Source: Spirochaetae bacterium HGW-Spirochaetae-3 (GTDB lineage: Bacteria > Spirochaetota > Spirochaetia > Treponematales > UBA12059). From it: a DNA stretch of 64,000 bases. Position numbers and translations under genes: made by a program. How positions within the stretch are numbered: the first letter of the stretch is position 1; each line of letters begins with the position of its first letter. The notes below the pieces were generated by a model that saw nothing but the letters and a program-made list of their open reading frames with translations, made no database searches and had not been told where the DNA came from. The DNA is taken from NCBI GenBank assembly GCA_002839315.1, contig PGXV01000004.1, forward strand, positions 98,787 through 162,786. Direction: 5' to 3'. This document shows, piece by piece, positions 1 to 64,000 of this stretch.

Positions 1-400
1 AGATGGTCTTTTCCTTCACCGTAAGGGCATCGAGTATCGCCTGGGTCCGGAGGCCAGCGTTGCCGATTATCGAGATCTTCGATACGGCGGGCTTCTCCTT
101 GACCTTGAATACGATCATGACGGCGGAATTAGCGGCGTCGGACGGGACGGCCTCCGGCGCGATCTCCTCGAAGAGATCCAGCTCGTATACCCTGGCGAGC
201 AGCGTCATCCACAGCTGGTCGTCGAAGGTCTTTCCCTTGAATTCCTTTATGATGGGATTCAGTTCTTCAGAGCCGACTACGACCGTTCCTTCGAAACGGA
301 TATTCTTTATCGTCTTGCCGACGTACCAGTCCGGAGCGGACTGGGCGAAGGCGACGGCCCCGACTGCCAGCAAGGCGAGAGTAGCCACGATTCGCTTCAT
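1..400 (-). CDS. bamA: Outer membrane protein assembly factor BamA, N-terminal part only (gene runs off the left edge)
   Basis: Not in the ORF track because there is no stop in the window. Manual reverse translation from the ATG at ~398-400 gives MKRIVATLALLAVGAVAFAQSAPDWYVGKTIKNIRFEGTVVVGSEELNPIIKEFKGKTFDDQLW...IVFKVKEKPAVSKISIIGNAGLRTQAILDAL. This is a signal peptide followed by POTRA-like repeats. It starts ~14 nt after the tamB stop, the tamB-bamA pairing known from Borrelia. Confidence 0.7.
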   Translation of the reverse strand, partial: MKRIVATLALLAVGAVAFAQSAPDWYVGKTIKNIRFEGTVVVGSEELNPIIKEFKGKTFDDQLWMTLLARVYELDLFEEIAPEAVPSDAANSAVMIVFKVKEKPAVSKISIIGNAGLRTQAILDALTVKEKTI

Positions 401-414
401 ACCAATGACCTTCC

Positions 415-3400
415 TCATTTTAAGGGGATTCTCCATAAGAACGAGAATGACTGATCTTCTATGAATAAGGAGTCCGCGTTTTTAGGCTGGACGCTCCAAT
501 TCAAGGTGAAATGCGGTGCCTTCCACTCGAGGCTGATGTCGGAGTCTAGACTCAACGAGTACGTCGATGCAAGCGGATCGTCGACCAAGGAAAGGGCCAC
601 CTGCAAGAACAGCTTGTCGCCTATATACTTGCCCGCGACGATCGCCGAGTCTTCAAGGTAATCCGACAGCGTCATGGCGCCCGTCGACCCCGACAAGCCC
701 GACAGGTCGTAGAGCCAGCGCTGGAACAGCTGGGATTGAACGACGAACAGGTCGAGGCCCAGTATGGCCTGCAGGTTGCGCTCCAGCACCGACATGACGT
801 TGAGCTGGGGTATGAGGTCGCTGTTCTCGACGATGGCCCGCCCGATGTCTATACTGCCTTCGCTCGTTCCGCCGAGCAGGTTATGCCCGAGCATCTGCAG
901 GATCTTGTCCTCTGGCATGCTCGGTACCGACTCGAGGACGAACGATAGGTCGGACAGGCGACGATTGACCGCCCGAAGGGTTATCAGTACCGGTCCGGAG
1001 ACCAATTCCGACTTGGACCGCGTCTCGGCCTCGGCGTTGATGACGGGATCGAACTGGTCGGCGTCCTCGTCGAATTCTATCGTCGCGTGCTTAAGGTAGA
1101 AATTGCGCTGAATATAGAAGACCGAACCGCCCCGGAGCGTCGTCGTGCCCTTCAGGCTATAATCACCGCGCGCCGCGTCGAAGGCCACCGCGAGCCGGCT
1201 CGACGGATCCGTCTGGCCGTATATCACCGGCAGGCGCTTGTTCGGGAAATAGACCCTGACGTTCTTGCCGAACGACAGGTCGAGGGCGCCGGTAAAATTA
1301 GTGCTCTCGTCGGCGCTCATCGATTGCCTCGCGACTCCGGTCGTCAGTACGATATCGCCGGACCGCATCTCGACCGATCCCCGTATGCTCGGGAGGTTCG
1401 CGTTGATATCGATGATCAGGTCCGGTTTCGCCGTGCCGACGATATCGAGCCCCAGGAGACGCATATCGACGGGGACGGCCCCGTCGCCTTCCGCCTTGAC
1501 GGTAACGATCATCTCGTCGGGGATACCGCCGCGCAGGCTTGACTCCAACGAGGCCATCAGGAGCGCGTCGCCGCACTTCAAGCCGGACTGCAGGGTTTCC
1601 ATCGTCCTCCCCGTAAAGTACAGGGGCTCGTCGAGCGGGCCTATGGGTTCCGGAACGAATCGCGGTACCGACAGGTACAGATTATCGAAATCGATCGTGC
1701 CCTCGATGGTCGGATCGAGCGCCTTGCCCCGTATGCGTAGCGAACCCCGGCCTATTCCCGACTCCGCGTCGATTATCGGGAGTCTCAGCAACGTGAACAG
1801 GAACGGCATGTCGATGCTGGCTTCCTCGACGTCGAGGCTGATGGCTCCCTGGGCGAGCACGCCGGCCGCCGAGAACGAGATCGGAAGAGACGCATCGAGG
1901 ACGAGGCTCAATTCTCCGTCGGCTCCCAAGCGCCCCTTGACCTGTTCGGCCGGACCGAGAGAAAGGCTCGTCGAACGGGCTACCCTCTCGACAGAGAACG
2001 GAACCGTGCCGAGGTCGCCTTCCGTCCATCGCGCCGATTCGAGGGCTCCCTTGACCAGATAGTCGTCGAACGGCGACGCGCCGATATCCTTCTTGGCCGC
2101 GGCTCCGCTATCCCCGGCGCGCAAGGCAGTCCCGGAGGCGACGAGCCTTCCATTGATCAGGTTCGTACGGATAGACAGTTGGATATCGGCAGAAAGCTCG
2201 GCGGCAGCGTCCGCGAAGCCGTAGCGGAACGAGAGGCCGGAAAGGTTCTGCCTTCCCAGGCGAATCCGCGTGTCGGACAACGTCACCTCTCCTCCACCAT
2301 ACGTGCCGATTCCCGACATGAACGGCAGATTCTCGGATCTTTGCCCCCCGTTGACGGTAAAAGAGAACGTCGCTTCGGGATCGTCGACATAGCCGGAAAC
2401 GCTCGCCTTCGCATCGATGACGCCGCGCAATACCGGGACGGAAAGGCGCCCGAGAGGAGCCCTCTCCACCGTGATGACGGTATTGATGGCCCCGCCAGGT
2501 CCGTAGTAGCCGCTACAGGCATAGGATTCTCCTTCGGGACCCGACATATTCGCGTCGCCCGATACTCGAAAACCGTCTCCCAGGGTCCAGGTTACGTTCG
2601 CGAAGCCCGTAAGAGCAGAAATAGCGTCTTTATACGACAGTCGCCCCAGCTTTCCGCCGGATTCGTCGAACGCGCCTGACGCCGAAATAGAAGGCAACGG
2701 CTTCGTGGAGCCGGGAGGTTGGGATAACGATACATCGCCGAGGACGACGTCCCAGCTCCGAGTCGACGCGTAACGGCCGTACGCGGACGCCGAGAAGAAC
2801 GACACGGAGCCAAAAACTGGGACAGGCATATCCGTGACGTCGAGACTACCGACGAATTCTCCCGCATCGCGCCTGGCGGTGATACGCAGCCCGAAGTCGC
2901 CGGTAACCATAAGCGCATCCTCGAGTATCGATCCGCGTATCTCGTACGGCACGTCATCGACGCGGAACGCAGCGTTGAAGCCGGATCCGGCCCGGCTTCC
3001 GTAGTCGATGGTAGCGGTACCGGATACGGACTTCCCCGCTATCGTGGCGTCGAACGAATTGATGGAAAAGCGGTCCAGGCTGCCCGAGAAGCTCATCATG
3101 CCGAATCCGTTGACGCGCCCGTCGTACACCAGCAGCAGCCCGGATGAATTATAGGATAGCCCGGAAAAATCGCTGAAGACCGAGAAGTCTCCCTGGACGT
3201 TAAGCGGAGCGAGCGCCCGCGCGCCGGAGGCTCCGACGAGCGCGTCGAGGAACCCGGGGAAGGCGGCGAAGGGAACCGCGCCGAGGCGGACAGCCGCCTC
3301 GATGTACGGAGCGCGCTTGAGCGAAGCGTCGCCCAGGAAGGCGGTGCCTTCTATCACGAGCCTGGCGGCGGTCGACGCGGAAGAGACTTCCATCGATTCA

Positions 3401-4785
3401 GCGTTGAAGAAACCGGAGGCGCGCGTCTCGACATAGGGTAACGCGACGTCGACGTAGTACGCTGCCGATGATCCGCCCAGCTCCACCGATACGGTAGCGT
3501 CGCGCAGTACGGCATCGGCCGCGCTTATCGTCGGGGCGTACGCGAACCAGGACGACCCGGCGCCCGACAGTTCGAACGAAGCCTCGACGCGAAGGCCCGG
3601 CCTCAGGGCGTAAGCCGCGGACAAAAGCCCCGTGGCCCCGCGGGTCGCGGGCGTCAGTTCACCCGAGAATCCTATATCGATCGCCTGGTTCCGCAAGGAA
3701 GCCTGCCGTACCCGAAAGGACGCCCAGGTACCGGAAGCGTCGATGGTGAGGCGCGGCCGGCCACCGTTCATCTTGAGCGGCGCGATTCCCGACGCCATCA
3801 CCGTCGCGGACGTCCCTTCCGGGCTCAGGTCGGTCCGGAGCGACAGATAGCCGGTAAGCGGCGACGTCATCCATGACGAGGCCTCCGCCAGCCTACCGCG
3901 AGGAATGAATAACGACGACGGAGCCCATGATGTAAAAGCAGCGTCGACGGCCAGCCGCCGCGATGCGGCGTCCCAGACGGCCTCGAGGCGTTCAAGCCCG
4001 TCCTGCGGCCGGATCGTCGCGCGGATGCCGGCAGCGTCGATTTCAGCGTCTATGCGCGCGCGAGAAAGCCGCCCGATATCGCTGTCGCCGGCCACGGCGG
4101 CCGAAAGGGACGCGGACTTGGCGTCGAGGTCGAGCGATGCGGTAATCGAGAACGGTAGCTCCGCGCCGCCGGCGACGAATCGCTTGATCGGATCGGCGCC
4201 GACGAGCGTACCCGCGGCGCTCGCGCTCACCCGGCCGCCGTCGCCCATGACGACGTCGGCGGCCCTGATCGAAGCCTCCGCGATGGCGCCTCCGTCGAAA
4301 GCGAGGCGTATGTTGGCCCGACGCAATTCTATCGCCAGCCCGACGGGGAAGGAAACCGATCCGGCCCTGCCGCTATCCGACCGGAAGCGTGAAGATAGCC
4401 GTCCGGCGAGCGCGACGGCCTCGTCATAGGTAGAGTCGACCAGGAACCCCTCTACGCGTATGGCCGAGATACGGAAGTGCCCGGAAATCGCGTCTAAAAC
4501 GCCGTAGTGCAGCTCGACCCGGGAAGCGCGGGCCATCGATACGCCGCCGCTACGTAATTCCAGCCCGCCGAGCGTTACGGACCCGAGCAATCGCGGAGAC
4601 GCCGACTCATACGAAACGCCTACGTCGAGCCCCTCGAGGAGAGAGGACGCGCCTCTCTCCAGAGTCAGGGCCATGGCCGACTCCACGCGTTCGAGTAGCA
4701 CCGGCGCGGCCAATACCCAGGCGGCGGCGACGGAGAGTATGACTATCGTGGCTATGACTACAGGCGCCGGTGCTCGGAGCTTCAC
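415..4785 (-). CDS. tamB: Translocation and assembly module protein TamB-like (DUF490-type C-terminus)
   Basis: 1456 aa. N-terminal membrane anchor (PVVIATIVILSVAAAWVLAAPVLL), a very long Gly/Ser/Ala-rich beta-type body, and a C-terminal end resembling DUF490 (LSLDSDISLEWKAPHFTLNWSV). Lies directly upstream of bamA. Confidence 0.75.
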   Translation of the reverse strand: MKLRAPAPVVIATIVILSVAAAWVLAAPVLLERVESAMALTLERGASSLLEGLDVGVSYESASPRLLGSVTLGGLELRSGGVSMARASRVELHYGVLDAISGHFRISAIRVEGFLVDSTYDEAVALAGRLSSRFRSDSGRAGSVSFPVGLAIELRRANIRLAFDGGAIAEASIRAADVVMGDGGRVSASAAGTLVGADPIKRFVAGGAELPFSITASLDLDAKSASLSAAVAGDSDIGRLSRARIDAEIDAAGIRATIRPQDGLERLEAVWDAASRRLAVDAAFTSWAPSSLFIPRGRLAEASSWMTSPLTGYLSLRTDLSPEGTSATVMASGIAPLKMNGGRPRLTIDASGTWASFRVRQASLRNQAIDIGFSGELTPATRGATGLLSAAYALRPGLRVEASFELSGAGSSWFAYAPTISAADAVLRDATVSVELGGSSAAYYVDVALPYVETRASGFFNAESMEVSSASTAARLVIEGTAFLGDASLKRAPYIEAAVRLGAVPFAAFPGFLDALVGASGARALAPLNVQGDFSVFSDFSGLSYNSSGLLLVYDGRVNGFGMMSFSGSLDRFSINSFDATIAGKSVSGTATIDYGSRAGSGFNAAFRVDDVPYEIRGSILEDALMVTGDFGLRITARRDAGEFVGSLDVTDMPVPVFGSVSFFSASAYGRYASTRSWDVVLGDVSLSQPPGSTKPLPSISASGAFDESGGKLGRLSYKDAISALTGFANVTWTLGDGFRVSGDANMSGPEGESYACSGYYGPGGAINTVITVERAPLGRLSVPVLRGVIDAKASVSGYVDDPEATFSFTVNGGQRSENLPFMSGIGTYGGGEVTLSDTRIRLGRQNLSGLSFRYGFADAAAELSADIQLSIRTNLINGRLVASGTALRAGDSGAAAKKDIGASPFDDYLVKGALESARWTEGDLGTVPFSVERVARSTSLSLGPAEQVKGRLGADGELSLVLDASLPISFSAAGVLAQGAISLDVEEASIDMPFLFTLLRLPIIDAESGIGRGSLRIRGKALDPTIEGTIDFDNLYLSVPRFVPEPIGPLDEPLYFTGRTMETLQSGLKCGDALLMASLESSLRGGIPDEMIVTVKAEGDGAVPVDMRLLGLDIVGTAKPDLIIDINANLPSIRGSVEMRSGDIVLTTGVARQSMSADESTNFTGALDLSFGKNVRVYFPNKRLPVIYGQTDPSSRLAVAFDAARGDYSLKGTTTLRGGSVFYIQRNFYLKHATIEFDEDADQFDPVINAEAETRSKSELVSGPVLITLRAVNRRLSDLSFVLESVPSMPEDKILQMLGHNLLGGTSEGSIDIGRAIVENSDLIPQLNVMSVLERNLQAILGLDLFVVQSQLFQRWLYDLSGLSGSTGAMTLSDYLEDSAIVAGKYIGDKLFLQVALSLVDDPLASTYSLSLDSDISLEWKAPHFTLNWSVQPKNADSLFIEDQSFSFLWRIPLK

Positions 4786-4850
4786 GACAGCTACAGTACC
4801 ACAGAGGGGGGCCTTGCGCCAGAACGCGCGCGAAGATATGCTCCGAACCG

Positions 4851-5492
4851 ATGGTACATCGAAAAGATATCATACGGGGTTTCGTCGTATTCGAAGGGAT
4901 AGACGGAACAGGAACGACCACGCAACTCTCCCGGCTCGGCCGGCGGCTCGCTGAGGCCGGCGTACCGTTTAACGCGAGCTGCGAACCCACGCCCGGCCCC
5001 GTAGGGGTCATGATCAGGCAGGCCCTTTCCGGCGCCTACGCCGCGCTTCCGGAAACGGTGGCGAGGCTCTTCGCGACCGACCGCGGCGAGCACCTCTATG
5101 GCGCTGACGGTATCGTCGAACGAACGGGCCGCGGCGAAATCGCCGTCAGCGACAGGTACTTCTTCTCGTCTCTCGCCTACCAGGGCCTGACCTGCGGCCC
5201 GGATCTACCCGCGGCCCTCAACGCGCCGTTCCCGCTACCGGAACTGCTCATCTTCTTCGAGCTCGATCCCGTCGTCGCCGCCGAGCGCATGGCTACCCGT
5301 TCCGCGCTCGATATTTACGAGAACATCGGATTCCAACGGCGCGTAGCGGCGGCTTATAAGGATATCGTCGAATCGTTCGACGGCGCGGGCATGACGATAG
5401 CGAGGATAGACGCGTCGGCGAGGCCGGACGACGTCGAAGCGGCGGTATGGAACGCGATGGCGCCCCTCGTCGAGCGCGCGATAAGGCGCTAG
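4851..5492 (+). CDS. tmk: Thymidylate (dTMP) kinase family protein with an atypical P-loop
   Basis: Internal ATG (M28 of track ORF 4770..5492) gives MVHRKDIIRGFVVFEGIDGTGTTTQLSRL.., the classic Tmk N-terminus. SDRYFFSSLAYQ corresponds to the DRY/LID region. The first 27 codons of the track ORF overlap the tamB start and are unlikely to be coding. Confidence 0.75.
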   Translation: MVHRKDIIRGFVVFEGIDGTGTTTQLSRLGRRLAEAGVPFNASCEPTPGPVGVMIRQALSGAYAALPETVARLFATDRGEHLYGADGIVERTGRGEIAVSDRYFFSSLAYQGLTCGPDLPAALNAPFPLPELLIFFELDPVVAAERMATRSALDIYENIGFQRRVAAAYKDIVESFDGAGMTIARIDASARPDDVEAAVWNAMAPLVERAIRR

Positions 5493-5532
5493 GGCTATCC
5501 TCGGACGCCGACCGCGCCGATACTCGTAGTGA

Positions 5533-6132
5533 ATGAAACGCTTCGTCGCGATCTGCTTATTCCTTATCGCCTCCTCCAACGCGTTGCCGGGTTACCCCGT
5601 CTATTACAAGGAACAGTTCTACAAGCTGTACCATACGCATTACATCCAGTATCCCGACGATACGATAGAGAACATCTACTGGCTCGAGCAGGCCAGGAAG
5701 GCCGATTTCTGCAACCCGCTGTACGCGCTCGCCAAGATCGAGGACGAGCGTCACTGGGAAAAGTACCGATACCTCTTCAACATGCACATCGACCTCAAGA
5801 TGATAGAGCAGCACCTGTACCTGGGAGCCAAGTTCGACAAGCGGGTCGCGTACTTCTATAACGCTCCGTGGAAGCGGGAGAACCTCGAGAGCCTCAAGAC
5901 GGCCGAGACGGCCTACCGCGCCGCCCTGACGTATTGGTCGAGCGCCAAGGAATGGGCCAAGAAAGCCGAGGGCATACGCTTCATGTACCTGCCCGAGGTC
6001 CAGTTCTGGGAGGGCGAGGCGTTCCGGATAACCGAGGGCGCTCTCGACTACGAGCGTATCATAGGGCGCGAGCTCGAGAGGCTGGCCAAGGTACGCTCCG
6101 ATTTCGAGGCGATGGACGAGGCCGGATATTGA
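5533..6132 (+). CDS. Secreted hypothetical protein (Tyr/Trp/Lys/Glu-rich, helical)
   Basis: 199 aa with a signal peptide MKRFVAICLFLIASSNA. The coding-like composition differs from the overlapping Arg-rich frames. No family recognised. Confidence 0.6.
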   Translation: MKRFVAICLFLIASSNALPGYPVYYKEQFYKLYHTHYIQYPDDTIENIYWLEQARKADFCNPLYALAKIEDERHWEKYRYLFNMHIDLKMIEQHLYLGAKFDKRVAYFYNAPWKRENLESLKTAETAYRAALTYWSSAKEWAKKAEGIRFMYLPEVQFWEGEAFRITEGALDYERIIGRELERLAKVRSDFEAMDEAGY

Positions 6133-6752
6133 GCCGGGACAGGACGGCGCTGCTCGTCATCGGGGGCGACGCGCCTCCGTTCAGCGCTATCGAGGGTCGC
6201 TTGCCGGAATTCTCGTTCATATGCGCTGCCGACTCCGGCCTCGACGCGCTGAGATCCTGGGGCCTACGGCCGGACCTCGTCGTCGGCGACATGGACTCAG
6301 TGTCCGACCCGTCGATACTGGCCGATTATCCCGACGTACTGACGTTCCCGCGGGACAAGGACGAGCTGGATACGGAGATAGGACTCCGGGAACTCCGCTC
6401 TCGCGGTTTCGGCAGGATCGTCATGGCGGGCGGAGGCGGCGGGAGGCTCGACCACCTATTGGCGTTGCGCTCGTTGCTGGAACGCCCGAGCGGGCCCGAC
6501 GAATGGATATGCAGGTCCGAGCGCGTGGTGAGGATAGACGAGCCGGCTCGATTCAGCGTATCTCCCGGATCGATCGTATCGGTATTCCCCTTGGCCGCCG
6601 GCGCGTCGGGCATGCATAGCGAGGGGCTCAAGTGGCCGCTTGACGGCCTCTCGTGGGACGCTAGCCGCTTCGGCGTATCGAACGTCGCCGCGAAGGGCGA
6701 GATACTCATAGACCCGGGCCAGCGCCCGGTGTTCGCCATACTGCCGCTATAG
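6129..6752 (+). CDS. thiN: Thiamine pyrophosphokinase
   Basis: C-terminal ~207 aa of track ORF 5868..6752. Motifs LLVIGGD, CAADSG, VVGDMDS and RDKDELDTE, plus a C-terminal thiamine-binding-like domain. The probable TTG start at 6129 overlaps the stop of the preceding gene. Confidence 0.75.
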   Translation: MSRDRTALLVIGGDAPPFSAIEGRLPEFSFICAADSGLDALRSWGLRPDLVVGDMDSVSDPSILADYPDVLTFPRDKDELDTEIGLRELRSRGFGRIVMAGGGGGRLDHLLALRSLLERPSGPDEWICRSERVVRIDEPARFSVSPGSIVSVFPLAAGASGMHSEGLKWPLDGLSWDASRFGVSNVAAKGEILIDPGQRPVFAILPL

Positions 6753-6758
6753 CCCGTC

Positions 6759-7247
6759 CTACGAACGAATCCTGGTCGCGAACTCCTCTTGGAGCACGCG
6801 TTGCGTGTCCTTCGGATCCTGCACGAGCACCCTCATGCCCGCCATCAGCTCGGCTATGCCTATTTCCCGGGGATAGCGCGGGATGATATGCCAGTGCAGG
6901 TGGTCGATGCTCGCCCCCGCGACGAGGCCCATGTTGCAGCCTATATTGTACGCCGCGGGCCCGTGGGTAGCGTCCAGCACGTCCAGGCATAGACGGGTCA
7001 ACGAGTCGAGGTCGACCCGCTCTTCCTGGCTCAGCTCGCGCAGATCGCGCACGTGGCGCTTGGGAAAAACGAGCAGGTGGCCCGGATTATAGGGGTACAG
7101 GTTAAGCGACACGATGGATAACCCGGTCTCGTGGACGATCAGGCTCTGAACCTCGTCGGAACCGTCCCGGACGAGGCAGAGTATGCACCCTTCGGGACGC
7201 TTCCCCTTCAGGTAGACCATCTTGTCGAAGTTGAAGAAGTAGTCCAT
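6759..7247 (-). CDS. HIT family nucleotide hydrolase/transferase
   Basis: 162 aa. Histidine triad HLHWHIIPR and an N-terminal CxxC (CILC), as in Ap4A-phosphorylase-like HIT proteins. Confidence 0.8.
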   Translation of the reverse strand: MDYFFNFDKMVYLKGKRPEGCILCLVRDGSDEVQSLIVHETGLSIVSLNLYPYNPGHLLVFPKRHVRDLRELSQEERVDLDSLTRLCLDVLDATHGPAAYNIGCNMGLVAGASIDHLHWHIIPRYPREIGIAELMAGMRVLVQDPKDTQRVLQEEFATRIRS

Positions 7248-7249
7248 CG

Positions 7250-8050
7250 CTATTTACCGACCACCGGCCTCGGGGGGATTCCGGCCTCGATAGCCAGATA
7301 GTCGACGAGGGACGGATAGCGCTCCAGGAGCTCGCCGTAGCGCTGAAGCACGTCGATCCGGACCTGATCCTCGGCGGCTCGGCTCGACGCCGCTACGAGA
7401 ACCGGCTCTACCGACGCCCTGAAACGGTCCATATACGAAGAATAGAGCCGCCTCGCCTCTTCGTACAGCCTTGGATCGGGCGTCCGGGACGAGACGATCC
7501 GTACGCCGCGCACGTCGAGCGAAGGATGGCCGGCCGACACGGCGAGCGCCAGCGACGCCTCGTCGATGTCGCCGGAGCCGTCCATTACCGATCGAAGCGC
7601 GGCCCTGAGGTCGGACGCGGCCAGCTCTATCTCGGATTCTAGCCATGCCGAGAGCGACTCGTCGTCGGCTACGCCCCATCGCTCGTACAGCGCCGGGAGG
7701 TCGGATGGATCGGGCGCGGCTATTATCCTGGCGCTGAAGGCGTACGTGAAGTCGGGCTGGCCGGCCATGAAGGCGCTATACGCCGCCGCCGACGGTAGTT
7801 CGCCGGATACCTCGAGCGAACGCTCCGATGCCCGCGGGGACAGCTTGACGAGCCTGACGTTCGTCGGCAGAAGCGCGGCGGCGCTCCACCGGAAGCCTCC
7901 AGGGGCGACGACCCTGGCGTCGACGCCGCCTGTCTTGGTAACGAGCACGGCGTAGCTACCCGGTTCTAGCCTAAGCGGCAGCCAACCGATGAGGAAGACG
8001 GCGCCACCGAGTAGCGCGAGCGTGATGATCGTCCAACCGAAGCGTCTCAT
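7250..8050 (-). CDS. Membrane-anchored hypothetical protein (possibly SPFH-like)
   Basis: 266 aa. N-terminal TM helix WTIITLALLGGAVFLIGWL followed by PGSYAVLVTKTGG, reminiscent of band-7/SPFH N-termini. 3 nt from the HIT gene start. Confidence 0.5.
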   Translation of the reverse strand: MRRFGWTIITLALLGGAVFLIGWLPLRLEPGSYAVLVTKTGGVDARVVAPGGFRWSAAALLPTNVRLVKLSPRASERSLEVSGELPSAAAYSAFMAGQPDFTYAFSARIIAAPDPSDLPALYERWGVADDESLSAWLESEIELAASDLRAALRSVMDGSGDIDEASLALAVSAGHPSLDVRGVRIVSSRTPDPRLYEEARRLYSSYMDRFRASVEPVLVAASSRAAEDQVRIDVLQRYGELLERYPSLVDYLAIEAGIPPRPVVGK

Positions 8051-8129
8051 GCATATGGTTATACATGAAATCCGCCGTTCTTTCCACCTGGACTTGCACG
8101 CCCCGTCACCGCCGCGCTAGAGTACCCTC

Positions 8130-9332
8130 ATGTCGGACGACCGCGCGCTGAGCGTCAGCGAACTGACCGGAATCGTCAAGAGCCTCCTCGAGGAATCCCT
8201 GCCGGACGTATTGGTCGAGGGAGAGATATCCAATTGGCGCCCCGCCGCCTCCGGGCACGTCTATTTCACGCTCAAGGACTCGGGAGCGTCGCTACAGGCG
8301 GTGATGTTCAAAGGCAGGGCCGCGCGCCTCGCGTTCAGGCCGGCCGACGGCGCGCTCGTCAGGGCCCGCGGCGCGCTAGGCGTCTACGCTGCCCGCGGCC
8401 AGTACCAGCTCGTCGTCGAATCGATGCAGAAGGCCGGAGAGGGCGACATCCTCGCGATGCTCGAGGAGAGGAAGCGCGCGCTCGCCGCCGAGGGCCTCTT
8501 CGACTCGGGCCGCAAGCCGCCTATCCCGGCCTTTCCCGCGCGCGTCGCCGTCGTCACCTCCCCGACGGGCGCCGCCCTCCGCGACATCCTGTCGGTCCTC
8601 GGCCGCCGCAACGCGGGCATACGGGTCACGATACTGCCCGCCGTCGTACAGGGCGACGAGGCGCCCGCCGCGATCGTACGCCAGATAGAGACGGCCAACG
8701 CCTTCGACCTCGGCGACGTCATCATCATTGGCAGGGGCGGCGGATCTCTCGAGGATCTCCTCGCTTTCTCCGACGAGGCCGTCGTCAGGGCCGTCGCCGC
8801 GTCGCGGATTCCGATTATAAGCGCCGTCGGCCACGAGATAGACTGGAGCCTCAGCGACTACGCCGCGTCGCTCCGGGCTCCGACGCCGAGCGCCGCGGCC
8901 GAGCTCGTCTCGGAGAGCGCGTCTGCCGTAGCCGACCGCGTCGTAATCGCGGCCGACTCGCTCGCGCTGAGCATCCGCGCCCGACTGGAGCGCGCCAGGC
9001 TCCTCGTCGAGTCGTTCTCCCCGGAGAGCCTGGAGATGCGCTTCGAGCGAGCGCTACAGCCGTTGCGGCAACGATTCGACGACGCCAAGGAGACGATAGC
9101 GAGAGGAGCCAAGGACGCGTGCTTAAGCGCCCGGCATCGTCGGTCGTCTGCCGACGCCGTGCTACGAGCCGCGGACCCGATGGCGATACTGTCCAGGGGC
9201 TTCGCCGTCGTCAGGCGCGAAGGCGAAGCGAGGGCCGTAAGGGATGCGTCGGCGCTCGCGCCTGGAGAATCGGTAACGATTACATTCGCCGCTGGCGGCG
9301 CCGTCGCCAGCATTGTGGAGGTCAAGCCATGA
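8130..9332 (+). CDS. xseA: Exodeoxyribonuclease VII large subunit
   Basis: 400 aa. N-terminal OB fold (LSVSELTGIVKSLLE..VEGEISNW..SGHVYFTLKD) and the catalytic-domain pattern ARVAVVTSPTGAA..RGGGS.EDL. Confidence 0.9.
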   Translation: MSDDRALSVSELTGIVKSLLEESLPDVLVEGEISNWRPAASGHVYFTLKDSGASLQAVMFKGRAARLAFRPADGALVRARGALGVYAARGQYQLVVESMQKAGEGDILAMLEERKRALAAEGLFDSGRKPPIPAFPARVAVVTSPTGAALRDILSVLGRRNAGIRVTILPAVVQGDEAPAAIVRQIETANAFDLGDVIIIGRGGGSLEDLLAFSDEAVVRAVAASRIPIISAVGHEIDWSLSDYAASLRAPTPSAAAELVSESASAVADRVVIAADSLALSIRARLERARLLVESFSPESLEMRFERALQPLRQRFDDAKETIARGAKDACLSARHRRSSADAVLRAADPMAILSRGFAVVRREGEARAVRDASALAPGESVTITFAAGGAVASIVEVKP

Positions 9333-9562
9333 AGAACTTCGAGGAACGACTCAAGCGGCTGGAAGAGCTGTCGGAAACCATAAGGGAACCGGATCTGGCG
9401 CTCGAGGACGCCGTCGCGATATTCGAGGAAGGCGTAAAACTGTCCAAGGGATTGGAGAAGGATCTCGATCGCATCGAGTCGCGGGTAGAGATACTGCTGA
9501 ACCAACCGGCCGCGCCCGATGGAAAACCGGAATTGGGCCTATTCGATTCAGACGACGAGTAA
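9329..9562 (+). CDS. xseB: Exodeoxyribonuclease VII small subunit
   Basis: Last 77 aa of track ORF 8234..9562: MKNFEERLKRLEELSETIREPDLALEDAVAIFEEGVKLSKGLEKDL. ATGA overlap with the xseA stop. Confidence 0.9.
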   Translation: MKNFEERLKRLEELSETIREPDLALEDAVAIFEEGVKLSKGLEKDLDRIESRVEILLNQPAAPDGKPELGLFDSDDE

Positions 9563-9934
9563 GGGCGTTATGAAAGGCACGAGTGACCGGTCGGAATCCG
9601 AAAGGTCGAGCGATGCGATAGACGCGGCGTTCGCCCAACGGACCTCGTCGTGCTCGAGTAGCGCTACCGGCTCTCCGGCGAACGAGACGAGTATCGCCGC
9701 GAGCTCATAGCGCTTTCCGCCGTTCTCGAACGACGACTCGCCTATCGTCTCGCCGGCATCGACGCGCAGGCCGAATTCCTCGTCGAATTCGCGTACGGCC
9801 GCCTCCGCGTCCGATTCGCCGGGCTCGAGCTTGCCGCCCGGGAATTCCCATTTCCCGCCCATCGCCCCACCCGGGCGCCTGCGGGCGACGAAGACGAGTC
9901 CTCCGCGAATCGCTATGCCGGCGACCGAACGCAT
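9548..9934 (-). CDS. NUDIX hydrolase (MutT-like)
   Basis: 128 aa with a Nudix box GKWEFPGGKLEPGESDAEAAVREFDEEFGL. Confidence 0.85.
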   Translation of the reverse strand: MRSVAGIAIRGGLVFVARRRPGGAMGGKWEFPGGKLEPGESDAEAAVREFDEEFGLRVDAGETIGESSFENGGKRYELAAILVSFAGEPVALLEHDEVRWANAASIASLDLSDSDRSLVPFITPLLVV

Positions 9935-10345
9935 CTACAGGAACAGGATGTTGGCGAACAGGAAGTGGACGAATCCGCTGACGACGGCGACGATGCCGAT
10001 GATGCGACGCTGACCGATAAGGATCGCCTCGACCTTGTCCAGCGCGTTCGTCGTCACGCTTGAATTGGATCTATAGAATTCTAGCAATAGCGAGAAGCCC
10101 GCGGCGATGCCCGCCAAGGACGGGACCAAGTCGCCGATAACGGGAATATCCCCGCGCATCACCGTAAGGAGCTTGAAGAAACCGACGGTCGTGCACAGTA
10201 TACCCACGACGAGCCGGATCGTGCCGTCCTTCAGGAATTCCCGTACGCCGTCGAATTTAGTGCCCTTGGGCTCCGCGTCGATAGCCATGAGCGAATATCC
10301 CGCGACTATATTCATGAGGACGCTCAATAGGTAGAATTGAACCAT
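9935..10345 (-). CDS. Small integral membrane protein, hypothetical
   Basis: 136-aa C-terminal part of track ORF 9935..10660, starting MVQFYLLSVLMNIVAGY, with about four hydrophobic helices. The upstream 105 codons are Arg/Gly-rich and judged non-coding. Confidence 0.6.
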   Translation of the reverse strand: MVQFYLLSVLMNIVAGYSLMAIDAEPKGTKFDGVREFLKDGTIRLVVGILCTTVGFFKLLTVMRGDIPVIGDLVPSLAGIAAGFSLLLEFYRSNSSVTTNALDKVEAILIGQRRIIGIVAVVSGFVHFLFANILFL

Positions 10346-10410
10346 GCGGCCATCCCCTTTCAGCTTCGTAAAAATACCATAACGAAAACCGGATACGGGG
10401 TCAAGGCGGA

Positions 10411-10926
10411 CTATTCCACCTTGGCGACGAGCTCGACCGTATCGGCCCCTACCGCGGCGATGACGACGATACGCGCCGGTTTCGCTTCGGCGGGGAACCG
10501 TAGCCGCTGTTCCTCGTCGCCGGCCTGGAGCACGCCGATGGCGTAGCCGGCTCCGTCGCCGGTCCGAATCTCGACCGAAGCCCGATCCTGCGCCCTGGGC
10601 TTGGGCCCGAACCAAGGCGCGGTCCGCTTGACCGTCACGTACACGTGCCCCTCGAACCACAGCGCGGCGACTGACAGGGAGTTGCCCTCTACGCTGCCAG
10701 AATTCCTCGTACCTTGGACGTACCCTACGACGGTGACGGCTACGAGCATGAATATCAGCGAGAAGAAGAGGTATCGGAGCGACCTCGTGGCCGTCAGCGA
10801 ACGTAATATCCCCGGCCGCTTGGCGCCGTACCGCTCGGAAATGAACTTGGCCCCCGGCCCGGCCTTTTCCAATCGGCTTTCCCTGTTGTAATAATAGACG
10901 ACCTGACCCTTATCCTTGGTTTCCAT
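10411..10926 (-). CDS. Hypothetical single-pass membrane protein
   Basis: 171 aa with one TM segment LRYLFFSLIFMLVAVTVVGYV. Its start overlaps the nnr stop by 17 nt. Confidence 0.55.
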   Translation of the reverse strand: METKDKGQVVYYYNRESRLEKAGPGAKFISERYGAKRPGILRSLTATRSLRYLFFSLIFMLVAVTVVGYVQGTRNSGSVEGNSLSVAALWFEGHVYVTVKRTAPWFGPKPRAQDRASVEIRTGDGAGYAIGVLQAGDEEQRLRFPAEAKPARIVVIAAVGADTVELVAKVE

Positions 10927-12454
10927 CGGGCTTCCTTCCGTACGATATGCGGGCCGCCTCGCCGATTAGCGATTCCGCCTCGAAGAAACCCCTCACGGAG
11001 GCCGCGCGGCCGGCCATGCCATGCGCGATTACGGCGGAGACCGCCGCGTCCCAGGCCGAGGCGCCCCTCGCCAAAAAACCCCCGACGAGGCCGGCGAGCA
11101 CGTCGCCGGAGCCGGCGGTAGCCAAGGCCGGTTCGCGGCCGTCCCATACGGCGATCCTGCCGTCGGGATCGCCTATCCAGCTTACCGATCCCTTGAGCGC
11201 GATGACGGCGCCGAAGCGTTCGGCGGTTTCCGCGAGTACGGCCGCGGTGTCGTACTTCGCTCGACGCGAAGCCGCTGCCGACGCCGACGGATCCTCGGGG
11301 TCGGCGCCCATGGCGATGGCCGCGAGCGACGCGAACTCCCCGGGATGCGGCGTCAGGACGAGCGGAGAGCACCGCCGCCCTTTTCCGCTCGCCGCCAGGA
11401 GCCTGAGCGCGTCGGCGTCGAGGGCCAGCGGTATCGCGGCGTCCCATAATCCGTCCAGCGCGCTCGCGTTGGCGTCGTCTACGCCCCAGCCCGGCCCCGC
11501 GACGACGGCCGAGTAACGCCTCGATCCTGGATCGGAGACGGGCCGGACCATCTGGGAAACGACGAGGGAAGCCAGTATGGGCACCAGGGCGTCGCGTACG
11601 AGCAGGGTCACGCTCCCCGCGCCGGCAGCCGACGCGCTACGCGCGCACAGTACCGCGGCCCCCGTGGAACCGATAGCGCCGGCGAAGACGCCCAGGGCGC
11701 CCCGATCGCCCTTATGGCAGTCCGGATCCAAGCCAGGTAGGAAGGCATCTAGATCGCCCGCGTCCAGTAGCGACACGTTCGAACCGAGCCCCGCCGAACG
11801 ATTGAATACTCCCGTTACGGGAATGACGCGCCCGGCGTATCGCCTGAAACCCGGATAGTATAGCTCCGCCTTCAACGGATCGACGCACAGCGTCGCGGAA
11901 GCCGCGACCGGCGCCTCCGGATCCTCGTCGGCGGAGCGCATGGCGCCGATGCCTGACGGTACGTCTATGGCGACGACCGGACCGCGCGCGCGCGCGACGA
12001 GGGCGGCGAGCGCATGGAACGCGGGACGCATCGGCCCCCTGAAGCCGACTCCAGAGGCGCCGTCCAGCACGACGCCTGCCTCTGCCGCCGCGGAAGCCGC
12101 TCGCGCGTCGTCGGGGGACAACACGGTTACTCCCGATCGGCGAGCCTCCTCGAGGCGCCGGGAGGCGCAGTCGCCCATCCTGTCCGCCGCGACGGCGACG
12201 AGGCCGGTCCTGCCGGAGAACGCCAGGCGGCGGAGCACGGCCAAGGCGTCCCCGCCATTGTTGCCGCCGCCGCATATGGCCGCGACCGGCACGGGCGAAG
12301 CGTCCATCGCGCTCCTGAGCGAGTCGTCGGATTCCAGCGCCGACGCCATTCCGATGGCCGCAGCCTCCATGAGCGCGTCGTCCGAAAGCCCGTAGCGCGC
12401 CTTCGTCGCGGTATCGATCCGAGAAGCGTCGGCGAAGCCGACGAGCGGTCTCAC
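10910..12454 (-). CDS. nnr: Bifunctional NAD(P)H-hydrate repair enzyme (YjeF_N epimerase + YjeF_C dehydratase)
   Basis: Track ORF 10910..12493. N-terminal domain motif GGGNNGGDALAV and C-terminal carbohydrate-kinase domain GPGWG...GSGDVLAG. The start is probably the GTG at 12454, which forms a GTGA overlap with the upstream stop and has GGAGG 9 nt upstream. The ATG at 12493 is an alternative. Confidence 0.85.
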   Translation of the reverse strand: MRPLVGFADASRIDTATKARYGLSDDALMEAAAIGMASALESDDSLRSAMDASPVPVAAICGGGNNGGDALAVLRRLAFSGRTGLVAVAADRMGDCASRRLEEARRSGVTVLSPDDARAASAAAEAGVVLDGASGVGFRGPMRPAFHALAALVARARGPVVAIDVPSGIGAMRSADEDPEAPVAASATLCVDPLKAELYYPGFRRYAGRVIPVTGVFNRSAGLGSNVSLLDAGDLDAFLPGLDPDCHKGDRGALGVFAGAIGSTGAAVLCARSASAAGAGSVTLLVRDALVPILASLVVSQMVRPVSDPGSRRYSAVVAGPGWGVDDANASALDGLWDAAIPLALDADALRLLAASGKGRRCSPLVLTPHPGEFASLAAIAMGADPEDPSASAAASRRAKYDTAAVLAETAERFGAVIALKGSVSWIGDPDGRIAVWDGREPALATAGSGDVLAGLVGGFLARGASAWDAAVSAVIAHGMAGRAASVRGFFEAESLIGEAARISYGRKPDGNQG

Positions 12455-13680
12455 GGAGCCAGGCCTCCGAGCATCTTGTCGAAACGCCACCACACGAATC
12501 GCGCCTCGTAGCGCGACCCGAGTACGGCGGACAGTATGCCTTCGGGAGATAGCGAGAAGGACGCGTAGAGCGTCTCCTCGGGGTCTATCCGGAGAGAGAA
12601 TCGCTTCATCGACTTGGATCGAATATCGAATAGCCCGTAATACGTAGACCCGTCGTCATCGGCAGCCGACAGGAACAGGGCGCCCGCGGCCGCTCCGGCC
12701 AGCTCCCAGGCCCTGGATACGCGCGGTTCGTCGCTCTTCCTGCCGATCATCGACTCGAAGGTCGGTAGTTCGTAGCGCTCCACGTAGTTGCCCGTCGCGC
12801 CGTCCATTATCCAGGCCCACGACGACGAGAACTCGATTCCGGCCTGTGTATGCGTCTCCTGGTCGATTATCTCGCGATAATAGTCGACCTTGAGGATGAG
12901 CCCCGATCCGTCGGGCGCGGCTATGGCCTTATCCATGGACGCGATATTGCCGGATTCTTCCTGCGGTCGCGGCAGGTCGTCGCGCTTTATGGCTATGGTA
13001 GACAGAAGAACGCCGCGTGGGTCGAACCGGAACGCTATCCAGCCCGAGCCGGTTAGGCAGATGACTACGCAGTCGTCGTTGGCGGTGATATACAGGCCGG
13101 TAAGCGTCGGGAACGGCGTGCCGCCGACGCCTTCCTGTCCTAGGTAGTCGAGATACTCGCCGTCGCGGGAGAAGCGAAGGACGACGTACTCGAGGCTGGC
13201 CCCGCTGACGTTATCGTACGACCGGCGGGAATCCGGCACGCGATCCTCGACGAAGATCGTCCGCTTGGAATCGACCGCTATCTCGCCGGGGGCGGTGAAC
13301 GGATAAGGCTTCGCCGTGCGCCCCTGGGCTACGCCGCCCGCGTCGGAGGGCTGGAGCGTCAACGGAGGCGGATTGCGTTCAGGATTGTAGACCATCGCCA
13401 GCAGGTCGCCGAAGGACGACAGCGTAAGCACCTTGGCCGCGTTACCGTTGGCCACGAAGAATATGCCGTCGCGCATGGCCAGCCGCGTCTTCTGAGGCGG
13501 CGCCTCACCGTCGAGGCTGAACAGGTTGAGCTGGTCCTCGAGGACGCCGTAGCCCAGGGAGAACAGCTGCTCCCTCTGTAGCGCGGTAACCGAATGCGAT
13601 TCCGTACAGGAAATGGACAGTACCGCGGCTATAACCAGCACCGCGAGCAGGGACAACCCGGTCCTTGAAGCATGTCGCAC
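12451..13680 (-). CDS. Lipoprotein, hypothetical (beta-rich)
   Basis: 409 aa. Signal peptide plus lipobox LLAVLVIAAVLSISC. First gene of a minus-strand string: lipoprotein, nnr, two membrane proteins, nudix. Confidence 0.6.
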   Translation of the reverse strand: MRHASRTGLSLLAVLVIAAVLSISCTESHSVTALQREQLFSLGYGVLEDQLNLFSLDGEAPPQKTRLAMRDGIFFVANGNAAKVLTLSSFGDLLAMVYNPERNPPPLTLQPSDAGGVAQGRTAKPYPFTAPGEIAVDSKRTIFVEDRVPDSRRSYDNVSGASLEYVVLRFSRDGEYLDYLGQEGVGGTPFPTLTGLYITANDDCVVICLTGSGWIAFRFDPRGVLLSTIAIKRDDLPRPQEESGNIASMDKAIAAPDGSGLILKVDYYREIIDQETHTQAGIEFSSSWAWIMDGATGNYVERYELPTFESMIGRKSDEPRVSRAWELAGAAAGALFLSAADDDGSTYYGLFDIRSKSMKRFSLRIDPEETLYASFSLSPEGILSAVLGSRYEARFVWWRFDKMLGGLAP

Positions 13681-13710
13681 GCGCTACCCTCCAGGTTCTA
13701 TTCGGTTCGC

Positions 13711-13738
13711 TTGACCGCTCGTCCTGAAAAGATATAGA
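13711..13738 (+). promoter_or_regulatory. Candidate sigma70-type promoter of secA (TTGACC-N16-TATAGA)
   Basis: -35 TTGACC at 13711-13716 and -10 TATAGA at 13733-13738. Only 9 nt separate the -10 from the secA ATG, and no Shine-Dalgarno is visible. Confidence 0.35.
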
Positions 13739-13747
13739 TTAATCGGC

Positions 13748-16528
13748 ATGGCGTTCAACCCCCTTACGGCGATCTTCGGCTCCAAACGCGAGCGAGACAT
13801 CAAGACACTTCTCCCCCGGCTCCACGCGGTCAACGAGCGCGAAGCCTGGGCCATGTCGCTCTCGGCCGAGGATTTCCCGGCCAAGACCGTCGAGCTCCGC
13901 GCTCGGATCGCTTCCGGCGAATCCCTCGACTCGGTCCTGCCCGAGGCCTTCGCGCTAGCCCGCGAAGCCGCGAGAAGGGTGCTCGGCGAGCGTTCCTTCG
14001 ACACGCAGATACTAGGCGGCATCGTCCTCCACGACGGCAAGATCGTCGAGATGAAGACCGGCGAGGGCAAGACCCTGTCGTCGGTCGCGGCGGCCTACCT
14101 CAACTCGCTCGAAGGCAAGGGCGTCCATGTCGTCACCGTCAACGACTACCTGGCGGAGCGCGATTCCCAGTGGATGGGCGCGGTATTCTCGTATCTCGGC
14201 GTCACCGTCGGGGCTATCCTGTCGAACATGGACAACGAGGCGAGGCGCGCGGCCTATGCGAAGGATATCACCTACGGAACCAACAACGAGTTCGGTTTCG
14301 ACTACCTGCGCGACAATATGGCGCTTGAGCCGTCCAATCGCGTGCAACGCGGCCATCACTACTGCGTCGTCGACGAGATAGACTCCATCCTCGTCGACGA
14401 GGCGCGCACGCCGCTTATCATCTCCGGTGCGGCCGAGGACGACACCTATAAGATCAACGAGGTCGTTCGCCTCTGCCACAACCTGGTCGAGGTGGATAAG
14501 GATCCCGCGACCGGCGAGTATCCGAAGGAAGACGAGGGCGAAACGCTCGTCGGCGACTACAAGATAGAAGAGAAGAACAAGAAGATATCGTTCACGTCCG
14601 ACGGCCTGGCGACGATGGAGGACGCGCTCAAGAAGCGCGGGCTCATCCAGGGCTCGCTGTTCGACGAGCAGAATTTCGAGTACGTCCACTACTTCACCCA
14701 GGCGATCCGCGCCCGCGAGCTGTTCCACAAGGATACCGAGTACGTAGTCCAGGAAGGCCTCGTGCAGATCGTAGACGAATTCACCGGGCGTATCCTGCAC
14801 GGCCGCCGATATTCCGACGGACTCCACGAGGCTATAGAGGCCAAGGAACGCATAAAGATAGCCAGGCGCAACCGTACCCTCGCCACTATCACCTTCCAGA
14901 ACTATTTCCGCATGTACGACAAGATAGCCGGCATGACGGGCACCGCCGAGACCGAGGCGGTCGAATTCCAGAAGATCTACGAGCTAGACGTCGTCGTTAT
15001 CCCGACCAACAGGCCGGTCGCGCGCCTCGACGAGGACGACCTGGTGTTCCTCAACGAGTCGGAGAAATTCGACGCCATCTGCGACGAGATAGCCGAGGCC
15101 CACGCCAAGGGCCAGCCGATGCTCGTCGGTACCGTCAGCATCGACAAGTCGGAGCGGCTATCGGCCGCGCTGACGAGGCGCGGCGTCAAGCACGAGGTAC
15201 TCAACGCGAAGAACCACGCCCGCGAGGCGACGATCATCGCCGAAGCCGGTTCCAAGGGCGCCGTGACCATAGCCACGAACATGGCGGGCCGCGGTACCGA
15301 CATCAAGCTCGGCGGCAATCCCGAGTACCGCGCGCGCAAGAAGGCCGGCACGAACGCGGACGAGGCTACATTCCGCGCCGTCCTCGCCCAGGAATACGAG
15401 AGCTGGCGCAAGGACTACGAGGAAGTGAAGGCGGCCGGAGGCCTCTACGTACTCGGCACCGAGCGCCACGAGTCGAGGCGCATAGACAACCAGCTGCGCG
15501 GCCGTTCTGGCCGCCAGGGCGACCCGGGCCGCTCTCGCTTCTTCATATCGCTGGACGACGACCTGATGCGCCTCTTCGGCGGCACGAACCTCAAGGGCCT
15601 CATGATGAAGGTCGGAATGAAGGAAGGCGAGCCCATCTACCACCCCCTGCTCAACAGGACGATGGAGAACGCGCAGAAGCGCGTCGAGGAACGCAACTTC
15701 GATATACGCAAGCACCTCCTCGAGTACGACGACGTACTCAATCAGCAGCGCAAATTCATCTACGATCAGCGCGACGCGATCGTCAAGGACGGCGACCTGC
15801 CCGCCCGCATCGTCGGCGCCGCCCGCGAGATGGTCGACGCGATGCTGCAGCAGTACGAGGACGGCCTCAAGGCCGATCAGAAGGTCGCCTACGCCGAGCT
15901 TCAGGACATGCTCAAGATGGCGTTCGGCTTCGTCCTGCCGTTCCGGTCGGAGGCCCCGGAGACGAGGAAGATCGACGACCTTCGGGCCACCGCCGTCGCG
16001 GAGCTCGATCGCGACCTCGAGGAGAAGCTGGCCATGGCCGGCTCGGACAACCTCAACCACTTCCTGCGCTGGAAATACCTGTCGGCCATCGACCAGAAGT
16101 GGCTTGACCACCTCGAGAACATGGAAGCGCTCCGCGAGGCCGTCTACCTTAGGCATTACGCCCAGAAAAACCCGTTGATCGAGTACAAGCTCGAGGGATT
16201 CGAGATGTTCGACGCGATGATCGAGGACATACGAAAGACCGTCGCGAGCACCCTGTACCTGGTACGCATCCAGAAGCAGGAAGACCGTAGCGTACGGCCG
16301 GTCGCGACGGGAGGAGAGACCCGCCATGACGAGATGGGCCAGTTCTCCGGATCCGGCGCCGGAGCCCAGGCCGCAGGCGCCGCCAAGGCCCAGGCGTCTT
16401 CGGGCGCGATGGCTCAGGGAGCCGCCCCGAGGAACGCGACGGTCGTGCGGACCTATCCGAAGGTCGGCCGTAACGACCCCTGCCCCTGCGGATCCGGCAA
16501 GAAGTACAAGCACTGCCACGGCGCCTGA
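13748..16528 (+). CDS. secA: Preprotein translocase ATPase SecA
   Basis: 926 aa. MKTGEGKT Walker [19 protein letters not shown]-type motif (here [20 protein letters not shown]) and a C-terminal zinc finger [14 protein letters not shown]. Confidence 0.97.
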
Positions 16529-16546
16529 GACGCCGGAAGAATAGTG

Positions 16547-16678
16547 AATAAAGAAGGCAAGAGGAAAAGAAGGAGAGTAATCAGTGACCAAGATACGGTA
16601 TCTTACACGGATCACGGATCACTGATAACTTCCAGCTGCTCTCCTTCCGACCTCTTATCCTCTTCGTTCTGCTTTATT
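16547..16678 (+). other. AT-rich nested imperfect hairpin element (secA terminator, sRNA or MITE-like candidate)
   Basis: The polypurine left arm AATAAAGAAGGCAAGAGGAAAAGAAGGAGAG (16547-16577) pairs in three 7-8 bp blocks with the polypyrimidine right arm CTCTCCTTCCGACCTCTTATCCTCTTCGTTCTGCTTTATT (16639-16678). An inner 8-bp stem is ATCAGTGA/TCACTGAT (16580-87 / 16619-26). The innermost palindrome is AAGATACgGTATCTT, next to a tandem CACGGAT x2. Confidence 0.5.
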
Positions 16679-16688
16679 AAGGGAATCC

Positions 16689-18092
16689 ATGTCGCTTAAC
16701 TGGCGGGAGATAGACCTGGTGCTGAGCGAGCTCGATCTCGTGGGCGCCCAGATACAGAAAATCGTCCAGCCTTCCTACGACACCCTCGTACTGTCGTGCT
16801 ACAAGCCTGGCGCCGCGATAGAATTGCTGTTCTGCGTCGCTCACGGCGCGTGCCGCCTGCACGCTACGCGCATGCCCGTGCCCAAGGCCGAGAAGCCGCA
16901 GCGTTTCATGGAGCTGCTACGCTCCCAGGTCCGCGGCGCGCGCATAGAATCGATAGAGCAGATAGGCACCGAGCGCATCGTGCGCATGAGGATAGGCCGC
17001 GATGACGGCGAGCGCTTACTGTACGCGCGGCTGTGGTCGGGAGCGGCCAATCTCCTGCTATGCACGCCCGACGGGAAGATACTGGACGCGTTGGCCCGCA
17101 AGCCGAGCAAGGGCGAACTATCGGGCGGCCGATACGCGCCCGAGGCCGGGGCCGCCCCGTCGCGGGAGTTCGTCGTACGAGAGCTTCCCGGCGATGGAAC
17201 GTTCAACGAACGTATAGACTCTTTTTATGCCGAGCACGGTTCGGAGCTATCGCGGGCCGCTCTCCTGGAACGCGCCCGCAAGTATTTCTCGCAGCGCAGG
17301 GCCCAGCTCGACGCCCGCGCGGACGCCCTTACGAAGGCGGCGGCCGACTACGCGGAGGCCGATCGCTATCGCGAGCTGGGCGATATCCTGATGGCCAACC
17401 AGGCCGTTCAGCCGACGGGAGCGACCGTCGCGGCGGACGATTTCTATCAGGGCGGCGAGGCCGAGATACGCGTCGACCCGGGGAAGAGTATCCTCGACAA
17501 TGCCCGCGCCTATTACGAGAAGTCCAAGAAGGCCCGATCCGGAGCCGTCGAGACGGCCGCTGAGCTCGAGGAGCTACGCAAGGCCGTCGAATCGCTGGAA
17601 AGCGAGCGGGAGCGGATGGAGGCCACGGAGAATCCGTACGCCATCCGCGCCTACCTGGCCAAGCATCGCTCGGCGCCGTCGCAGGCGCCCAAGCGCTTTC
17701 CGGGCCTGTCCCTCGAGCGAAACGGCTGGCAGATACTTATAGGACGCTCGGCCGCCGAGAACGACGCGTTGCTGAGGAGGCACGTCCGAGGCAACGACCT
17801 GTGGTTCCACGCGCGCGATTACTCGGGCTCGTACGTGTTCGTCAAATCGAGGCCGGGCAAGAGCGTACCGCTCGAGATCCTGCTCGATGCCGGTTCCCTG
17901 GCCCTGTACTACTCAAAGGGCCGGTCCGCGGGCGCCGGCGACCTATACTACACCCATGCAAAATACCTCCGGCGAGCCAAGGACGGCCCCAGGGGCCTCG
18001 TCCTTCCGACCCAGGAGAAGAACCTACGCGTCAAGCTCGAAGACGCCCGCATGCGCGATCTCAGGCGCCTCATCGGCAAGGATGACGATTAG
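16689..18092 (+). CDS. NFACT-family protein (RqcH/FbpA-like; NFACT-N + coiled coil + NFACT-R/DUF814)
   Basis: 467 aa. N-terminus MSLNWREIDLVLSELD..IQKIVQP and a C-terminal DUF814-like segment LLRRHVRGNDLWFHARDYSGSYVFVKS. The position aligned by eye with the RqcH DR motif reads ER (GTERIVRM). Shorter than the typical ~570-aa RqcH. Confidence 0.7.
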   Translation: MSLNWREIDLVLSELDLVGAQIQKIVQPSYDTLVLSCYKPGAAIELLFCVAHGACRLHATRMPVPKAEKPQRFMELLRSQVRGARIESIEQIGTERIVRMRIGRDDGERLLYARLWSGAANLLLCTPDGKILDALARKPSKGELSGGRYAPEAGAAPSREFVVRELPGDGTFNERIDSFYAEHGSELSRAALLERARKYFSQRRAQLDARADALTKAAADYAEADRYRELGDILMANQAVQPTGATVAADDFYQGGEAEIRVDPGKSILDNARAYYEKSKKARSGAVETAAELEELRKAVESLESERERMEATENPYAIRAYLAKHRSAPSQAPKRFPGLSLERNGWQILIGRSAAENDALLRRHVRGNDLWFHARDYSGSYVFVKSRPGKSVPLEILLDAGSLALYYSKGRSAGAGDLYYTHAKYLRRAKDGPRGLVLPTQEKNLRVKLEDARMRDLRRLIGKDDD

Positions 18093-18107
18093 TCCCGCGC
18101 GGGACTA
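18090..18107. terminator. Perfect 18-bp palindrome spanning both convergent stop codons (candidate bidirectional terminator)
   Basis: TAGTCCCGCGCGGGACTA. The TAG stop of the NFACT gene and the complement of the clpC TAG stop are the two ends of the palindrome. Confidence 0.45.
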
Positions 18108-20627
18108 GCCCTTCGAGGCGCCTACCGGTTGCTGCGAGCCCCTCGTCTGCCTGACGACCTTGATGAAGAGCAGGCCATCCTTTTCCTTTACCCTGACCGT
18201 CGTCCCGGGAGAGCACTTGCCCTCTACTATCGACGCGGCGAGCGGGTCCTCTATCAGCTTCGTAATGAGACGCCGCATCGGCCTCGCGCCGTACGATTCG
18301 TCGTAGCCGTCCTCGACGAGCCTGTCGATAGCCTTCTTATCCAGTTCCAGGGCTATGCCGCGCTCGGCCAGCCGACGCCTGAGCTGCGACAGCTCCAGTT
18401 CAAGCACGGTCCTGACCTGCACCTGGTCCAGGGGATGGAAGACCACGACCTGATCGACGCGGTTTATGAACTCGGGATTGAAAAGACGCTTCAGCTCGGC
18501 GAGCGCGGCCGACTTGACGGCATCGTAGTCGAAACGCCTCGCCTCGGCGCCGAAGCCCAGCCTGGAACCGCGTATCAGGTCGCGAGTGCCCGCGTTGCTC
18601 GTCATGATGACGACGCAATTTCGGAACGAGACGGAATGGCCGAGGTTGTCGCGCAGCTCGCCTTCCTCCAGGAGCTGGAGGAGCAGGTTGAATACGTCGG
18701 GATGCGCCTTCTCGATCTCGTCGAACAGCACGACGCTATAGGGCTTCCGCCTGACGCGCTCGGTCAGCATGCCGCCCTCGTTATAGCCTACGTATCCGGG
18801 AGGCGCGCCGACGAGCCTGGCGGCGTTGTGCTTCTCCATGAAATCGGACATGTCTATGCGTATCAGCGCCTCGTCGCTGCCGAACAGGCTCTCGGCCAGG
18901 GTCTTGGCGAGCAGGGTCTTGCCGACGCCCGTGGGTCCGAGGAAGATGAAGGACCCGAGAGGCCGACGAGGATCGGATATACCCGCGCGCGATCGCCTGA
19001 CCGCGGAGGCGAGCGCCTTCACGGCGAAATCCTGCCCCACGACGCGCCGGTGCAGCTCATCCTCGAGGCTCGACAGGCGTTCCGACTCGCCCTCCGCTAT
19101 CCGTTGGACCGGGATTCCGGTCATCTCCGACACGACCGAGCGGACGTCTTCGACGCTTATGGTGACGCCGTCTCCGGCAACGCCAAGGTTCTTCGCCTTG
19201 AGCGACTCCAACTCGGCCTTGAGGCCACGTACCCTGTCGCGAACCTCGGCGGCGCGCTCGTAGTTCTGCGTCGACACGAGAGCGAGCTTTTCCTCGGTGA
19301 GGCGGCGTATCTCGGCCTCGATACCGTTCAGGCCCGGCCCGCGCGACGGACTCTCTACCTTCTTGCAGGCGCCCGCCTCGTCGAGCACGTCTATGGCCTT
19401 GTCCGGAAGGAAACGGTCGCTGACGTATCGGTCGGCGAGCCTGACCGATGCCTCTACGGCGTCCTGGGCGTACCGGACGCCGTGGTAGCGTTCGTACCGT
19501 TCCTTTATGCCGTTCAGGATATCTATCGATTGCTCTATCGTCGGCTCCTCGACGAGAACGGTCTGGAACCGGCGTTCGAGCGCCGCGTCTTTCTCGAAAT
19601 ATTTACGGTACTCGTCGAGGGTCGTGGCCCCGATGCACTGAAGCTCCCCGCGGGACAGCGCCGGCTTCAGCATGTTCGACGCGTCTATCGTACCCTCGGC
19701 GCTGCCCGCGCCTATGATGGTATGGAGCTCGTCGATGAAAAGGATGACGTTGCCCGTCGCTGCTATCTCCTTCATGATGCGCTTGAGGCGTTCCTCGAAT
19801 TCGCCGCGGTACTTGGTCCCGGCGACTATCGACGCCATGTCCAGGACGAGCAGGCGCTTACCGAGCAGACCTTCGGGGACATCGCCCTTCGCCATCCTGA
19901 GCGCAAGGCCCTCGACTATCGCGGTCTTGCCGACGCCCGGATCGCCTATCAGCACGGGATTGTTCTTGCTACGGCGCGACAGGATGCGCACGACGCGGCG
20001 GGTTTCCACCGTTCTCCCTATTACCGGGTCGATCCTGTCTTCGCGAGCCCACGCGGTCAGGTCGCGCGAGTGCTCGTCGAGGAGCGGCGTGGACCCTCCG
20101 GGTATCTTTCTCTGCGCGGCGGCGGAAGCGGCTACGCGCGGCGACGGCGTAACGGGGATATCCTCTTTTTCATGGGCCTCGTCGGTACCGCTCGCGGACA
20201 GCAGCTTGAGCGCGACGCGGAGCTGTTCGTAGAAGACTCCGTACCGCGATAGGTACTGCTCGAAGACCGATCCGCCCTCCCGCGCCGCTGCTATCACGAG
20301 GTGCTCCGTGCCGATATACTCGCCGTCCATTATCCTGGCTTCCTCGGCCGCGGTCTCCAGCATCGACTTGAGCCGCCGCGACAGAGGGGCGTCGCCGAGC
20401 AAGAATCCGCCCTTTCGCCCCGATGCGGCGCGCTCAAGGTCGAGCGCCAGCTCGCGCATGTCCATCTTCAGCGTGGACAACAAGCGATACCCCGTACCCT
20501 CTGCCTCGCCTATGAGCGACAGCAGCACGTGCTCGGGCGCCAGCTCCCCCGCGTGGAAACGTCGGGCCTCTTCCTGCGCCGACACCGTAAGCAGGCGCTG
20601 GGCCCGTTTCGTCAATCCTTTAAACAT
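18105..20627 (-). CDS. clpC: ATP-dependent Clp protease ATP-binding subunit ClpC
   Basis: 840 aa. Two Clp_N repeats, two AAA+ modules ([15 protein letters not shown]; [15 protein letters not shown]), a UVR-like linker ([21 protein letters not shown]) and an LGF tripeptide loop for ClpP docking. Confidence 0.93.
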
Positions 20628-21729
20628 CCATATACCCCTGGCTGAACCTCAGGCCGACGGCGGCCCGCCTCAGGGCCCTCGCTCGCATCGCCGCCTCCGG
20701 CTCGTCTGTCGTTGATTCCATGCGCGTATCCGCCGATCGCTTCGGCGCGGCTTCGCCTTCCCTGACCCTGGCGACGGAAGGCCGTATCCGTAGCGACGGC
20801 CATAGATCCGTTACCGTTTCCAGTCTCATGCCTTCGAGCGCTCCGCACGCCAGGCCGAGCCGCAGGCCGGAGCAGATATCGGCAGCCTCGTCACGCGAGA
20901 CGAGCCTGGCGCCTATCGCCCGTCCGGCGGCCCGCCCTATCACGTCGAGGATATCCCAGGAGCTACCCGAAAGGAGCTGATTCCTGGCGCGACGCTCGTA
21001 ATCGGCTATAGCCCGGGCCGCTCCTTCTAGGCGCTCGAGCGCCACCAGCTCCGGATCGCGATACACGGGAGGAAGCGAAAGCTCGAAAAGCGATCCTTCC
21101 GAGGCGCCCATGCCCGAGTACGCGCCGGAGACCACGAATCCGGCTTCCATGGCGCGCTTGAACGCTATCTCGGCGAGCCCGGAAACGACCAGCGACGGAG
21201 CGTGGATCGATACGCGAGCGGAAAGGCCGCTACCGCAGAACGCTATCTCCGACATGGCATAGCCGATGCCCGGATCGAAGGCCCAGACGCTCGAGCCCAA
21301 CGCGACGGAAATCGAGTCGTCGGCCTCGGACACGTCGGCCCAGGCGGCCCGCAGATCCAACCCGGGTCGCGATGCCCGAAAAGACAGATGGTTGACGTCG
21401 TTGACGGCGAGCCAAAGAGCGGAATCGGGACTGAGCGCGGCGTAGTTCTCCTCGTCGAGGAGGTAGGGACGGGAATAGAGCTCCCGTTCGGCGAGGTTCG
21501 ACCTCGACCACGGATCGAGGTCGCCTATCCTCGCGACCTCGAATCGGCGACTACGCGCGGCCGCGGACAACCCGGCGCCCAATTCGGCGATCGCTTCGCC
21601 GTCCAACGCATGCGGGAATCGATGGCCCTCCAGATTCCTGTCGACGGAGACGCGGGATCTGACTATCACGTCGAATTCTGGATATTCGCCCAGAGCGATA
21701 GGCCGCGCGGCCGGTCCGGTAAACGTCAC
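20620..21729 (-). CDS. mcsB: McsB-like protein (ATP:guanido phosphotransferase fold; catalytic motifs apparently divergent)
   Basis: 369 aa. The N-terminal RSRVSVDRNLEGHRFP matches the McsB SSRIRLARN..FP signature. Positioned between mcsA-like and clpC with overlapping stop/start codons. See findings for the motif erosion. Confidence 0.7.
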   Translation of the reverse strand: MTFTGPAARPIALGEYPEFDVIVRSRVSVDRNLEGHRFPHALDGEAIAELGAGLSAAARSRRFEVARIGDLDPWSRSNLAERELYSRPYLLDEENYAALSPDSALWLAVNDVNHLSFRASRPGLDLRAAWADVSEADDSISVALGSSVWAFDPGIGYAMSEIAFCGSGLSARVSIHAPSLVVSGLAEIAFKRAMEAGFVVSGAYSGMGASEGSLFELSLPPVYRDPELVALERLEGAARAIADYERRARNQLLSGSSWDILDVIGRAAGRAIGARLVSRDEAADICSGLRLGLACGALEGMRLETVTDLWPSLRIRPSVARVREGEAAPKRSADTRMESTTDEPEAAMRARALRRAAVGLRFSQGYMDV

Positions 21730-22196
21730 TGCGGGTGCCTCTCGGTCGCCGCCCTCAGCCTGTCGCGTATAGCGGCCGCGGTCTCGAAATCCTCAGATCG
21801 TATAGCCCGTTCCAGCGAGCTCGAAAGCGACGCGATGGAGTCTCCGACGGAGTCGGCGTCGCGGAGCCTGCGGGGAACCTTGCCGTCGTACGGGTGATGA
21901 CCGCCGGAACGATTGAGCGCGGATACTATTTCCCGCCGATACGCCTTGACGCAATCGGTACAGCCCAGGCGACCGCTCGATCTCAGGTTATCCGCCGTCC
22001 AGCCGCACGCGGGGCAAGGCCCCGACGACGCCGCCTCGTCGATCAGCAGGGAATCGAGGCGCGCGCCGAGACCTTCTCCGGACGAGGCGTAGCCGCGGGC
22101 CACCGCGCAGGCCCTGCACATGCGCAACTCGCCTCCCGAACCGTCGGGTTTTATGAAGAAGACGCTATCGTTCGATCCGCAGACATCACATCGCAT
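21726..22196 (-). CDS. mcsA: McsA-like activator (four CxxC zinc motifs + UVR motif)
   Basis: 156 aa. CDVC...CRAC and CPAC...CTDC pairs, then SEDFETAAAIRDRL (UvrB/C-type motif). ATGA overlap with mcsB. Confidence 0.75.
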   Translation of the reverse strand: MRCDVCGSNDSVFFIKPDGSGGELRMCRACAVARGYASSGEGLGARLDSLLIDEAASSGPCPACGWTADNLRSSGRLGCTDCVKAYRREIVSALNRSGGHHPYDGKVPRRLRDADSVGDSIASLSSSLERAIRSEDFETAAAIRDRLRAATERHPQ

Positions 22197-22203
22197 GCAT
22201 ACT

Positions 22204-22209
22204 ACTATA
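22204..22209 (-). promoter_or_regulatory. Candidate -10 element (TATAGT) 7 nt upstream of the mcsA ATG
   Basis: The minus strand reads ..CCAATATAGTAGTATGCATG. There is no Shine-Dalgarno between the hexamer and the ATG, and the -35 is poor. Confidence 0.3.
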
Positions 22210-22333
22210 TTGGATAATCGAGCCCGATGAAAGCGTTTTTAAGCGACCGACGCCAGATACGCGGGCTTGTCCCCGAGGTCAGGCGTCGATATCATCTACT
22301 CGTCATATAGAACAGCCTCAGAAAGGAAGTAGC

Positions 22334-23317
22334 ATGAAAAGATTCTTGGCCGTCGCGCTCGCGGCGTTTTCCCTTGGACTCCCCCTCTTCGCCATAGGAG
22401 GGAAGGAAGCCCCCGCGGCTCCTATAACCGTGCGCGCTGGCGCCCTCAAGGGCCCCTCGGGCATCGGCATGATATACCTGTTCGAGACACCTCCGACCCT
22501 ACCCGGGTCGTCGACGCTGGCCATGGAGGCCATTCCGTCCGCCGACGCCATGGCGGCCAGGCTCTTGTCGGGAGAGATCGACGCCGCCGTGCTTCCGGTG
22601 AACATGGCCGCGAAGCTCTATAACGCCGGTTTGCCCTACAGGATGGTCGCCGTCGTCGGGAACGGTATGGTCAAGGTCGTCACGACGGATCCCGCGGTCA
22701 CGGCGATAGGCGACCTCAAGGGCCGCCGCGTCTACGTCGCCGGACAGGGCGCCACGCCGGAATTCCTCATGAGGACCGTCCTTCCCGGCGCGGGGATAGA
22801 CCCGGGCAAGGATATAGACATGGTCTTCAACATGCCCTACCCCGAGATCGCCGCCAGCGTCGTTGCCGGGAGGGTCGATATAGCCGTCCTGCCGGAGCCG
22901 TTCGCGACGCTCGCCCTCAAGGGCAATCCCGCGGCCCGGGTCGCGTTCCCTCTCACGGAGCTGTGGACCAAGGCCACCGGCCAGGGCGACTATCCCATGA
23001 CCGTATTCGTCGTCCGCTCCGGTCTCGTGGACGAGCGGCCGGAGCTCGTAGCCGCCCTGCTCAAGGCCTACGAGGCGTCAATACGCGACGTCCTGGCCGA
23101 TCCCGTAGCGGCCGGCGCCCTCGTCGAGAAGCACGACATGGGGCTCAAGGCGCCGATAGCGGCCGCGGCGATCCCCGCGTGCGCCTTCACGTTCATACCG
23201 GCGCTCGAGGCTCGGCCCGCGGTCGAAGCGTTGCTGTCGGTATTCCTCGCCTCGTCGCCGGCGTCTATCGGTTCAAGGCTTCCGGATGCGGCCTGGTACG
23301 CCAACGTCCCGCGCTAG
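22334..23317 (+). CDS. ABC transporter substrate-binding protein (NMT1/THI5/SsuA-like)
   Basis: 327 aa. Signal peptide MKRFLAVALAAFSLGLPLFA, a type-2 periplasmic binding fold pattern, and an AAAGGAAG ribosome-binding site upstream. Confidence 0.75.
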   Translation: MKRFLAVALAAFSLGLPLFAIGGKEAPAAPITVRAGALKGPSGIGMIYLFETPPTLPGSSTLAMEAIPSADAMAARLLSGEIDAAVLPVNMAAKLYNAGLPYRMVAVVGNGMVKVVTTDPAVTAIGDLKGRRVYVAGQGATPEFLMRTVLPGAGIDPGKDIDMVFNMPYPEIAASVVAGRVDIAVLPEPFATLALKGNPAARVAFPLTELWTKATGQGDYPMTVFVVRSGLVDERPELVAALLKAYEASIRDVLADPVAAGALVEKHDMGLKAPIAAAAIPACAFTFIPALEARPAVEALLSVFLASSPASIGSRLPDAAWYANVPR

Positions 23318-24047
23318 GGCCGACGGGCTGTTCGCCCTCGCCGTCATCGTCGCGGCGTGGAAGATAGCGGCGCTCGGAGTAGGCGTCGAAATAATACTAC
23401 CGTCTCCCGAAAGGGTACTCTCGACGCTCGCCCGCATAGCCTCTTCCGAGCGATTCTTGTCGTCGCTCGGCGCGACGGCCCTCAGAGGGCTCGCCGCCTT
23501 CGGCGTATCGATGGTTCTCGGCGTAGCCGTCGGCTTCGCCGCGGGCGTATCGAGGCGCTTCGACGCCCTGCTCGGACCCGGCCTGACGATAGTGCGGGCG
23601 ACGCCGGTGCTCGCCGTCATCCTCATAGCGATGATATGGTTCCCCGCCGGCGTCGTGCCCGTATTCTCCGCCGTCGTCATGGCCTTTCCGGTCGTGGCCG
23701 CCGACGTCGCCGCGGGTATCCGCTCGGCCGATCCGCGTCTCATCGACATGGCGAGGTCTTTCGGCGTATCGAGGCGCGACGCGTCGCTAACGATTCGCTT
23801 GCCGTCCGCCATGCCTTACGTCGTTTCCGCGGCCAGGAACGCCGTCGGGCTTTCCTGGAAGGTCGTCGTGGCCGGAGAGGTCCTGAGCCAACCGACGTTC
23901 GCCCTGGGCACGGGCATGCAGAACGCGCGCGTCATGCTCGAGACCGCCGAGGTATTCGCCTGGGCGGCTACCGGGGTGCTGCTATGCGCGGTCAGCGACG
24001 CCCTCTTCGACATACTCGCGAGGAGGTTGGCATGGCCTACGAAATAG
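23286..24047 (+). CDS. ABC transporter permease (BPD_transp_1, SsuC/TauC-like)
   Basis: 253 aa with multiple TM helices and an EAA-like loop (DMARSFGVSRRDASLTIRLPSAMPY). Confidence 0.8.
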   Translation: MRPGTPTSRARADGLFALAVIVAAWKIAALGVGVEIILPSPERVLSTLARIASSERFLSSLGATALRGLAAFGVSMVLGVAVGFAAGVSRRFDALLGPGLTIVRATPVLAVILIAMIWFPAGVVPVFSAVVMAFPVVAADVAAGIRSADPRLIDMARSFGVSRRDASLTIRLPSAMPYVVSAARNAVGLSWKVVVAGEVLSQPTFALGTGMQNARVMLETAEVFAWAATGVLLCAVSDALFDILARRLAWPTK

Positions 24048-24742
24048 CGAACCTGCGGAAGGCGTACGGAGAGAGCCAAGTCCTCGGCGGCATCGACCTA
24101 TCGTTCCAGGAAGGCAGTATCACCGTCGTGCTCGGCCCGTCCGGATGCGGCAAGACAAGCCTTCTCAACATCCTGGCCGGCCTCGACGAAGACTATTCCG
24201 GCTCCGTTACCGGTTTCGGGAGCGGCAAGGTCAGCTACGTGTTTCAGGAGGACAGGCTCCTGCCGTGGATGAGCGCGGCCGACAACGTCGCGTTCGTGCT
24301 CAGGGACCGAATGGAGCGCGCGCGCGCGCGGACGGTAGCCGAGGAGGCGCTCGCGTCGGTCGGATTATCGGAGTCGACGTATATGAAGCCGGGATTACTG
24401 TCCGGAGGCATGAGGCGACGCGTAGCGCTCGCTAGGGCGTTCGCCTATCCGTCTGACGCGATACTCCTGGACGAGCCGTTCTCGTCGCTCGACCTCAAGA
24501 CGCGCATCGCGGTCATGGATCTCTTCATGGACCTCAGGACCCGGGACGGCCGTAGCGCCGTAGTCGTTACGCACGACGTACGCGAGGCCATCTACCTCGG
24601 CGACAGGATAGCGACCCTGTCGGACAAGCCGGCCAGGATACGCGACGTCTTCGACCTGAGCCTGGATCGCGGGCAGCGCGCCTTCGCGAGCGAGGACGCC
24701 GCCGGGTTCGAGGCCAGGCTCTACGCGTCGATCCTGGCCTAG
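24032..24742 (+). CDS. ABC transporter ATP-binding protein
   Basis: Last 236 aa of track ORF 23357..24742. Walker A GPSGCGKTS, signature LSGGMRRRVALAR and Walker B ILLDEPFS. AGGAGG lies upstream of the ATG at 24032. Confidence 0.9.
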   Translation: MAYEIANLRKAYGESQVLGGIDLSFQEGSITVVLGPSGCGKTSLLNILAGLDEDYSGSVTGFGSGKVSYVFQEDRLLPWMSAADNVAFVLRDRMERARARTVAEEALASVGLSESTYMKPGLLSGGMRRRVALARAFAYPSDAILLDEPFSSLDLKTRIAVMDLFMDLRTRDGRSAVVVTHDVREAIYLGDRIATLSDKPARIRDVFDLSLDRGQRAFASEDAAGFEARLYASILA

Positions 24743-24754
24743 ACCGGCTTCGGC

Positions 24755-26683
24755 TTACGGCCCGAGCAGGGCGGCGATCGCCTCGAGAAGATCCTCTTCG
24801 CTGAACGGCTTGCGCAGCCGCGCCTCTCGCGGCATGCGATACGCGGCCTGGCCGTCGTCCGCCGAGGCGGAGTCTCCGTCGATCGTTTCCGCGTTCAGCA
24901 GGAATAGCGCCGGAAGCATGGGTTCCCTGGCGCGGAATCGTTCGACCAGCTCGAAACCGCTCATCAACGGCATCTTGTCGTTGACGACGACTACGTCCGG
25001 AGCGGCGGCCATCTTCTCGACTACCAGCAGCGCCTCCCCGGGATGGTTCGCCGTAACGACCCTGTACCCGGCCCTGTCCAGCAATGCTTCGGCGATGGTA
25101 AGCACGGAATTGTCGTTCTCTACGAGCAGCACGGTCTTGTCCTGACAACGGACGGGCTTCCCGTACGGCTTCGCTATCGAGGCCTCGGCGTCGCCCGCGG
25201 ATTCCAGGAGCCGTTCCGACGCGCGGGGGAAGAGGAGGCGCATGGTCGTCCCCTTGCCGAGCGCCGAGTTCATCGTGATGCGGCCGCCCGCCTGGCGTAC
25301 GATACCGACTACCGTGGCCAGGCCCAGGCCGGTACCGCGGTCGGCGGGCTTGGTCGTGAAGAACGGCTGGAATATCTTGGCTTGGGTCGCTTTCGGGATT
25401 CCCGTACCCTCGTCCTGAATCTCGATGTACGCCCAATCGCCCGCGGGGACGGGTTCGATGGCTCCGGGCGTCTCAGCCTGGGTATGCTGAACTCCGGTCG
25501 CCAAGACGATACGGCCTCCGCTCGGCATGGCGTCCCGAGCATTGGCGACGAGGTTGACGATTGCCTGCTCGAGGCGCCCCTTGTCGACTACCACGGTGTC
25601 GTTCCCGTCGAAGGCGCGCACGATTATAGAGAAGCCGTCGCCTACGATGCGCTTGAGAATACGCTCGTTTTCTCGCGCCAGATTCGAGAGCCTGAACGCG
25701 GTCGCCTTGCTCTCGTCGCGGCGCGAGAACATGAGGAGCTGCCTGGACAACGCCGCCGCCCGTTTCGCCGCCTGATCGATCCCGTCGAGCTCCTCGAGCC
25801 CCCTGCCCTCCACCTCGAAATCCGAGCGCAGGAGGCGAGCGTAGCCCATGACCGCGGTAAGCACGTTGTTGAAATCGTGCGCGACGCCTCCGGCGAAGCG
25901 GCCGAGCGCGGACAGGCGCTGCGCATGGATCAGCTGATCCATTAGCGTCTTTCGTTCCGTCACGTCGACGGCTTGGTACTGGTACGCGCGCCCCCCGTCC
26001 GGCAGCACGATAGGCGCGGCGCTCAGGAGCGCCCAGGCTTCCTTGCCGTCCGTTCTCCTTACCTCGATCTCGTTGGGGCCGTAGCTCTCTCCCGACGCCA
26101 TTGCCCGCATGACCTCGCCATATACGACCTCGTCATCGATGAATTCCCGGACGCTCTCGGCCTCGGGCGCGAGCGTCCGGTATGCCTTGTTCGTCTCGAG
26201 GATCCTGCCGCCCAATTCTACAAGCATGGATGCCGCGAGTCCGTTCTCGAATAGACCGCGGTATCGCTCCTCGCTACTCCTGAGTCGCTGCTCCATGGAC
26301 GCCCTGTAGAGCCCGATGGATATCGCCGTCTTAAGCTCACGCTCGTCGTACGGCTTGAGGATATAGGCGTAGGGATGCGTCAGCTTCGCGCGCTCGATGG
26401 TCGGGCCGTCGGCGTATGCGGTAAGCAGGATGACCGGTATGCTCCAGCGCTGCAGAAGCTCGGCCGAGGCCTCGATCCCGTCCATCTCGCCCTGCAGGTG
26501 TATATCCATCAACACGAGATCGGGCTTGATCTCCTCTGCATCGCGCAGAAGATCCTCCGCGGCCGCATAGATCGCCGGGACCTCGTATCCGTTACGTTGC
26601 AGGAACGCTCGTATATCGAGCGCAACGATACGTTCGTCCTCGCAGATTGCTATTCGTGACGGAGTGACCGTTTGTTCGTTCAT
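24755..26683 (-). CDS. Hybrid sensor histidine kinase (REC-PAS-HisKA-HATPase-REC)
   Basis: 642 aa. N-terminal receiver (ICEDERIV..LVLMDIHL..ILKP), a PAS region, H-box GGVAHDFNNVL, G-boxes DEGTGI/GTGLGLA, and a C-terminal receiver (VLLVENDN..VVVNDKMPLMSG). Confidence 0.9.
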   Translation of the reverse strand: MNEQTVTPSRIAICEDERIVALDIRAFLQRNGYEVPAIYAAAEDLLRDAEEIKPDLVLMDIHLQGEMDGIEASAELLQRWSIPVILLTAYADGPTIERAKLTHPYAYILKPYDERELKTAISIGLYRASMEQRLRSSEERYRGLFENGLAASMLVELGGRILETNKAYRTLAPEAESVREFIDDEVVYGEVMRAMASGESYGPNEIEVRRTDGKEAWALLSAAPIVLPDGGRAYQYQAVDVTERKTLMDQLIHAQRLSALGRFAGGVAHDFNNVLTAVMGYARLLRSDFEVEGRGLEELDGIDQAAKRAAALSRQLLMFSRRDESKATAFRLSNLARENERILKRIVGDGFSIIVRAFDGNDTVVVDKGRLEQAIVNLVANARDAMPSGGRIVLATGVQHTQAETPGAIEPVPAGDWAYIEIQDEGTGIPKATQAKIFQPFFTTKPADRGTGLGLATVVGIVRQAGGRITMNSALGKGTTMRLLFPRASERLLESAGDAEASIAKPYGKPVRCQDKTVLLVENDNSVLTIAEALLDRAGYRVVTANHPGEALLVVEKMAAAPDVVVVNDKMPLMSGFELVERFRAREPMLPALFLLNAETIDGDSASADDGQAAYRMPREARLRKPFSEEDLLEAIAALLGP

Positions 26684-26744
26684 CCTTGGGTTACGATTCG
26701 CCCCGCGGCCGATATCGGCTCCGTTCCGCGCGGACGCTACCGCG

Positions 26745-27113
26745 TTACTCCGCGACCTTCTTAACGACGGCGAGCAACTTATCCGCGCTGAACGGCTTGA
26801 CGATCCAGCCCGTCGCTCCGGCTTCCTTGCCTTCGTTCATCTTGCCCCCCTGCGACTCAGTCGTGAGCACGAGAATAGGAACGAATTTGAATTTCGGGTT
26901 CTCGCGGGCCTTGCGTATGAAGGTTATTCCGTCCATATTCGGCATATTCACGTCGGTGATTATGCAATCGAACCGGCTACCCGAGTCGAGCTTCTGGAGG
27001 CCCTCGACTCCATCTCCGGCTTCCACGGTCGTATAGCCTTCTTGTTGGAGGATATACGAGATGCTCTGCCTGATGGCTGCTGAATCGTCGATGATGAGTA
27101 TGCTCTTGGCCAT
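26745..27113 (-). CDS. cheY: Chemotaxis response regulator CheY
   Basis: 122 aa from MAKSILIIDDSAAIR..ITDVNMPNMDG..IVKPF. AGGAGG sits 5 nt upstream of the internal ATG (M7 of the track ORF). Confidence 0.88.
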   Translation of the reverse strand: MAKSILIIDDSAAIRQSISYILQQEGYTTVEAGDGVEGLQKLDSGSRFDCIITDVNMPNMDGITFIRKARENPKFKFVPILVLTTESQGGKMNEGKEAGATGWIVKPFSADKLLAVVKKVAE

Positions 27114-27192
27114 GGTTCCTCCTAATGGCATTCGGCGCGAAGGCTACCGGATCCCGTTTTAAAAATCATATAGCGAACGCGATGAGATAGTA

Positions 27193-28263
27193 TCATCGCG
27201 CCGATTTAAGCACTTCCGCGGCGATCCGGTCGAGAGGCAGGACGATATCGACGCCGCCTAGCTTTATCGCCTCGTTCGGCATCCCGAAAACGACGCACGA
27301 CTCCTCGTTCTGGGCTATGGTCCTGGCGCGGGCGTCGTGCAGCTCCTTCATCCCGCGCGAACCGTCGTCGCCCATCCCCGTCATGATGACTCCGACGGCG
27401 TTGCCCCCGGCATAGCGCGCGGCCGACCGGAACAGCACGTCTACGCTCGGTCTATGCCTGCAGACGAGCGGACCATCCTTCACCTCTACATAATACCTCG
27501 CTCCGGAGCGCTTGAGAAGCGTATGTTTATTCCCGGGGGCGATAAGCACCCGGCCGCGAATGACCGTATCGTTGTCGCTGGCTTCCTTGACGCCTACCCT
27601 GCACAATCCGTCGAGACGCCTGGCGAAGGCCGCCGTGAAATGCTCCGGCATATGCTGCACGATGACGATTCCCGGCGTATCCTCCGGCAGGGCCTCGAGG
27701 AACTCGCGTAGCGCCTCAGTACCGCCCGTCGACGCGCCTACGACCACGACCTTCTCCGTGGTATCGATAATGGTGTTTATTCCCGGCGCGGCGAGCATCA
27801 CGTCGGCGGTCAGCTTGGGAGAGACGTCGTGTATCGGAGGCAAGGGGACCCGGCGGCGATTCCTGGAGGCGTACGCAGCCTTGACCACGTCGCATATCTC
27901 CACCCGCGATTCCTCGAGGAACTGCTTCGTGCCGAGCTTCGGCTTCTGGATTATATCGACGGCGCCGTACTCCATCGCCTTGATGGCGTTGTCGGAGCCT
28001 CCTTCCGTCTTGCTCGAGCATATGACCACGGGTACGCGGCTCGTCTCCATGATCTTGCGAAGGAAGGACAGGCCGTCCATGCGAGGCATCTCGACGTCGG
28101 AGACTATTACGTCTGGCTTATCCGTCTCCATCTTCTTGAGGGCGAATATAGGATCGGACGCAACGGCAATAACCTCTATCGCGGGGTCGGAATCCAGGAG
28201 ATCCTTGAGCGTCTGACGTACGACCGCTGAATCGTCGACGACCATAACCTTGATGCGTTCCAT
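27193..28263 (-). CDS. cheB: Chemotaxis protein-glutamate methylesterase CheB (REC + CheB_methylest)
   Basis: Starts [12 protein letters not shown] (M17 of track ORF). Catalytic domain with GASTGG and GMGDDG motifs. Confidence 0.92.
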
Positions 28264-28282
28264 CTGATTCCTCTCGGATGAA

Positions 28283-29131
28283 CTATAGACGTTCGTAGAC
28301 GGTAGGCGCAAGGCCGCGTAACGGTAACGACATTCCCGTCAGCGTCTCCGAGTGCCCGAGTATCAGGTTCCCGCCTGGTTTAAGGTATCTGCACATAGTA
28401 CCGAGGATGCGCTCCTGGGTCGTCCTATCGAAATAGATAATGACGTTTCGGCAGAAAATGACGTCGAATTTACCGTCGAACGGGAATCGTTCGTCCATGA
28501 AGTTGAGCCTGAGGAAATCGACCTTGTCGCGCAGCTCCTTCTTGATTCGAACCTCCGGGTTAGCCGGATCGCGACTACGGAGCAGGTATTTCTTCTTGTA
28601 CGAAGGAGGCACCGGTACCACCCTGTCGGAATGGTAGATGGCGCTTATCGCGGTATCGAGTGCGCGCGTCGAGATGTCCGAAGCGACTATCCTATAGTCG
28701 AAGCCAGGATTGGAAAGGCGGAATTCCTCTAGAACCATCGCGAGCGTATATGGTTCCTCGCCGGTAGCGCATCCTGCCGACCATACGGATAATGTGCCGC
28801 GGCTTCCCGTACGCTCGAGCGCTTCGGGCAAGAGGCGCGAGGTCAATAGATCGAAATGATCCGGCTCTCTGAAGAAATCCGTCTTGTTGGTCGTTACGAC
28901 GTCTATCATATGGATGAGCTCGGCGTCGTCGCCTGAGAAGACCCTGTCGATATACTCGTCGTAGCTCTGCATCTTGAGTACGCGCAGTCTCTTTTGAAGG
29001 CGGCTCTCCAGCATGACCCGCTTGGTATCGGGCATCTTGATACCCAATTCCTTCTCTATGAAGGCCGAGAGCCTCTTGAATTGCTTGTCGGAAATACCGG
29101 AGGCGGCGTTCTGTACATAAGTATCGCTCAA
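28283..29131 (-). CDS. cheR: Chemotaxis protein methyltransferase CheR
   Basis: 282 aa. CheR_N followed by a SAM-binding domain ([28 protein letters not shown]). TTG start with GGAGGA upstream. Confidence 0.92.
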
Positions 29132-29234
29132 AAACTATCCTCCAAACGTCCGACGGATAAACAGTATGAGTATCAGTGTATTGGCCCGCGGCCTCCGGCG
29201 CAAGTAATAATGCGGAAGCTTGGCTCGAGGGGTA

Positions 29235-31157
29235 TCAGTCTAGCACCTGGGCATAGCTAACGCCGGAAATAGAGAAAACGGCGTAGAGGGCTCCGTTCCT
29301 CGACCCTCGGCCCTCGGGCGGCATGACCGCCCCGAAATCGAAGGGCTTCTTCCCGATCCAGACGACCAATCCGCCGGAATCGGGGACGAGGGGCACCGTC
29401 TTGCCGTCTTCCATGACGCCTTCTATACGCCCGTTCCGATAGACGGCCTCTATCACGCGGCCGCGAGGGCTCGTATAGCGGTAAAGGACCGTGCCGTCCG
29501 CGCGAGTCTCGAGCGACATATCGGCAGAACCGTCCCCATCGTAGTCCCAGGACTGAGATCGCGGAACCCCGAGGCCTTCCCGATATTCAAAAAAGCCGTC
29601 TCCGTCGAGGTCGGTCTCGTAATACGCTGGGGCGGGGATTCCGTCTTCGCCGCGGCGCCAGATCCTGCGCGATTCGTAACGGCCGTCCCCGTCGGCGTCG
29701 ACCGTCTCTTCGATAGGCATGCCGCCTCGATAGACCGCGTAACCGATACGACGATACGCGTCCTGCCACCAGGTCCGCGCGGGCTGTCCCTCGAATAGCT
29801 CTACTGTCTCTATACCCGGACCTATTCGCCGGGAGGCGTAGGCGAGGCTGACCGCGCGAGTCTCGGTCGGTAACGGGAGATCGCCGCGAAATACGAAATA
29901 CGGCCCGCCAGGCGCGCCCGTCATGGATTCCATGGACACGAGCGGGACGGGCATCACGGCCGGCCCCAGGGAATACGTCCTCGTCCCGGAATCGTCGGCA
30001 TACTCCAGCGTATCGGCATAGGGCCAGGAGCCGTAGCGTATCGTCACGGTAACGGAGCCGGATACGGCCTTCATGGTCCGCGGTACGCCGGATAAAAACG
30101 ACGATTCGATCTCGGGCTCGCCGTCCTGGTTGACGTCAAGCGCCCAGGCCGCGGGCTGGCCCGAAGCGTACAGGGTCGTAGACTCGGGGATGCCGTCCCT
30201 ATCCTCGTCCCGGGCGATCTCTCCGGAGAAGGAGGAAAACGCCTTGACGAAAAACGCCCTGGATTCACCGCTCGACAAGAGCGCGTAGAGCGTCCGGATC
30301 GACTCTTCGGTCGCCGCGTACCGCCCGGACAACATCTCCCCTACCGCGCGGTCCTCGTCTACGAGGCCGTATTCGAGCGCGAGCACGGTAGCGTCTGCGC
30401 TCGATCGCCCGATGGCCCGGTACTCCCGTACGAGAAGCCGCGACTCGTTCACGGAAGATGCGTACGGAGCCAGGGCTATCAGTGCGTCGGGGTCGATTTC
30501 CTTTATCGCGGCGAGCGCTGCGAATCCGGCGGACACGAGCTCGGCGTCTCCGGCGGACGAAAAGGGACGCTTCGTCGACCGTAGCCACGCTATCAAGGGC
30601 CGTGGATCGACGGGATAGCGGCGGAGCGAGGCGAGCGCGGCGGAACGGGAACCGGCGTCGTCTCCGAGGGCTAGCCTGGCGATCGACTCCACGTACAGAG
30701 CCTCGGCGCTCGGGGGCATGTCGGAGACGAAGCGGAGCGCGTCTTCGGGTCGCCGCGTACGGGCGAGTATGGCCGCGTACAGGAGGCGCGCGTCCTCGGC
30801 CTTATAGAGCCGGAACCCGCCACCCGCCAAGGCTCGCTCCAGCGAGCCGGCGGCCGACGACAGGCTCTCGCCCCCGGAGAGGCCGAGCAATGCACGCAGA
30901 TAGTTAGCGTCGGGATCGGACGGAACGAAGGACAGGGCCTCGTCCAGAAGAGTAACGGCCGCTCCCGCGTAACCGGCCGCGAGCGCGTCTCGGGCGCTGT
31001 TCACTAGGGACGCGCACAGCGCCGCATCGCGCGAGGTCGTATCGGCGAACGAAGGGACGGCAGACGCCAGCGCGAGCGCCAGCGCCGATATGAGCAGTCC
31101 CTTACGCCTCGCTCGTAGCCGGATCGGCGAATCCGAACATAGCCTTGATGTCGTCAT
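29235..31157 (-). CDS. Secreted TPR + Asp-rich (DxDGDG) repeat protein, hypothetical
   Basis: 640 aa. Signal peptide LLISALALALASAVPSFA and an N-terminal TPR-like helical region. The C-terminal half carries repeated calcium-binding-like loops (NQDGEPE, DEDRDGIPE, DADGDGRYE, DLDGDGFFE, DYDGDGSAD). AAGGAG lies ~10 nt upstream of the ATG, inside the ftsH 3' end. Confidence 0.65.
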   Translation of the reverse strand: MTTSRLCSDSPIRLRARRKGLLISALALALASAVPSFADTTSRDAALCASLVNSARDALAAGYAGAAVTLLDEALSFVPSDPDANYLRALLGLSGGESLSSAAGSLERALAGGGFRLYKAEDARLLYAAILARTRRPEDALRFVSDMPPSAEALYVESIARLALGDDAGSRSAALASLRRYPVDPRPLIAWLRSTKRPFSSAGDAELVSAGFAALAAIKEIDPDALIALAPYASSVNESRLLVREYRAIGRSSADATVLALEYGLVDEDRAVGEMLSGRYAATEESIRTLYALLSSGESRAFFVKAFSSFSGEIARDEDRDGIPESTTLYASGQPAAWALDVNQDGEPEIESSFLSGVPRTMKAVSGSVTVTIRYGSWPYADTLEYADDSGTRTYSLGPAVMPVPLVSMESMTGAPGGPYFVFRGDLPLPTETRAVSLAYASRRIGPGIETVELFEGQPARTWWQDAYRRIGYAVYRGGMPIEETVDADGDGRYESRRIWRRGEDGIPAPAYYETDLDGDGFFEYREGLGVPRSQSWDYDGDGSADMSLETRADGTVLYRYTSPRGRVIEAVYRNGRIEGVMEDGKTVPLVPDSGGLVVWIGKKPFDFGAVMPPEGRGSRNGALYAVFSISGVSYAQVLD

Positions 31158-32970
31158 CGAGCAGAGTCTCCTTACGGATGAGTTCTTCCGCCAGGCTGAT
31201 CAGCTGGTCGCGATGCTCGGTCAGTACCTCGAACGCCTTTTTACGGGCTTCGTCGAGAATATTGAATACGGCGCGATCGATCCTCTTCGCCGTATCCTCG
31301 GAATAGTCCTTATGCTGGGCTATTTCCTTCCCTATGAATATCGGCTCTTCTTCCTGGCCGTACGAGACGGGCCCGAGTTCCTCGGACATCCCCCATTCGC
31401 ATGCCATCTTGTGGGCCAGGTCGGTCGCTTGCCTGATATCCTGCGTGGTACCGGTCGTCGTCTCTCCGTATACTATAGTCTCGGCCGCGAAACCGCCGTA
31501 CGATATGACAATCCGGTCGCGAATCCAACCGCGGCTCCGGGAATACGCGTCCTTGGCCGGCAACGACATGGCGAGACCGAGCGCGCGACCGCGCGGGACG
31601 ATGGTCACCTTATGAAGGGGATCGGCGTTGGGCAGGTAGTAGTGGAGCAACGCGTGGCCCGCCTCGTGATAGGCGGTGGCCTTCTTCTCCTCCTCGGAGA
31701 TGATGAGCGAGCTGCGGGCGATGCCCATCATTATCTTGTCGCGGGCTTCCTCGAAGTCCTGCATCTCGACCTCTGTATGCTCACGGCGCACGGCGAACAG
31801 CGTGGCCTCGTTAACCATGTTGGCCAGGTCGGCGCCGCTCATGCCGGGCGTGGCGCGGGCGAGCCTGGAGGCGTCGATATCGCTGGAGATGGGCACCTTG
31901 GCCATGTGTAACTTGAGGATATCCTCGCGTTCCTTGATATCGGGCATGGCGACGATGACCTGCCTGTCGAAGCGGCCGGGCCGCAGGAGCGCGGGGTCGA
32001 GCACGTCGGGCCTGTTCGTGGCCGCGAGTATTATGACGCCGTCCTTGGTGTCGAAGCCGTCCATCTCGACGAGCATCTGGTTGAGCGTCTGTTCTCGTTC
32101 GTCGTGGCCGCCGCCATAGCCGGCGCCTCGGGTGCGCCCGACCGCGTCCAGTTCGTCGATGAACAATATGCACGGCGCGCTCTTGCGCCCCTGGTCGAAG
32201 AGGTCACGGACGCGGCTGGCGCCTACGCCGACGAACATCTCGACGAAGTCCGATCCGGACATATGGAAGAACGGTACGTCGGCCTCCCCCGCTACGGCCT
32301 TGGCCAGCAGGGTCTTGCCCGTTCCGGGCATGCCGACGAGCAGTACGCCCTTGGGGATACGGGCGCCCATTTTAACGAATTTCTGTGGGTTCTTGAGGTA
32401 ATCGACGACTTCGAGAAGCTCGTACTTGGCTTCCTTCTGGCCGGCTACGTCGGCGAACGTAATCTTCTTGTCGCTGGTCAGATATTTCTTGGCCCGACTC
32501 TTGCCGAAGCTGAAGGCCTTGTTGTTGCCTTGCATCTGGCGTAATACCATCCAGACCAGGAAGAACCCGAATATCCACGGGAACAGTTCACCGAGTACCC
32601 GCAGGGGGCTCAGTTCCGCGCTGGCGCCTTCGAGCTTGACGTCCCGCGCCTTCAGCTCATCGAGGAGACCGTTATCGACGTAGGGTATCAGCGTGCTGAA
32701 TTCCTGGGTAGCGCCGGCCTTGCCTTTGAGCGTTCCCTGTATCAGCCGCTGGTCGACGATGCGGACCGACTCGACGTTGCCTTCTTCCAGATGAGCGACG
32801 AACGTGGAATACGGGATGGGAGCGGCGACTGACGATCCGTCGAACAGGAAGAGTCCCACCGACGCGACGAGGAGGGCGACGAAAACGATCAGCGATATTT
32901 TGGCGTTGCGGGGCGGCCCCGCCTCGGGTTTCTTCGGTATCTTTGGTGAGTTATTATCGTCAAATTGCAT
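31102..32970 (-). CDS. ftsH: ATP-dependent zinc metalloprotease FtsH
   Basis: 622 aa. Two N-terminal TM segments, AAA module [17 protein letters not shown], and the zinc site HEAGHAL. Confidence 0.97.
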
Positions 32971-34393
32971 CGGTGCGCGACACTCCTTTCAAGTCCATAT
33001 CAAAAACCATGTATCCGCCGACGGGAACGCCGACGAGCGCGTCGTTACGCCGGTATACGTCCCGGCCGCCGACGCGCGAAGCAAGGAAGGCTACGATCCC
33101 GTCAACATCCTCGATTACGGGAATTTCTTCTCGTCGCGATACGCATATTCCTAGCTCTGCGGCCAGGGAATCGAGCGTCTTATTGCCACCGCAGGTCCGC
33201 AACGCGTCTCCGGCTCGCCTCGAACGTACCCAGAGGGGCCATGAAAACGAGTCCAGGCGCAACCCCTCCGGATTATGGGACGAGTATATCCTACAGGAGC
33301 CGGCCTTGCCTATTCGATATTCACCGGCTCCTCGAGCAAAAAAACCGAATCCCCGTGTGCCGGAACCCGCGACGACCACGTCCTCCGCCACGGAACGAGA
33401 ACCGTGCGCGCCATCGGCCGCCTTCGCGGAAATGAGCTCGCCGCTCCTGACGAATTCGACGCCGGCTCCTGATGCCAGGCGCCCGTTCGCCTTGCCAGAG
33501 GAAGCGGCGGCGTGCACGAGCCGCCATGGCAGCCGCTCTGCGCCGAAGGGACCGCAGAGTCCGTAGAGCGCTCGCGTCCTGACCGCTACGGGCGCTACGT
33601 CGAAGGCGGCGGCGTCGAGCCCCCGATCGGGTCCGTCGGCCACGAGACCGGCAGCGAAGCCAGAAAGCGCTTCCTCGTCGAGGCTGGCCTTCGAGGCAAG
33701 GGTGCGCACCGAGGCCCGTAGCGACGGGAATACGGATAGAAGCGCCGGCACGACGTAGTGTCGTACCCGATTTCGCAGGTAGTCGTCCGAGGCGTTCGTG
33801 GAATCCATACGGAAAGAAAGCCCCATGGAGTCGAGATACGACAGTATTTCAGCCTTGGTAACGCCGAGTAGGGGCCTCTGTACCCGTCCGCTCGTAGCGG
33901 GGATGCCGCGCAATCCGGCGGTGCCGGATCCGGTGCAGAAGCGCATGACCATAGTCTCGAGGAAGTCATCGGAATTATGGCCCGTCAGGATGACGTCGCA
34001 TCGGGCCCGAGCCCTGGCGCGCTCGAGCGCCTCGTAGCGGAAGCTCCTCGCGGCGGCCTCGACGCCGCCGAGCGCCTTGGCGGCGCCCTCGATCTCGCCG
34101 CGCGCGGCGCGCTCGATAATCAGGCCGACCCCGAGTCCGGAACACAGGCACTCGACGAATTCGCGCTCCTCGGAAAGCTCGTCCTCGGGTCGTATGGCGT
34201 GATCGACCCAGCACGCGTGGACGGCGGCGCCCTTCGCCGCGAGCGCCGATCGTGAAGCGTGTAGCAGGGCGACGGAATCCGGGCCGCCTGAAAGGGCGAC
34301 GAGAGCGCTTGTAATCGGTTCGGGAGCCTCGTCGAGGAACTGGCGAACGGAATCGGAGACGGAACGGGGCGATGCTATTCCTTGCTGAGACAT
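32960..34393 (-). CDS. tilS: tRNA(Ile)-lysidine synthetase
   Basis: 477 aa. PP-loop ALSGGPDSVALL. The conserved tilS-ftsH order, here with an 11-nt overlap. Confidence 0.88.
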   Translation of the reverse strand: MSQQGIASPRSVSDSVRQFLDEAPEPITSALVALSGGPDSVALLHASRSALAAKGAAVHACWVDHAIRPEDELSEEREFVECLCSGLGVGLIIERAARGEIEGAAKALGGVEAAARSFRYEALERARARARCDVILTGHNSDDFLETMVMRFCTGSGTAGLRGIPATSGRVQRPLLGVTKAEILSYLDSMGLSFRMDSTNASDDYLRNRVRHYVVPALLSVFPSLRASVRTLASKASLDEEALSGFAAGLVADGPDRGLDAAAFDVAPVAVRTRALYGLCGPFGAERLPWRLVHAAASSGKANGRLASGAGVEFVRSGELISAKAADGAHGSRSVAEDVVVAGSGTRGFGFFARGAGEYRIGKAGSCRIYSSHNPEGLRLDSFSWPLWVRSRRAGDALRTCGGNKTLDSLAAELGICVSRREEIPVIEDVDGIVAFLASRVGGRDVYRRNDALVGVPVGGYMVFDMDLKGVSRTDAI

Positions 34394-34432
34394 CGAGCGG
34401 AGCCTCCGAGGTGTAGAACGCCACTAAACGAA

Positions 34433-34458
34433 CGGGGCCGCCAATGACGACGGCCCCG
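34433..34458 (-). terminator. Candidate intrinsic terminator after rplY/ctc
   Basis: 8-bp GC stem CGGGGCCG/CGGCCCCG with a 10-nt loop. On the minus strand it is followed by TTCGTTTAG, a weak U tract. Confidence 0.45.
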
Positions 34459-34480
34459 CAACGTTCTTGACGAGAAAGCG

Positions 34481-35152
34481 TTACTTCGCGGGCTTGGCGG
34501 GCTTGGCGGGCGCGGCGGGCGCGGCGGGCGCGGCGCCCGCTACGGGTGCGGCGGCGGCGGCGGCGGGCGCAGCTACTTCGGCCACGGCCTCGACCTCTTC
34601 GGCCTTCGCGAACTTTACGAGCACGACGACCTGATCGGTAGCGGATAGGATCTTGACTCCCTCCGCGTGGACGATATCGCGAACGTGGATCGAGTGGTTG
34701 GCCTCGAGCGCGCTGATATCGACCTCGAACTTCTCGGGCATATCCTTCGGGAAGCACTCTACCTCGATCTCGTGCACCGGGTTCTCGAGAATACCGCCGT
34801 TACGAACGCCGATAGAGCTACCAGTGAGGTGCACGGGCACCTTGGCGCGCATGATGACGCCGCTTTCGACCTCGAAGAAGTCGACGTGCAGGATCTTGCC
34901 GTGCAACCAGTCGAGCTGGCGATCCTTAACGAGGCAATCGTAAGAATCGGTACCGACGTTAAGCTTGATGATGGTACTCTCGGAAACGCCTTCGACCGCC
35001 TTCTGGAATTCCTTGGCGTTCAGCGCTAGCGGCGTAGCCTTGCCGTGGCGGTTATAGACGATCGCGGGAATGCCGCCGTTCTTCCTCAGGTCGTTCAAGG
35101 CGCCTTTGGTGCCGATCTCGCGCGCACCGGCGTTAATGACATGCTGGGTCAT
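34481..35152 (-). CDS. rplY: 50S ribosomal protein L25 / general stress protein Ctc with Ala/Pro/Lys-rich C-terminal tail
   Basis: Starts MTQHVINAGAREIGTKGALNDLRKNGGIPAIVYNRHG (M59 of track ORF 34481..35326), with GAGGAG upstream. Two-domain Ctc-type L25. Tail ..VAAPAAAAAAPVAGAAPAAPAAPAKPAKPAK. Confidence 0.88.
   Translation of the reverse strand: MTQHVINAGAREIGTKGALNDLRKNGGIPAIVYNRHGKATPLALNAKEFQKAVEGVSESTIIKLNVGTDSYDCLVKDRQLDWLHGKILHVDFFEVESGVIMRAKVPVHLTGSSIGVRNGGILENPVHEIEVECFPKDMPEKFEVDISALEANHSIHVRDIVHAEGVKILSATDQVVVLVKFAKAEEVEAVAEVAAPAAAAAAPVAGAAPAAPAAPAKPAKPAK
34488..34572 (-). repeat. 9-bp tandem repeats (GCGGGCTTG x2, GCGGGCGCG x3) plus a GCG/GCC run encoding the L25 tail
   Basis: Read directly from the sequence: gcgggcttggcgggcttggcgggcgcggcgggcgcggcgggcgcggcg... 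Confidence 0.85.
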
Positions 35153-35296
35153 GGATGATCTCTCCTCGCTACTAGGCGTAATGTATCGCGCTGGGACGGC
35201 AGGATTCGGACCTGCGAATAACGGAATCAAAGCCCGCTGACTTACCTCTTGTCGACGTCCCAATGGTACGTCGCCCGAAGGGACGTACGGCGCATA

Positions 35297-35326
35297 GTTA
35301 TACCCTATAACCGGGTATCGTGTCAC
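35297..35326 (-). promoter_or_regulatory. Candidate sigma70 promoter for rplY (GTGACA-N18-TATAAC)
   Basis: The minus strand reads GTGACAcgatacccggttatagggTATAAC. This would give a ~140-nt structured leader upstream of rplY. Confidence 0.4.
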
Positions 35327-35363
35327 GGGGGTATTCGCGTTAAGCGAGCGCGTTCCGCTATTT

Positions 35364-35651
35364 TTATTCCATCGAATCGACGTGGCTCTCGTCCGTACCC
35401 TCTCCTCGTTCGTACGTCGCGACGATGGAATCCTGCAACCGGGCCCTGAATTCGGGGCAAATCGGATGCGCGATGTCCTTATAGTCGCCGGCCTTGGTCT
35501 TTCGGCTCGGCATCGCGATGAACATCCCCGTCTTGCCCTCGATAACCTTGACGTTATGGATGACGAAGCACTCGTCGAAGGTGACGGTCACGTACGCCTT
35601 GAGCTTTCCCTCGCCGTTGACCCTACGGATGCGGATGTCGGTGATGTCCAT
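35364..35651 (-). CDS. spoVG: SpoVG family nucleic-acid-binding protein
   Basis: 95 aa: [57 protein letters not shown] upstream. Confidence 0.93.
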
Positions 35652-35694
35652 TCGGCGCTTTCTCCTTGCTTTTTTTCGCTAGCACCGCGTAATT

Positions 35695-36606
35695 CTATAT
35701 CGAGTCACGGAGGCGCGCAAGCGGAAAGGCTATAACGGCGCTATACGCCTTCGATATAGCCTCCAGAGCCCTCTCGGCGACGTCAAGATATTCGAAAACG
35801 CCGAAAAGCGCGCTACCTGAACCGCTCATAGCGGAGAAGGAGGCTCCGGCAGAGACGAGCGCCGCCCTGCATTCCACCAAATCCGGATGGACTCGAGCCA
35901 CTGCATGGAAAAAGTCGTTCTCGAACGACCAAGCCGATGGAGGCAGAGAGGCGTATTCTCGTATAGCTCTATCGAGACCGACGCGAAGTTCCTCGGCGGA
36001 ACGCCCTCCCGGGGCCCGGGCCCCGGATCTCGAGTCGTCCAGCCGGGCATAGGCCTCTTTCGTGGACACGGGGAAGCCTGGATCGACGACAACGAGCGAG
36101 AAGTCCGTTCTGGGGGTTAGGTGCGACAGTATTTCGCCGCGTCCCGTAACAGCGGCGCACGCGGTATCCATGAAGAAGGGCACGTCAGACCCGATCGACG
36201 CCGCGATAGCATGCAATGAGGCGTCATCTACGAAGCCAGGAAGCAACGACGCGAGCCCCGCGAGCGTAGAAGCGGCGTCGCTCGATCCGCCTCCGAGGCC
36301 GGCGCCCATCGGAATGCCCTTGGTAATCGATATCTCAAGGCCCGGTATCGGAGAGAGCCCCGATGCCGCGGCCGCGAGGAAAAAGGCCTCGGCGGCTCTA
36401 TATGCGGTATTCTTCTCGGGGGGGCAGCCGCACTGGCCATCGAGTACGATCCCCTCGCCTTCGTTCAAAGAAAGCGATACCGCGTCGTACATTGAAATGG
36501 CCTGAAAAACGCTCGCGATGTCGTGGAACCCGTCCGGCCTCCGGTTTCCGACGCCAAGATATAGGTTGATCTTGGCTGGCGCCCGCGCCAGAATATTTCT
36601 AATCAT
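35695..36606 (-). CDS. ispE: 4-diphosphocytidyl-2-C-methyl-D-erythritol kinase
   Basis: 303 aa. APAKINLYL and the GHMP kinase motif PMGAGLGGGSSDAA. The ispE-spoVG-ctc order matches Firmicutes and spirochetes. Confidence 0.9.
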   Translation of the reverse strand: MIRNILARAPAKINLYLGVGNRRPDGFHDIASVFQAISMYDAVSLSLNEGEGIVLDGQCGCPPEKNTAYRAAEAFFLAAAASGLSPIPGLEISITKGIPMGAGLGGGSSDAASTLAGLASLLPGFVDDASLHAIAASIGSDVPFFMDTACAAVTGRGEILSHLTPRTDFSLVVVDPGFPVSTKEAYARLDDSRSGARAPGGRSAEELRVGLDRAIREYASLPPSAWSFENDFFHAVARVHPDLVECRAALVSAGASFSAMSGSGSALFGVFEYLDVAERALEAISKAYSAVIAFPLARLRDSI

Positions 36607-36612
36607 AGTGCG

Positions 36613-36618
36613 AATATA
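36613..36618 (-). promoter_or_regulatory. Candidate -10 element (TATATT) 6 nt upstream of the ispE ATG
   Basis: The minus strand reads GCTATATTCGCACTATG. No Shine-Dalgarno is present. Confidence 0.3.
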
Positions 36619-36679
36619 GCAAGCGAAGATATACTAAGGCTAGGCGCACGAAAAACGTTCAATTACACGGCGATTATAG

Positions 36680-36709
36680 TTGACAGACTACTTAGGTCTC
36701 TTTTAGATT
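36680..36709 (+). promoter_or_regulatory. Candidate sigma70 promoter of the acidic-protein gene (TTGACA-N18-TAGATT)
   Basis: Consensus -35 TTGACA at 36680-36685 inside an AT-rich island. It is followed by a ~90-nt leader carrying three CACGGT direct repeats (36719, 36733, 36778) and a GGGAGG Shine-Dalgarno. Confidence 0.45.
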
Positions 36710-36802
36710 TCTCCGTACCACGGTCGAGAGATCACGGTTAGTATCGTAATGAAACCGAGGGCTCGCTGCGCGAAGCCACGGTGATTTTAAGGGAGGATTG
36801 AA

Positions 36803-37117
36803 ATGGACCCTATACGGGACACGGCGATGCCGGGAAACGCGTTGGAGCTTGCGCTCATGAGCGTCGGCGACTACGTCCAAGCTCCCGAGGCTCCTTTCGT
36901 CCGTTTCGACGATTATGAAGACGAGGACGAGGACGACTTCGAGGAAGAAGACGACTTCGACGACTTTTCAGAGGAAGAAGACGACTTCGACGACGAAGAA
37001 GACGACTTCGACGACGACGAAGAGGACGACTTCGACGACGATTTCGGCGAAGAGGACGAGGAATCAGAGGATTTTGAGTACGAGGACGATATCGACTATA
37101 ACGACTTCGACGAGTAG
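36803..37117 (+). CDS. Hyper-acidic Asp/Glu/Phe repeat protein, hypothetical
   Basis: 104 aa with a strong Shine-Dalgarno, its own promoter candidate and a terminator. N-terminal ~35 aa are ordinary (MDPIRDTAMPGNALELALMSVGDYVQAPEAPFVRF). The rest is EEDDFDD-type repeats. No signal peptide. Confidence 0.7.
   Translation: MDPIRDTAMPGNALELALMSVGDYVQAPEAPFVRFDDYEDEDEDDFEEEDDFDDFSEEEDDFDDEEDDFDDDEEDDFDDDFGEEDEESEDFEYEDDIDYNDFDE
36925..37045 (+). repeat. Imperfect 21-24 bp tandem repeats GAAGAAGACGACTTCGACGAC (EEDDFDD units)
   Basis: At least four copies are visible between 36940 and 37040. Confidence 0.85.
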
Positions 37118-37135
37118 ACCCCGAGACGATCGGAC

Positions 37136-37180
37136 CCGAGGCCGCGCTTCCGTTGACGGAAGTGCGGCCTCGGCGGTTTT
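37136..37180 (+). terminator. Strong intrinsic terminator shared by the convergent acidic-protein gene and rsfS
   Basis: 17-bp stem CCGAGGCCGCGCTTCCG / CGGAAGTGCGGCCTCGG with loop TTGA, followed by CGGTTTT on the plus strand. Confidence 0.75.
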
Positions 37181-37566
37181 CAGGCCTTCGCCGGCGCCTC
37201 GGGCGCCGGTATCCTGGTAAGCTCGGCTTCGAACCAGAGCTTGTCGAGCTCGTAGAACTCCCTTGCCTCGGCCGCCATGATATGCACGACGAAATCGCCG
37301 AAATCGAGAAGGCACCATTGCTCGTCCTCTGCGAGCCTCGGCCTCCGTAGCGGCGAATACCCCTGCGTCGCGAGGTAATCCTCGACCTGCCTGGCGAGAC
37401 CGCGAAGGTGCGTAGAGCTCGTAGCGCTCGTAACGACGAAGAAGTCGGTCCAGGTCGACAGCTTCGTTAGATCGAGGACGATCGTATCGCCCCCGTTATG
37501 CTCGGCTAGCATGCCGGCGCAGCCGAAGGCTGCTTCCCGTACGTCAATCGACACAGTTCCTCCCAT
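37180..37566 (-). CDS. rsfS: Ribosomal silencing factor RsfS (iojap)
   Basis: 128 aa: DIVLDL..TDFFVVTSATSSTHLRGLA..WCLLDFGDFVVHIM..REFYELDKLW. Confidence 0.9.
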   Translation of the reverse strand: MGGTVSIDVREAAFGCAGMLAEHNGGDTIVLDLTKLSTWTDFFVVTSATSSTHLRGLARQVEDYLATQGYSPLRRPRLAEDEQWCLLDFGDFVVHIMAAEAREFYELDKLWFEAELTRIPAPEAPAKA

Positions 37567-38719
37567 TAAAATCCTTACCGAGTATGATGACGAAATCCGC
37601 AGGACTGGCGCTCGGAATCGCCTCCTCTTCCACGATGCCGCAGCGTATCACGTTCGCCACGGTCGTGGCGGCGTCGCGATCGCCGTAGCGATCGACGACG
37701 CTCGTCCTGACGACGTCGACCGACGGGGCGTTCCCGACGGATACGACCTCGTAGCCGAAACTCTGAAATATCTCCGCGGTATTCTGGGCTAAGCCGCGTA
37801 CGGAGGTCCCGTTCAGGATTTCCAGCGTAAAGACTTTTTCCGCTATGGCCGTGTCATCGGCGTTGAGCAACGCGTTAAGCGATTGCTTCACGATATCCTT
37901 TACGAGTTCGCCGTCGTAGTGGGGGAAGAGGAGCATCTTGCCCTCCACGGAACGATAGGCGCCGGTCAGGCGTTGCAGCACTATCCTATCCGCCTCCAGG
38001 CGGCCGAATTCATATAGTAGCCTCTTGAGCGATTCCTGCTTGAGGTTCGTCTTGAACAGCCGCTGCACGGCGGGATAGACGTCGTCCCTCATGACGAACG
38101 CCGAACGCTCTACCAGGCGACGCAGCATCGCCTGGTAGAGCGCCTGGCGCTTCGATACCAGCTCCGAGTCCGTGACGTCCGGATCCCGGTAGTTCGCGTA
38201 CACCAGCGCCTTCTGGCCGTCGAGCAGCACGAAACCCGAGGGCAGGGAGACGGGTACGTCGTCCACTACCTTGGAGACGCGATTAGGCAGGAAGACGGAG
38301 ATGCCGTCCAGCAGGTCGATAAGCGCGGACAGGGACGATTCGTTCAGGAGGAGGTACCAGTCGATGGTCGCGCCAGTCAAGCGCTGGATCTCCTCGAGGT
38401 AGGCCTTGGGGGAACCGGGCTCATACAGCACGTCGATACTGTCGACGCGATTCAGCGACTTTATGATGAGACCGGTCTCGGAAGGCACGTCGAGCAACGC
38501 CGCGCGAGCGTTTCCCGGGTAGTACATCAATAGCTCGGTGGCGGCCGGCTTCCCGTTCCGCTCGAATATGATGGCGACGTTGATGATACGTTCCGCCTTG
38601 ACCGCTTCCTCGACCGGGTCGGTACGTAGCGCGGAGACCATGACGATTACCGCGACGACGATCATGGCTACGATCGAGGCGAGGAATACGATGCTCTTGT
38701 CGATTATCGAACGGGCCAT
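37544..38719 (-). CDS. LytR-CpsA-Psr (LCP) domain protein with C-terminal LytR_C domain
   Basis: 391 aa. N-terminal TM anchor, an LCP-like core (LLLNESSLSALIDLLDGISVFLP) and LytR_C (LEILNGTSVRGLAQNTAEIFQSFGYEVVSVGNA). Overlaps yqeK by 16 nt and rsfS by 23 nt. Confidence 0.7.
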   Translation of the reverse strand: MARSIIDKSIVFLASIVAMIVVAVIVMVSALRTDPVEEAVKAERIINVAIIFERNGKPAATELLMYYPGNARAALLDVPSETGLIIKSLNRVDSIDVLYEPGSPKAYLEEIQRLTGATIDWYLLLNESSLSALIDLLDGISVFLPNRVSKVVDDVPVSLPSGFVLLDGQKALVYANYRDPDVTDSELVSKRQALYQAMLRRLVERSAFVMRDDVYPAVQRLFKTNLKQESLKRLLYEFGRLEADRIVLQRLTGAYRSVEGKMLLFPHYDGELVKDIVKQSLNALLNADDTAIAEKVFTLEILNGTSVRGLAQNTAEIFQSFGYEVVSVGNAPSVDVVRTSVVDRYGDRDAATTVANVIRCGIVEEEAIPSASPADFVIILGKDFNGRNCVD

Positions 38720-39345
38720 TCGCGTACGCTCTTTCCGCTCAGGCTATTGTAAAGGACCAGCGTCGTGTCGGCTACGGGGCGGCCATCCTCGGCGACGATT
38801 CGGTCGAGCATCGCCTCGATGGTCGCCGTCGCCAAGCGGACGAGGCCGCCATCCCCGTCGAAACGTCCTTCATCGATCCCGAGCCGAATAGTCGAAGCCC
38901 AATCCCTTCGGCTGGGCTCTATCTTATCGGCTATGTAGACGGCCAGGGCGACAGGCCCCATGCCGGACTTTCCGAAGGTATGATACGCGACGGCCTCAAG
39001 CACGGCCGGGTCGGTCGACAGGCCCTCGCGCGCGAGCAGGACCGCGGCCGCCGGCCCATGCGGCAGCCTCGGATTGCTGAAGACGGACTCCGGCAACGGG
39101 CCGTCGAAGCTCCTCGCCAGCTCTATCTGCGTGTGTATCTCCGACTGCTTGCACAGGTCATGGGCGAGCCCCGCCAGGTATCCAGAATCCGCGTCGTATC
39201 CGTAGCGCTCGCATAGCGCCGAGGCGGTTTCCGCGGCGCCGACGCAATGCCTGTAGCGCCTGCCGTCTAGGCGCTGCTCAGCCAAGGCGCGGACCCGGGC
39301 GACGGCCGGGCCGGCGTCAGGCCTCGACATAGATTCCGCGTTCAT
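38704..39345 (-). CDS. yqeK: HD-domain bis(5'-nucleosyl)-tetraphosphatase YqeK
   Basis: 213 aa. RYRHCVGAAE...GLAHDLCK HD motifs, downstream of nadD as in Firmicutes. Confidence 0.82.
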   Translation of the reverse strand: MNAESMSRPDAGPAVARVRALAEQRLDGRRYRHCVGAAETASALCERYGYDADSGYLAGLAHDLCKQSEIHTQIELARSFDGPLPESVFSNPRLPHGPAAAVLLAREGLSTDPAVLEAVAYHTFGKSGMGPVALAVYIADKIEPSRRDWASTIRLGIDEGRFDGDGGLVRLATATIEAMLDRIVAEDGRPVADTTLVLYNSLSGKSVREWPVR

Positions 39346-39889
39346 CGATATACCTGTAAACCGCGGCTGGAACCAAGCGTCTCCAAGGCCTTCCCGACGC
39401 TATCCTGGCCCTGATATCGGTAGACGATATCGGCAGGAGCATATTGTGCGCCGCGCGGTACGGGTACGCCATATCGAACGGCTCTCCGCTACGCCTGGCG
39501 ACTATCAGGTCGGCCCGCTCGCAGATAGCCGACGGGTTCCGCCACGCCCCGAAGCCCGCGACGAGGTCGTCGCCTATGGCGAGGCCGGGCTTCCCTTCGG
39601 GCGAGTACTCCTCGACGATACGGTCGAGCGTATCCACCGTATATGAAAGCCCGCCCCGCTCGATCTCGCACGCGTTGACGATAATCGCGGGATCGCCCTC
39701 TACCGCCGCTTCGACCATCCCCAGCCTGACGGACGGACCGGGGTCGTCCGCGTTGGCTTTGTGGGGCGGGATGAAGGACGGCACGAGCACGACCCTGTCA
39801 TACCCGAACTCGGCGGCCAATTCCTCGGCCAGCATGAGATGGCCTATATGCGGAGGATTGAAGGTACCGCCGAGCACGAGGAGCCTCAT
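39317..39889 (-). CDS. nadD: Nicotinate-nucleotide adenylyltransferase
   Basis: 190 aa. GGTFNPPHIGHL and ISSTDIRARI motifs. Confidence 0.92.
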   Translation of the reverse strand: MRLLVLGGTFNPPHIGHLMLAEELAAEFGYDRVVLVPSFIPPHKANADDPGPSVRLGMVEAAVEGDPAIIVNACEIERGGLSYTVDTLDRIVEEYSPEGKPGLAIGDDLVAGFGAWRNPSAICERADLIVARRSGEPFDMAYPYRAAHNMLLPISSTDIRARIASGRPWRRLVPAAVYRYIDERGIYVEA

Positions 39890-40917
39890 ATCGCGGCGCC
39901 GGTCCAGGGATCACGTTCTCCTGGCTTCTCGGCCGCTAGCACGAACGCCAGGAAATCTCGTGAAAGCGACTCAAGGCCCTCTCCCGAGAACGTAGAAATT
40001 CCTACGACGCGCTCGTCGGGAAGAGCCGCCGCCAATTCCTCGAGGCGGCCCGTCGTCTCCGGCAGATCGAGCTTCGTACCGATGACGATACGAGGTTTCG
40101 AGACCAGCTCCTCGGAGAATCCGGCCAGCTCGGAGAGCAGGACGCGGAACGAGTCCAGGAACTTATCGTCCGACAGGTCGATGAGGAACGCGAGCGCGGC
40201 AGTCCTCGATATGTGCTTCAGGAAGCGTATGCCGAGGCCCGCGCCGTCGTGGGCGCCCTCTATGATGCCGGGGATGTCAGCCAGGATGATATCCCTGTCG
40301 GCTATGGTAAGGACGCCGAGGTTGGGGATCTTGGTCGTGAACGGATACGGGGCGATCTTGGGACGAGCGTTGGTGAACCGGTCGAGGAGGCTCGACTTGC
40401 CGGCGTTCGGGAAGCCTACGAAGCCTATATCGGCCATCAACTGTAGCTCGACGTGCAGCTCGACGCTTTCACCGGGCTTGCCGGGCAAGGCGTTCCGGGG
40501 CGCCTGATTGACGCTCGACTTGAAATGCACGTTGCCCCATCCGCCGTTCCCGCCCCGCAGGAACACCCATCGCCCCTCGGCCGACTTGCCGAAGTCCTTG
40601 AGCGCCTCGCCGGTCTCGGCGTTCTTGATAACGGTACCCGGCGGTACGGGAATTATAACGTCCTCGCCATCCGCTCCGTGCTTGTTGCGGCCCATGCCGT
40701 CCTGTCCGCTCTGCGCCCTGTAATGCTTGGCGTACCGGATATGTACAAGGGTTCGCAGATTGCGGCGCACCTCGAACACGACGTCTCCGCCGCGCCCTCC
40801 GTCGCCGCCGGCGGGTCCGCCTAACGGCACGTGCGCCTCGCGCCTGAACGCGACGCACCCGTTACCCCCGTTGCCCGAGGATACGGTAATGGTCGTTTCG
40901 TCGGCGAAATGAATCAT
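39886..40917 (-). CDS. obg: GTPase Obg/CgtA
   Basis: 343 aa. Gly-rich Obg fold (SGNGGNGCVAFRRE..GGPAGGDGGRGGDV) and G domain (GFPNAGKSSLL, DIPGIIEGA, TKLD). Confidence 0.95.
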   Translation of the reverse strand: MIHFADETTITVSSGNGGNGCVAFRREAHVPLGGPAGGDGGRGGDVVFEVRRNLRTLVHIRYAKHYRAQSGQDGMGRNKHGADGEDVIIPVPPGTVIKNAETGEALKDFGKSAEGRWVFLRGGNGGWGNVHFKSSVNQAPRNALPGKPGESVELHVELQLMADIGFVGFPNAGKSSLLDRFTNARPKIAPYPFTTKIPNLGVLTIADRDIILADIPGIIEGAHDGAGLGIRFLKHISRTAALAFLIDLSDDKFLDSFRVLLSELAGFSEELVSKPRIVIGTKLDLPETTGRLEELAAALPDERVVGISTFSGEGLESLSRDFLAFVLAAEKPGERDPWTGAAI

Positions 40918-40942
40918 CGTTCCACCCTATTCTTCCGTATAG

Positions 40943-40982
40943 AAAAAAATACCGCCGCTCGGCACGGGCCGGACGCGGCGGC
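40943..40982 (-). terminator. Intrinsic terminator/attenuator between rpmA and obg
   Basis: The minus strand reads GCCGCCGC-16 nt loop-GCGGCGGT followed by ATTTTTTTC. Only ~25 nt then precede the obg ATG. Confidence 0.6.
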
Positions 40983-41058
40983 TATGAGCGAGGCGCGAAC
41001 GTCGCTTCGCAGAATCATGCTATCACGCATGTACCCGCCGCGGATGCGCGGCGGTCGG

Positions 41059-41301
41059 TCAAGCCTGGACGGGCTCGATACCGGCGTACTTGCGCCCGCG
41101 GTACTCTTTGAACACGACGCGGCCGTCGGCGAGAGCGAAAAGCGTATCGTCCTTGCCCTTGCCGACGTTCTCGCCGGGATGGATCTTCGTCCCGCGCTGG
41201 CGGACGATGATGGAGCCGGCCCGGACGGTCTCGTTCCCGTACGCCTTGACGCCGAGATGCTGGGCATTGGAATCGCGACCGTTTACACCCTTGTGTGGCA
41301 T
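41059..41301 (-). CDS. rpmA: 50S ribosomal protein L27 (short N-terminus, no propeptide)
   Basis: 80 aa: [52 protein letters not shown] upstream. An in-frame TAG 24 nt upstream of the ATG excludes an N-terminal extension. Confidence 0.92.
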
Positions 41302-41314
41302 ATAAGTACCTCCG

Positions 41315-41656
41315 TTAGCTTTCTATCTTCAGATCGATAAGGCCTGGATACTCGCGCTCTACGCTCGATAATCCGATGGCCAAAAAATCGCCGACGCCCT
41401 TGAGCCGCTCGACGGAGCCGGGCGGATACCGCCCGACTTCAAAACTCAATTGACCGGGAGCGGGCGCGCTGCCTCTGGCGACGACGCCGTCATAGCCGGA
41501 TACGGTCTCGAATGCAGTCCGTAGCAGCACGGTAACCGCCGCGCAGGCCGCGTTGGCGCCCCGCGGTTCGGCGCCGGCATGTCCGCTGGCCTCGGCGCCC
41601 TTGATGACGCCGTCAGGCCAGAACGACAGTCGGACGCTGACCCGGTCAGGCCCCAA
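41315..41656 (-). CDS. prp: Prp-like ribosomal-processing cysteine protease homolog (DUF464)
   Basis: ~113 aa from a TTG at 41656 (L69 of track ORF 41315..41860) that overlaps the rplU stop. Reads ..[38 protein letters not shown].., keeping the His...Cys dyad spacing of Prp. Sits in the classical position between rplU and rpmA. Confidence 0.7.
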
Positions 41657-41957
41657 CGATATCCTCGACCGTAAGGAGCGTGTACCGCTGCCTATGGCCC
41701 TGGGTCCTGCGGTAGTCCTTCTTGGACTTGTACTTGAAGACGATGACCTTATCGCCCTTCTCCTGGGCCTTGATCGTCGCCTTGACCTGAGCGCCCTTGA
41801 CGTACGGAGCGCCGATCTTGATCGTATCGCCTGACACGAGCAAAACCGAATCGATGGCAACCGGGGTTCCGGCGTCGCCGTCCATGCGATCCACGCGGAT
41901 AACGGCGCCCTTCTCGGCGCGGTACTGCTTGCCTTGAACTTCTACGACTGCGTACAT
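41646..41957 (-). CDS. rplU: 50S ribosomal protein L21
   Basis: 103 aa: MYAVVEVQGKQYRAEKGAVIRVD...VFKYKSKKDYRRTQGHRQRYT. Confidence 0.95.
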   Translation of the reverse strand: MYAVVEVQGKQYRAEKGAVIRVDRMDGDAGTPVAIDSVLLVSGDTIKIGAPYVKGAQVKATIKAQEKGDKVIVFKYKSKKDYRRTQGHRQRYTLLTVEDIVGA

Positions 41958-42086
41958 CCTGTCAACCTCTTATGTTTCGTATGCCGAGGCCTAAGGACGT
42001 TGCAGTCCTTGATCGGCCGACGCGTACAGTGATCATGGCCATGGAACGGCCTTAGCGGCGCCAAAAATATAGCGAACCAGCGCGAT

Positions 42087-42116
42087 TTTATACTACGCAT
42101 GCCGCGCCAGTGTCAA
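42087..42116 (-). promoter_or_regulatory. Sigma70-type promoter (TTGACA-N18-TATAAA) and ~120-nt leader of the rplU-prp-rpmA operon
   Basis: The minus strand reads TTGACActggcgcggcatgcgtagTATAAAat. The leader contains hairpins GGCCgttccatGGCC and AAGGACtgcaacGTCCTT. This may be a ribosomal-protein leader. Confidence 0.55.
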
Positions 42117-42134
42117 CCGAAGCTATGTAAACCC

Positions 42135-43889
42135 TTACATCGCCTCGAGGAACGGTATGCACAGGAGTTCGAGCCCGTTCTTGAGCACGACGAGCACCGC
42201 CTCGGACAAGGCTAGTCGCGTGGCCGCCAGGTCCGGGTCGTCGCAGGTCAGTATCGGCTCGTCATGGTAGAATTTGGAGAAAGCCGCCGCCGTCGCGTAC
42301 AGATGGGCCGCGATGATAGCCGGGTTGTACTCGGCGCCGGCCTGCTCCACCGCCTCGGGATAGGTAGCGACGAGACGGACTAGTTCCCACTCCGAATCGG
42401 CTGTCAGCAGCTCCGGCCTGATCGATCCCGCTCCCGCCTTGCCCTCTCCCTTGTCGCGCTTGCGGATCAGGCTGGAAATACGGGCGCCCATGTACTGGAT
42501 ATAGGGGCCGGTATTGCCGTTGAACGACAGCGACTCCTTGGGGTTGAATATCATGTCCTTGGAAGGGGTAGCCTGAGCCAGATAGTAGTGCACGGCGCCG
42601 AGCGCTATCTTCTCGGCGGTCTCCATGGGATTCTCGACGGCGTCCTCGCGCCCCTTGGCCTGTATCTCCTCCATCGCGAGTTCCCTCAGCGAATCGAGCA
42701 GGGCGTCGGCGTCGACGACCGTTCCTTCCCTGGTCTTCATCCTGCCCTCGGGCAGGTTAACGAGGCCGTAGGACAGGTGATACAGGTTCTTGGCCCACTC
42801 GTAGCCGAGGCTCTTGAGGATATGGAACAGCACCTTGAAGTGGTACTGCTGCTCGTTGGCGACGACGTAGACGAGCCTGTCGAAGGGCCAATCGACGTGC
42901 CTGTGTATCGCGAGCCCTATATCCTGGGTCATGTATATCGACGTGCCGTCCTTACGCAAGAGGACCTTCTCCTCGAGTCCGATAGGCGACAGGTCGATGC
43001 GTACCGAGCCGTCCTCGGCCTTGAAGAACGCGCCCGAGGCGAGGCCCTTCTGGACCTCCTCCTTGCCCGTCATGTATATCTGGCTCTCGTAGTAGTACTT
43101 ATCGAAGGAGATGCCGGTACGCTCGTAGGTCCGTCGTATGCCGCCTACGGCCCACTCGTTCATCTTCTTCCACAGGGCGATCGTGTCGGCATCCCCGGCT
43201 TCCCACTTGACGAGGAGCTCCTGCGCCTTCTCCTCCGCCTGCGGATCGTCCTTCTTGAGGTCGTTGAATTTCACGTAGTAGTCGCCGACGAAGTGGTCGC
43301 TCTTCTTGCCCTCGTCCTCGGGAGTCCTTCCGCCGCCGTATACCATGTAGGACAGCATCGACTTGCAGATATGCACGCCGCGGTCGTTGACGAGGTTGAT
43401 CTTCATGACCTCCGCGCCGTTGGCCCGTAATATCCGCGAAGTGCTCTCACCGAGCGCGTCGTTGCGCAGGTGGCCGAGGTGGAGGGGCTTGTTCGTATTG
43501 GGACTGGAGAACTCGACCATTATCCTGGAGCCCGAAAGCGACGACGAGCGGCCGTAGGACTGCCCGGCGGTTCTCGCGGCGATCGACGCGGCCGCGATGG
43601 ACGGGCGATCGAGGAACACGTTCAGGTAGGGTCCCACGGCCTTGGCGGTTCCCGCGGGCGTCGATCCAGCCGACAGGCGCGAGGCTACCGCGGCGGCTAT
43701 CTGCGGCGGTCCCATCCGGAGAGCCTTGGCGAACGGGAACATCGGGAATCCTATATCTCCCATGGAGGCGTCGGGCGGGCTCTCCGGGATCACGGACGCG
43801 GCCAGGCCTGCGTCTGCGCCTTTTTCCGCTAGAATATCGACGACGGCGGCGCTTACGGCCGCTTTCCAGGCTTCTTTTACGGATCTCAC
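42135..43889 (-). CDS. argS: Arginine--tRNA ligase
   Basis: 584 aa. HIGH-type motif NKPLHLGHLRN and a C-terminal DALR anticodon-binding domain. GTG start with AGGAG upstream. Confidence 0.95.
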   Translation of the reverse strand: MRSVKEAWKAAVSAAVVDILAEKGADAGLAASVIPESPPDASMGDIGFPMFPFAKALRMGPPQIAAAVASRLSAGSTPAGTAKAVGPYLNVFLDRPSIAAASIAARTAGQSYGRSSSLSGSRIMVEFSSPNTNKPLHLGHLRNDALGESTSRILRANGAEVMKINLVNDRGVHICKSMLSYMVYGGGRTPEDEGKKSDHFVGDYYVKFNDLKKDDPQAEEKAQELLVKWEAGDADTIALWKKMNEWAVGGIRRTYERTGISFDKYYYESQIYMTGKEEVQKGLASGAFFKAEDGSVRIDLSPIGLEEKVLLRKDGTSIYMTQDIGLAIHRHVDWPFDRLVYVVANEQQYHFKVLFHILKSLGYEWAKNLYHLSYGLVNLPEGRMKTREGTVVDADALLDSLRELAMEEIQAKGREDAVENPMETAEKIALGAVHYYLAQATPSKDMIFNPKESLSFNGNTGPYIQYMGARISSLIRKRDKGEGKAGAGSIRPELLTADSEWELVRLVATYPEAVEQAGAEYNPAIIAAHLYATAAAFSKFYHDEPILTCDDPDLAATRLALSEAVLVVLKNGLELLCIPFLEAM

Positions 43890-43992
43890 GGTATGCTCCT
43901 ACGGAATTGACGGCCGACCGCGGGATCGGCGCGCTACTGATGCCGCCAGTGTATCGAATAGACCGCGTCGTTTCAACGAGGCCGGGAGGTCG

Positions 43993-44400
43993 CTAGGCAG
44001 GAGACGCCTCGGGGCCTACGCAGGCGCCGACGGCCGCGAAGAGTTCGTCCCTGTTCCACGGCTTCTGCAGGACCGCGTAGGCGCCGGCCTCATCGATAGT
44101 GCGCTCGATGGAGCGAGGGTCGGCGTGCCCCGTGACCATGATGGTCTTGATAGTCGGATAGAGGGAACGAATCCGCATGAGGAAATCGTCGCCTCTCATG
44201 CCGGGCATGAGCCAGTCGGAGATTACGAGGCTAACCATGACTCCGTCCTTGGCAAGCGCGTCGATGATCCTGAGCCCTTCTATCGCGTCGAGGGCGGTCT
44301 CGAACCTGAACCTATCCTTGAAATAGGTCTTGAGCTCGCGTTTCATCGCTATAAGTATGATGGCCTCGTCGTCGACGCACAGGATCGTCTCGTTTTTCAT
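43993..44400 (-). CDS. Stand-alone response regulator receiver protein
   Basis: 135 aa: ILCVDDEAIIL...VISDWLMPGMRG...LQKPW. Confidence 0.85.
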   Translation of the reverse strand: MKNETILCVDDEAIILIAMKRELKTYFKDRFRFETALDAIEGLRIIDALAKDGVMVSLVISDWLMPGMRGDDFLMRIRSLYPTIKTIMVTGHADPRSIERTIDEAGAYAVLQKPWNRDELFAAVGACVGPEASPA

Positions 44401-45968
44401 CTACCCATGTCTCCATCTGGCCGACCGGGCAAGTAAACGGCGAAGACCGTTCGGCCTGGGATGCTTTCAAAGGATATCGTACCGCCGTGAGTATCGATGA
44501 TTCGCCGACAAATGTCCAAGCCGAGCCCCTTGCCCTCTTCTTGCGCCTTGGTCGAAAAGAACGGGTCGAAGAGCCGGTCGCGAATAGCGGGATCGACGCC
44601 CGCGCCATCGTCCTCGACCGAGACGACGGCGCCCGAGCCGTCGGAGCGTGCCCTGACCGTGACCCGGCCGGCCTTTCCCGCAGCGAAAAGGGCGTTCTTG
44701 ACGAGGTTCTCCCATACAAGGTCGAGCCGTTCAGGATCTCCATAGGCCCGCAATCCCTCCTCGAGTTCGAGAGCCACTGGACAGGTTCCTGATGATCCGT
44801 AATCCGCGCAACGCTGGAGACGGCCGACGATGTCGAATTCGACCAGGGCCGATTCGTCAGGCCTGGCGAGCTCTAGATAGGCGTTCAGCGACCGTACCAC
44901 GTCCGCCGATCGCCGTGCCGCCTTGGCCGCGAGCGTAGACGAACCGAACATCGAGCCGAGCACCCACGCCACGCCCACGGCATCGGCTCCGCCGGGGCCG
45001 GCGACGAGCGCGACGTCCTCGTCGCCGAGATCGGCCGCGCCGAGATCGCACAGGTCGTCGGCGAGCTCGTAGGGTTCGGCGTAGCCCGCCGAGGCCAGAC
45101 GATCCGCAAGCGCGTCTCGCCGCGCCTTGCCGTAATAGGGTATGTCCGCCGGCCTGGACAGTATGCGGTCGACTAGTTTTGCATGGGGATCCGCTAGCGA
45201 CCGGAACCTTGATATGGCCCGGACCGCTTCGTCGCGCATCGAGGCGAGTTGTCCGGCGGCCGACTCGGTAGCCGCGAGCGGGCTATTGAGCTCGTGGGCT
45301 ATCGCGGCGAGCACGCGGCCGACCGAAACCTGGTAGCGCGTCTGGACGAGCCGTTCCTGGGTATTGCGGAGATCGGCGAGGGCGCGCTCGAGCGCCTTGC
45401 GCCTGGCTTCGAGCTCGTCGTTGAGGCGCCGCAGATCGTAGGTACGGGATTCGACGATGCGCTCCAGGTCCTCGTTGATGGTCAGCAACGCCTGCTCGGC
45501 CTTCTTCTGCTCGCTGACGTCGATATTTACGCCCGCTACGCCCGAGCTTACACCGTCTATCAGGATCGGCGACAGGATAGTCAGCATCCAGCGCGGCCCG
45601 TTCGCGGTTTCTACGGCACGGACCCGTTGTTGGGTCGTACCTTCGCCGGCTATGCGCAAATCATCCAGAAAACCCGCTTTCATCGCTGGATCGATATCGA
45701 CGTCCTCTGGTCGTAGCCCTTGTACCTCGCCGAAATTACGCCTGTACGATTCGTTGGACAGGAGGAACGTGCCGTCTGCGCCGATGAGGTACATGTCGAA
45801 CGGCACCGCCTCGAACATGGTACGCAACCTCGCCTCGCTCTCGACGAGATGTCGTTCCGCGGCCTTGTATTCCGGGTAATGGCTCTTTACCGAGAACGAA
45901 TCGCCGAGCCCCAGGAGCTTTTGGTACATCTCGTCGAGATCGCCCTGACCGTCAGAGTGACCGTTCAT
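44397..45968 (-). CDS. Cytoplasmic PAS sensor histidine kinase
   Basis: 523 aa with no TM segment. PAS region (RLRTMFEAVPFDMYLIGADG), H-box AAIAHELNSPL, and ATPase domain (VEDDGAGV..GKGLGLDICRRI). 4-nt overlap with the response regulator gene. Confidence 0.85.
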   Translation of the reverse strand: MNGHSDGQGDLDEMYQKLLGLGDSFSVKSHYPEYKAAERHLVESEARLRTMFEAVPFDMYLIGADGTFLLSNESYRRNFGEVQGLRPEDVDIDPAMKAGFLDDLRIAGEGTTQQRVRAVETANGPRWMLTILSPILIDGVSSGVAGVNIDVSEQKKAEQALLTINEDLERIVESRTYDLRRLNDELEARRKALERALADLRNTQERLVQTRYQVSVGRVLAAIAHELNSPLAATESAAGQLASMRDEAVRAISRFRSLADPHAKLVDRILSRPADIPYYGKARRDALADRLASAGYAEPYELADDLCDLGAADLGDEDVALVAGPGGADAVGVAWVLGSMFGSSTLAAKAARRSADVVRSLNAYLELARPDESALVEFDIVGRLQRCADYGSSGTCPVALELEEGLRAYGDPERLDLVWENLVKNALFAAGKAGRVTVRARSDGSGAVVSVEDDGAGVDPAIRDRLFDPFFSTKAQEEGKGLGLDICRRIIDTHGGTISFESIPGRTVFAVYLPGRPDGDMGR

Positions 45969-47112
45969 AGATCTTCTCGATATCGTCAGCGGAGAGCCGT
46001 ACCGGGTTGGTCACGAGGCAGGCGTCGCGGGCCGCGAATCCGGCGAGCCTCGGCAGGTCGGACGCGACGGCGCCTATATTCGCGAGGCCGGGCACCACCC
46101 CGACGGCCGCCCTGAGGGCGCGTACCCTCTCGAGCACGCAAGCCTTGGCGCCCGTCGACGCGACTTCGTCCGGGCTCGCGCCCAGATCGAGCGCGAGCTC
46201 TGAGTAGCGCTCCGCGGCCGCTTCGAAGTTAACCTCGATGCCGGCGTCGAGGAGCAACGCGTTGCACAGGCCGTGCGGCGCGTCCAGGAGGCCTCCGAGC
46301 GCGTGGGCCATCGCGTGAACGACGCCGAGGCCGGCGTTCGAGAAGGCGCGACCCGCGAGCATGCTCGCCAGAGCCATCGCTCCCCTCGCATCCTCGTCGC
46401 CCGGATCTACGATAAGCCGTTCCAGGTTCTTCGCTATAAGACGTACTGCCTGACGCGCGTCCAGGTCGGTGAGCGCCGAGGACGCGGAGGAAACGTACGC
46501 CTCGAAGGCGTGGGTCAGCGCGTCCATACCGGTCGCCGCCGCGAGATCCGTGGGCACGGTAGAAAGCAGCCGCGGATCGACGAGGGCCGCGTCGGGTACC
46601 ATCTTGGGGCTGACTATGGCTATCTTGACGTGCCTGAACACGTCATTGATGATGGCGAACCTTGATACCTCGGAGCCGGTTCCGGCGGTGGAAGCGACGC
46701 ATACCAGGGGAGGGCCGGGCACGGCTATCTTGTCTACGCCCTCGAAAGTCCTCACGTCCGCGCCGTTCGCCGCCGATGCGGCTATGCCCTTAGCCGCGTC
46801 CATCGGGCTACCGCCGCCGACGACGATGATGGCGTCGCAGCGTCCGTCCTTGAACGCCTCCACGCCGCGGTCCACCTCCGTACAACGCGGATTGGGGCTC
46901 ACGTCAAAGAAGGACAGCGGGCTGAGGCCCTCGGCGCGGCAGGACTCGATGACCGATTCGGTCCAACCCGCGGCTACGAGGCCCGGATCGCTGACGACGA
47001 GCGGCCTGGTAGCGCCGAGGTTCCTGGCATAGCGCCCGGCCAACGTCGAGGCGCCCTCTCCGAACACCGACTCGGGGACGACGTACTTACGCATGGGATA
47101 CGTCTGGCTCAT
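45952..47112 (-). CDS. Iron-containing (group III) alcohol dehydrogenase
   Basis: 386 aa. GGGSPMDAAK NAD-binding motif and His-rich metal site (THAFEAY..VVHAMAHALGG..HG). 17-nt overlap with the histidine kinase gene. Confidence 0.88.
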   Translation of the reverse strand: MSQTYPMRKYVVPESVFGEGASTLAGRYARNLGATRPLVVSDPGLVAAGWTESVIESCRAEGLSPLSFFDVSPNPRCTEVDRGVEAFKDGRCDAIIVVGGGSPMDAAKGIAASAANGADVRTFEGVDKIAVPGPPLVCVASTAGTGSEVSRFAIINDVFRHVKIAIVSPKMVPDAALVDPRLLSTVPTDLAAATGMDALTHAFEAYVSSASSALTDLDARQAVRLIAKNLERLIVDPGDEDARGAMALASMLAGRAFSNAGLGVVHAMAHALGGLLDAPHGLCNALLLDAGIEVNFEAAAERYSELALDLGASPDEVASTGAKACVLERVRALRAAVGVVPGLANIGAVASDLPRLAGFAARDACLVTNPVRLSADDIEKIYERSL

Positions 47113-47164
47113 AACTGAACTATAGGCGGATATCCGTCCGGCCGCAATGCCGATCCAGCCCGGT

Positions 47165-49108
47165 TCAGCCGGCCGCGCCGGATATCATCGCGACGAAGGC
47201 GTCCTCTCCGATTATCTGAACGCCGTGCGCGTTAGCCTTCCGGTTCTTCTCCGATCCGGAGAACGGGTCGTTGGTGACGAGATACGTCAAGCCCTTCGCG
47301 ACGGAGTTCTTCACCGTACCGCCGAGGGACTTTACCAGGGCTTGCGCCCGGGACCGTTTCATCGTCGCCAGTTCCCCCGTGAAGCAGAACGACTTGCCGG
47401 ACAACGGCCCGCCGGTTCCCGAAGGCGGCCGCAGACGAATCGCGCCGGTGGCGAGTACCGCGTCCATGGCCGGCCCCAGCGCGCGAAGGCCCTCGACCAG
47501 CGCGGCCGCCATGATATCCCCGAACCCGTCTATCGCGGCCAGGTCCTCGACTCCGGCGGCCCGCAGTTTCTCGATGGTATCGAAACCGGCGGCGGCGGCT
47601 TTCTCTACCGACAGAAGGCCTATACCCTCTATATCGAAACCCGCGACGAACTCCGCAAGCGACGGCTCGTTCCTGGACCTCAGGTTTTGTACGAGCTTCG
47701 CGGCGCTCGCCTCGCCCATGCGCTCGTAGGAGGAAAGCTCTCCCGCGTCGAGCCCGTACAGGTCGGATATGGTCCGAACCCTCCCTGAGTCGAATAGCCT
47801 GCGCAGGATCGTGACGCCGAATTCCATTACATCGAGCATAGAAAGCCACTTCTCGAGACGATGCAAGGCCTTCTTGGGACAGTCCATGTTGGGGCAATAC
47901 AGTCGAACCCCGTCGTCTACGAGAGCCGCCCCGCAGGAGCAGGTAGTAGGAACGGGAATCTCGGCGCTATCCGGGGGATTCTCGATGAGCCCCTCGATCT
48001 TGGGGATTATCTCGCCGCGCTTGACGACGACGACCCTGGAACCGATACGGAGTCCCATACCGCGAAGGGTGCTCGCGTTGGCGAGGCTCGCCCGCCGCAC
48101 GGTCGTTCCCGCGAGCCTCACCGGCTCGATGATGCCGACCGGCGTATAGCTGGCCCCCGATTCGCTCCATTCCACGGCGACCAGCGTCGTACTGGCCTCC
48201 TCGAGGGGGAACTTGAATGCGATCTGACGCTCGGGCCTGGCGCGCCTCATATCGTCGATATCGACCGAGCGGGCCTTGACGACGAGGCCGTCGATATCGT
48301 GAGGCAACGAATCGCGGCCGTCCATCACGCGGGCCCGGTAATCGACGACCTCGAAAGGCTCGTAGAAAACGAGCGCTTCGACCGTTACGAAGCCCGAGCC
48401 GCGTAGCCACGCAATCTTGGTCAGCTCGTCGTCGAAGGGCGGTTCTGGCTCGCCCATGAACAGGGCGCCGGGTCGGGCGTCGTAAAGACCGCTCGGGGCC
48501 GCGTCGTAGCAGACAACCTCGAGCCTATCGACACCGACGCCGTCCTTGCGTTTCATAAGGCCGTTGGCGGCGTTCCTGCAATTCGCCTTATCCGGGAAAT
48601 AGAGCCTATGCGTCTCCTTGGACATGACGACCTCGCCCCTGACGGCTCCGCTCCAGGGCTCCGGAAGAACGGCGGGAACGCCGGCCATCTGGCGGGCGTT
48701 CTGCGTTATATCGTCGCCTACGCTACCATCGCCGCGCGTGACGGCCCTTAAAAGACGGCCGGCCTCGTACTGTAGCTCCAGGCTCGCTCCGTCGAGCTTG
48801 TGCTCCACGATATACTCCGACAGACCGGCCTTCGCGCACCACGCGAGGAATCCTTCCGGATCCGCGGCCTTTGCCTGACTGCCCATCGGCAGGACGTGCC
48901 TGGCCTTGGGGAATCCGTCGGCCGCATCGACGCCGAGCCCCCCGAGGACGGGGCTATCCGGAAACAAGGCCGACAGCTCGTCCCATAGCGCGTCGAATTC
49001 CGCGTCTGATATTTCCGGCTTATCGTTGTAGTACCGATCCTGGTGGTAGACGATAAGCCGCTCGAGCTCGGCTACCCTCGCCCGCCGTTCGTCGTTCGTT
49101 TCCATCAT
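47165..49108 (-). CDS. ligA: NAD-dependent DNA ligase LigA
   Basis: 647 aa. Adenylation motif VEHKLDGASL, OB fold, Zn finger (CSCGAALV..CPNMDCP), HhH repeats and a C-terminal BRCT. Confidence 0.96.
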   Translation of the reverse strand: MMETNDERRARVAELERLIVYHQDRYYNDKPEISDAEFDALWDELSALFPDSPVLGGLGVDAADGFPKARHVLPMGSQAKAADPEGFLAWCAKAGLSEYIVEHKLDGASLELQYEAGRLLRAVTRGDGSVGDDITQNARQMAGVPAVLPEPWSGAVRGEVVMSKETHRLYFPDKANCRNAANGLMKRKDGVGVDRLEVVCYDAAPSGLYDARPGALFMGEPEPPFDDELTKIAWLRGSGFVTVEALVFYEPFEVVDYRARVMDGRDSLPHDIDGLVVKARSVDIDDMRRARPERQIAFKFPLEEASTTLVAVEWSESGASYTPVGIIEPVRLAGTTVRRASLANASTLRGMGLRIGSRVVVVKRGEIIPKIEGLIENPPDSAEIPVPTTCSCGAALVDDGVRLYCPNMDCPKKALHRLEKWLSMLDVMEFGVTILRRLFDSGRVRTISDLYGLDAGELSSYERMGEASAAKLVQNLRSRNEPSLAEFVAGFDIEGIGLLSVEKAAAAGFDTIEKLRAAGVEDLAAIDGFGDIMAAALVEGLRALGPAMDAVLATGAIRLRPPSGTGGPLSGKSFCFTGELATMKRSRAQALVKSLGGTVKNSVAKGLTYLVTNDPFSGSEKNRKANAHGVQIIGEDAFVAMISGAAG

Positions 49109-49211
49109 GGCTCCGTCCGGGTCGCGTTATTTGCGGGTCGCGTCAGGATCCGCGCCGGTCATTGTAGTCGGCCTAAACCGGGCGGTCAACGACGGGTCGC
49201 CCTTGACCCGC

Positions 49212-49228
49212 TAGCTCGGCGCGAGCTA
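49212..49228. promoter_or_regulatory. 17-bp perfect palindrome TAGCTCGgcgCGAGCTA within a putative MFS-gene promoter spacer (operator candidate)
   Basis: It lies between TTGACC (49203-08) and TACGGT. Upstream are direct repeats CGGGTCGCGT at 49118 and 49134 and ACGGGTCGCC at 49192. Confidence 0.35.
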
Positions 49229-49271
49229 CGGTGATTCCCGAGGCCGTTCTTACGGCCGAAACGGAGATACG

Positions 49272-50459
49272 ATGGCGAACGGCGGACGGGTTCAGCGGGA
49301 CAAGATGTCGGTGATCATCCCATCGGCCTTCATCAACAGCCTGGCTATAGGCACGATGTCGCTGGGTATGCTGTTCGTCGTCAAGGACCTGTACGGGGCC
49401 GGGCCCGGCCTCGTCGGCTCGCTGGGCGCGCTGTGGTCGATATCGTATTTCACGGGATGCATAGTGCTCCGCAAGGCGGCGAGCCGATTCAAGCCGCGGA
49501 CCTCCATGATCATTATGCTTACGGGAAGCGCTACCATACTCGTGGCCTTCCTGTCGCGCCCCGGCCTGTGGCAGGCCTTCGCGGCGTTCTCGGCTTATGG
49601 ATTCATAATGGCCTTCTTCTGGCCGCCGCTGATGGGATGGCTTTCCAAGGGATACGAAGGCGCGGAGCTCAACCGGGCCACCAGCCTCTTCAGCTTCTCG
49701 TGGAGCATCGGCGGTATCATCAGTTCGTATATGGCCGGTATCCTGTCGGAACGCGGCAAGCTACTGCCTATAGTCGTCGCGACGGCGCTCTTCCTCCTCA
49801 ACGCCGCGTTCATCCTCGTCTCAAAGGCGTTCGTGAAGAACGAGGACGTCCCGCGGTCCGCATCGGACTCTCCCGCCGCCGTCGAAGACCGGTCGACGCC
49901 GCTACGCTATCCGGCGTGGCTCGGCGCGTTCCTGATATACGCGGTCATGGGTGTCATCTTCAACGTATTCCCCGTTTTCGCGCGGGACGAGCTGGCGCTA
50001 AGCGAATCGTCGATAGGATTCCTGCTGATGATCAGGGCGGCGGCGACTACCGTCGGCTTCCTCATCCTGGGCAAGGTGACGTTCTGGCAGTTCAAGCGAG
50101 CGGCGCTACCTATCTTGTCAGTGGCGACGGTAGCTACGCTGATCGCGCTCGCGTTCCAGCGCAATGCACTGGGATTCTCGCTAGGCTTCGGCATAATCGG
50201 GCTTCTGCAGTCGATGATCTATAATAATTCGCTTTTCTATGCGACCAGCGGGTCTCCCGATCGCGACCGCAGGGCCAGCACTCACGAGGCGGTGCTGACC
50301 TTCGGTCAGGTGGTCGGCTCCGTAAGCGGCGGATTCCTCTACCAGGCGTTCTCGATGCCCGTGGTGTACGCGGTTCTGGGCCTGCTCCTGGGGGTCGGCG
50401 CAGCGGCGCAGTCCGCGATGATATACAGGCCGGGCCGGCGCAAGGCTCCGGCCCGATAA
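49272..50459 (+). CDS. MFS transporter
   Basis: 395 aa with ~12 predicted hydrophobic helices and a typical MFS loop between halves (KNEDVPRSASDSPAAVEDRS). Confidence 0.8.
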   Translation: MANGGRVQRDKMSVIIPSAFINSLAIGTMSLGMLFVVKDLYGAGPGLVGSLGALWSISYFTGCIVLRKAASRFKPRTSMIIMLTGSATILVAFLSRPGLWQAFAAFSAYGFIMAFFWPPLMGWLSKGYEGAELNRATSLFSFSWSIGGIISSYMAGILSERGKLLPIVVATALFLLNAAFILVSKAFVKNEDVPRSASDSPAAVEDRSTPLRYPAWLGAFLIYAVMGVIFNVFPVFARDELALSESSIGFLLMIRAAATTVGFLILGKVTFWQFKRAALPILSVATVATLIALAFQRNALGFSLGFGIIGLLQSMIYNNSLFYATSGSPDRDRRASTHEAVLTFGQVVGSVSGGFLYQAFSMPVVYAVLGLLLGVGAAAQSAMIYRPGRRKAPAR

Positions 50460-50466
50460 TCACTGC

Positions 50467-52392
50467 TCAGCTTCCGCTCTTCAGGAACGCGTCCTTATAA
50501 CCCATCGCTCGTACCCGTACCAACGCGACGCCGCTTTCGTCCCGGGACAGCGGGCCTACGAAGACGCGCCAGGTATCCTTGCCCTTGTCGCTCGTCTTCT
50601 GGATCAGCACGGTGAATTTCTTGCCTACCCCGCTCGCGGCGTCCTTCGCGACCGATTCGCTCCCGAAGGCGCCTATCTGGATATAATAGCGCCCCTTCTC
50701 CAGGGGACCCGTCACGGCGGGAGCCGTTACGACGGGAGCCGTTACGACGGGAGCCGCCACGACGGGAGCCGCCGGAGGAGTCGTTGTTACAGGCGCCGGA
50801 GCTACGGACGCGACGGGAGGCTTGGGCCCGGTCGGCTCTATAGCCACGATATACTCACGCGGCGATTCAAGCGCGACGGCGGGCGCGGGCTTCTCGGATG
50901 GTCCTTCTACATAGGGAGCCGTTTCGGGCTTCTGCTCCGCGGCTTCCGCCAAGGAGGTTCCAAGCCCCGAATCTACGGGTGACGCGGGTGTCTTAACCTC
51001 GGCCCGGGGTTTTTCCATAGCCTTGGCTTCCGCGTCCTCGAGAGCCACCATCGTCTCGGCGGCGCCATACGCCGGAGTCTCGAGCGCGAGCGCTGACGGT
51101 CCTTCATGCGCAGGTAGAATGATCTCGCCCTCGGCGAGGCTAGTAGCGGGAATTTCATAGATAGGCGCATTGAGGCCGGCGAGCACGATTTCGGGAATTT
51201 CATCGGCTTCGAGCTCTGGCCAGACTAGTTCCGGGCTCAAGCCCGAGGGAGTCCTCGAAGGCGCGAGCCTCGCTATGGCCTCCGCACGCTCCGAAGCGGG
51301 CATCGCCGGGTCCGAAAGGCCGTACTCGCCTTCGTACGCGGAATACTCCGGGGCGAGGCGACTCAACGCGATCGCGCCATCGGACGACGGCGCCGACGGG
51401 TCGTACAGATCCACCGAAGCGGAATCGGCGTACATGTGGGGAGCGGTACGAGCCAACGCCGCGGCCCTGGCGTCAGAAACGGGCACGGGATCGGCTAATG
51501 CCACCGAGTGCGCGCGGCCGGAAGGCGCCTTCGGGCCGTTGGTCGAGATTTCCGGCCTTACGGCCGGCGCTTCGTATCGCTTCGGCGCGAACGATGGCTC
51601 GACGCGTATCGGCGTCTCGTCGGGCTCGGGCACGAGTATGGATACGGCCTCGGGCGCGGGCTCGACCGCCGCGGCGACCGCGGCGGGGGCGGATTGCGAA
51701 GGCTCGGGCAACTGAGGCAATAGTATCGTTCGAACCGGCTTCGGTTTGGCGCTCACCATAGGCACGGGCGTTTCCTCGGCTACGGAAGTCGGTTCGGCGA
51801 CGGCGCTAGGCGCGGCGACGGTTCTCGATGGCTCTATGGCCTTAGGCGCGGTAGCCGGAGCCGGAGCCGGAGCTACCGGGGAAGGCGTAACGGCCGGAGC
51901 CGGAACCTGCGCTATAGGCGCGGTCGACGTCCGGGCTACGGGAGTGGAACCGGTCGGACCCAGTTCATAGCCGAGCCGCCGTAGCTCCGCCGCTGCCAGG
52001 AGGCGCGGGTTAAGATCCGGATCGTGCGACGATATGGAGCCCGACGACGGAGCGAGTTCGACGGCGCTCCTCGGTTCGGACGCCCTGACCCTGACGACGC
52101 GACCTTGCTGCAGGCCAAGCGCATTCGCCGCCTCGACGGAAAGCATCATGAAGACGCCCGAGCTCTCGAGCCCCCTCGTGACGATCGCCGTTATGGAACG
52201 GCCGTTCTCCAGGTTGACGACTTCTATAGAGGTGTTTCGAGGAAAGGAATTGCACGCTGCGTAATATCCGGACGCCGGAAAGTCCCCGTAAGGCCCCATC
52301 ATCGCGCTTCCTTCCCAGGATGACGCCGAAGCGAGGACGACGACCGCCGTCATGCAGGCCGCTAACGCGATGCTATGCCTCTTCATATCCAT
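50467..52392 (-). CDS. rlpA: RlpA-like (DPBB) lytic transglycosylase with long Pro/Ala-rich linker and C-terminal SPOR domain
   Basis: 641 aa. Signal peptide, N-terminal DPBB-like region (YYAACNSFPRNTSIEVVNLENGRSITAIVTRG), a ~400-aa low-complexity P/A/E/S linker, and a SPOR end (YYIQIGAFGSESVAKDAA...WRVFVGPLSRDE). Confidence 0.75.
   Translation of the reverse strand: MDMKRHSIALAACMTAVVVLASASSWEGSAMMGPYGDFPASGYYAACNSFPRNTSIEVVNLENGRSITAIVTRGLESSGVFMMLSVEAANALGLQQGRVVRVRASEPRSAVELAPSSGSISSHDPDLNPRLLAAAELRRLGYELGPTGSTPVARTSTAPIAQVPAPAVTPSPVAPAPAPATAPKAIEPSRTVAAPSAVAEPTSVAEETPVPMVSAKPKPVRTILLPQLPEPSQSAPAAVAAAVEPAPEAVSILVPEPDETPIRVEPSFAPKRYEAPAVRPEISTNGPKAPSGRAHSVALADPVPVSDARAAALARTAPHMYADSASVDLYDPSAPSSDGAIALSRLAPEYSAYEGEYGLSDPAMPASERAEAIARLAPSRTPSGLSPELVWPELEADEIPEIVLAGLNAPIYEIPATSLAEGEIILPAHEGPSALALETPAYGAAETMVALEDAEAKAMEKPRAEVKTPASPVDSGLGTSLAEAAEQKPETAPYVEGPSEKPAPAVALESPREYIVAIEPTGPKPPVASVAPAPVTTTPPAAPVVAAPVVTAPVVTAPAVTGPLEKGRYYIQIGAFGSESVAKDAASGVGKKFTVLIQKTSDKGKDTWRVFVGPLSRDESGVALVRVRAMGYKDAFLKSGS
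50714..50773 (-). repeat. Four tandem 15-bp repeats (ACGACGGGAGCCGTT-like) encoding (A/V)PVVT units
   Basis: Plus strand: acggcgggagccgttacgacgggagccgttacgacgggagccgccacgacgggagccgcc. Confidence 0.85.
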
Positions 52393-52891
52393 ACTTCCTC
52401 CGCGAAGCGCTTACGCCTCGCAATACGCCGCCGCACGCGGCCGAAATGGCCGAACCGAGGGCTGAGCACGCCTTGTCTATTTCAGGACCGGACGTCGTAG
52501 CGGGTACGGCAACGGGAACGCGGCCCCGGGCCAGCTCCTTACCGTCACGTACTCGTACGAGGCGGTAGCTGCATTCGGGGACCGGCGTCCCCTGGCCGTA
52601 TTCGGCGAGGACGACGATGACGTAATCTATCAGGCCTTCTACCGAGGCGCTCCCCGGGGCGTAGCCCAGGAAGGATTCACGGTCGCCGAGGACGGGCCTC
52701 GAATTCGTTCCTATCAATCCGGAATCGAAAAGGCCGTCGAGGACTCCGGAGATGACGAGCTCGGACGAGCGGGTAGCGGCATACGCGCCGTCGAACGCGG
52801 TTTCGACCAGTGCGACCTCGACCGTCTGCGCATATAGCGGAACGATAGCCGACGCAAGCGAGAGAATGGCCGTCATTGCTAGACTCTTCAT
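52373..52891 (-). CDS. Secreted hypothetical protein
   Basis: Probable start MKSLAMTAILSLASAIVPLYAQ (M8 of track ORF 52373..52912). Its 3' end overlaps the rlpA start by 20 nt. No family recognised. Confidence 0.55.
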   Translation of the reverse strand: MKSLAMTAILSLASAIVPLYAQTVEVALVETAFDGAYAATRSSELVISGVLDGLFDSGLIGTNSRPVLGDRESFLGYAPGSASVEGLIDYVIVVLAEYGQGTPVPECSYRLVRVRDGKELARGRVPVAVPATTSGPEIDKACSALGSAISAACGGVLRGVSASRRKYGYEEA

Positions 52892-53072
52892 CGTTCGTAT
52901 CCTTTTCCTCATTATCTATCGGCCGTCTTTTGGAGTAGATTTAGCCGTATCGATAGTCGGCAGGCGTTAATCCGCCGACCGAGGGGCTTATTGCCGTTGC
53001 GCTCGTCTTCGTGATAGTTTTTTCTTCCGTCCGACGATCGTTCCGGGCGGCGATTGCGGAGGATTGCTGTCT

Positions 53073-53633
53073 ATGGACTACTATGCCGTACAGGTATGGA
53101 CGGGCAAGGAAGACGAATTCGCCGAGCGCATGGCGTCGGTTCCGGGTATGGAATCGAGAGCATTGGTCCCGAAGCGCTCTTTGCCGATCAAGCGCGGCGG
53201 CAAGACACGGAATGAGGAACGGCCGCTATTCCCAGGCTACGTCTTCCTGGCGGTTGACTCCGGGGAGCTGAACCGCGAACAGCGATGGGCCCTCCGTTCG
53301 ACGAGGTTCTACGTAAGGACCCTACCGTCGTCAACCGAGCCTCGGCCGGTCAAGGAGAAAGACCGTAGGCTCCTCGCCCACTTCATGTCGTTCGGAAAAG
53401 TTGCCGATATTTCGAAGGTACGCTTCGACGAAGACGATCGCATCGTCGTGGTCGAAGGTCCGCTCAAGGATCTCGAAGGCCTGATCGTAAAGGTCGACAT
53501 CCGCAAGCGCCGGGCCAAGATTCGCCTGGACATGTGCGAGAACTCATTCCTCGTCGATTTGGGTTTCGAGATTCTCGATAGAAAAGCGAAAGGATCCGGC
53601 ATCGACGATGGGCAGCAATCCAGACAATCCTAG
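53073..53633 (+). CDS. Specialised NusG paralog (LoaP/UpxY-like transcription antiterminator)
   Basis: NGN domain (YYAVQVWTGKEDEF...PLFPGYVFL) plus KOW (IVVVEGPLKDLEGLIVKVDIRKRRAKI). First gene of a polysaccharide-type operon. GGAGGA upstream. Confidence 0.8.
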   Translation: MDYYAVQVWTGKEDEFAERMASVPGMESRALVPKRSLPIKRGGKTRNEERPLFPGYVFLAVDSGELNREQRWALRSTRFYVRTLPSSTEPRPVKEKDRRLLAHFMSFGKVADISKVRFDEDDRIVVVEGPLKDLEGLIVKVDIRKRRAKIRLDMCENSFLVDLGFEILDRKAKGSGIDDGQQSRQS

Positions 53634-55095
53634 GGTTTATATCATCGGGGCCGGCTTCGCCGGTCGCGGTATAGCGCGGGAGATACGCGAAAAATCGGTA
53701 TTCGGGTCAATCGTGGCCTTTCTCGACGACGACGAGGCCAAGGTTGGTCGGAGAATAGACGGAGTCCCGGTACTCGGCCCCATCAAGGACGTCGTGCGCC
53801 TTCTCGCGCGGGCTCCGGCGGACGAGGCGATCATCGCGATGCCGAGCGCCTCAAGGGAATTCCTCCGCGAGCTTTACTACCTTCTAAAGGACGCGGGCTT
53901 CTCGCGCATACGCATCGTTCCGGACATCGCGCAGATCGTAGAGGGCGACGCCCACCTGGTCCAGGCGCGCGAGATAGACCCGCAGGATCTGCTCGGGCGC
54001 AGTCCCGTCGCGATAGGGCTGAAGAAAAGCATCCAGTGGCTAGCCGGCAAGCGCGTCATCGTGACGGGGGCGGGCGGTTCTATAGGCTCCGAGCTTTCCC
54101 GCCAGCTGCTTTCGGCGGGAGTGGAACGTCTCTACCTCTTCGGCCACGGAGAGAATTCCATATACCAGATAGACCGCGAGCTCAGGGCGTTACAGGCCGG
54201 GGGCGTCGGCGTCTCCACGGCCATCGTACCCGTCATAGGGGAGCTCAAGGACCGCGACTATATGACCAACGTCTGCAGGCGGCTCAAGGCCGACGTAGTA
54301 TTCCACGCCGCGGCGTACAAGCACGTGCCGATGATGGAGGCAAACACCGTCGCCGCTATAGACAATAACGTGTTCGGCACGAAGAACCTCGTCGACGCCT
54401 GCCTAAGCTCGGGCGTCAAGCGCTTCGTACTCGTAAGCACCGACAAGGCCGTCGAACCGCTCTGCGTCTACGGCGCGTCGAAGTACATTTCGGAGCGCAT
54501 CGTCATGGACGCGCAGGCGAAGGCGGGGCGGGACGAGCATTATATGGTGGTCCGCTTCGGAAACGTGCTCGGCTCCCGTGGATCGATACTGCCGCTCTTC
54601 ATGCAACAGGTGTCGCGCGGCGGGCCGGTAACCGTTACCGATCCTCTCGCCAGCCGGTTCTTCATGACGATACCCGAGGCATGCTCGCTCGTTCTCAAGG
54701 CCGGCGGCGTCGGCTCGGGGGGGGAATCGTATCTTTTGGACATGGGCGACCCCATCCTGATACGGGAGCTCGCCGAACAGGTCATCCGATTCTCCGGGTT
54801 CGTTCCCTACGACGATATAAAGATAGACTATATCGGGCTCCGTCCGGGAGAGCGGCTGGCGGAGAAGCTCTTCGCCGACGACGAGAGCCTCGAACCGACC
54901 GATTTCCCGAGGATTAACAGGCTGGAGCGCGGCGGGAGCGGGTTCGACCTCGCCAAGGCGCTCGAAGCGCTCGGCCCGATATGCTTCCTCGACGGGTCGA
55001 GGCCTGAATCGTACCGCAATCGCAGGTTGCTCAGAGGGGCGCTGAGATCATTCGTACCTACGGTAGAGGAGACTCAAGATGAACCGGAATACTGA
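53608..55095 (+). CDS. CapD/PglF/WbpM-type nucleotide-sugar 4,6-dehydratase (soluble form)
   Basis: 495 aa. N-terminal Rossmann-like domain (VYIIGAGFAGRG) and SDR core VTGAGGSIGSEL...YGASKYISE. Confidence 0.85.
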   Translation: MGSNPDNPRVYIIGAGFAGRGIAREIREKSVFGSIVAFLDDDEAKVGRRIDGVPVLGPIKDVVRLLARAPADEAIIAMPSASREFLRELYYLLKDAGFSRIRIVPDIAQIVEGDAHLVQAREIDPQDLLGRSPVAIGLKKSIQWLAGKRVIVTGAGGSIGSELSRQLLSAGVERLYLFGHGENSIYQIDRELRALQAGGVGVSTAIVPVIGELKDRDYMTNVCRRLKADVVFHAAAYKHVPMMEANTVAAIDNNVFGTKNLVDACLSSGVKRFVLVSTDKAVEPLCVYGASKYISERIVMDAQAKAGRDEHYMVVRFGNVLGSRGSILPLFMQQVSRGGPVTVTDPLASRFFMTIPEACSLVLKAGGVGSGGESYLLDMGDPILIRELAEQVIRFSGFVPYDDIKIDYIGLRPGERLAEKLFADDESLEPTDFPRINRLERGGSGFDLAKALEALGPICFLDGSRPESYRNRRLLRGALRSFVPTVEETQDEPEY

Positions 55096-56266
55096 TTTTA
55101 TCGCCTTCGCCAGGCCCTCCCTGGGGGAGGAAGAAGAGGAAGCGGTCCTTCGCGTCCTGCGTTCCGGTTGGTTGACGACGGGCTCGGAGACGCTCTCCTT
55201 CGAGAGGGAATTCGGGGAATTCGTCGGAACGCCCCACGCGCTGGCGGTCAACTCGGCGACGAGCGGCCTCCATCTGGCGCTCGAGGCCATCGGGATAGGC
55301 CCGGGGGACGTCGTCGCGACCAGCCCCTACACCTTCACGTCGACGGCGGCCGTCGTAAGGCATCTCGGCGCCGAGGTAGCGTTCTGCGACGTAGCCCCGG
55401 GGTCGTATAACATCGACCTCGACTCCCTGGGCAGGCTTCTGTCGACGACGAAGAACTGCCGCGCCATCATAGCCGTCCATGTGGGCGGCCTTCCCTGCGA
55501 CATGCGATCGATACGGGCCCTCGCCAAGCGCTACGGCTGCGCGCTCGTCGAGGACGCGGCCCATTCGTTCCCTTCCGTCACCGAGGAAGGATACGCCGGG
55601 ACTCTCGGCGACGTCGGCGTTTATTCGTTCTACGCGACCAAGACGATCACTACCGGAGAGGGAGGGATGCTGGTCACGAAGGACGATCGCGTCGCCGCCA
55701 GGGCCGAGAAAATGCGCATGCACGGGTTCGATCGCGCCGCCTGGGACCGCTATACGGCCAAGAAGGCCTCGTGGCGCTACGCCGTGACGGAAGCCGGCTT
55801 CAAGTACAACATGCCGGACCTGCTCGCCGCCATAGGTCGCGTCCAGCTCAGGAAGGCGAACCGTTTCCTGGAGGAGCGGCGAGCTATCGCCGAGGTATAC
55901 GACGCGGCGTTCTCCGGCGTCCCGGGCCTCGAGTTACCTCCGCGCGGCGAGGGCCATGCCTGGCACCTCTACTCCCTGAGGACGAGGAGCGACAGGGGCG
56001 GCGTCGCCCGCGACGACCTCGTCGAGGCGCTCTCCGAACGCGGCGTCGGTTCGTCCGTGCACTTCATCCCGCTCCATACGATGCCGTACTACGCGGAGCG
56101 CTATCGGCTAACGCCCGAATCCTTTCCTAACGCCAGCTCGATGTTCGAGCGGACGCTCAGCCTCCCGATATGGCAAGGCATGGGCGTCGGCGTAGCTGAG
56201 CGCGTCGCCGAAGCGGTCTTGGAGATTACCGGAGTACCCGGATCGCATTCAAGGCGCGATGTATGA
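55079..56266 (+). CDS. DegT/DnrJ/EryC1/StrS family PLP-dependent sugar aminotransferase
   Basis: 395 aa. LTTGSETLSFEREF, VEDAAHS and SFYATKTITTGEGGM (PLP lysine motif). Confidence 0.9.
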   Translation: MNRNTDFIAFARPSLGEEEEEAVLRVLRSGWLTTGSETLSFEREFGEFVGTPHALAVNSATSGLHLALEAIGIGPGDVVATSPYTFTSTAAVVRHLGAEVAFCDVAPGSYNIDLDSLGRLLSTTKNCRAIIAVHVGGLPCDMRSIRALAKRYGCALVEDAAHSFPSVTEEGYAGTLGDVGVYSFYATKTITTGEGGMLVTKDDRVAARAEKMRMHGFDRAAWDRYTAKKASWRYAVTEAGFKYNMPDLLAAIGRVQLRKANRFLEERRAIAEVYDAAFSGVPGLELPPRGEGHAWHLYSLRTRSDRGGVARDDLVEALSERGVGSSVHFIPLHTMPYYAERYRLTPESFPNASSMFERTLSLPIWQGMGVGVAERVAEAVLEITGVPGSHSRRDV

Positions 56267-58326
56267 AAAACGCTCCGGCGAGCAGGCTACCGTCGATTTC
56301 CCGCCTCTCCGACTTTCCGAGGATGGAAGCGGTATACGTCGGGACGGTCCGCTCGCCGGTATCACGCGGCACAGTCGTGTCGATGAGCCTACCGCACTTG
56401 CCCCGCGAATATAGAAGCATCACGGCAGACGACATCCCCGGCGCCCGGTTCCTGGACGTCAACGGCGCGTCCGTGCCGGTACTCGCGTCGGGAAGCGTAG
56501 CGTATAAGGGAGAGCCCCTCGCTCTGATCGTCGGTCCCGACAAGCGCAAGGTCGCCGCGGCCATCGAGATGACCAGGGTGAGGGTCGACGAGGCGGCGGC
56601 CGAATACTCCTTCGAAACCTGCGACTCGTCGCGAGTCGCCGCCGGAGAGCGATTCGAATCAGGCGACGTCGAGTCCGCGTTCAAGGCGGCCGCGCGCGTA
56701 GTGGAGGGCGACTACCGCGTCGGTCCGCAGGATCATTACTATTCCGAGCCCCAGGGCTCGGCGGCAGCCTACGATTACGACAAGCTCGTCGTTTTCTCGT
56801 CGACGCAGTGGCCGTTCCACGTCAGGGACGCGGTAGCCGCGACGCTTGGCGTCAAGAAGGACGAGGTCATCGTCCGCCCGACGCTCCTCGGTACTCATCT
56901 CGACGGCAAGCTATGGTACCCTTCCCTGCTCGCATGCCACGCTTCGCTCGCGGCGGTCATCTGCGGCCGGCCGGCGATGATCCTCCTCTCCCGGAAGGAG
57001 GATTTCCTGTATACGACCAAACGCGCGCCGATACTCGCATCGTACCGGGCCGGCATGGACGAATCGGGGCGGCTCGTCGCGCTCGACGCGAGGATCATGG
57101 TCAACTTCGGAGCGTACGCCCCCTTCGCGGATCGTATTATCGGCCGGTCGATGCGCTCGGCGGCCGGAGGCTACGCCTGTCCGAATGTCAGGATCACCGC
57201 GAAGGCCGTCATAACGGACCTGCCGCCGATGGGAGCGTTCGTGGGCCTCGGCACCGGACCCGTGACGTTCGCCGTCGAGCGCCTCGCGGAAGACTGCGCG
57301 TCGGCCGCCGAACAGGACCCTTCCGAATGGAGATCCGCCAACGCCGCCGGCAGGAATGATTCGACGCTCGGCTCTCCGCTCAAGAAGGCGGCGCCCTACG
57401 ACGCCCTCGCCGAGCGCCTGCTGGCGATGAGCGACTATCCGCGCAAGCGATCGTCGTTCGAGCTGATACGCAAACGGCGAGCCGATCCTTCGGCGGTCCC
57501 CGGATACGGCATCGGCCTGGCGTTTGGCCCCCAACTATCGGCCAACGTATTCGGCCGCGACGGTTCCGAGTCGCCCTCCGTCGAGGTTACACTAACGAAG
57601 GATTCCTCGTTGATCATCCAGACCAGCCTCATTCCGGGATCGCGATCGACGGCCGCTATCTGGAAGGAACTAGCCGCCGCTCCGCTCGGCCTGCATCCCG
57701 ACTCGGTAACCATCATGTCCTCGGGAACGGATACCGTTCCCGATTCTGGCCCGGACGCGCTATCCAGGAATATCACCGTCGTGACCAAGCTGATAGAATC
57801 GGCGGCGACCGGCCTCGCGTCGAAGCGTTTCAGGGAGGCGCTGCCCATAACCGTAAAAAAGACGTCGCGGGCGCGAAGGTCGAAGGCGGCGCCCGTGTCC
57901 CCGCTCGATGACTCGTCCTGGGGCGGCGCGGTAGTAGAGATGGAACTGGACGCGGTAGACGGCCGCCCGATGGTCCGCGGCGTCTGGCTGGCGATAAAGG
58001 CCGGCAGGATCCTGTCCAGGAAGGCCGCCGCAACGTCCGTCGAGCATGACGCGGCGCTCGCCCTGGGGCTCTGCCTCGGCGAGCGGCTCGACCTGTCCTC
58101 GGGCCCGGCGGGAGAGGACGCATTGCACCAGTATCGCCTTCCCCGAATCAAGGATATTCCAAACATCTCGGTCGAATTCATAGAAGACGATTCCGAGCCG
58201 CGAGGCCTCAGCGAGCTCGCCTGCGCGCTGGTACCGCCGGCTTTCGCCAACGCGCTTAGCCAGGCCCTCGACGCTCCATGGAATACCATGCCGCGGGTCG
58301 ACGAAGAGTCGGGAGACGGCGGATGA
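56263..58326 (+). CDS. Xanthine dehydrogenase/aldehyde oxidase family large subunit homolog with divergent Moco motifs
   Basis: 687 aa. a/b-hammerhead (ADDIPGARF..VAYKGEPLALIVG) plus the Ald_Xan_dh_C2 pattern (FSSTQWPF..., SRKEDFLYTTKRAP, PPAFANAL). ATGA overlap with the degT-like stop. Confidence 0.75.
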   Translation: MKNAPASRLPSISRLSDFPRMEAVYVGTVRSPVSRGTVVSMSLPHLPREYRSITADDIPGARFLDVNGASVPVLASGSVAYKGEPLALIVGPDKRKVAAAIEMTRVRVDEAAAEYSFETCDSSRVAAGERFESGDVESAFKAAARVVEGDYRVGPQDHYYSEPQGSAAAYDYDKLVVFSSTQWPFHVRDAVAATLGVKKDEVIVRPTLLGTHLDGKLWYPSLLACHASLAAVICGRPAMILLSRKEDFLYTTKRAPILASYRAGMDESGRLVALDARIMVNFGAYAPFADRIIGRSMRSAAGGYACPNVRITAKAVITDLPPMGAFVGLGTGPVTFAVERLAEDCASAAEQDPSEWRSANAAGRNDSTLGSPLKKAAPYDALAERLLAMSDYPRKRSSFELIRKRRADPSAVPGYGIGLAFGPQLSANVFGRDGSESPSVEVTLTKDSSLIIQTSLIPGSRSTAAIWKELAAAPLGLHPDSVTIMSSGTDTVPDSGPDALSRNITVVTKLIESAATGLASKRFREALPITVKKTSRARRSKAAPVSPLDDSSWGGAVVEMELDAVDGRPMVRGVWLAIKAGRILSRKAAATSVEHDAALALGLCLGERLDLSSGPAGEDALHQYRLPRIKDIPNISVEFIEDDSEPRGLSELACALVPPAFANALSQALDAPWNTMPRVDEESGDGG

Positions 58327-58808
58327 TCGTCGAATTCATCCTGAACGGCGAGGATGTCAGCCTCAAGGCGGATCCGCTCGAGCGACTATCCGACCTGCTG
58401 CGGGATCGGTTCGGACTCTCAAGCCTCATGAGCGATTGCCTGGAAGGCATCTGCGGGAAGTGCGTCGTCTTCCTGAACGGCAGGCTCGTCAACTCGTGCC
58501 TCGTTCCCGCCTTCAAGGTCAGGGGATCCGAGGTAATCACGTACGAAGGATTCAAGAGCACCGACGCGCACGAAGCCGTGGCCCGAGCGTTCGAGGAAGC
58601 CGGGGTCGAACTCTGCGGATTCTGCGACGCGGCCATGTTCCTGGCGACGGCTTCTCTCCTGGAATCCAACGAGAGACCGACGGACGAAGATATAAAGGAG
58701 ACCATGTCATCGATCTATTGCCGGTGCACGACGCCCTCGATCACGCTCAAGGCGGTACGAGGCGTCATAGAGTCCAAGATGGGCGGGAAGTACGACCGTG
58801 CGCGTTGA
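58323..58808 (+). CDS. [2Fe-2S]-binding small subunit of XDH/CODH family
   Basis: 161 aa from MIVEFILNG. Both cluster motifs are intact: C-x4-C-x2-C-x11-C (CLEGICGKC...C) and CGFC...CRC. ATGA overlap upstream. Confidence 0.85.
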   Translation: MIVEFILNGEDVSLKADPLERLSDLLRDRFGLSSLMSDCLEGICGKCVVFLNGRLVNSCLVPAFKVRGSEVITYEGFKSTDAHEAVARAFEEAGVELCGFCDAAMFLATASLLESNERPTDEDIKETMSSIYCRCTTPSITLKAVRGVIESKMGGKYDRAR

Positions 58809-59640
58809 CGACGTAGCGGCCCCTCAGACGCTCGCGGAGGCCATCTCGATCCTGAAGCGAAGACCTGAAGTGATCCCCTGGGCTGGCGGCACGCTCCTGA
58901 TGACCATCGGCGACGAGGCGGGAGGAGGCAAGCCCGTCTCGGTGCTCGACCTGGGCCGGATACCGGAACTCTCGGTCGTCAGCAGGTCGGATCGGTACCT
59001 GGAGATCGGCGCCTGCGTATCGCTGTCGACGATACTCGCGCTACCGCCCAGCCTGTCGCTACAGCCCCTCAGGTCAGCGGCAGGGTTCATAGGCACGGCG
59101 ACCGTTCGCAACCTCGCTACGATAGGCGGCAACATAGCGTCACGCAATTCATTCATGAGCTGCTTCTCCGCGCTCGTGTGCATGGACGCGGCCGTGGAGC
59201 TTAGGGACGCGTCGGGTTCCCGGTGGTCGGGTATGCACGCACTGATGAACGAGGATAACCGTCCGCGATTCCCATCGGCTTCGTTGCTTACGCGCATACG
59301 CATTCCCACGGCCCCGTGGGACGCCACCGTCCTGTACCGGCTCGGCGAGGCGACGAGCCAGGAACCGTACGCGGCGTCGTTCGCCGCCGCGGCGCGTTTC
59401 GAGAAAGAGATGATATCCGAACTCAGGATTGTCGCCGCCGGCAGGCGCATCGTCAGGGACCGCGCCCTCGAGCTGTCACTCGTCGGGAAGCGTCTGCCGA
59501 TCTCCCAGAAGGACGCCGAGGCAGCGAGGGCGGTAGCCAAGGCGAGGGCTATGGAAGCCGGTTTCGGCGATGGTACTGCCGGGCTCTATGGAGAGTACCT
59601 GGCCGCTTTCCTGTCCGGCGTTCAGGAGGAAGGTCTATGA
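58798..59640 (+). CDS. FAD-binding medium subunit of XDH/CODH family (FAD_binding_5)
   Basis: 280 aa with a GTG start. WAGGTLLM and VRNLATIGGNIAS motifs. Confidence 0.8.
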   Translation: MRVDDVAAPQTLAEAISILKRRPEVIPWAGGTLLMTIGDEAGGGKPVSVLDLGRIPELSVVSRSDRYLEIGACVSLSTILALPPSLSLQPLRSAAGFIGTATVRNLATIGGNIASRNSFMSCFSALVCMDAAVELRDASGSRWSGMHALMNEDNRPRFPSASLLTRIRIPTAPWDATVLYRLGEATSQEPYAASFAAAARFEKEMISELRIVAAGRRIVRDRALELSLVGKRLPISQKDAEAARAVAKARAMEAGFGDGTAGLYGEYLAAFLSGVQEEGL

Positions 59641-60467
59641 GCGGCGTCCTGTACCTCGTGCCCGTACCGATAGGCGACGGCTCGCCCTTGGACGAATTGG
59701 CTCCCAGGGTAATCCGGACCGTATCCGGTATCAGGGATTTCGTCGTAGAGAACGAGAGGAGCGCCAGGCGCTTCCTGTCTAGGGTAATGCCCCAGGAAGC
59801 GCTCGACGCCTCCCGGCTCCGCATCCTCGACGAGCATACCCGGCCGGAGGACCTCGACGGATTGCTCGAGCCGCTCGTTGAGGGCAGGGACGCGGCGGTC
59901 ATATCCGAGGCGGGAAGCCCCTGCGTAGCGGACCCGGGCGCGGCTCTGGTCGCGGCCGCGTCCCGGGCGGGGATAGTATCGATACCCTTGCCCGGGCCCA
60001 GCGCCGTCCTGATGGCCATCATGGCCTCGGGCCTCGGAGGCCAACGATTCTCGTTCAGGGGCTACCTGCCGCCCGATCCCGCGGGTAGGGAGGCAGCGCT
60101 CAGGGAGCTAGAATCCCTGTCCGCGAGGGACGGCTCTACGCAGGTGTTCATCGAGACGCCGTACCGGAACGACGCGATGGCCGCGACCGCCGCAAAGGCA
60201 CTCGCCGGCGCCACCATTCTCTGCACGGCGACGGGGCTTTCCACGCCTGGCGAGAGGGTGATCCGGATGGAAGCGGCGGCATGGAAGAAGAATCTCCCGA
60301 CGATCGGCAAGACGCCGACCGTGTTCCTGCTATCAGCCGCGGGATCGGCGGGAACGACCTCGCAACCGACGCGATCCGCGCCGCGAGGCCAGTCGCGAGG
60401 GACCGCGCCCGTCAAGGGACGCGGGCGAAACGCCCCGAAGCATACCGCGAGACGGCATGACGCTTGA
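59637..60467 (+). CDS. Tetrapyrrole-methylase-fold SAM-dependent methyltransferase (RsmI-like)
   Basis: 276 aa from MSGVLYLVPVPIGDGS.., with ISEAGSPCVADPG, GPSAVLMAIMASGL and VFIETPYR motifs. Arg/Lys-rich C-terminal tail. ATGA overlap with the FAD-subunit stop. Confidence 0.7.
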   Translation: MSGVLYLVPVPIGDGSPLDELAPRVIRTVSGIRDFVVENERSARRFLSRVMPQEALDASRLRILDEHTRPEDLDGLLEPLVEGRDAAVISEAGSPCVADPGAALVAAASRAGIVSIPLPGPSAVLMAIMASGLGGQRFSFRGYLPPDPAGREAALRELESLSARDGSTQVFIETPYRNDAMAATAAKALAGATILCTATGLSTPGERVIRMEAAAWKKNLPTIGKTPTVFLLSAAGSAGTTSQPTRSAPRGQSRGTAPVKGRGRNAPKHTARRHDA

Positions 60468-60500
60468 CGATTCTCCATTGCCGGTTACACTGGTACGAGT

Positions 60501-61366
60501 ATGCAGACCCAAATAGATCTACACGCACAATATGAAAACGTAATCGCATCGATCAACCCGTTCGCTCAGGCGAGGATGGGGCTCAAGCCGGGGCAAACGG
60601 TCGTAAAGCTGGATACCTACAGCATCATATGCGTTCCGTACCGCCTGACGATGAACGGGGCGGTACTGATCGCGTCGTTCTCCAGCGAAGAGCTGTCGTT
60701 CTTCCAGCGCTACGTCAACGGACTCGCCGGGCTGACCCTTATTTTCCAGCCGGGCGGAACCCAGAACCCGCTCAAGATATTCGCCAGGTGCGTCCTCCGC
60801 TCGGTAAGCCCGATGAAGGGACGCGAATCCATAGGGCTCATCGACGTAGCGTTCAAGCCCTGCCCGCCCGACCTCGAGACCATACTGATCGATTACTTCA
60901 TGCTTATGGATAGGCTTAAGGTGGAGTACGACGACTTCAAGGGCAAGCCCATATCGATCAACCCCGACAGCGCCAAGGCCATGGGCTACAATAATTATTC
61001 GATGCTCGCCTCCGAGGGCGCCCAAGCGAAGGTCGCCCTGTTCGCGCTCGCCAGCGACTCCCTCGACTTCCTCGTGCCGATGAACGGGCCGACCCTCGTA
61101 CAGGGCAAGCCTATGCAGATGAAACTGTTCTTCCAGAGCTACCAGTTCACCGTGCCGGGGTCGATAGCGAGCGTAACCACGTTGCAGAACGGGGTGCAGA
61201 AGGCGCGGGCCTCGATACAGTTCTCGTCGGAGCTCGTGTCCATCATCGAGCAGTACCGGTTCGCGGAGCGGTTCAGCGCCAAGGCCGCCCAAGCCGCCCC
61301 GACCTCCCAGTCGTCGGCGCCTCCCGGTTCCATGAAGAGGCCGGCTCCCGGTCCGATCCGAGGCGC

Positions 61367-61370
<4 letters not shown>
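60501..61370 (+). CDS. Hypothetical protein (beta-rich, two similar halves; low-complexity tail)
   Basis: 289 aa with coding-like composition. No catalytic or binding motif recognised. Converges on and overlaps the mfd stop by 4 nt. Confidence 0.55.

Positions 61371-64000
<2,630 letters not shown>

Follow-up and report, generated by a model that had tools for sequence, protein, structure and literature searches.

McsB, the 'writer' of the phosphoarginine tag that marks bacterial proteins for degradation, is to our knowledge the only known dedicated protein-arginine kinase. In the spirochete DNA analysed here (a stretch of 64,000 nucleotides, hereafter the window), the gene between mcsA and clpC encodes a McsB homolog whose catalytic signatures appeared eroded in the original prediction. 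The question raised by this locus is whether such a protein can still be a kinase and, if it is not, what it might do beside McsA and ClpC.

Gene order and coupling at the locus

The three genes and their two junctions are as follows.

18105..20627, minus strand: ClpC, 840 aa, with Clp_N, two AAA+ modules and a UVR M-domain
20620..20627, minus strand: ATGTTTAA overlap between the clpC start and the mcsB-like stop
20620..21729, minus strand: McsB-like gene, putative pseudo-arginine-kinase, 369 aa, GTG start
21726..21729, minus strand: GTGA overlap between the mcsA stop and the mcsB-like start, translational coupling
21726..22196, minus strand: McsA-like gene, 156 aa, with two CxxC...CxxC zinc-ribbon motifs, a Y-D-G-K-V-P loop and a UVR helix

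Tight coupling of the McsB-like gene to an intact McsA and ClpC had been proposed, and it is borne out by the overlapping genes and by the motifs and domains present in both partners, including the LGF ClpP-binding loop at residue 690 of ClpC. The order mcsA, mcsB-like, clpC with overlapping junctions occurs in every Spirochaetota locus examined, and in other Spirochaetota the place of the McsB-like gene is taken by near-canonical or intermediate McsBs. It is thus no additional copy but, by position, the McsB ortholog of its uncultured Spirochaetota lineage. The McsB-like family comprises 46 clusters with 41–100% identity, all from uncultured Spirochaetota.

At the downstream junction, ATGTTTAA forms the last 8 nt of the mcsB-like gene and encodes M-F-K of ClpC, with GGGG upstream of the clpC start as the likely ribosome-binding site. 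The C-terminal '...DV' of the family was considered as a docking or degron motif and rejected, because its conservation is accounted for by this overlap with the clpC start. A promoter scan of the operon gave no match on the mcsA strand, and at the operon no CtsR or CIRCE-like element was seen by eye and no convincing terminator was found. No second McsB, YwlE-type LMW-PTP motif, CtsR or HrcA was found in the 64-kb window or the ±10 kb gene calls.

Homology and fold

The McsB-like protein matched PF00217 in a Pfam profile search (E = 5e-14; 52.5 bits against a cutoff of 22.4), with 23–25% identity to canonical McsB and scores far below the cutoffs of both McsB equivalog models (NCBIfam NF053707 / NF002191-4, EC 2.7.14.1; 124.2 bits against 385 and 110.2 bits against 500). 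Alignment of the family profile with a canonical McsB profile by hhalign gave a probability of 100% and E = 1e-53 over 336 columns. The AF2 model, predicted from an alignment of family sequences only, had a pLDDT of 88.7 and a pTM of 0.86, and Foldseek placed it at TM 0.91 and rmsd 1.9 Å to the McsA-bound kinase domain 8wtc_A and at TM 0.77–0.83 to the full-length McsB structures 6tv6 and 6fh1. Sequence, profile-profile and structure comparisons therefore agree on a McsB homolog with the McsB fold, as had been suggested, of the same length and two-domain architecture as the proteins of Bacillus subtilis, Geobacillus stearothermophilus, and Staphylococcus aureus (PDB 6tv6, 6fh1, 8wtb/8wtc, 8gqd). 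In the predicted model, the phosphagen-kinase-like domain and the C-terminal dimerisation domain are both kept.

Loss of the catalytic and phosphoarginine-binding residues

Residue equivalences were taken from four independent alignments, namely phmmer against three solved McsBs, MAFFT with the B. subtilis McsB sequence (100% identical to PDB 8wtb/6tv6), an alignment with 57 database representatives, and the hhalign profile-profile alignment. The roles of the B. subtilis residues are as given, in part second-hand, in four sources (PMC7235348; PMC8370763; PMC11046695; PMC12583610). The equivalences that had been drawn by eye were reproduced by all four alignments, and the quoted peptides lie at the residues assigned to them. 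The segments concerned are the following.

21613..21660, minus strand: equivalent of the N-terminal phosphate-binding strand, RSRVSVDRNLEGHRFP (residues 24–39), R34/N35 kept, R31→S28
21382..21402, minus strand: NEEDHxR equivalent NDVNHLS (residues 110–116), E121→V, D122→N, R125→S
21214..21249, minus strand: equivalent of the catalytic Cys loop, EIAFCGSGLSAR (residues 161–172), C167→E161, V171→C165, R176→S170
21142..21180, minus strand: near-invariant family-specific helix GLAEIAFKRAMEA (residues 184–196), replacing the R190/R194 clamp helix
21097..21129, minus strand: lid loop equivalent SGAYSGMGASE (residues 201–211), R207→S, E212→G
20680..20697, minus strand: degenerate phosphoarginine receptor motif, R337-D-x-x-R341-A → E345-A-A-M-R349-A

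In B. subtilis-to-query numbering, the N-terminal strand reads R29→R26, R31→S28, R34→R31, and N35→N32; the NEEDHxR segment reads E120→D111, E121→V112, D122→N113, H123→H114, and R125→S116; the Cys loop and lid read C167→E161, V171→C165, R176→S170, R207→S201, and E212→G206; and the clamp and receptor read R190→G184, R194→I188, R337→E345, and D338→A346. Replacement of the catalytic Glu, Cys, and Arg at equivalent positions, central to the original prediction, is thus upheld by every alignment, with two refinements. The N-terminal motif, described as present, does keep R34/N35 and F41/P42, but the equivalent of the essential R31 is a serine; and in the lid loop R207 and E212 are indeed replaced, whereas E211, considered as a shifted E212, was rejected since it aligns to V217 and is Glu in only 2 of the 46 family members. 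Residues 206–209 of this loop have a pLDDT below 50 and vary among family members.

In one study, the B. subtilis substitutions R29K, R31K, R34K, R125K, R176K, R207K, and R337K are each reported to render McsB kinase-dead on their own (PMC7235348), and five of these seven arginines (R31, R125, R176, R207, and R337) are replaced in the query. The C167S variant is likewise kinase-dead (PMC7235348), and C167 is named as the catalytic Cys in another source (PMC11046695); Cys167 and both catalytic glutamates, E121 and E212, are all replaced here. Among the ATP-phosphate arginines R29/R31/R125/R176/R207, only the R29 equivalent (R26) remains, the other four being serines. Gone as well are R190/R194, which form the autophosphorylation clamp, and R337/D338 of the phosphoarginine receptor. 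By comparison, the NEEDHxR Glu and Arg, Cys167, and R207/E212 are invariant in 23 of 23 canonical sequences. With R31, R125, R176, R207, E121, E212, C167, R190/R194, and R337/D338 all missing, no plausible kinase, clamp, or reader function is left.

Conservation and selection across the family

Conservation of the substitutions across spirochete orthologs had been suggested as a test, and they recur throughout the family under purifying selection, as expected of a pseudokinase. R31, R125, R176, R207, and R337 are absent from 46/46 clusters, R337 together with D338, and this recurrence means that the substitutions are not due to chance or error. The reading frame is intact, with no frameshifts or stops, in all 46 clusters, and it is intact in at least 17 species-level genomes, and the dN/dS of the McsB-like gene is 0.144 at a dS of 0.58, against 0.131 for McsA and 0.077 for ClpC; low dN/dS and intact frames together show that it is not a pseudogene.

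Conservation is unevenly distributed over the protein. Eight positions (R29, E121, R176, R207, E212, G213, Q222, and S224) show 95% conservation or more among 76 canonical McsBs, yet in the family no residue reaches 60% at any of them; R26, the R29 equivalent, is Arg in 10/46 clusters. There are 47 invariant positions in the family, the C-terminal domain core is strongly conserved (equivalents of E251, R255, D268, R272, E287, R296, and G298), and new invariant surfaces occur, for example at helix 184–196, GLAEIAFKRAMEA, a candidate new interface. Features in common with canonical McsB include R34/N35, H123, G172-x-G, this C-terminal core, and R255/R272/R341. Around the old active site, S116 and E/D161 are each found in 43/46 clusters, C165 in 44/46, and N113 in 37/46, while R118 is R or H in 45/46 and R172 is basic in 22/46 (Arg in 12/46). 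R118 and R172 each follow a lost arginine at a distance of two positions, on the same face of the strand, and, with R26 and R31 of the query, may form a residual anion site. The non-random conservation of E161, C165, and S116 could point to a new pocket rather than an empty one.

Conserved McsA-related residues and the ClpC N-domain

The McsA-like gene matched the Pfam UVR (E = 3e-7) and NCBIfam McsA (E = 3e-18) models, the latter with 66 bits and hence below its cutoff of 210, and phmmer aligned it with residues 77–173 of B. subtilis McsA (8wtb_B; E = 1e-14). Across ∼25 loci McsA retains its Cys ligands, its UVR helix, and the counterparts of R96 (GRLGC) and K127 (GK.P); in the most divergent locus it is reduced to the Z2-L3-UVR part, which is the McsB-binding part. 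On the McsB side, R255, R272, and R341, described as needed for McsA stimulation (PMC7235348), have invariant equivalents in the family; the equivalents of E233, F41, and the acidic pair D146/D147, which salt-bridges McsA K127, are conserved as well. Judged from these residues, the McsA-coupling features appear to be retained by the McsB-like protein.

In ClpC, the N-domain equivalents of E32, E106, and T7 are invariant, E32/E106 representing the phosphoarginine pockets. T31→P and R5→G occur in all Spirochaetota ClpCs, including those beside near-canonical McsB, and the N-domain was consequently rejected as a discriminator for lost phosphoarginine reading.

Proposed role and alternative explanations

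The McsB-like protein has lost the residues of the chemistry yet is kept under selection between McsA and ClpC, and it is therefore probably a non-enzymatic partner. On balance, we favour a pseudo-arginine-kinase retained as a phosphorylation-independent McsA/ClpC partner, and we infer an adaptor or regulator role for it from the sequence comparisons and, as regards ClpC, from operon coupling and conserved synteny. It would still bind and assemble with the zinc-ribbon/UVR protein McsA, and the pair would act by binding on the co-translated ClpC unfoldase, whose LGF loop is expected to engage ClpP. Such an adaptor or regulator would need no phosphorylation and might either activate or inhibit ClpC; direct contacts between proteins, in place of a phosphoarginine tag, would serve to recruit substrates or to control ClpC. 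On the basis of the phenotype of mcsB C167S, McsB has been suggested to act as an adaptor independently of its kinase activity (PMC7235348). The ClpC-activating adaptor function in B. subtilis, as summarised in the same source, is reported to need active, phosphorylated McsB (PMC7235348), so that a phosphorylation-free route would be new.

The altered chemistry that had been offered as an alternative would require a protein arginine kinase, or another ATP-dependent enzyme of phosphotransferase type, with a rewired active site in which R26, R31, R118, and R172 bind phosphates and E161 and D111 replace the lost glutamates. The retained fold and McsA 'activator', the near-constant R/H118, which shares its strand with the lost R125 and lies two residues beyond it, and the acidic residue at the C167 position in 43/46 clusters are consistent with it. 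However, a single conservative R-to-K change kills B. subtilis McsB, and here five positions are Ser, Ala, or Glu; R26 and R172 are poorly conserved; the lid loop varies and is modelled as disordered; and positions 121, 176, 207, and 212 vary, with no alternative constellation fixed. Because the old ATP- and guanidinium-site positions vary in the family and have not been re-fixed, altered chemistry is weakened, and we regard a rewired kinase as very improbable. If the old guanidinium/ATP pocket were reused to sense a ligand (free arginine, phosphoarginine, or the side chain of an arginine), or for non-kinase chemistry via the conserved C165, H114, and E161/D111, ClpC would be linked to a signal from a small molecule or a substrate. 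This reading draws on S116, E/D161, C165, R/H118, and N113, which are conserved-but-different and line the old site, and on the Cys at 171, which recurs in several independent C167-less lineages and never in canonical McsBs. Such reuse is nevertheless unlikely, given that neighbouring pocket positions are variable and that the residues concerned lie in the lambda2 loop, which touches the McsA Z2 domain in the crystal structure, making McsA binding the simpler explanation of their conservation. It is quite unlikely that the pocket has been rebuilt specifically around E161, C165, R118, S116, and H114 so as to bind a ligand or act catalytically in a new way; if it had been, McsA and pseudo-McsB would form a signal-gated ClpC controller, with the recurrent Cys move 167→171 in independent eroded lineages as its signature.

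Conservation of the C-terminal dimerisation-domain core and of the phosphoarginine-pocket glutamates of ClpC would also suit a regulatory, paralog-like decoy that heterodimerises with, or competes against, a second canonical McsB elsewhere in the genome and thereby modulates a still-existing phosphoarginine system. The gene sits, however, at the ancestral mcsA-mcsB-clpC position shared with near-canonical and intermediate forms, the window holds no second McsB-like gene, and the ClpC N-domain, being alike in spirochetes with near-canonical McsB, is uninformative; a decoy is thus improbable. A decaying, functionless remnant, kept only for its position between two coupled genes, would explain why the McsB-like protein evolves faster than ClpC (54% against 86% amino-acid identity between the window and locus L003). 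This can hardly be credited, and the data on selection and conservation already all but refute it: the dN/dS equals that of McsA, the frames are undisturbed across clusters as little as 41% identical, and the invariant positions and family-specific surfaces accompany a confident fold prediction.

Relation to known systems and significance

An experimental parallel to the proposed kinase-dead McsA/ClpC partner is C167S of B. subtilis McsB, which has no kinase activity and partly supports MgsR degradation (PMC7235348). That variant carries a single engineered change, whereas here the whole catalytic and phosphoarginine apparatus has been naturally removed and the protein kept over long evolutionary time. 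As in pseudokinases and pseudoenzymes generally, the catalytic residues are gone under purifying selection and the protein is kept with the partners of the enzyme. The bacterial pseudokinases described have the Hanks-type Ser/Thr kinase fold (PMC12599244), and no report of a phosphagen-kinase/McsB-fold pseudoenzyme was found in the literature. MecA-type ClpC adaptors are a proposed functional analogy, as non-enzymatic ClpC activators or targeters, with no sequence or fold relationship. A kinase-independent McsA/McsB adaptor role on Clp ATPases has so far been argued from point mutants only. A lineage without writer, reader, and autophosphorylation sites that keeps McsA, the McsB scaffold, and ClpC amounts to a natural separation-of-function allele. 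Should the pair prove to bind ClpC and regulate it in the absence of phosphorylation, this would demonstrate an adaptor function independent of the kinase, one that could even be what evolution retains once the tag is abandoned.

McsB-like proteins without catalytic residues, including natural McsA-McsB fusions, were not found described in the literature and are currently labelled 'protein arginine kinase' by annotation pipelines, so that the inferred spread of phosphoarginine signalling across bacteria is probably inflated. Half-eroded Spirochaetota McsB-likes (Sediminispirochaeta and Spirochaetaceae MAGs; among the clusters of intermediate forms, one is labelled 'Spirochaetaceae bacterium') and the McsA-McsB fusions fall on the same non-canonical branch in a rough NJ tree. 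In these forms, McsA is adjacent or fused, C167 and R337 are lost, often with E121 and E212, and a Cys is present at 171; most retain the ATP-phosphate arginines, which the clade of the window is without.

Operon organization and gene identity

The McsB-like gene is the middle one of three overlapping ORFs:

21726-22196, minus strand: McsA-like ORF, 156 aa, with a UVR motif (Pfam) and a match to the NCBIfam McsA model (E = 3e-18)
20620-21729, minus strand: McsB-like ORF, 369 aa, GTG start, with an ATP:guanido phosphotransferase domain (PF00217, E = 5e-14)
18105-20627, minus strand: ClpC-type double AAA+ unfoldase, 840 aa (Pfam/NCBIfam), carrying two Walker A motifs and the LGF loop for ClpP binding

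The McsA-like/McsB-like junction is a 4-nt GTGA overlap and the McsB-like/clpC junction an 8-nt overlap (ATGTTTAA), arrangements that usually mark translational coupling. The original observation of tight coupling to an intact McsA and ClpC is borne out by these same-strand overlaps and by the presence of the zinc ligands, Walker A motifs, and LGF loop. The McsB-like protein matches 5/5 NCBIfam "protein arginine kinase" equivalog models with 57-124 bits against cutoffs of 381-679; by these scores it is a relative that falls short of equivalog status. Source annotations for the family and related proteins include "protein arginine kinase" (JGI), "ATP--guanido phosphotransferase", and "hypothetical protein".

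Loss of catalytic residues in a retained fold

Residues were numbered on B. subtilis McsB (100% identical to PDB 8wtb/6tv6 over residues 1-363) and compared through four independent alignments, namely phmmer to the solved McsBs, MAFFT with 45 homologs, MAFFT with 57 database representatives, and hhalign, in which the family profile matched a profile of 23 canonical McsBs over 336 aligned columns (probability 100%, E = 1e-53). All four reproduced the equivalences originally drawn by eye, and the residue numbers then assigned to the quoted peptides were exact: NDVNHLS is the equivalent of NEEDHIR, EIAFCGSGLSAR of the canonical CPTNVGTGLRAS, and SGAYSGMGA of RGIYGEGSE. The N-terminal motif had been described as present, which holds for R34 and N35, but the second arginine, R31, is replaced by Ser.

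The weight of these changes can be judged from the work of Lilge et al., who changed all of the conserved arginines in the B. subtilis protein to lysine and found that R29K, R31K, R34K, R125K, R176K, R207K, and R337K each abolished activity (PMC7235348). The catalytic cysteine is C167 (PMC11046695), with mcsB C167S serving as the standard kinase-dead allele (PMC7235348), and in arginine kinase the ATP phosphates and the guanidinium are bound by R309 and E314, the counterparts of R207 and E212 (PMC11492440). As originally noted, the catalytic Glu and Cys and several Arg are replaced: of the seven essential arginines, five are missing from the window protein, together with the catalytic cysteine and both glutamates, all of which are invariant in 23/23 canonical McsBs. 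Further losses, beyond those originally listed, are R190 → Gly and R194 → Ile at the site of the pArg194 (phosphoarginine) clamp, which keeps the octamer of B. subtilis McsB assembled (PMC8370763), the receptor motif for phosphoarginine, R337-D-x-x-R341-A (PMC7235348), which reads E-A-A-M-R-A, and the SNQ motif after the lid, which reads L-P. Because the missing arginines and the cysteine are needed for activity in B. subtilis McsB, the kinase chemistry has very probably been lost, and the protein is very probably not an arginine kinase. From its residues, neither binding of ATP phosphates nor activation of a guanidinium is plausible, and both clamping through pArg194 and phosphoarginine reading via R337/D338 would be impossible.

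AlphaFold2, run on the family alignment, gave a confident model (pLDDT 88.7, pTM 0.86), with disorder confined to the lid-loop equivalent (residues 206-209) and the 320-340 linker. McsB structures made up all of the top PDB matches, at TM 0.77-0.83 for full-length proteins, the kinase domain bound to McsA (8wtc_A) superposed at TM 0.91 and rmsd 1.9 Å, and arginine and creatine kinases came next at TM about 0.5. Homology to McsB is shown by profile comparison (hhalign) as well as by structure, and in the model neither the phosphotransferase scaffold nor the C-terminal domain is disrupted.

Distribution, selection, and origin of the eroded clade

A word-indexed search returned 46 clusters of relatives (41-100% identity), all from metagenomes or MAGs and, where source names are given, from Spirochaetes. 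Of the 2,267 relatives that an exhaustive search detected (E ≤ 0.001), only 15 reach E ≤ 1e-30, and the eroded clade is therefore small. In a species-representative collection, the family is carried by at least 17 uncultured Spirochaetota genomes (labeled Treponemataceae, Spirochaetales, or Spirochaetes), with the order McsA-like, McsB-like, ClpC kept in every such locus. The substitutions are conserved across these spirochete orthologs, the same losses running throughout the 46 clusters: the R31, R125, R176, R207, and R337 positions are arginine in 0/46, the R29 position in only 10/46, and the C167 position is E or D in 43/46. When the window was compared with a relative at 85% identity (dS = 0.58, unsaturated), dN/dS was 0.144 for the McsB-like gene, 0.131 for McsA, and 0.077 for ClpC; at this unsaturated dS, the value of 0.144 excludes a decaying pseudogene.

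Of the top 150 representatives at 50% identity, a list biased toward the query, 79 are fully canonical and 43 keep none of E121, C167, and E212. Outside the query clade, many representatives (P0058-P0063, P0070, P0073, P0075, P0088, and others) have kept the ATP-phosphate arginines and lost E121, C167, and E212. These counts suggest that non-canonical McsBs, which are auto-annotated as arginine kinases, have radiated broadly; no description of them was found. The same Spirochaetota operon slot is occupied by a near-canonical McsB (C167S, R207K, E212D) in some members, by Sediminispirochaeta forms in which the arginines persist but E121 and C167 are gone, and by the fully eroded clade as a third type, whereas Planctomycetota relatives have a canonical McsB without an adjacent ClpC. 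In a rough NJ tree, built without support values, the eroded clade is one lineage nested inside a non-canonical branch, in which R337 and C167 may have been lost before E121 and E212, and these before the ATP arginines.

Conserved surfaces and the McsA partner

In a column-by-column comparison of 76 canonical representatives with 46 family members, R29, E121, R176, R207, E212, G213, Q222, S224, and T228, which form the ATP/guanidinium site and lid, were highly conserved in canonical McsBs and variable in the family, the signature of relaxed constraint and not of a re-engineered site. In 31 positions both groups are conserved and identical, including R34, N35, F41, H123, G162, G172, H182, and P184 of the fold core and E251, R255, D268, R272, E287, R296, G298, R341, and A342 of the C-terminal domain, of which R255, R272, and R341 are required for McsA stimulation but not for basal activity (PMC7235348). 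The McsA-contact residues F41, S166, and E233 and the D146/D147 pair, which salt-bridges McsA K127 (PMC11046695), are likewise conserved in the family. Conserved-but-changed positions are R125 → S, D122 → N, Q127 → R, T165 → M, P168 → A, N225 → L, and Q226 → P. Newly invariant are the helix G184-A196 (GLAExAFKRAMEAG), in place of the pArg-clamp helix, and R87-P88, W149, R233, Y244, R247, W258, R279-D280, and W310, all candidate interaction surfaces. Cys165 (codon 21235-21237) corresponds to B. subtilis position 171, which is Cys in 44/46 family members, in several other lineages without Cys167, and in 0 canonical McsBs, an apparent relocation of the loop cysteine by 4 residues.

The McsA-like protein matches B. 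subtilis McsA residues 77-173 (E = 1e-14; second zinc ribbon, L3 loop, and coiled-coil/UVR), and over about 25 loci the UVR helix, every zinc ligand of McsA, and the counterparts of R96 (GRLGC) and K127 (Y-[DE]-G-K-x-P) are conserved. At 41% identity, the locus of the most divergent family member (L001/L002/L022, about 5720-6004) has a McsA of about 95 aa that lacks the first zinc ribbon and that one gene caller overlooked; it is shortened to Z2-L3-UVR, precisely the portion bound to the kinase domain of McsB in the crystal structure (PMC11046695). In other lineages, McsA and the McsB-like protein form a single polypeptide of 474-575 aa with the UVR motif N-terminal to PF00217 (P0081, P0087, P0094, P0097, P0100, P0139, P0166, and P0168), and the fusions examined likewise lack the catalytic residues. 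The conserved McsA motifs, the retained McsB-binding part, and the eroded fusions argue that selection maintains the association itself. One fusion is named "protein-arginine kinase/activator McsA" by JGI. A broken McsA-like gene in locus L019 (about 5680-6000) was traced to an N run (translated X), a MAG assembly gap and not biology.

Possible function

The McsB-like protein may still assemble a McsA/McsB-type complex, and this complex could adapt or regulate the co-expressed ClpC without phosphorylation, perhaps through contact of the McsA UVR helix with the UVR motif of the ClpC M-domain. Kinase-independent adaptor activity of McsB was suggested earlier from the C167S phenotype (PMC7235348). 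Taken whole, a non-kinase McsB homolog that partners ClpC is the reading we consider rather probable.

A rewired, still active kinase is very unlikely, given single-site changes that are lethal to activity in B. subtilis McsB and active-site positions that vary within the family. The conservation of E161, C165, S116, and R118 and the recurrence of Cys at position 171 only in lineages without C167 would suit a rebuilt ligand-binding or catalytic pocket; these residues, however, lie in the loop contacting McsA, and we regard such a pocket as unlikely. A role as decoy for another McsB of the canonical type is similarly doubtful, the ancestral gene position arguing for an ortholog, and a functionless remnant, contradicted by the selection data, is barely conceivable.

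A full-text literature search turned up no account of McsB homologs with eroded catalytic sites, and a review of pseudokinases in bacteria from 2025 is confined to Hanks-type folds and mentions McsB solely as a kinase (PMC12599244). As non-kinase ClpC partners, these proteins would be a natural example of separated functions in the McsA/McsB/ClpC system, and the family is a warning on annotation.

Gene neighborhood and ClpC

The operon is flanked by the following features:

16689-18092, plus strand: NFACT_N/NFACT-R protein (RqcH-like ribosome quality-control factor), convergent to clpC and followed by secA
22334-24750, plus strand: NMT1/phosphonate-binding-type ABC transporter (substrate-binding protein, permease, and ATPase), divergent from the mcsA promoter region
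about 24755-31700, minus strand: hybrid histidine kinase (two receiver domains), single receiver, cheB, cheR, and ftsH

The neighborhood is proteostasis-rich, because the RqcH-like factor lies on one side and FtsH, about 10 kb away, on the other. The NFACT protein/secA arrangement is conserved in all eroded-clade loci (L001-L023 compared) and was not detected next to clpC in Sediminispirochaeta or near-canonical loci; the block from the ABC transporter to ftsH is also syntenic across the eroded clade. A 707-aa ORF antisense to clpC (18129-20252, plus strand) was rejected as a gene, being a spurious long ORF typical of 63-65% GC DNA. Spirochaetota ClpC N-domains (in the window, residues 1-35; 20523-20627, minus strand) start with MFKGLT and carry APEH/LPEH, whereas Firmicutes and actinobacterial ClpCs have MF(E/G)RFT and GTEH. 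Phylum-wide in Spirochaetota, T31 of phosphoarginine pocket 1 is replaced, as is the equivalent of B. subtilis ClpC R5, a reported McsB phosphorylation site.

Follow-up and report, generated by a model that had tools for sequence, protein, structure and literature searches.

A LoaP-headed operon of Treponema-type spirochaetes joins nucleotide-sugar enzymes to a remodelled xanthine dehydrogenase-like trio

In the Campylobacter PglF/PglE (bacillosamine) and PseB/PseC (pseudaminic acid) pathways, as with ArnB, the UDP-4-keto sugar made by a dehydratase passes to a PLP aminotransferase. Such sugars can also meet redox enzymes. In the E1/E3 systems (AscC/AscD, RfbH) for C-3 deoxygenation of 3,6-dideoxyhexoses, and also in DesI/DesII, a 4,6-dehydratase and a DegT-family enzyme work with a [2Fe-2S]/flavin partner. 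For a xanthine dehydrogenase (XDH)-family enzyme linked to nucleotide sugars, we found no biochemical precedent in the literature. The NusG paralog LoaP is known from the dfn and mln operons of Bacillus velezensis, and LoaP genes are reported to be common throughout Spirochaetota (PMC12691694). Here, we describe a spirochaete locus in which these elements occur together.

The block occupies positions 53073-60467 of the 64,000-nt window (the whole stretch of DNA that was analysed) and consists of seven plus-strand genes, the loaP-like gene (53073-53633, 186 aa), the pglF-like gene (53608-55095, 495 aa), degT (55079-56266, 395 aa), xdhL (56263-58326, 687 aa), xdhS (58323-58808, 161 aa), xdhM (58798-59640, 280 aa, with a GTG start) and a TP-methylase gene (59637-60467, 276 aa). 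For loaP, the ATG at 53073 was chosen over a TTG at 53064 because a GGAGG Shine-Dalgarno sequence lies at 53058-53062. The genes are translationally coupled through overlaps of 26, 17, 4 (ATGA), 4 (ATGA), 11 and 4 (ATGA) nt, which match exactly the chain described in an earlier note on this DNA, and profile hits agree with its domain assignments for all seven, the subtype of the methylase apart. A sequence scan of the block gave no promoter-like or terminator-like site that exceeded what shuffled sequence would yield, including between degT and xdhL, which upholds a single operon-like unit that would be co-transcribed. Across eight gene-called orthologous loci, degT and xdhL overlap by up to 4 nt or lie up to 47 nt apart.

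The strongest evidence that this block exceeds a chance arrangement is its recurrence, with the same gene order and orientation, in ~90 spirochaete genomes. We counted synteny in 83 non-redundant spirochaete loci, of which 69 had enough upstream and 74 enough downstream sequence to be evaluated. The loaP-pglF-degT genes lie immediately 5′ of xdhL in 64 of the 69 (individually, loaP in 68, pglF in 66 and degT in 65), and xdhS and xdhM are present in 74 of 74, so the synteny is phylum-wide and not confined to this genome. The linkage holds down to ~30% XdhL identity (30-31%) and with changed flanking genes, the six-gene core being kept beside upstream TRAP-transporter and tRNA-methyltransferase genes (L087), with dnaE downstream (L090) and with queA-ruvBAC in place of mfd (L004, L005). 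All genes are under purifying selection (dN/dS 0.07-0.27). We read the core loaP-pglF-degT-xdhL-xdhS-xdhM as an ancient chromosomal operon of Treponema-type spirochaetes. Among cultured strains, the linkage occurs in Treponema primitia ZAS-2 and Breznakiella homolactica (L050), and in Leadbettera azotonutricia an XdhL homolog alone was identified. In T. pallidum, the syphilis agent, we take TP0077 to be cap5D, TP0078 to be spsC and TP0080 to be ‘qor’. The recurrence apparently takes in this species via TP0079/TP0081, as TPASS_0079 and TPASS_0081 have been re-annotated as XDH Mo-binding and FAD-binding proteins (PMC5951579). The joining of sugar genes with an XDH-like trio, first put forward as novel, is functionally uncharacterised but not new to databases.

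The seventh gene of the proposed unit does not belong to this core, as it follows xdhM in just 41 of 66 loci and unrelated genes stand there elsewhere. Its product had been called an RsmI-like methylase, of which the TP_methylase fold (43 bits) stands and the RsmI identity does not. The closest solved structure is 1WYZ, from an uncharacterised family that aligns over the full length (192 bits, residues 3-232), whereas true RsmI (5HW4, 9PZG) reaches only 87 bits over residues 2-177, and the TIGR00096 score of 95 is under the cutoff of 168. With RsmI, the 16S rRNA C1402 2′-O-methyltransferase, it shares the fold and the N-terminal SAM-binding half, the alignment being limited to the N-terminal 175 residues. 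The product also has an Arg/Pro/Gly-rich tail of ~40 aa. It is probably a SAM-dependent methyltransferase, a 1WYZ-type RsmI paralog added in particular lineages.

Upstream of the block, we predict a sigma-70-type promoter on the plus strand at 52991..53020, with a -35 element TTGCCG (52991-52996), an 18-nt spacer carrying an extended -10 TG (53012-53013) and a -10 element TAGTTT (53015-53020). A generic promoter scan missed it because the -35 is weak; among 73 orthologous upstream regions, most have the pattern TTGcc-N17/18-TGnTAnnnT at the equivalent position 5′ of loaP. The 5′ leader of ~46 nt (53027..53072, plus strand) contains a hairpin at 53027-53050 (CCGTCCG 53027-53033, CGGGCGG 53044-53050) and the Shine-Dalgarno sequence, which pairs with CUUCC in the minimum-free-energy fold. 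Both hairpins reported in the earlier note exist in the sequence, but, contrary to the proposal that they could be the cis element read by the NusG paralog, they do not form a conserved LoaP element. The other hairpin (52956-52979) lies upstream of the predicted promoter, and the leader hairpin is clade-specific, being followed by GGCGAU in the closest relatives only (L007-L009, L015, L017) and giving only -2.0 kcal/mol with one compensatory pair in an RNAalifold alignment. The leader matches no Rfam family, and in most distant lineages the spacing from the -10 element to the ATG is just 6-14 nt.

The loaP product scores 148 bits against NF033641 antiterm_LoaP (cutoff 125), has a NusG NGN domain with a weak KOW match, and is presumed to be a processive antiterminator of its own operon. 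Like LoaP of B. velezensis, it passes the curated cutoff and combines NGN and KOW, and its gene accompanies a long biosynthetic operon. It differs in that its gene opens the very operon on which it would act, that no UNCG-type hairpin (the tetraloop leader hairpin of LoaP) is detectable in the window or at 72 orthologous loci, that many spirochaete lineages appear nearly leaderless, and that no leader terminator was seen.

Both sugar enzymes retain their catalytic signatures, which we count in favour of an amino-sugar pathway. The pglF-like product matches Polysacc_synt_2 (357 bits), its closest solved structure is C. jejuni PglF/WlaL 5BJU (219 bits), and TGAGGSIGSE and TDK...YG..K are conserved among 67 orthologs. 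No transmembrane segment is predicted in it (maximum Kyte-Doolittle 19-residue value, 1.39), and it is probably a soluble PglF/CapD-type NAD-dependent UDP-HexNAc 4,6-dehydratase. The degT product matches DegT_DnrJ_EryC1 (PF01041) at 387 bits and has ArnB 1MDO as its closest solved structure (261 bits), while the PseC and ArnB models score it at 346 and 310, under cutoffs of 423.5 and 631. Its Schiff-base Lys, in SFYATK, is at least 95% conserved, and the product is predicted to be a DegT-family PLP-dependent nucleotide-sugar 4-aminotransferase.

In the trio, cofactor motifs are partly kept and partly lost. XdhL matches MoCoBD_1 (193 bits) and, more weakly, MoCoBD_2 and Ald_Xan_dh_C, and its AF2 model (pLDDT 89, pTM 0.90) superposes in Foldseek on D. 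gigas MOP, bovine XO and R. capsulatus XDH with TM 0.83-0.87 at ~21% identity. These matches suggest a large subunit of the XDH/aldehyde-oxidoreductase fold with a remodelled Mo site. Over 157-233 family members, three canonical molybdenum cofactor (Moco) signatures are lost. GGGFGGK-E is replaced by G-x-H-L-D-G-K-L-W-Y-P, with HLDGKLWYP conserved specifically in the family; the Arg of AFRGFG is replaced by V327 (A/G/S/T/V in the family); and the EMGQG position is variable. In distant members, such as P0166 with SYSPPSYASKIWYPA, the motif positions vary widely. Retained are Q182 (95%), R295 (R or Q), E651 (86%) and the T..P..GP...S loop common to canonical relatives. The FeS and FAD ligands are invariant. 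XdhS, with Fer2_2 and Fer2 matches, has eight Cys (39, 44, 47, 59, 98, 101, 133, 135) that are 100% conserved in 77 distinct orthologs, and it is predicted to bind two [2Fe-2S] clusters as the small subunit. XdhM, a putative FAD-binding medium subunit of CoxM/XdhB type, matches FAD_binding_5 (101 bits) and has AGGT and RN.AT.GGN motifs at least 90% conserved in 74 orthologs; its C-terminal third is poorly conserved, and a profile search gave no CO_deh_flav_C match. The conservation of all eight Cys and of the FAD motifs indicates that the electron-transfer chain is intact, and we read the trio as a new variant of the XDH scaffold.

We give an even chance to a six-gene glycan-pathway operon, in which LoaP heads the amino-sugar genes and the XDH-like trio would perform a redox step, the product likely being a flagellin nonulosonate glycan. 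Transcription would begin at the conserved extended -10 promoter, and the LoaP-class NusG paralog, going by its family membership, would load onto RNA polymerase for elongation through the 7.4-kb unit. The soluble PglF-type dehydratase would convert UDP-HexNAc to its 4-keto-6-deoxy form, and the Lys-containing DegT would aminate C4 to give UDP-4-amino-4,6-dideoxy-HexNAc, by analogy with well-characterised homologs. The XDH-fold heterotrimer would then carry out a redox step in the same glycan pathway, with FAD and a pair of [2Fe-2S] clusters as the route by which electrons reach or leave a remodelled XdhL site that keeps the Gln/Glu pair of Mo hydroxylases and has lost the canonical pterin-binding signatures. 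The 1WYZ-type methyltransferase would be a clade-specific addition. What we infer in this scheme, beside co-transcription, is which substrates are used, which way the electrons flow and which glycan is targeted. Our leading guess for the target is a nonulosonic-acid (pseudaminic-like) glycan decorating treponemal FlaB flagellins, with the trio producing or altering the nonulosonate sugar itself or the unusual acyl group on its nitrogen. The nonulosonate on treponemal FlaBs is of the Pse type and has a 2-methoxy-4,5,6-trihydroxy-hexanoyl N-acyl group (PMC13439194; PMC9481697), and candidate PseI/LegI-type synthases of T. pallidum and T. denticola were included in the set of a complementation survey (bioRxiv 10.1101/2022.03.25.485807). 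Against this reading, the operon and the 33 larger window ORFs scanned contain no acyltransferase, NeuB-type synthase, CMP-transferase or glycosyltransferase, nor did a recognition element for LoaP or a biochemical precedent in the literature turn up. At loci L004 and L005, NeuB is only loosely nearby.

The trio could instead be an independent FeS-flavo-(molybdo)enzyme whose substrate is a small molecule outside the pathway (an aldehyde, N-heterocycle or aromatic acyl-CoA, for instance), maybe reductive with ferredoxin like 4-hydroxybenzoyl-CoA reductase, and co-transcribed with the sugar genes only because gene order is frozen in this core part of the chromosome. We regard this as rather unlikely, though deserving of weight. 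The XdhL fold is intact, and the retained Mo-proximal Gln and catalytic Glu would also fit an ordinary Moco enzyme whose small-molecule substrate lies outside the glycan pathway, a point against our main reading. In many loci, the flanking housekeeping genes for the SPOR protein, a small lipoprotein-like ORF, PilZN3 and mfd are syntenic too, as are ligA and argS, so conserved order here is not alone proof of shared function. Moreover, three loci (L046, L066, L083) have only loaP-xdhLSM, without pglF and degT, two (L084, L085) lack degT, and L067 and contig P0143 lack loaP and pglF, so for each sugar gene there is a lineage whose locus does without it. However, the core survives wholly different flanks, degT and xdhL are never more than 47 nt apart in the gene-called loci, and a dedicated LoaP paralog heads nearly every unit. 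The loss of the universal Arg, the GGGFG loop and the GQG motif also argues against a self-standing enzyme, as does the absence of XdhC and Moco-maturation genes from the unit. In contrast, a canonical relative with 29% identity (L088) retains the Moco motifs and lies among moaA/moaC/xdhC genes.

The same lost signatures, set beside the invariant FeS and FAD ligands and the variability in distant members, could mean that XdhL has no molybdenum cofactor at all, serving as a substrate-binding or scaffold subunit or holding another ligand in the old dinucleotide pocket while the FAD and [2Fe-2S] subunits do the redox chemistry for the sugar pathway. The genes are kept in T. pallidum, whose reduced genome is not known to carry Moco biosynthesis genes, and a scan of the 33 larger ORFs of the window turned up no Moco genes. 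We nevertheless consider this explanation unlikely, since conservation of Q182, E651 and the T..P..GP...S loop is unexpected in an empty pocket, and Mo/W enzymes are in use in the treponemes of termite guts, T. primitia among them, which therefore have access to the cofactor. Highly improbable is an ordinary purine-catabolic xanthine dehydrogenase or periplasmic-type aldehyde oxidoreductase that neighbours the sugar genes by chance. In its favour, the pucD, pucE and pucC/XdhB models are the top NCBIfam hits and XDH and AOR the nearest structural neighbours, but the trio falls far below every equivalog cutoff (pucD, 201 vs 784; pucE, 116 vs 254; pucC, 59 vs 306), and the equivalent of the purine-binding Glu802 is Leu in the XdhL family. 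Genes for uricase, allantoinase, amidohydrolase and XdhC are all missing from the spirochaete operons, whereas the real XDH cluster at L088 has amidohydrolases, MoaA, MoaC, MOSC and XdhC. We conclude that the trio is no ordinary purine or aldehyde oxidoreductase, an identification that the earlier note had named as one that would refute its proposal.

Compared with the xanthine-oxidase-family Mo hydroxylases (R. capsulatus XDH, B. subtilis PucCDE, CoxLMS CO dehydrogenase, quinoline 2-oxidoreductase and 4-hydroxybenzoyl-CoA reductase HcrABC), the trio shares the L/S/M subunit set, the fold, two [2Fe-2S] clusters with all eight Cys, the FAD_binding_5 motifs, the Mo-proximal Gln and the catalytic Glu. 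It differs from them in scoring below every equivalog cutoff, in a large subunit that is ~70-100 aa shorter, in an undetectable CO_deh_flav_C, and in lying inside a nucleotide-sugar operon without adjacent XdhC or Moco genes. Where these enzymes have GGGFGGK-E, a universal A(F/Y)RG Arg and EMGQG, the spirochaete protein has GxHLDGKLWYP, a small residue and a variable position.

The dehydratase and aminotransferase resemble Campylobacter PglF/PglE, PseB/PseC and ArnB in keeping the TDK/YxxxK and Lys motifs, with PglF the best solved match of the former and ArnB of the latter. However, the membrane domain of PglF and CapD is absent, neither enzyme reaches the equivalog cutoff for PseB or PseC, and downstream the XDH-like trio stands in place of the PglD/PseH acetyltransferase, PseG, PseI and PseF. 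The spirochaete DegT keeps the Schiff-base Lys, unlike E1, ColD and SpnQ, which have His, and the RfbH model scores it at only 151 (cutoff 423). E3 is of the ferredoxin-NADP-reductase type, whereas the spirochaete reductase has an XDH-type three-subunit architecture. With E1/E3 and DesI/DesII, going by established knowledge, the spirochaete operon would nonetheless share its logic, in which a nucleotide-4-keto or 4-amino-6-deoxy sugar is the substrate of the electron-transfer partner.

The operon at 53073-60467 runs on the plus strand and encodes a LoaP-like antiterminator, a PglF-like dehydratase, a DegT aminotransferase, the large, small and medium subunits of a xanthine dehydrogenase (XDH)-like trio (XdhL, 687 aa; XdhS, [2Fe-2S]; XdhM, FAD) and a TP-methylase, with the first six genes forming its conserved core. 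What is new here is an XDH-family heterotrimer whose Mo site has been rebuilt and which has been recruited into a LoaP-headed amino-sugar operon. The operon is real, is conserved widely and lends itself to experiment. The layout described in the earlier note, seven plus-strand genes with overlaps of 26, 17, 4, 4, 11 and 4 nt, proved exact, and the domain identities of the operon genes were confirmed by Pfam and NCBIfam. The best choice of loaP start is the ATG at 53073, which has GGAGG 10 nt before it. A consensus scan inside the seven-gene block found no promoter-like or terminator-like sites beyond shuffled expectation. A promoter-like site (TTGACG-16-TACACT, 60464-60491) is located in the 33-nt gap between the operon and the next plus-strand gene (60501-61370), which encodes a PlzA-like PilZN3-domain protein that probably binds c-di-GMP. 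This PilZN3 gene is kept downstream of the operon in many loci.

Directly 5' of the operon in most loci, including that of Treponema primitia, is a divergent pair of minus-strand genes, which in the window are an ORF of 179 aa (52373-52912) that is signal-peptide/lipoprotein-like and matches nothing in Pfam, and a gene for a 641-aa SPOR-domain, RlpA-like protein (50467-52392). A predicted hairpin at 52956-52979 (hairpin 1) would sit in the 5' region of the divergent minus-strand transcript. Most of the 33 larger window ORFs that were scanned belong to core housekeeping functions (TamB, SecA, ClpB, FtsH, TilS, Obg, NadD-like, ArgS, LigA, Mfd). A 640-aa minus-strand ORF (29235-31157) with a high GC3 of 0.76, flanked by the FtsH/TilS genes and by an ORF of 282 aa, gave no Pfam match at E<=1e-5. 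The mfd gene (61367-64000, minus strand) is listed as an 835-aa ORF but stays open in frame up to the window end, and its product aligns with residues 270-1146 of the Mfd of a related locus (L001); a truncated mfd was rejected, as the reading frame runs off the window end and the gene is thus cut by the window. Since G+C is even along the window, at about 0.60-0.65, there is no sign of a foreign island, and the window XdhL has a 100% identical counterpart in the MAG 'Spirochaetae bacterium HGW-Spirochaetae-3'.

A word-indexed search returned 394 XdhL relatives at E<=1e-10, and of the hits that name an organism, all but one bear a Spirochaet* or Treponema* label. In an exhaustive representative search, XdhL-like proteins of ~690 aa formed a continuum reaching down to ~28% identity, and a scan for the motif [LM]DG[KR]LWYP[SA] over one genome per GTDB species gave 163 relatives, the best 80 of which, where a taxon was named, were all from Spirochaetota. 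Loci around XdhL relatives (L numbers) were searched using a 15-sequence alignment (A2), and eleven window proteins were compared with all fetched loci by tblastn, with counts made on 83 non-redundant loci. Upstream counts were limited to the 69 loci with at least 3.6 kb of upstream sequence. In this set, xdhL is preceded by loaP in 68 loci, by pglF in 66, by degT in 65 and by all three in 64, and xdhS and xdhM follow xdhL in 74/74 loci with enough sequence. The degT-xdhL junction ranges from a 4-nt overlap to a 47-nt gap in the gene calls of eight loci. The earlier note had proposed a seven-gene unit, of which the six-gene core stands, being kept despite wholly different flanks in four loci; the methylase is a looser member, as it comes after xdhM in only 41 of the 66 loci with enough sequence. 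Among these four loci, L004 and L005 have queA-ruvBAC in place of mfd, L087 (XdhL 31% identical) has TRAP-transporter and tRNA-methyltransferase genes upstream, and L090 (XdhL 30% identical) has dnaE downstream. Cultured carriers of the block include T. primitia ZAS-2 (CP001843.1) and Breznakiella homolactica RmG30 (L050), and an XdhL homolog was found in Leadbettera azotonutricia. One ortholog (P0035, loci L002/L003) is labelled 'Clostridia bacterium' by its source; as its flanks are spirochaete-type (SPOR protein, PilZN3 gene, mfd and a TP_0454_C-domain protein), the label of this MAG is probably a binning or taxonomy error.

Variant loci identify the invariable part of the block. In L046, L066 and L083, loaP is followed directly by xdhLSM without pglF or degT, and L066 otherwise shares the gene order of the window (argS-ligA-SPOR, loaP through methylase, mfd). 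L084 and L085 have loaP-pglF-xdhLSM, while L067 and the contig of XdhL relative P0143 have degT-xdhLSM without loaP or pglF. Because the partner genes are missing locally in these loci, the trio is the constant element.

The sequence of the first operon product places it in the LoaP family of NusG paralogs. The NGN domain is matched by PF02357 (E=1e-10, residues 1-98), the KOW domain is weak in the window protein (residues 121-145) and clearer in the L066 ortholog, and the NF033641 score of 148 bits (cutoff 125) compares with 56 for NusG, 45 for UpxY and 36 for RfaH. An alignment of 73 upstream regions revealed a conserved TTGcc-N17/18-TGnTAnnnT extended -10 promoter before loaP in most lineages, which predicts the operon promoter at 52991-53020 on the plus strand. 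The earlier note had offered two upstream hairpins as a possible cis element of LoaP, and this suggestion did not survive. Hairpin 1 was rejected because it lies 5' of this promoter and the closest relatives do not have it. Hairpin 2 (53027-53050) belongs to the ~46-nt leader of the window clade, together with a conserved GGCGAU and the Shine-Dalgarno sequence, which is sequestered in the minimum-free-energy fold of the window leader. Across eight leaders the RNAalifold consensus was weak (-2.0 kcal/mol, one compensatory pair), and single-sequence folds differ among relatives; we therefore dropped the claim of a conserved leader structure. A search for UNCG loops closed by stems of 4 bp or more found none around the window loaP (-150 to +700), UNCG hairpins in 72 orthologous loci are scattered matches with no conserved position, and an Rfam E-value scan of 52000-61500 returned only a chance mir-130 match. 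In most other lineages the loaP ATG follows the -10 element after only 6-14 nt, and this spacing suggests that their loaP mRNAs may be leaderless or nearly so. The window clade appears instead to have acquired its ~46-nt leader with a Shine-Dalgarno-sequestering fold, for which comparative support is weak.

The trio carries the domain set of the xanthine oxidase family, with MoCoBD, Fer2/Fer2_2 and FAD_binding_5 domains across its three subunits. The XdhL model is confident (pLDDT 89, pTM 0.90) and superimposes on D. gigas MOP, bovine XO and R. capsulatus XDH (1SIJ, 1FIQ, 1JRO) with TM 0.83-0.87 at ~21% identity. All eight [2Fe-2S] Cys ligands of XdhS are 100% conserved in 77/77 distinct orthologs, and the FAD motifs AGGT and RN.AT.GGN of XdhM are at least 90% conserved. 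The best equivalog score of XdhL is 201 for pucD against a cutoff of 784, and 13/13 large-subunit NCBIfam models (pucD, XdhA, PaoC, CoxL, HcrA and others) score far below cutoff. Residues were compared with R. capsulatus XDH and three canonical relatives (P0241, P0245, P0248), all three of which keep the canonical motifs. The motifs GGGFGGK(E), A(F/Y)R(G/C) and (E)MGQG read LGTHLDGKL, AFVGLG and LIPGSR in the window XdhL, and these replacements are family-wide: the RMGGGFGGK-E loop (E being bovine E802) has become L-G-x-H-L-D-G-K-L-W-Y-P with newly conserved His, Asp and Trp, the universal Arg of A(F/Y)R(G/C) (bovine R912) is A/G/S/T/V, and the pterin-contacting (E)MGQG is variable. The Mo-proximal Gln (bovine Q767) is kept in 95% of 157 members as Q182 in TQWP, placed via the 1JRO alignment, and the catalytic Glu (bovine E1261) in 86% of the 157 as E651, assigned via a MAFFT alignment with the canonical relatives. 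The R880 equivalent, R295, is kept as R or Q, and the T..P..GP...S loop is also kept, so that the cofactor site has lost three signatures and kept three or four. Identification of the trio as an ordinary XDH was rejected, as scores, motifs and gene context all speak against it. For all operon genes, dN/dS against close relatives is 0.07-0.27, with dS saturated, and the trio is therefore under purifying selection and not decaying. Across Treponema-type spirochaetes, purifying selection maintains an FeS-flavoprotein of XDH fold whose Mo site is systematically altered.

The two sugar enzymes retain their catalytic signatures. In the PglF-like protein, the Polysacc_synt_2 SDR domain scores 357 bits with TGAGGSIGSE, TDK and YG..K conserved, and the closest solved match is C. 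jejuni PglF (5BJU, 219 bits). The first 120 aa of the window protein make up a CoA_binding_3-type domain. The dehydratase scores 185 with the PseB model (TIGR03589, cutoff 408), and the degT product 346 with the PseC model (TIGR03588, cutoff 423.5); these sub-cutoff scores lower the case that the pair is PseB/PseC and leave untouched the case that it works like PseB/PseC. DegT (PF01041, 387 bits) is closest among solved structures to ArnB (261 bits) and then TlmJ, followed by PseC (140) and PglE (111). Because the PLP Schiff-base Lys, which lies in SFYATK, is retained in 95% or more of 69 orthologs, its sequence identifies the degT product as a true aminotransferase and not an E1/ColD-type dehydrase. 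An E1-type PMP 3-dehydrase acting in E1/E3 deoxygenation was rejected on the same Lys, which has no His replacement, and on an RfbH score of 151 against a cutoff of 423.

For the last gene, the earlier label 'RsmI-like' gives way to a better match. The methylase aligns end to end with an uncharacterised Bacteroides protein (1WYZ, 192 bits), and RsmI structures align only with its N-terminal half (87 bits). With the RsmI model (TIGR00096) it scores 95 against a cutoff of 168, over residues 4-181 only, and a housekeeping RsmI was rejected on these grounds. Its C-terminal tail of ~40 aa (residues 237-276), rich in Arg, Pro, Gly and Thr (...GTTSQPTRSAPRGQSRGTAPVKGRGRNAPKHTARRHDA), is absent or unconserved in orthologs and 1WYZ. 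In termite-gut treponemes the methylase is replaced by a DHQ-synthase-like gene (sugar-phosphate-cyclase superfamily) and a gene for an unknown 524-543-aa protein, as in L089 (13608-22091, T. primitia ZAS-2) and L067 (13586-18076) and also in L065, L070, L081 and L084. Further downstream T. primitia has phosphonate genes; the genes there encode a cytidylyltransferase-PEP mutase fusion, a TPP enzyme that is phosphonopyruvate-decarboxylase-like, a fusion of NTP-transferase and aminotransferase, and UDP-glucose dehydrogenase. This gene content suggests modules for glycan tailoring that are specific to clades.

The trio apparently also extends to a pathogen. In T. pallidum, TP0077, TP0078 and TP0080 are annotated as cap5D, spsC and 'quinoline 2-oxidoreductase'. 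These annotations fit the re-annotation of strain SS14, in which TPASS_0079 is XDH Mo-binding, TPASS_0081 is an FAD-binding protein and TPASS_0086 is a PilZ protein (PMC5951579, PMC4403809). The neighbourhood of the TPASS_0086 PilZ gene is equivalent to that of the window's PilZN3 gene (PMC5951579 annotation). By this published re-annotation, the trio is retained even in the ~1.1-Mb genome of the syphilis agent. We know of no Moco biosynthesis genes in that genome; if it truly has none, the presence of the trio would argue for Moco independence. A literature search returned no useful report on T. pallidum Moco, on TP0077-TP0081, on a T. pallidum quinoline 2-oxidoreductase or on XDH in Treponema.

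The trio genes have been public in genomes for decades under generic annotations ('xanthine dehydrogenase family protein', 'CO/xanthine dehydrogenase Mo-binding subunit', 'hypothetical'), and our literature search found no paper on an XDH-sugar gene association or on the altered Mo site. The core idea of the earlier note, that these redox genes and the sugar genes form one operon, holds against the tests the note itself had named, namely synteny, internal signals and identity with an ordinary XDH. The best-supported reading is a single glycan-pathway operon in which the trio performs a linked redox step. LoaP would ensure full-length transcription of the operon, the PglF-like enzyme and DegT would produce a UDP-4-amino-4,6-dideoxy-HexNAc, and the XDH-scaffold FeS-flavoprotein would carry out a redox step linked to this amino-sugar pathway. 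The main rival holds that the trio is an unrelated FeS-flavo-(molybdo)enzyme kept in a frozen gene order; in its favour, the housekeeping neighbours of the operon are also syntenic and some lineages have loaP-xdhLSM alone. The invariant position of the trio behind the dehydratase/aminotransferase pair and a dedicated antiterminator points to glycan biosynthesis.

For the glycan-pathway reading, the most plausible destination is a pseudaminic-type nonulosonate on treponemal FlaB flagellins. The N7 of pseudaminic acid comes from the amine installed by a PseC-type step, and this step is immediately before the trio in gene order. N7 is also presumably the position of the 2-methoxy-4,5,6-trihydroxy-hexanoyl group of the T. 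denticola nonulosonate. This group has been described on the nonulosonate of the T. denticola glycan (PMC13439194), and filament assembly in T. denticola requires the nonulosonate glycan (PMC9481697). The literature searched gives no description of genes building the odd acyl group of the 450.2-Da FlaB glycan and no useful report on T. denticola nonulosonate genes. The operon encodes no synthase, CMP-transferase, acyltransferase or glycosyltransferase, and NeuB is loosely nearby only in L004 and L005. The operon is a concrete, testable candidate for biosynthesis of the acyl group, with a possible tie to flagellin glycosylation and motility. A long shot, which we consider improbable, is that the XDH scaffold now serves nucleotide-sugar chemistry: the pocket, remodelled to HLDGKLWYP from GGGFGGKE and without its Arg, would bind a UDP-/CMP-4-amino sugar and not classical Moco, the FAD/[2Fe-2S] chain would oxidise an amine-aldose adduct such as a glycosylamine or hemiaminal, installing the polyhydroxy-hexanoyl N-acyl group without ATP, and the 1WYZ-type methylase would add the O-methyl in some clades. 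If true, this scaffold would represent a new class of enzyme that persists even in the minimal T. pallidum genome.

The B. velezensis LoaP paradigm depends on two leader elements, a UNCG-tetraloop hairpin and a NusA-dependent terminator (PMC12691694), whereas neither this hairpin nor a leader terminator was found at the spirochaete operon; the protein groups with LoaP by sequence but lacks the known recruitment element at its operon, and a LoaP system without a recognisable RNA recruitment hairpin is one point of interest. Compared with PglF/CapD, the spirochaete dehydratase keeps the NAD and TDK/YxxxK motifs but not the N-terminal multi-pass membrane domain, with none detected in its 495 aa (maximum Kyte-Doolittle 19-residue value 1.39). 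For the trio, the telling comparison is L088 (1-18058), where P0241, 29% identical to the window XdhL and with all canonical motifs, is encoded alongside MoaA, MoaC, MOSC, three amidohydrolases, a dihydroorotate-dehydrogenase-like protein, a second fused XDH and XdhC. This is a textbook, complete purine/pyrimidine-catabolic cluster, whereas no XdhC or moa genes adjoin the spirochaete trio, and L088/P0241 serves well as an outgroup for delimiting the spirochaete subfamily. The trio family is a natural experiment in what a Mo-hydroxylase scaffold is capable of once its cofactor site has been rebuilt.

Follow-up and report, generated by a model that had tools for sequence, protein, structure and literature searches.

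Whether a protein with the fold of a molybdenum hydroxylase large subunit can do without the molybdopterin cofactor (Moco), and what it would then be kept for, is the question raised by a gene cluster of Spirochaetae bacterium HGW-Spirochaetae-3. We analysed a stretch of 64,000 nucleotides (GCA_002839315.1 PGXV01000004.1:98787-162786; hereafter the window), in which the gene for a large subunit of the xanthine dehydrogenase (XDH) family is followed by genes for its FeS and FAD partners (Table 1). A sequence-only reading had proposed that the Moco signatures of this protein are eroded and that it is a scaffold which lost or changed its cofactor while its electron-transfer partners were kept. 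The scaffold proposal is supported by motif loss, synteny, selection and the evidence from Treponema and T. pallidum, all considered below.

Table 1. Genes and diagnostic sites of the LoaP-headed block, in window coordinates
Feature	Position	Strand	Basis
LoaP-type NusG paralog (antiterminator) heading the block; likely true start ATG at 53073	53064..53633	+	
CapD/PseB-like soluble nucleotide-sugar 4,6-dehydratase (Polysacc_synt_2); 26-nt overlap with LoaP gene	53608..55095	+	
DegT/PseC-like PLP aminotransferase; stop overlaps large-subunit start (ATGA)	55079..56266	+	Pfam DegT_DnrJ_EryC1 387 bits
XDH-family large subunit, 687 aa, canonical Moco-binding motifs missing	56263..58326	+	domains, alignments, predicted fold
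T181-Q182-W183-P184; Q182 = bovine Q767 (apical Mo=O contact), kept	56803..56814	+	alignment
G210-T-H212-L-D214-G-K-L-W218-Y-P220 in place of GGGFGGK(E) Moco loop	56890..56922	+	alignment
G-A-F-V327-G-L329-G in place of (A/M)FRG(F/Y)G; Arg to Val, Phe to Leu	57232..57252	+	alignment
I-P-G-S-R-S in place of (T/x)E(M/I)GQG, bovine Q1040 loop	57631..57648	+	alignments
D498-A-L500-S501 in place of T-A-A-S (bovine 1077-1080); Ser kept, A1079 to Leu	57754..57765	+	alignments
IKAGRILSRKAAATSVEH in place of D.G..NP...GQ.EG; S592 for Q1194, only G581 kept	57994..58047	+	alignments
G648-L-S-E651-L; catalytic-base Glu (bovine E1261) kept in subclade	58204..58218	+	alignment
[2Fe-2S]x2 small subunit, 161 aa; ATGA overlap with large subunit	58323..58808	+	Pfam Fer2_2 66 bits
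FAD-binding medium subunit, 280 aa; starts with GTG, overlaps FeS gene by 11 nt	58798..59640	+	Pfam FAD_binding_5 101 bits
RsmI-like 16S rRNA methyltransferase; ATGA overlap with FAD gene	59637..60467	+	
PilZN3-domain protein, frequent downstream neighbour	60501..61370	+	Pfam PilZN3 28.1 bits

Identity of the large subunit and its partners

The open reading frame of the large subunit is real, and the deposited HGW-Spirochaetae-3 protein is 100% identical to its product. Among Pfam domains, MoCoBD_1 (PF02738) matched with 193 bits and MoCoBD_2 (PF20256) with 56 bits (cutoff 27 in each case), the latter over profile positions 12-131 of 283 only, and the Ald_Xan_dh_C hammerhead domain (PF01315), in the N-terminal α/β region, scored 25.3 bits against a curated cutoff of 31.3. 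The hammerhead region has high pLDDT in the AlphaFold2 model, for which the overall pLDDT is 85.4 and the pTM 0.86. Foldseek matched this model to bovine xanthine oxidase (1fiq_C) with a TM-score of 0.85 and to D. gigas MOP with E=4e-51. Over the bovine and R. capsulatus XDHs and the D. gigas aldehyde oxidoreductase (1fiq, 1jro and 1sij), TM-scores range from 0.83 to 0.85 at about 21% sequence identity, the equivalents of bovine Q767 and E1261 being shared. The large subunit belongs to the XDH/CODH (molybdenum hydroxylase) structural family. It falls far under the cutoff of all 13 NCBIfam equivalog models tried (pucD, xdhA/B, CoxL, PaoC, 4-HBCR and others), the best being pucD with 201 bits against a cutoff of 784. 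Several low-confidence segments of the model, such as residues 211-213 of the replaced Moco loop and residues 497-503 (pLDDT <50 in both), coincide with former Moco loops; the fold is intact.

The nearest canonical group, with 450-510 bits to the family profile, comprises PucD/PucE/PucC and the clostridial three-subunit XDHs, such as that of protein P0338 (locus L090). These enzymes have all three Pfam domains and the same fold as the window protein, and the P0338 system has the same gene order (large, FeS, FAD), its subunits measuring 716, 158 and 280 aa versus 687, 161 and 280 aa in the window. The length of 687 aa, which had been thought unusually short, is not diagnostic, as the nearest canonical relatives span 683-721 aa. 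What does differ are the motifs: PucD-type relatives retain GG[GA]FGGKE, GAFRGFG, (D/E)MGQG, GQ(I/V)EG and QCGFCTPG, whereas the window protein has none of them. E. coli PaoABC and XdhABC are likewise three-subunit enzymes with FeS and FAD partners but, unlike the window complex, have every Moco motif. PaoA carries an export signal; the window FeS subunit starts directly with MIVEFILNG and no long N-terminal extension is seen.

The partners had been described as intact, and for the FAD subunit this holds: WAGGT and ATIGGN are present, and these motifs are conserved in 66 partner subunits. The FeS subunit keeps both cysteine sets (Cys39/44/47/59 and Cys98/101/133/135), and the eight cysteines are conserved across 53 FeS partner subunits, but it is not fully canonical. 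Since QCGFCTPG reads LCGFCDAAM, the pterin-contacting Gln (bovine Q112) is lost, L97 standing in its place. The Q..TPG element is not conserved in the 53 partners, and the Gln of QCG.C is retained only in near-canonical members of the clade. The large-subunit gene is followed by the FeS gene in 78 and by the FAD gene in 74 of 80 loci, the remaining loci being cut by contig ends.

Moco-contacting residues site by site

For the register of the large subunit, phmmer was used against R. capsulatus and human XDH and MAFFT L-INS-i with a set of 40 canonical large subunits, and a third alignment was made by MAFFT with E. coli XdhA and PaoC. The register drawn earlier by eye turned out to be right. 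The possibility that motif loss merely reflects a wrong register is negligible and already refuted: the three independent alignments (phmmer with PDB chains, MAFFT with XdhA and PaoC, L-INS-i with 40 canonical proteins) concur, and the strings GG.FG, FRG.G and MGQG occur nowhere in the whole window protein. We found no point in favour of such an artefact.

Just as had been read from the sequence, GTHLDGK stands for the Moco loop GGGFGGK, Val327 for the Arg of AFRGFG and IPGSRS for E.GQG, the D.G..NP...Q.EG motif is replaced, and the C-terminal catalytic-Glu motif is roughly kept. The cofactor-binding Gln has become Ser592, and the catalytic Glu is E651. In the alignments, G210-T-H212-L-D214-G-K216-L217 corresponds to bovine G795-G-G797-F798-G799-G-K801-E802, V327 to R912, L329 to F914, P458-G-S-R461-S to E1037-M-G-Q1040-G, D498-A-L500-S501 to T1077-A-A1079-S1080 and S592 to Q1194, while Q182 and E651 match Q767 and E1261. 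Compared with the bovine Mo-pterin site, G796-G799, R912, F914, Q1040, A1079, Q1194 and Q112 of the FeS domain are replaced, and the substrate residues E802 and R880 have become Leu217 and Ser260. All 40 canonical proteins retain GG[GAD]FG, the Arg, G[QT]G, the Gln of GQ..G, the Q767 equivalent and the Glu, whereas the first four features are found in 0/13 aligned family members; the family has lost four out of six Moco or active-site motifs that are universally conserved elsewhere. The Gly-rich loop in its longer form, GG(G/A/D)FG.K, gives the same counts (40/40 and 0/13) and occurs in 9 of 144 cluster representatives. Nine of these 144 also keep all six features; the remaining 135 have three or fewer, and none has four or five.

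The former Moco loop has been fixed anew in the family as G-x-H-L-D-G-K-L-W-Y-P. Among 115 members, the His is present in 111, the Asp in 114 and the Trp and Pro in all, and the entropy of the loop is 0.46 compared with a protein mean of 1.57. To call the signatures eroded is misleading, because the loop has been replaced by a new motif that few segments of the protein exceed in conservation. The His itself is exchanged for Ala, Pro, Ser or Asn in many clade members retaining D-G-K-L-W-Y-P. Residues 456-463, at the Q1040 loop, now vary freely (entropy 2.23), and the Q1194 segment is variable in the family (residues 579-595, entropy 1.77). Position 327, Arg in 40/40 canonical proteins, is Gly in 47, Ala in 36 and Val in 13 family members. 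As for the residues that are kept, segment 180-184 is among the most conserved (entropy 0.26), and its W183 is clade-specific (85% conserved in the clade, Cys in canonical relatives). An equivalent of Q182 is present in 99 of the 144 representatives and one of E651 in 69; both are lost in Treponema proper. The family consensus at the C-terminal Glu is G-x-G-E-L, at 93% or more, and within the subclade of the window protein Q182, E651 and S501 are each more than 93% conserved.

Distribution, selection and genomic context

The unusual large subunit is real in this genome, but it is not peculiar to it. Relatives are encoded as full-length intact ORFs in at least 170 species genomes, named as Treponematales-type spirochetes and forming a single clade; more than 150 representatives remain at 50% clustering with scores of at least 450 bits. 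In 14 independent close pairs the dN/dS of the large subunit is 0.06-0.23, about 0.1, with similar values for the FeS, FAD and DegT genes, and all three subunits are under purifying selection. A neighbour-joining tree was used to read a gradient of motif loss inside the clade. P0345 is near-canonical and its FeS partner retains QCG.CTSG, P0293 and P0339 show partial retention, and in the window type Q182, E651 and S501 are the only Mo-site residues left. In T. brennaborense and gut Treponema every Moco feature is lost, Gln182 and Glu651 included, and the same six-gene block is kept. Motif loss is thus a feature of a large clade, not random erosion of one gene.

The three XDH-like genes usually form a translationally coupled block with LoaP, PseB-like and PseC-like genes (synteny compared across 80 loci), and LoaP lies upstream of it at almost every family locus. 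The antiterminator scores 147.9 bits with antiterm_LoaP (NCBIfam NF033641; cutoff 125) and also matches Pfam NusG. As in known LoaP-controlled operons, LoaP comes first and the downstream genes overlap in the manner of one long transcript. Known LoaP targets are clusters for polyketides or polysaccharides; to our knowledge, an XDH-like redox module has not been described as LoaP cargo. For the two sugar genes PseB and PseC are the nearest models only, and the equivalog cutoffs are not reached (PseB, TIGR03589, 185 bits versus 408; PseC, TIGR03588, 346 bits versus 423.5). A dehydratase, a DegT enzyme and an FAD/[2Fe-2S] donor also make up the E1/E3 systems (AscC/AscD, RfbH), which resemble the window in logic only. 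E1 enzymes (AscC, RfbH, SpnQ) have His for the PLP Lys and a [2Fe-2S] Cys motif of their own. We rejected an E1-type sugar 3-dehydrase as the identity of the DegT gene, and the analogy is unsupported, because its product keeps the Schiff-base Lys (SFYATK) and scores best as PseC, with RfbH far lower (151 bits, cutoff 423).

The association with sugar genes is not universal: at L052 and L080 they are absent and LoaP is directly upstream of the large subunit, and at L073 and L078 the XDH-like genes lie apart from them. The XDH-like module is retained where its flanks are rearranged. The XDH-like genes also evolve faster, their median identities to the window over 59 loci being 43, 50 and 39% compared with 69% for the dehydratase and 64% for the aminotransferase. 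Of the 59 loci carrying all six core genes, 40 have the RsmI-like gene downstream, which makes it a common but not constant neighbour, and 36 have the PilZN3 gene.

Genes for Moco supply are missing from this context. Tblastn with the MoCF_biosynth, XdhC_CoxI and MOSC proteins neighbouring P0338 and with E. coli PaoD found no XdhC, MoeA/MogA-type or MOSC genes in 1.47 Mb made up of the window and 87 family loci, and among the larger ORFs of the 64-kb window Pfam profiles detected no moa, moe, mob, mod or xdhC. In contrast, P0338 sits beside amidohydrolase, MoCF_biosynth, XdhC_CoxI and MOSC genes, and PaoABC adjoins the Moco chaperone gene paoD, of which no PaoD/XdhC homolog was seen near any family locus searched. 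Some hosts of the family presumably do make Moco, for example T. primitia with its formate dehydrogenases. In T. pallidum, TPASS_0079 and TPASS_0081 are tabulated as XDH Mo-domain and FAD-domain proteins (PMC5951579); this species is classed among the obligate host-restricted bacteria, and Moco-biosynthesis COGs are among the 100 COGs missing from all such bacteria studied (PMC2688493). The T. pallidum link consists of a published table and synteny, not of aligned sequence. A PilZ protein, TPASS_0086, is found near the T. pallidum XDH-like genes (PMC5951579).

Competing explanations and a possible role

We consider it fairly probable that the window encodes a Moco-free, XDH-derived FAD/[2Fe-2S] complex, which lost its Mo-binding residues in one spirochete clade and retained its large subunit. 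Such a complex would descend from a bona fide three-subunit molybdoenzyme of the xanthine dehydrogenase type, and we infer that it carries no bound Mo or W. Electrons may pass from FAD through one [2Fe-2S] cluster to the other, and the large subunit may persist as the platform on which the FeS subunit is assembled. Retention of the proximal [2Fe-2S] cluster would be puzzling next to a large subunit devoid of redox sites.

That an Mo- or W-pterin is still bound through re-wired contacts, H212 and D214 replacing the Gly-rich loop in a conventional hydroxylase with an unusual substrate, seems to us quite unlikely. It would agree with the conservation of the metal-adjacent Q182, S501 and E651 in the subclade, with the existence of the near-canonical P0345 and with the preservation of the entire electron-transfer chain; conservation of these three residues would be surprising if the pocket were empty, and is compatible with a non-canonical Moco or some other cofactor. 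However, in bovine XDH the pterin packs against the Gly-rich loop, and here His and Asp side chains take the place of loop G797 and G799. R912, Q1040, Q1194 and the FeS-subunit Q112 are lost together, the Q1040 and Q1194 segments vary freely, and the accessory genes found beside the canonical relative are not nearby. Moreover, sister lineages lose Q182 and E651 as well yet retain the operon, and the T. pallidum listings (PMC5951579, PMC2688493) also speak against a retained pterin.

There is a modest chance that the cavity instead houses a different redox centre or catalytic metal, with H212, D214, E651 and Q182 as ligands, which would make the protein a new oxidoreductase and not a mere shuttle. 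The replacement loop is conserved like an active site, keeping the proximal [2Fe-2S] cluster is sensible only if electrons go somewhere nearby, and His, Asp and Glu commonly ligate metals. Against this, H212 is exchanged in many members that keep the rest of the loop, and all four ligand residues are gone in Treponema proper, which rules out a function of this kind for the clade as a whole. Finally, loss of the catalytic motifs and the low identities of the XDH-like genes relative to the sugar genes would be expected of a decaying operon remnant, on its way to becoming a pseudogene and itself without function. This is very improbable and already contradicted by the dN/dS of about 0.1 in the 14 pairs, by the intact full-length ORFs across the clade and by survival of the module through flank rearrangement and, as reported, in the T. 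pallidum genome of 1.1 Mb (PMC5951579).

Returning to the Moco-free complex, the former cofactor cavity may have been rebuilt in the subclade of the window protein as a new putative ligand site, in which H212, D214, W218 and Y219 join Q182 and E651 of the original site; W183 and W467, both specific to the clade, may occupy the space of the pterin. It is more speculative that the three XDH-like genes are co-transcribed with the sugar genes under LoaP. If they are, their company with PseB-like and PseC-like genes raises the possibility that the complex serves a redox step in amino-sugar or nonulosonic-acid metabolism, for a flagellin or envelope glycan. The fullest version, a Moco-free flavo-FeS enzyme whose rebuilt pocket binds a new ligand or metal, which acts in a LoaP-controlled flagellin or envelope glycan pathway and which is retained in T. 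pallidum, is unlikely to hold as a whole. For the family in general, conservation under strong selection, with intact partners, in at least 170 species suggests that the large subunit probably has a new, molybdenum-free job.

Fold, motif register and conservation of the large subunit

A protein search matched the large subunit, with full identity, to an entry from Spirochaetae bacterium HGW-Spirochaetae-3 that is annotated as a hypothetical protein. It matches the Pfam domain MoCoBD_1 with 193 bits and, weakly and partially, MoCoBD_2 (56 bits, first half of the profile only); the hammerhead domain scores below the threshold. No NCBIfam equivalog is reached, the top one being pucD at 201 bits versus a cutoff of 784. 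The AlphaFold2 model, built from an input alignment of 21 sequences (pLDDT 85.4, pTM 0.86), superimposes on bovine xanthine oxidase with a TM of 0.85 and matches D. gigas MOP with E=4e-51. Taken together, the Pfam domains and the model superposition indicate that the large subunit is, by its predicted fold, a full-length XDH-family member. The length of 687 aa had been read as unusually short; it turned out to be normal, since the nearest canonical relatives have 683-721 aa, and the size of the protein can thus not be taken for a mark of degeneration. The low-confidence model segments 211-213 and 497-503 lie on former molybdenum cofactor (Moco) loops, as do the blocks of low mean pLDDT at about 321-330 and 451-460, and two others, 428-435 and 538-541, lie outside them.

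In phmmer alignments against PDB chains, RRMGGGFGGKE of R. capsulatus XdhB pairs with PTLLGTHLDGKL in the large subunit, and AFVGLG stands opposite AFRGFG, PGSRS opposite EMGQG and DALS opposite TAAS. The same register was obtained with MAFFT L-INS-i for 13 family members and 40 diverse canonical large subunits (XDH, CoxL-like, PaoC/YagR-like, E. coli XdhA and PaoC), which also placed the C-terminal motifs, and re-translation confirmed the coordinates of each motif. The motif calls of the sequence-only reading were therefore correct. Six features are present in 40/40 canonical proteins, namely Q (Q767 in bovine XDH numbering), GG[GAD]FG, R (R912), G[QT]G (Q1040), GQ..G Q (Q1194) and GE (E1261). 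The family retains the equivalents of Q767 and of GE (E1261) together with S501, which corresponds to S1080; the other four features are all gone.

Among 115 full-length family members, GGGFGGK is replaced by a near-invariant G-x-H-L-D-G-K-L-W-Y-P, with H in 111, D in 114 and both W and P in all 115 sequences. The column entropy of this replacement loop is 0.46 versus a protein mean of 1.57; TQWP (0.26) and G-x-G-E-L (0.64) are highly conserved as well. Average or faster drift is seen in what used to be the E.GQG loop (2.23) and the Q1194 segment (1.77). In other words, selection has fixed a new version of one Moco segment and no longer constrains two others, so that the earlier description of the motifs as eroded fits these two segments but not the GGGFGGK loop. 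Positions conserved across the whole clade are mostly structural Gly, Pro and Ala, and the clade-specific conserved residues are W183, W218, W467, R394-K395, R522-F-R..L-P528 and Q667. Each of the three Trp adjoins a former Moco-contact motif, and the three side chains may fill the pterin cavity. As for the FeS subunit, which had been taken as intact, all eight Cys are kept, but QCGFCTPG reads LCGFCDAAM and its Gln is lost. Across 53 partner FeS subunits the eight Cys are all conserved and this Gln is not; in bovine XDH it touches the pterin.

Distribution of the family and gradient of motif loss

One protein search yielded 120 cluster representatives of 675-700 aa with 40-100% identity, their named sources being almost all spirochete metagenome-assembled genomes. 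When 1.84 billion representatives were searched with a profile, the hit at rank 150 still scored at least 450 bits. A pattern scan identified relatives in 170 species-representative genomes; the titles of the 80 loci listed from it are Treponemataceae, Rectinemataceae and Breznakiellaceae, with Breznakiella homolactica RmG30 and Gracilinema caldarium included. Treponema primitia ZAS-2, Leadbettera azotonutricia, T. brennaborense DSM 12168 and Ca. T. faecavium were found to be carriers too. For 14 independent close pairs (NG86), dN/dS of the large subunit is 0.06-0.23, and the FeS, FAD and DegT genes are in the same range. This is a conserved family and not a damaged gene. XDH-like large subunits devoid of Moco motifs make up a clade present in at least 170 species genomes, beyond this single gene, and to our knowledge this clade has not been remarked on before.

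The motifs are lost to different degrees. Among the 144 of the top 150 representatives that were aligned, all six canonical features are present in 9: eight members of the canonical 'SMQCP' outgroup, plus P0345, a large subunit from a marine metagenome. The other 135 retain at most three features (none in 27, one in 57, two in 48, three in 3), and not one of the 144 has four or five. In a neighbour-joining tree, which is without bootstrap support and indicative only, every non-canonical protein falls into one clade, and the partially canonical large subunits P0293, P0308 and P0323 are near its base. P0345 and its partners occupy positions 1241-4523 of locus L092 (TARA ocean metagenome), where DnaE lies downstream as in L094; P0339, another relative, has this downstream DnaE in common with P0345. 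P0345 carries the near-canonical motifs GGGLGGK, YRGDG, DMGQG, Q and GE, its FeS partner carries QCGLCTSG, and it also bears the clade-specific RLR..LPI and SDF.RK motifs. It is a candidate for the 'last Moco-binding' relative.

In T. brennaborense and gut Treponema, Q182 and E651 are gone too (PALWF, TSGSGTNSIWYN, IYLPRAD, KQIGSLV). The series from P0345 through partially canonical proteins and the window type to fully stripped ones would make the path of cofactor loss testable. We also observed that in one host-associated Treponema (L088, 10187-10678) the FeS subunit carries two neighbouring Cys (SPCCV) in place of the C-x-C found in all others, and that Pfam no longer detects Fer2_2 in this subunit. 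In FAD subunits of host-associated Treponema (L087, 10578-11408; L088, 10665-11471), AGGT has become GSCTG or GGCTG, with RN(V/I)ATIGGNI intact.

Operon, neighbourhood and Moco accessory genes

Genes from LoaP to RsmI around the XDH-like large subunit
Feature	Position	Strand	Basis or remark
LoaP-like NusG paralog	53064..53633	+	NCBIfam LoaP 148 bits vs cutoff 125
CapD/PseB-like dehydratase	53608..55095	+	nearest PseB, below cutoff (NCBIfam)
DegT/PseC-like aminotransferase	55079..56266	+	nearest PseC, below cutoff (NCBIfam)
XDH-family large subunit, 687 aa	56263..58326	+	ORF; Pfam, AlphaFold2
FeS subunit, 161 aa	58323..58808	+	Pfam
FAD subunit, 280 aa	58798..59640	+	Pfam
RsmI	59637..60467	+	overlaps in series after FAD subunit

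The window genes from LoaP to RsmI overlap serially, with an ATGA overlap at three junctions. A 160-nt leader (intergenic 52913-53072) precedes the LoaP gene; no Rfam family reaches the gathering threshold in it, and the Rfam scan, with one tRNA in the whole window, gave neither a LoaP leader RNA nor any other RNA near the operon.

When 80 family loci were searched by tblastn with the window proteins, the order LoaP, CapD, DegT, large, FeS, FAD proved to be kept nearly everywhere. For RsmI, PilZN3 and Mfd, frozen synteny may account for the neighbourhood. For the six-gene block it was rejected, because distant members with other flanks (QueA, RuvB or DnaE downstream) retain the block, which is thus a unit beyond frozen synteny. 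In two loci, L052 and L080, LoaP is directly upstream and the sugar genes are absent, and in a third, L078, a Wadjet (JetC/JetD) and Uma2 island is inserted upstream; what never varies is the core of three XDH-like genes. An analogy with sugar deoxygenation of the E1/E3 type, in which an FAD/[2Fe-2S] reductase supplies a dehydrase of the DegT family, was also discarded, since DegT retains the PLP Lys and its score favours PseC over RfbH.

The island of L078, from a termite-gut Treponema, spans 4885-9944 and consists of a JetC-like SMC ATPase, JetD and a Uma2 nuclease just 5' of the XDH-like genes, in the place of LoaP and the sugar genes of other loci. A PilZN3-domain protein (window 60501-61370, +) is found 3' of the operon in many loci. 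Divergent to the operon, and adjoining it in most family loci, is a gene for a 641-aa protein (50467-52392, -) whose C-terminal domain is SPOR and which includes a very long low-complexity stretch rich in Pro and Ala. Of the 59 loci with all six core genes, 33 conserve a 179-aa ORF (52373-52912, - in the window) 5' of the operon; neither this ORF nor the ORFs 29235-31157 (640 aa), 12451-13680 (409 aa) and 7250-8050 (266 aa), all on the minus strand, has a Pfam match at E<=1e-5.

P0338, the nearest canonical relative (locus L090), shares gene order and subunit sizes with the window module, but its neighbours are amidohydrolases, a second XDH, MoCF_biosynth, XdhC_CoxI and MOSC. Searched by tblastn over 1.47 Mb, which comprise the window and 87 family loci, the last three and E. 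coli PaoD gave no match, with L090 recovered as a positive control. A Pfam scan of the larger ORFs of the 64-kb window likewise found no moa, moe, mob, mod or xdhC; the window is otherwise housekeeping, e.g. TamB, SecA, FtsH, a PP-loop (TilS-type) protein, Obg, ArgRS, LigA, CheB and CheR. Elsewhere in it, a ClpB/ClpC-type AAA+ chaperone (Clp_N, UVR motifs) adjoins an ATP:guanido phosphotransferase gene (18105-21729, -), a pairing best known as McsB/ClpC in Firmicutes. The 5' extension of the ribosomal protein L25 ORF as listed (34481-35326) contains the tRNA gene (35191-35262, -; Rfam 53.8 bits), so the true L25 start must be further downstream.

Treponema pallidum and a possible Moco-free module

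In a published re-annotation of the hypothetical proteins of T. pallidum SS14, TPASS_0079 is assigned an XDH molybdoprotein domain, TPASS_0081 is named as the FAD-binding protein of XDH type and TPASS_0086 as a PilZ protein (PMC5951579, PMC4403809). The resulting order, large, (FeS), FAD, PilZ, taken on the T. pallidum side from published annotation only, is the same as here, and PilZN3 here together with TPASS_0086 a few genes beyond the T. pallidum XDH-like genes suggests that the neighbourhood is ancient. TP0080 may be annotated as 'quinoline 2-oxidoreductase'. Further protein searches and cluster look-ups led to T. primitia, Leadbettera azotonutricia, Breznakiella homolactica, T. brennaborense and Ca. 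T. faecavium, with no T. pallidum entry among the matches or cluster members, and the literature text held nothing relevant on TP0077 to TP0081. Going by the published annotation table, T. pallidum apparently retains the module in its minimal genome. The Moco-biosynthesis COGs (MoaA, MoaC, MoaD, MoaE, MoaB, MoeA, MobA) are reported to be among 100 COGs absent in all obligate host-restricted bacteria, the class in which T. pallidum is plotted (PMC2688493). If TP0079-0081 belong to the clade, the module would work without Moco.

The XDH fold and the 8-Cys FeS and FAD subunits are all under purifying selection, and the Moco-binding determinants are lost. This supports in substance the sequence-only reading of a scaffold that lost or changed its cofactor and kept its electron-transfer partners. 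The three proteins may form a Moco-free module running from FAD through one [2Fe-2S] cluster to another, with the large subunit as an assembly scaffold; in canonical structures the large subunit clamps the FeS subunit. Since the proximal cluster is retained, electrons would still pass to or from the former active site, with a small molecule, a metal or a partner protein as the possible donor or acceptor, and in this subclade H212, D214, W218, Y219, Q182 and E651 may constitute a rebuilt pocket. More speculatively, the module might play a role in a LoaP-controlled amino-sugar pathway.

Hundreds of family proteins carry the database label 'molybdopterin-dependent oxidoreductase' or 'xanthine dehydrogenase Mo-binding subunit'. 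Should these proteins bind no Moco, spirochete metabolic reconstructions and molybdenum-usage censuses would be wrong here, for termite-gut, rumen, oral and possibly syphilis treponemes. An XDH-family lineage would then have shed its defining cofactor and kept the FAD/[2Fe-2S] wire; we know of no earlier lineage of the family shown to have done so. For spirochete biology, the three genes stand out as a conserved, strongly selected module tied to the LoaP antiterminator and sugar-modifying genes.
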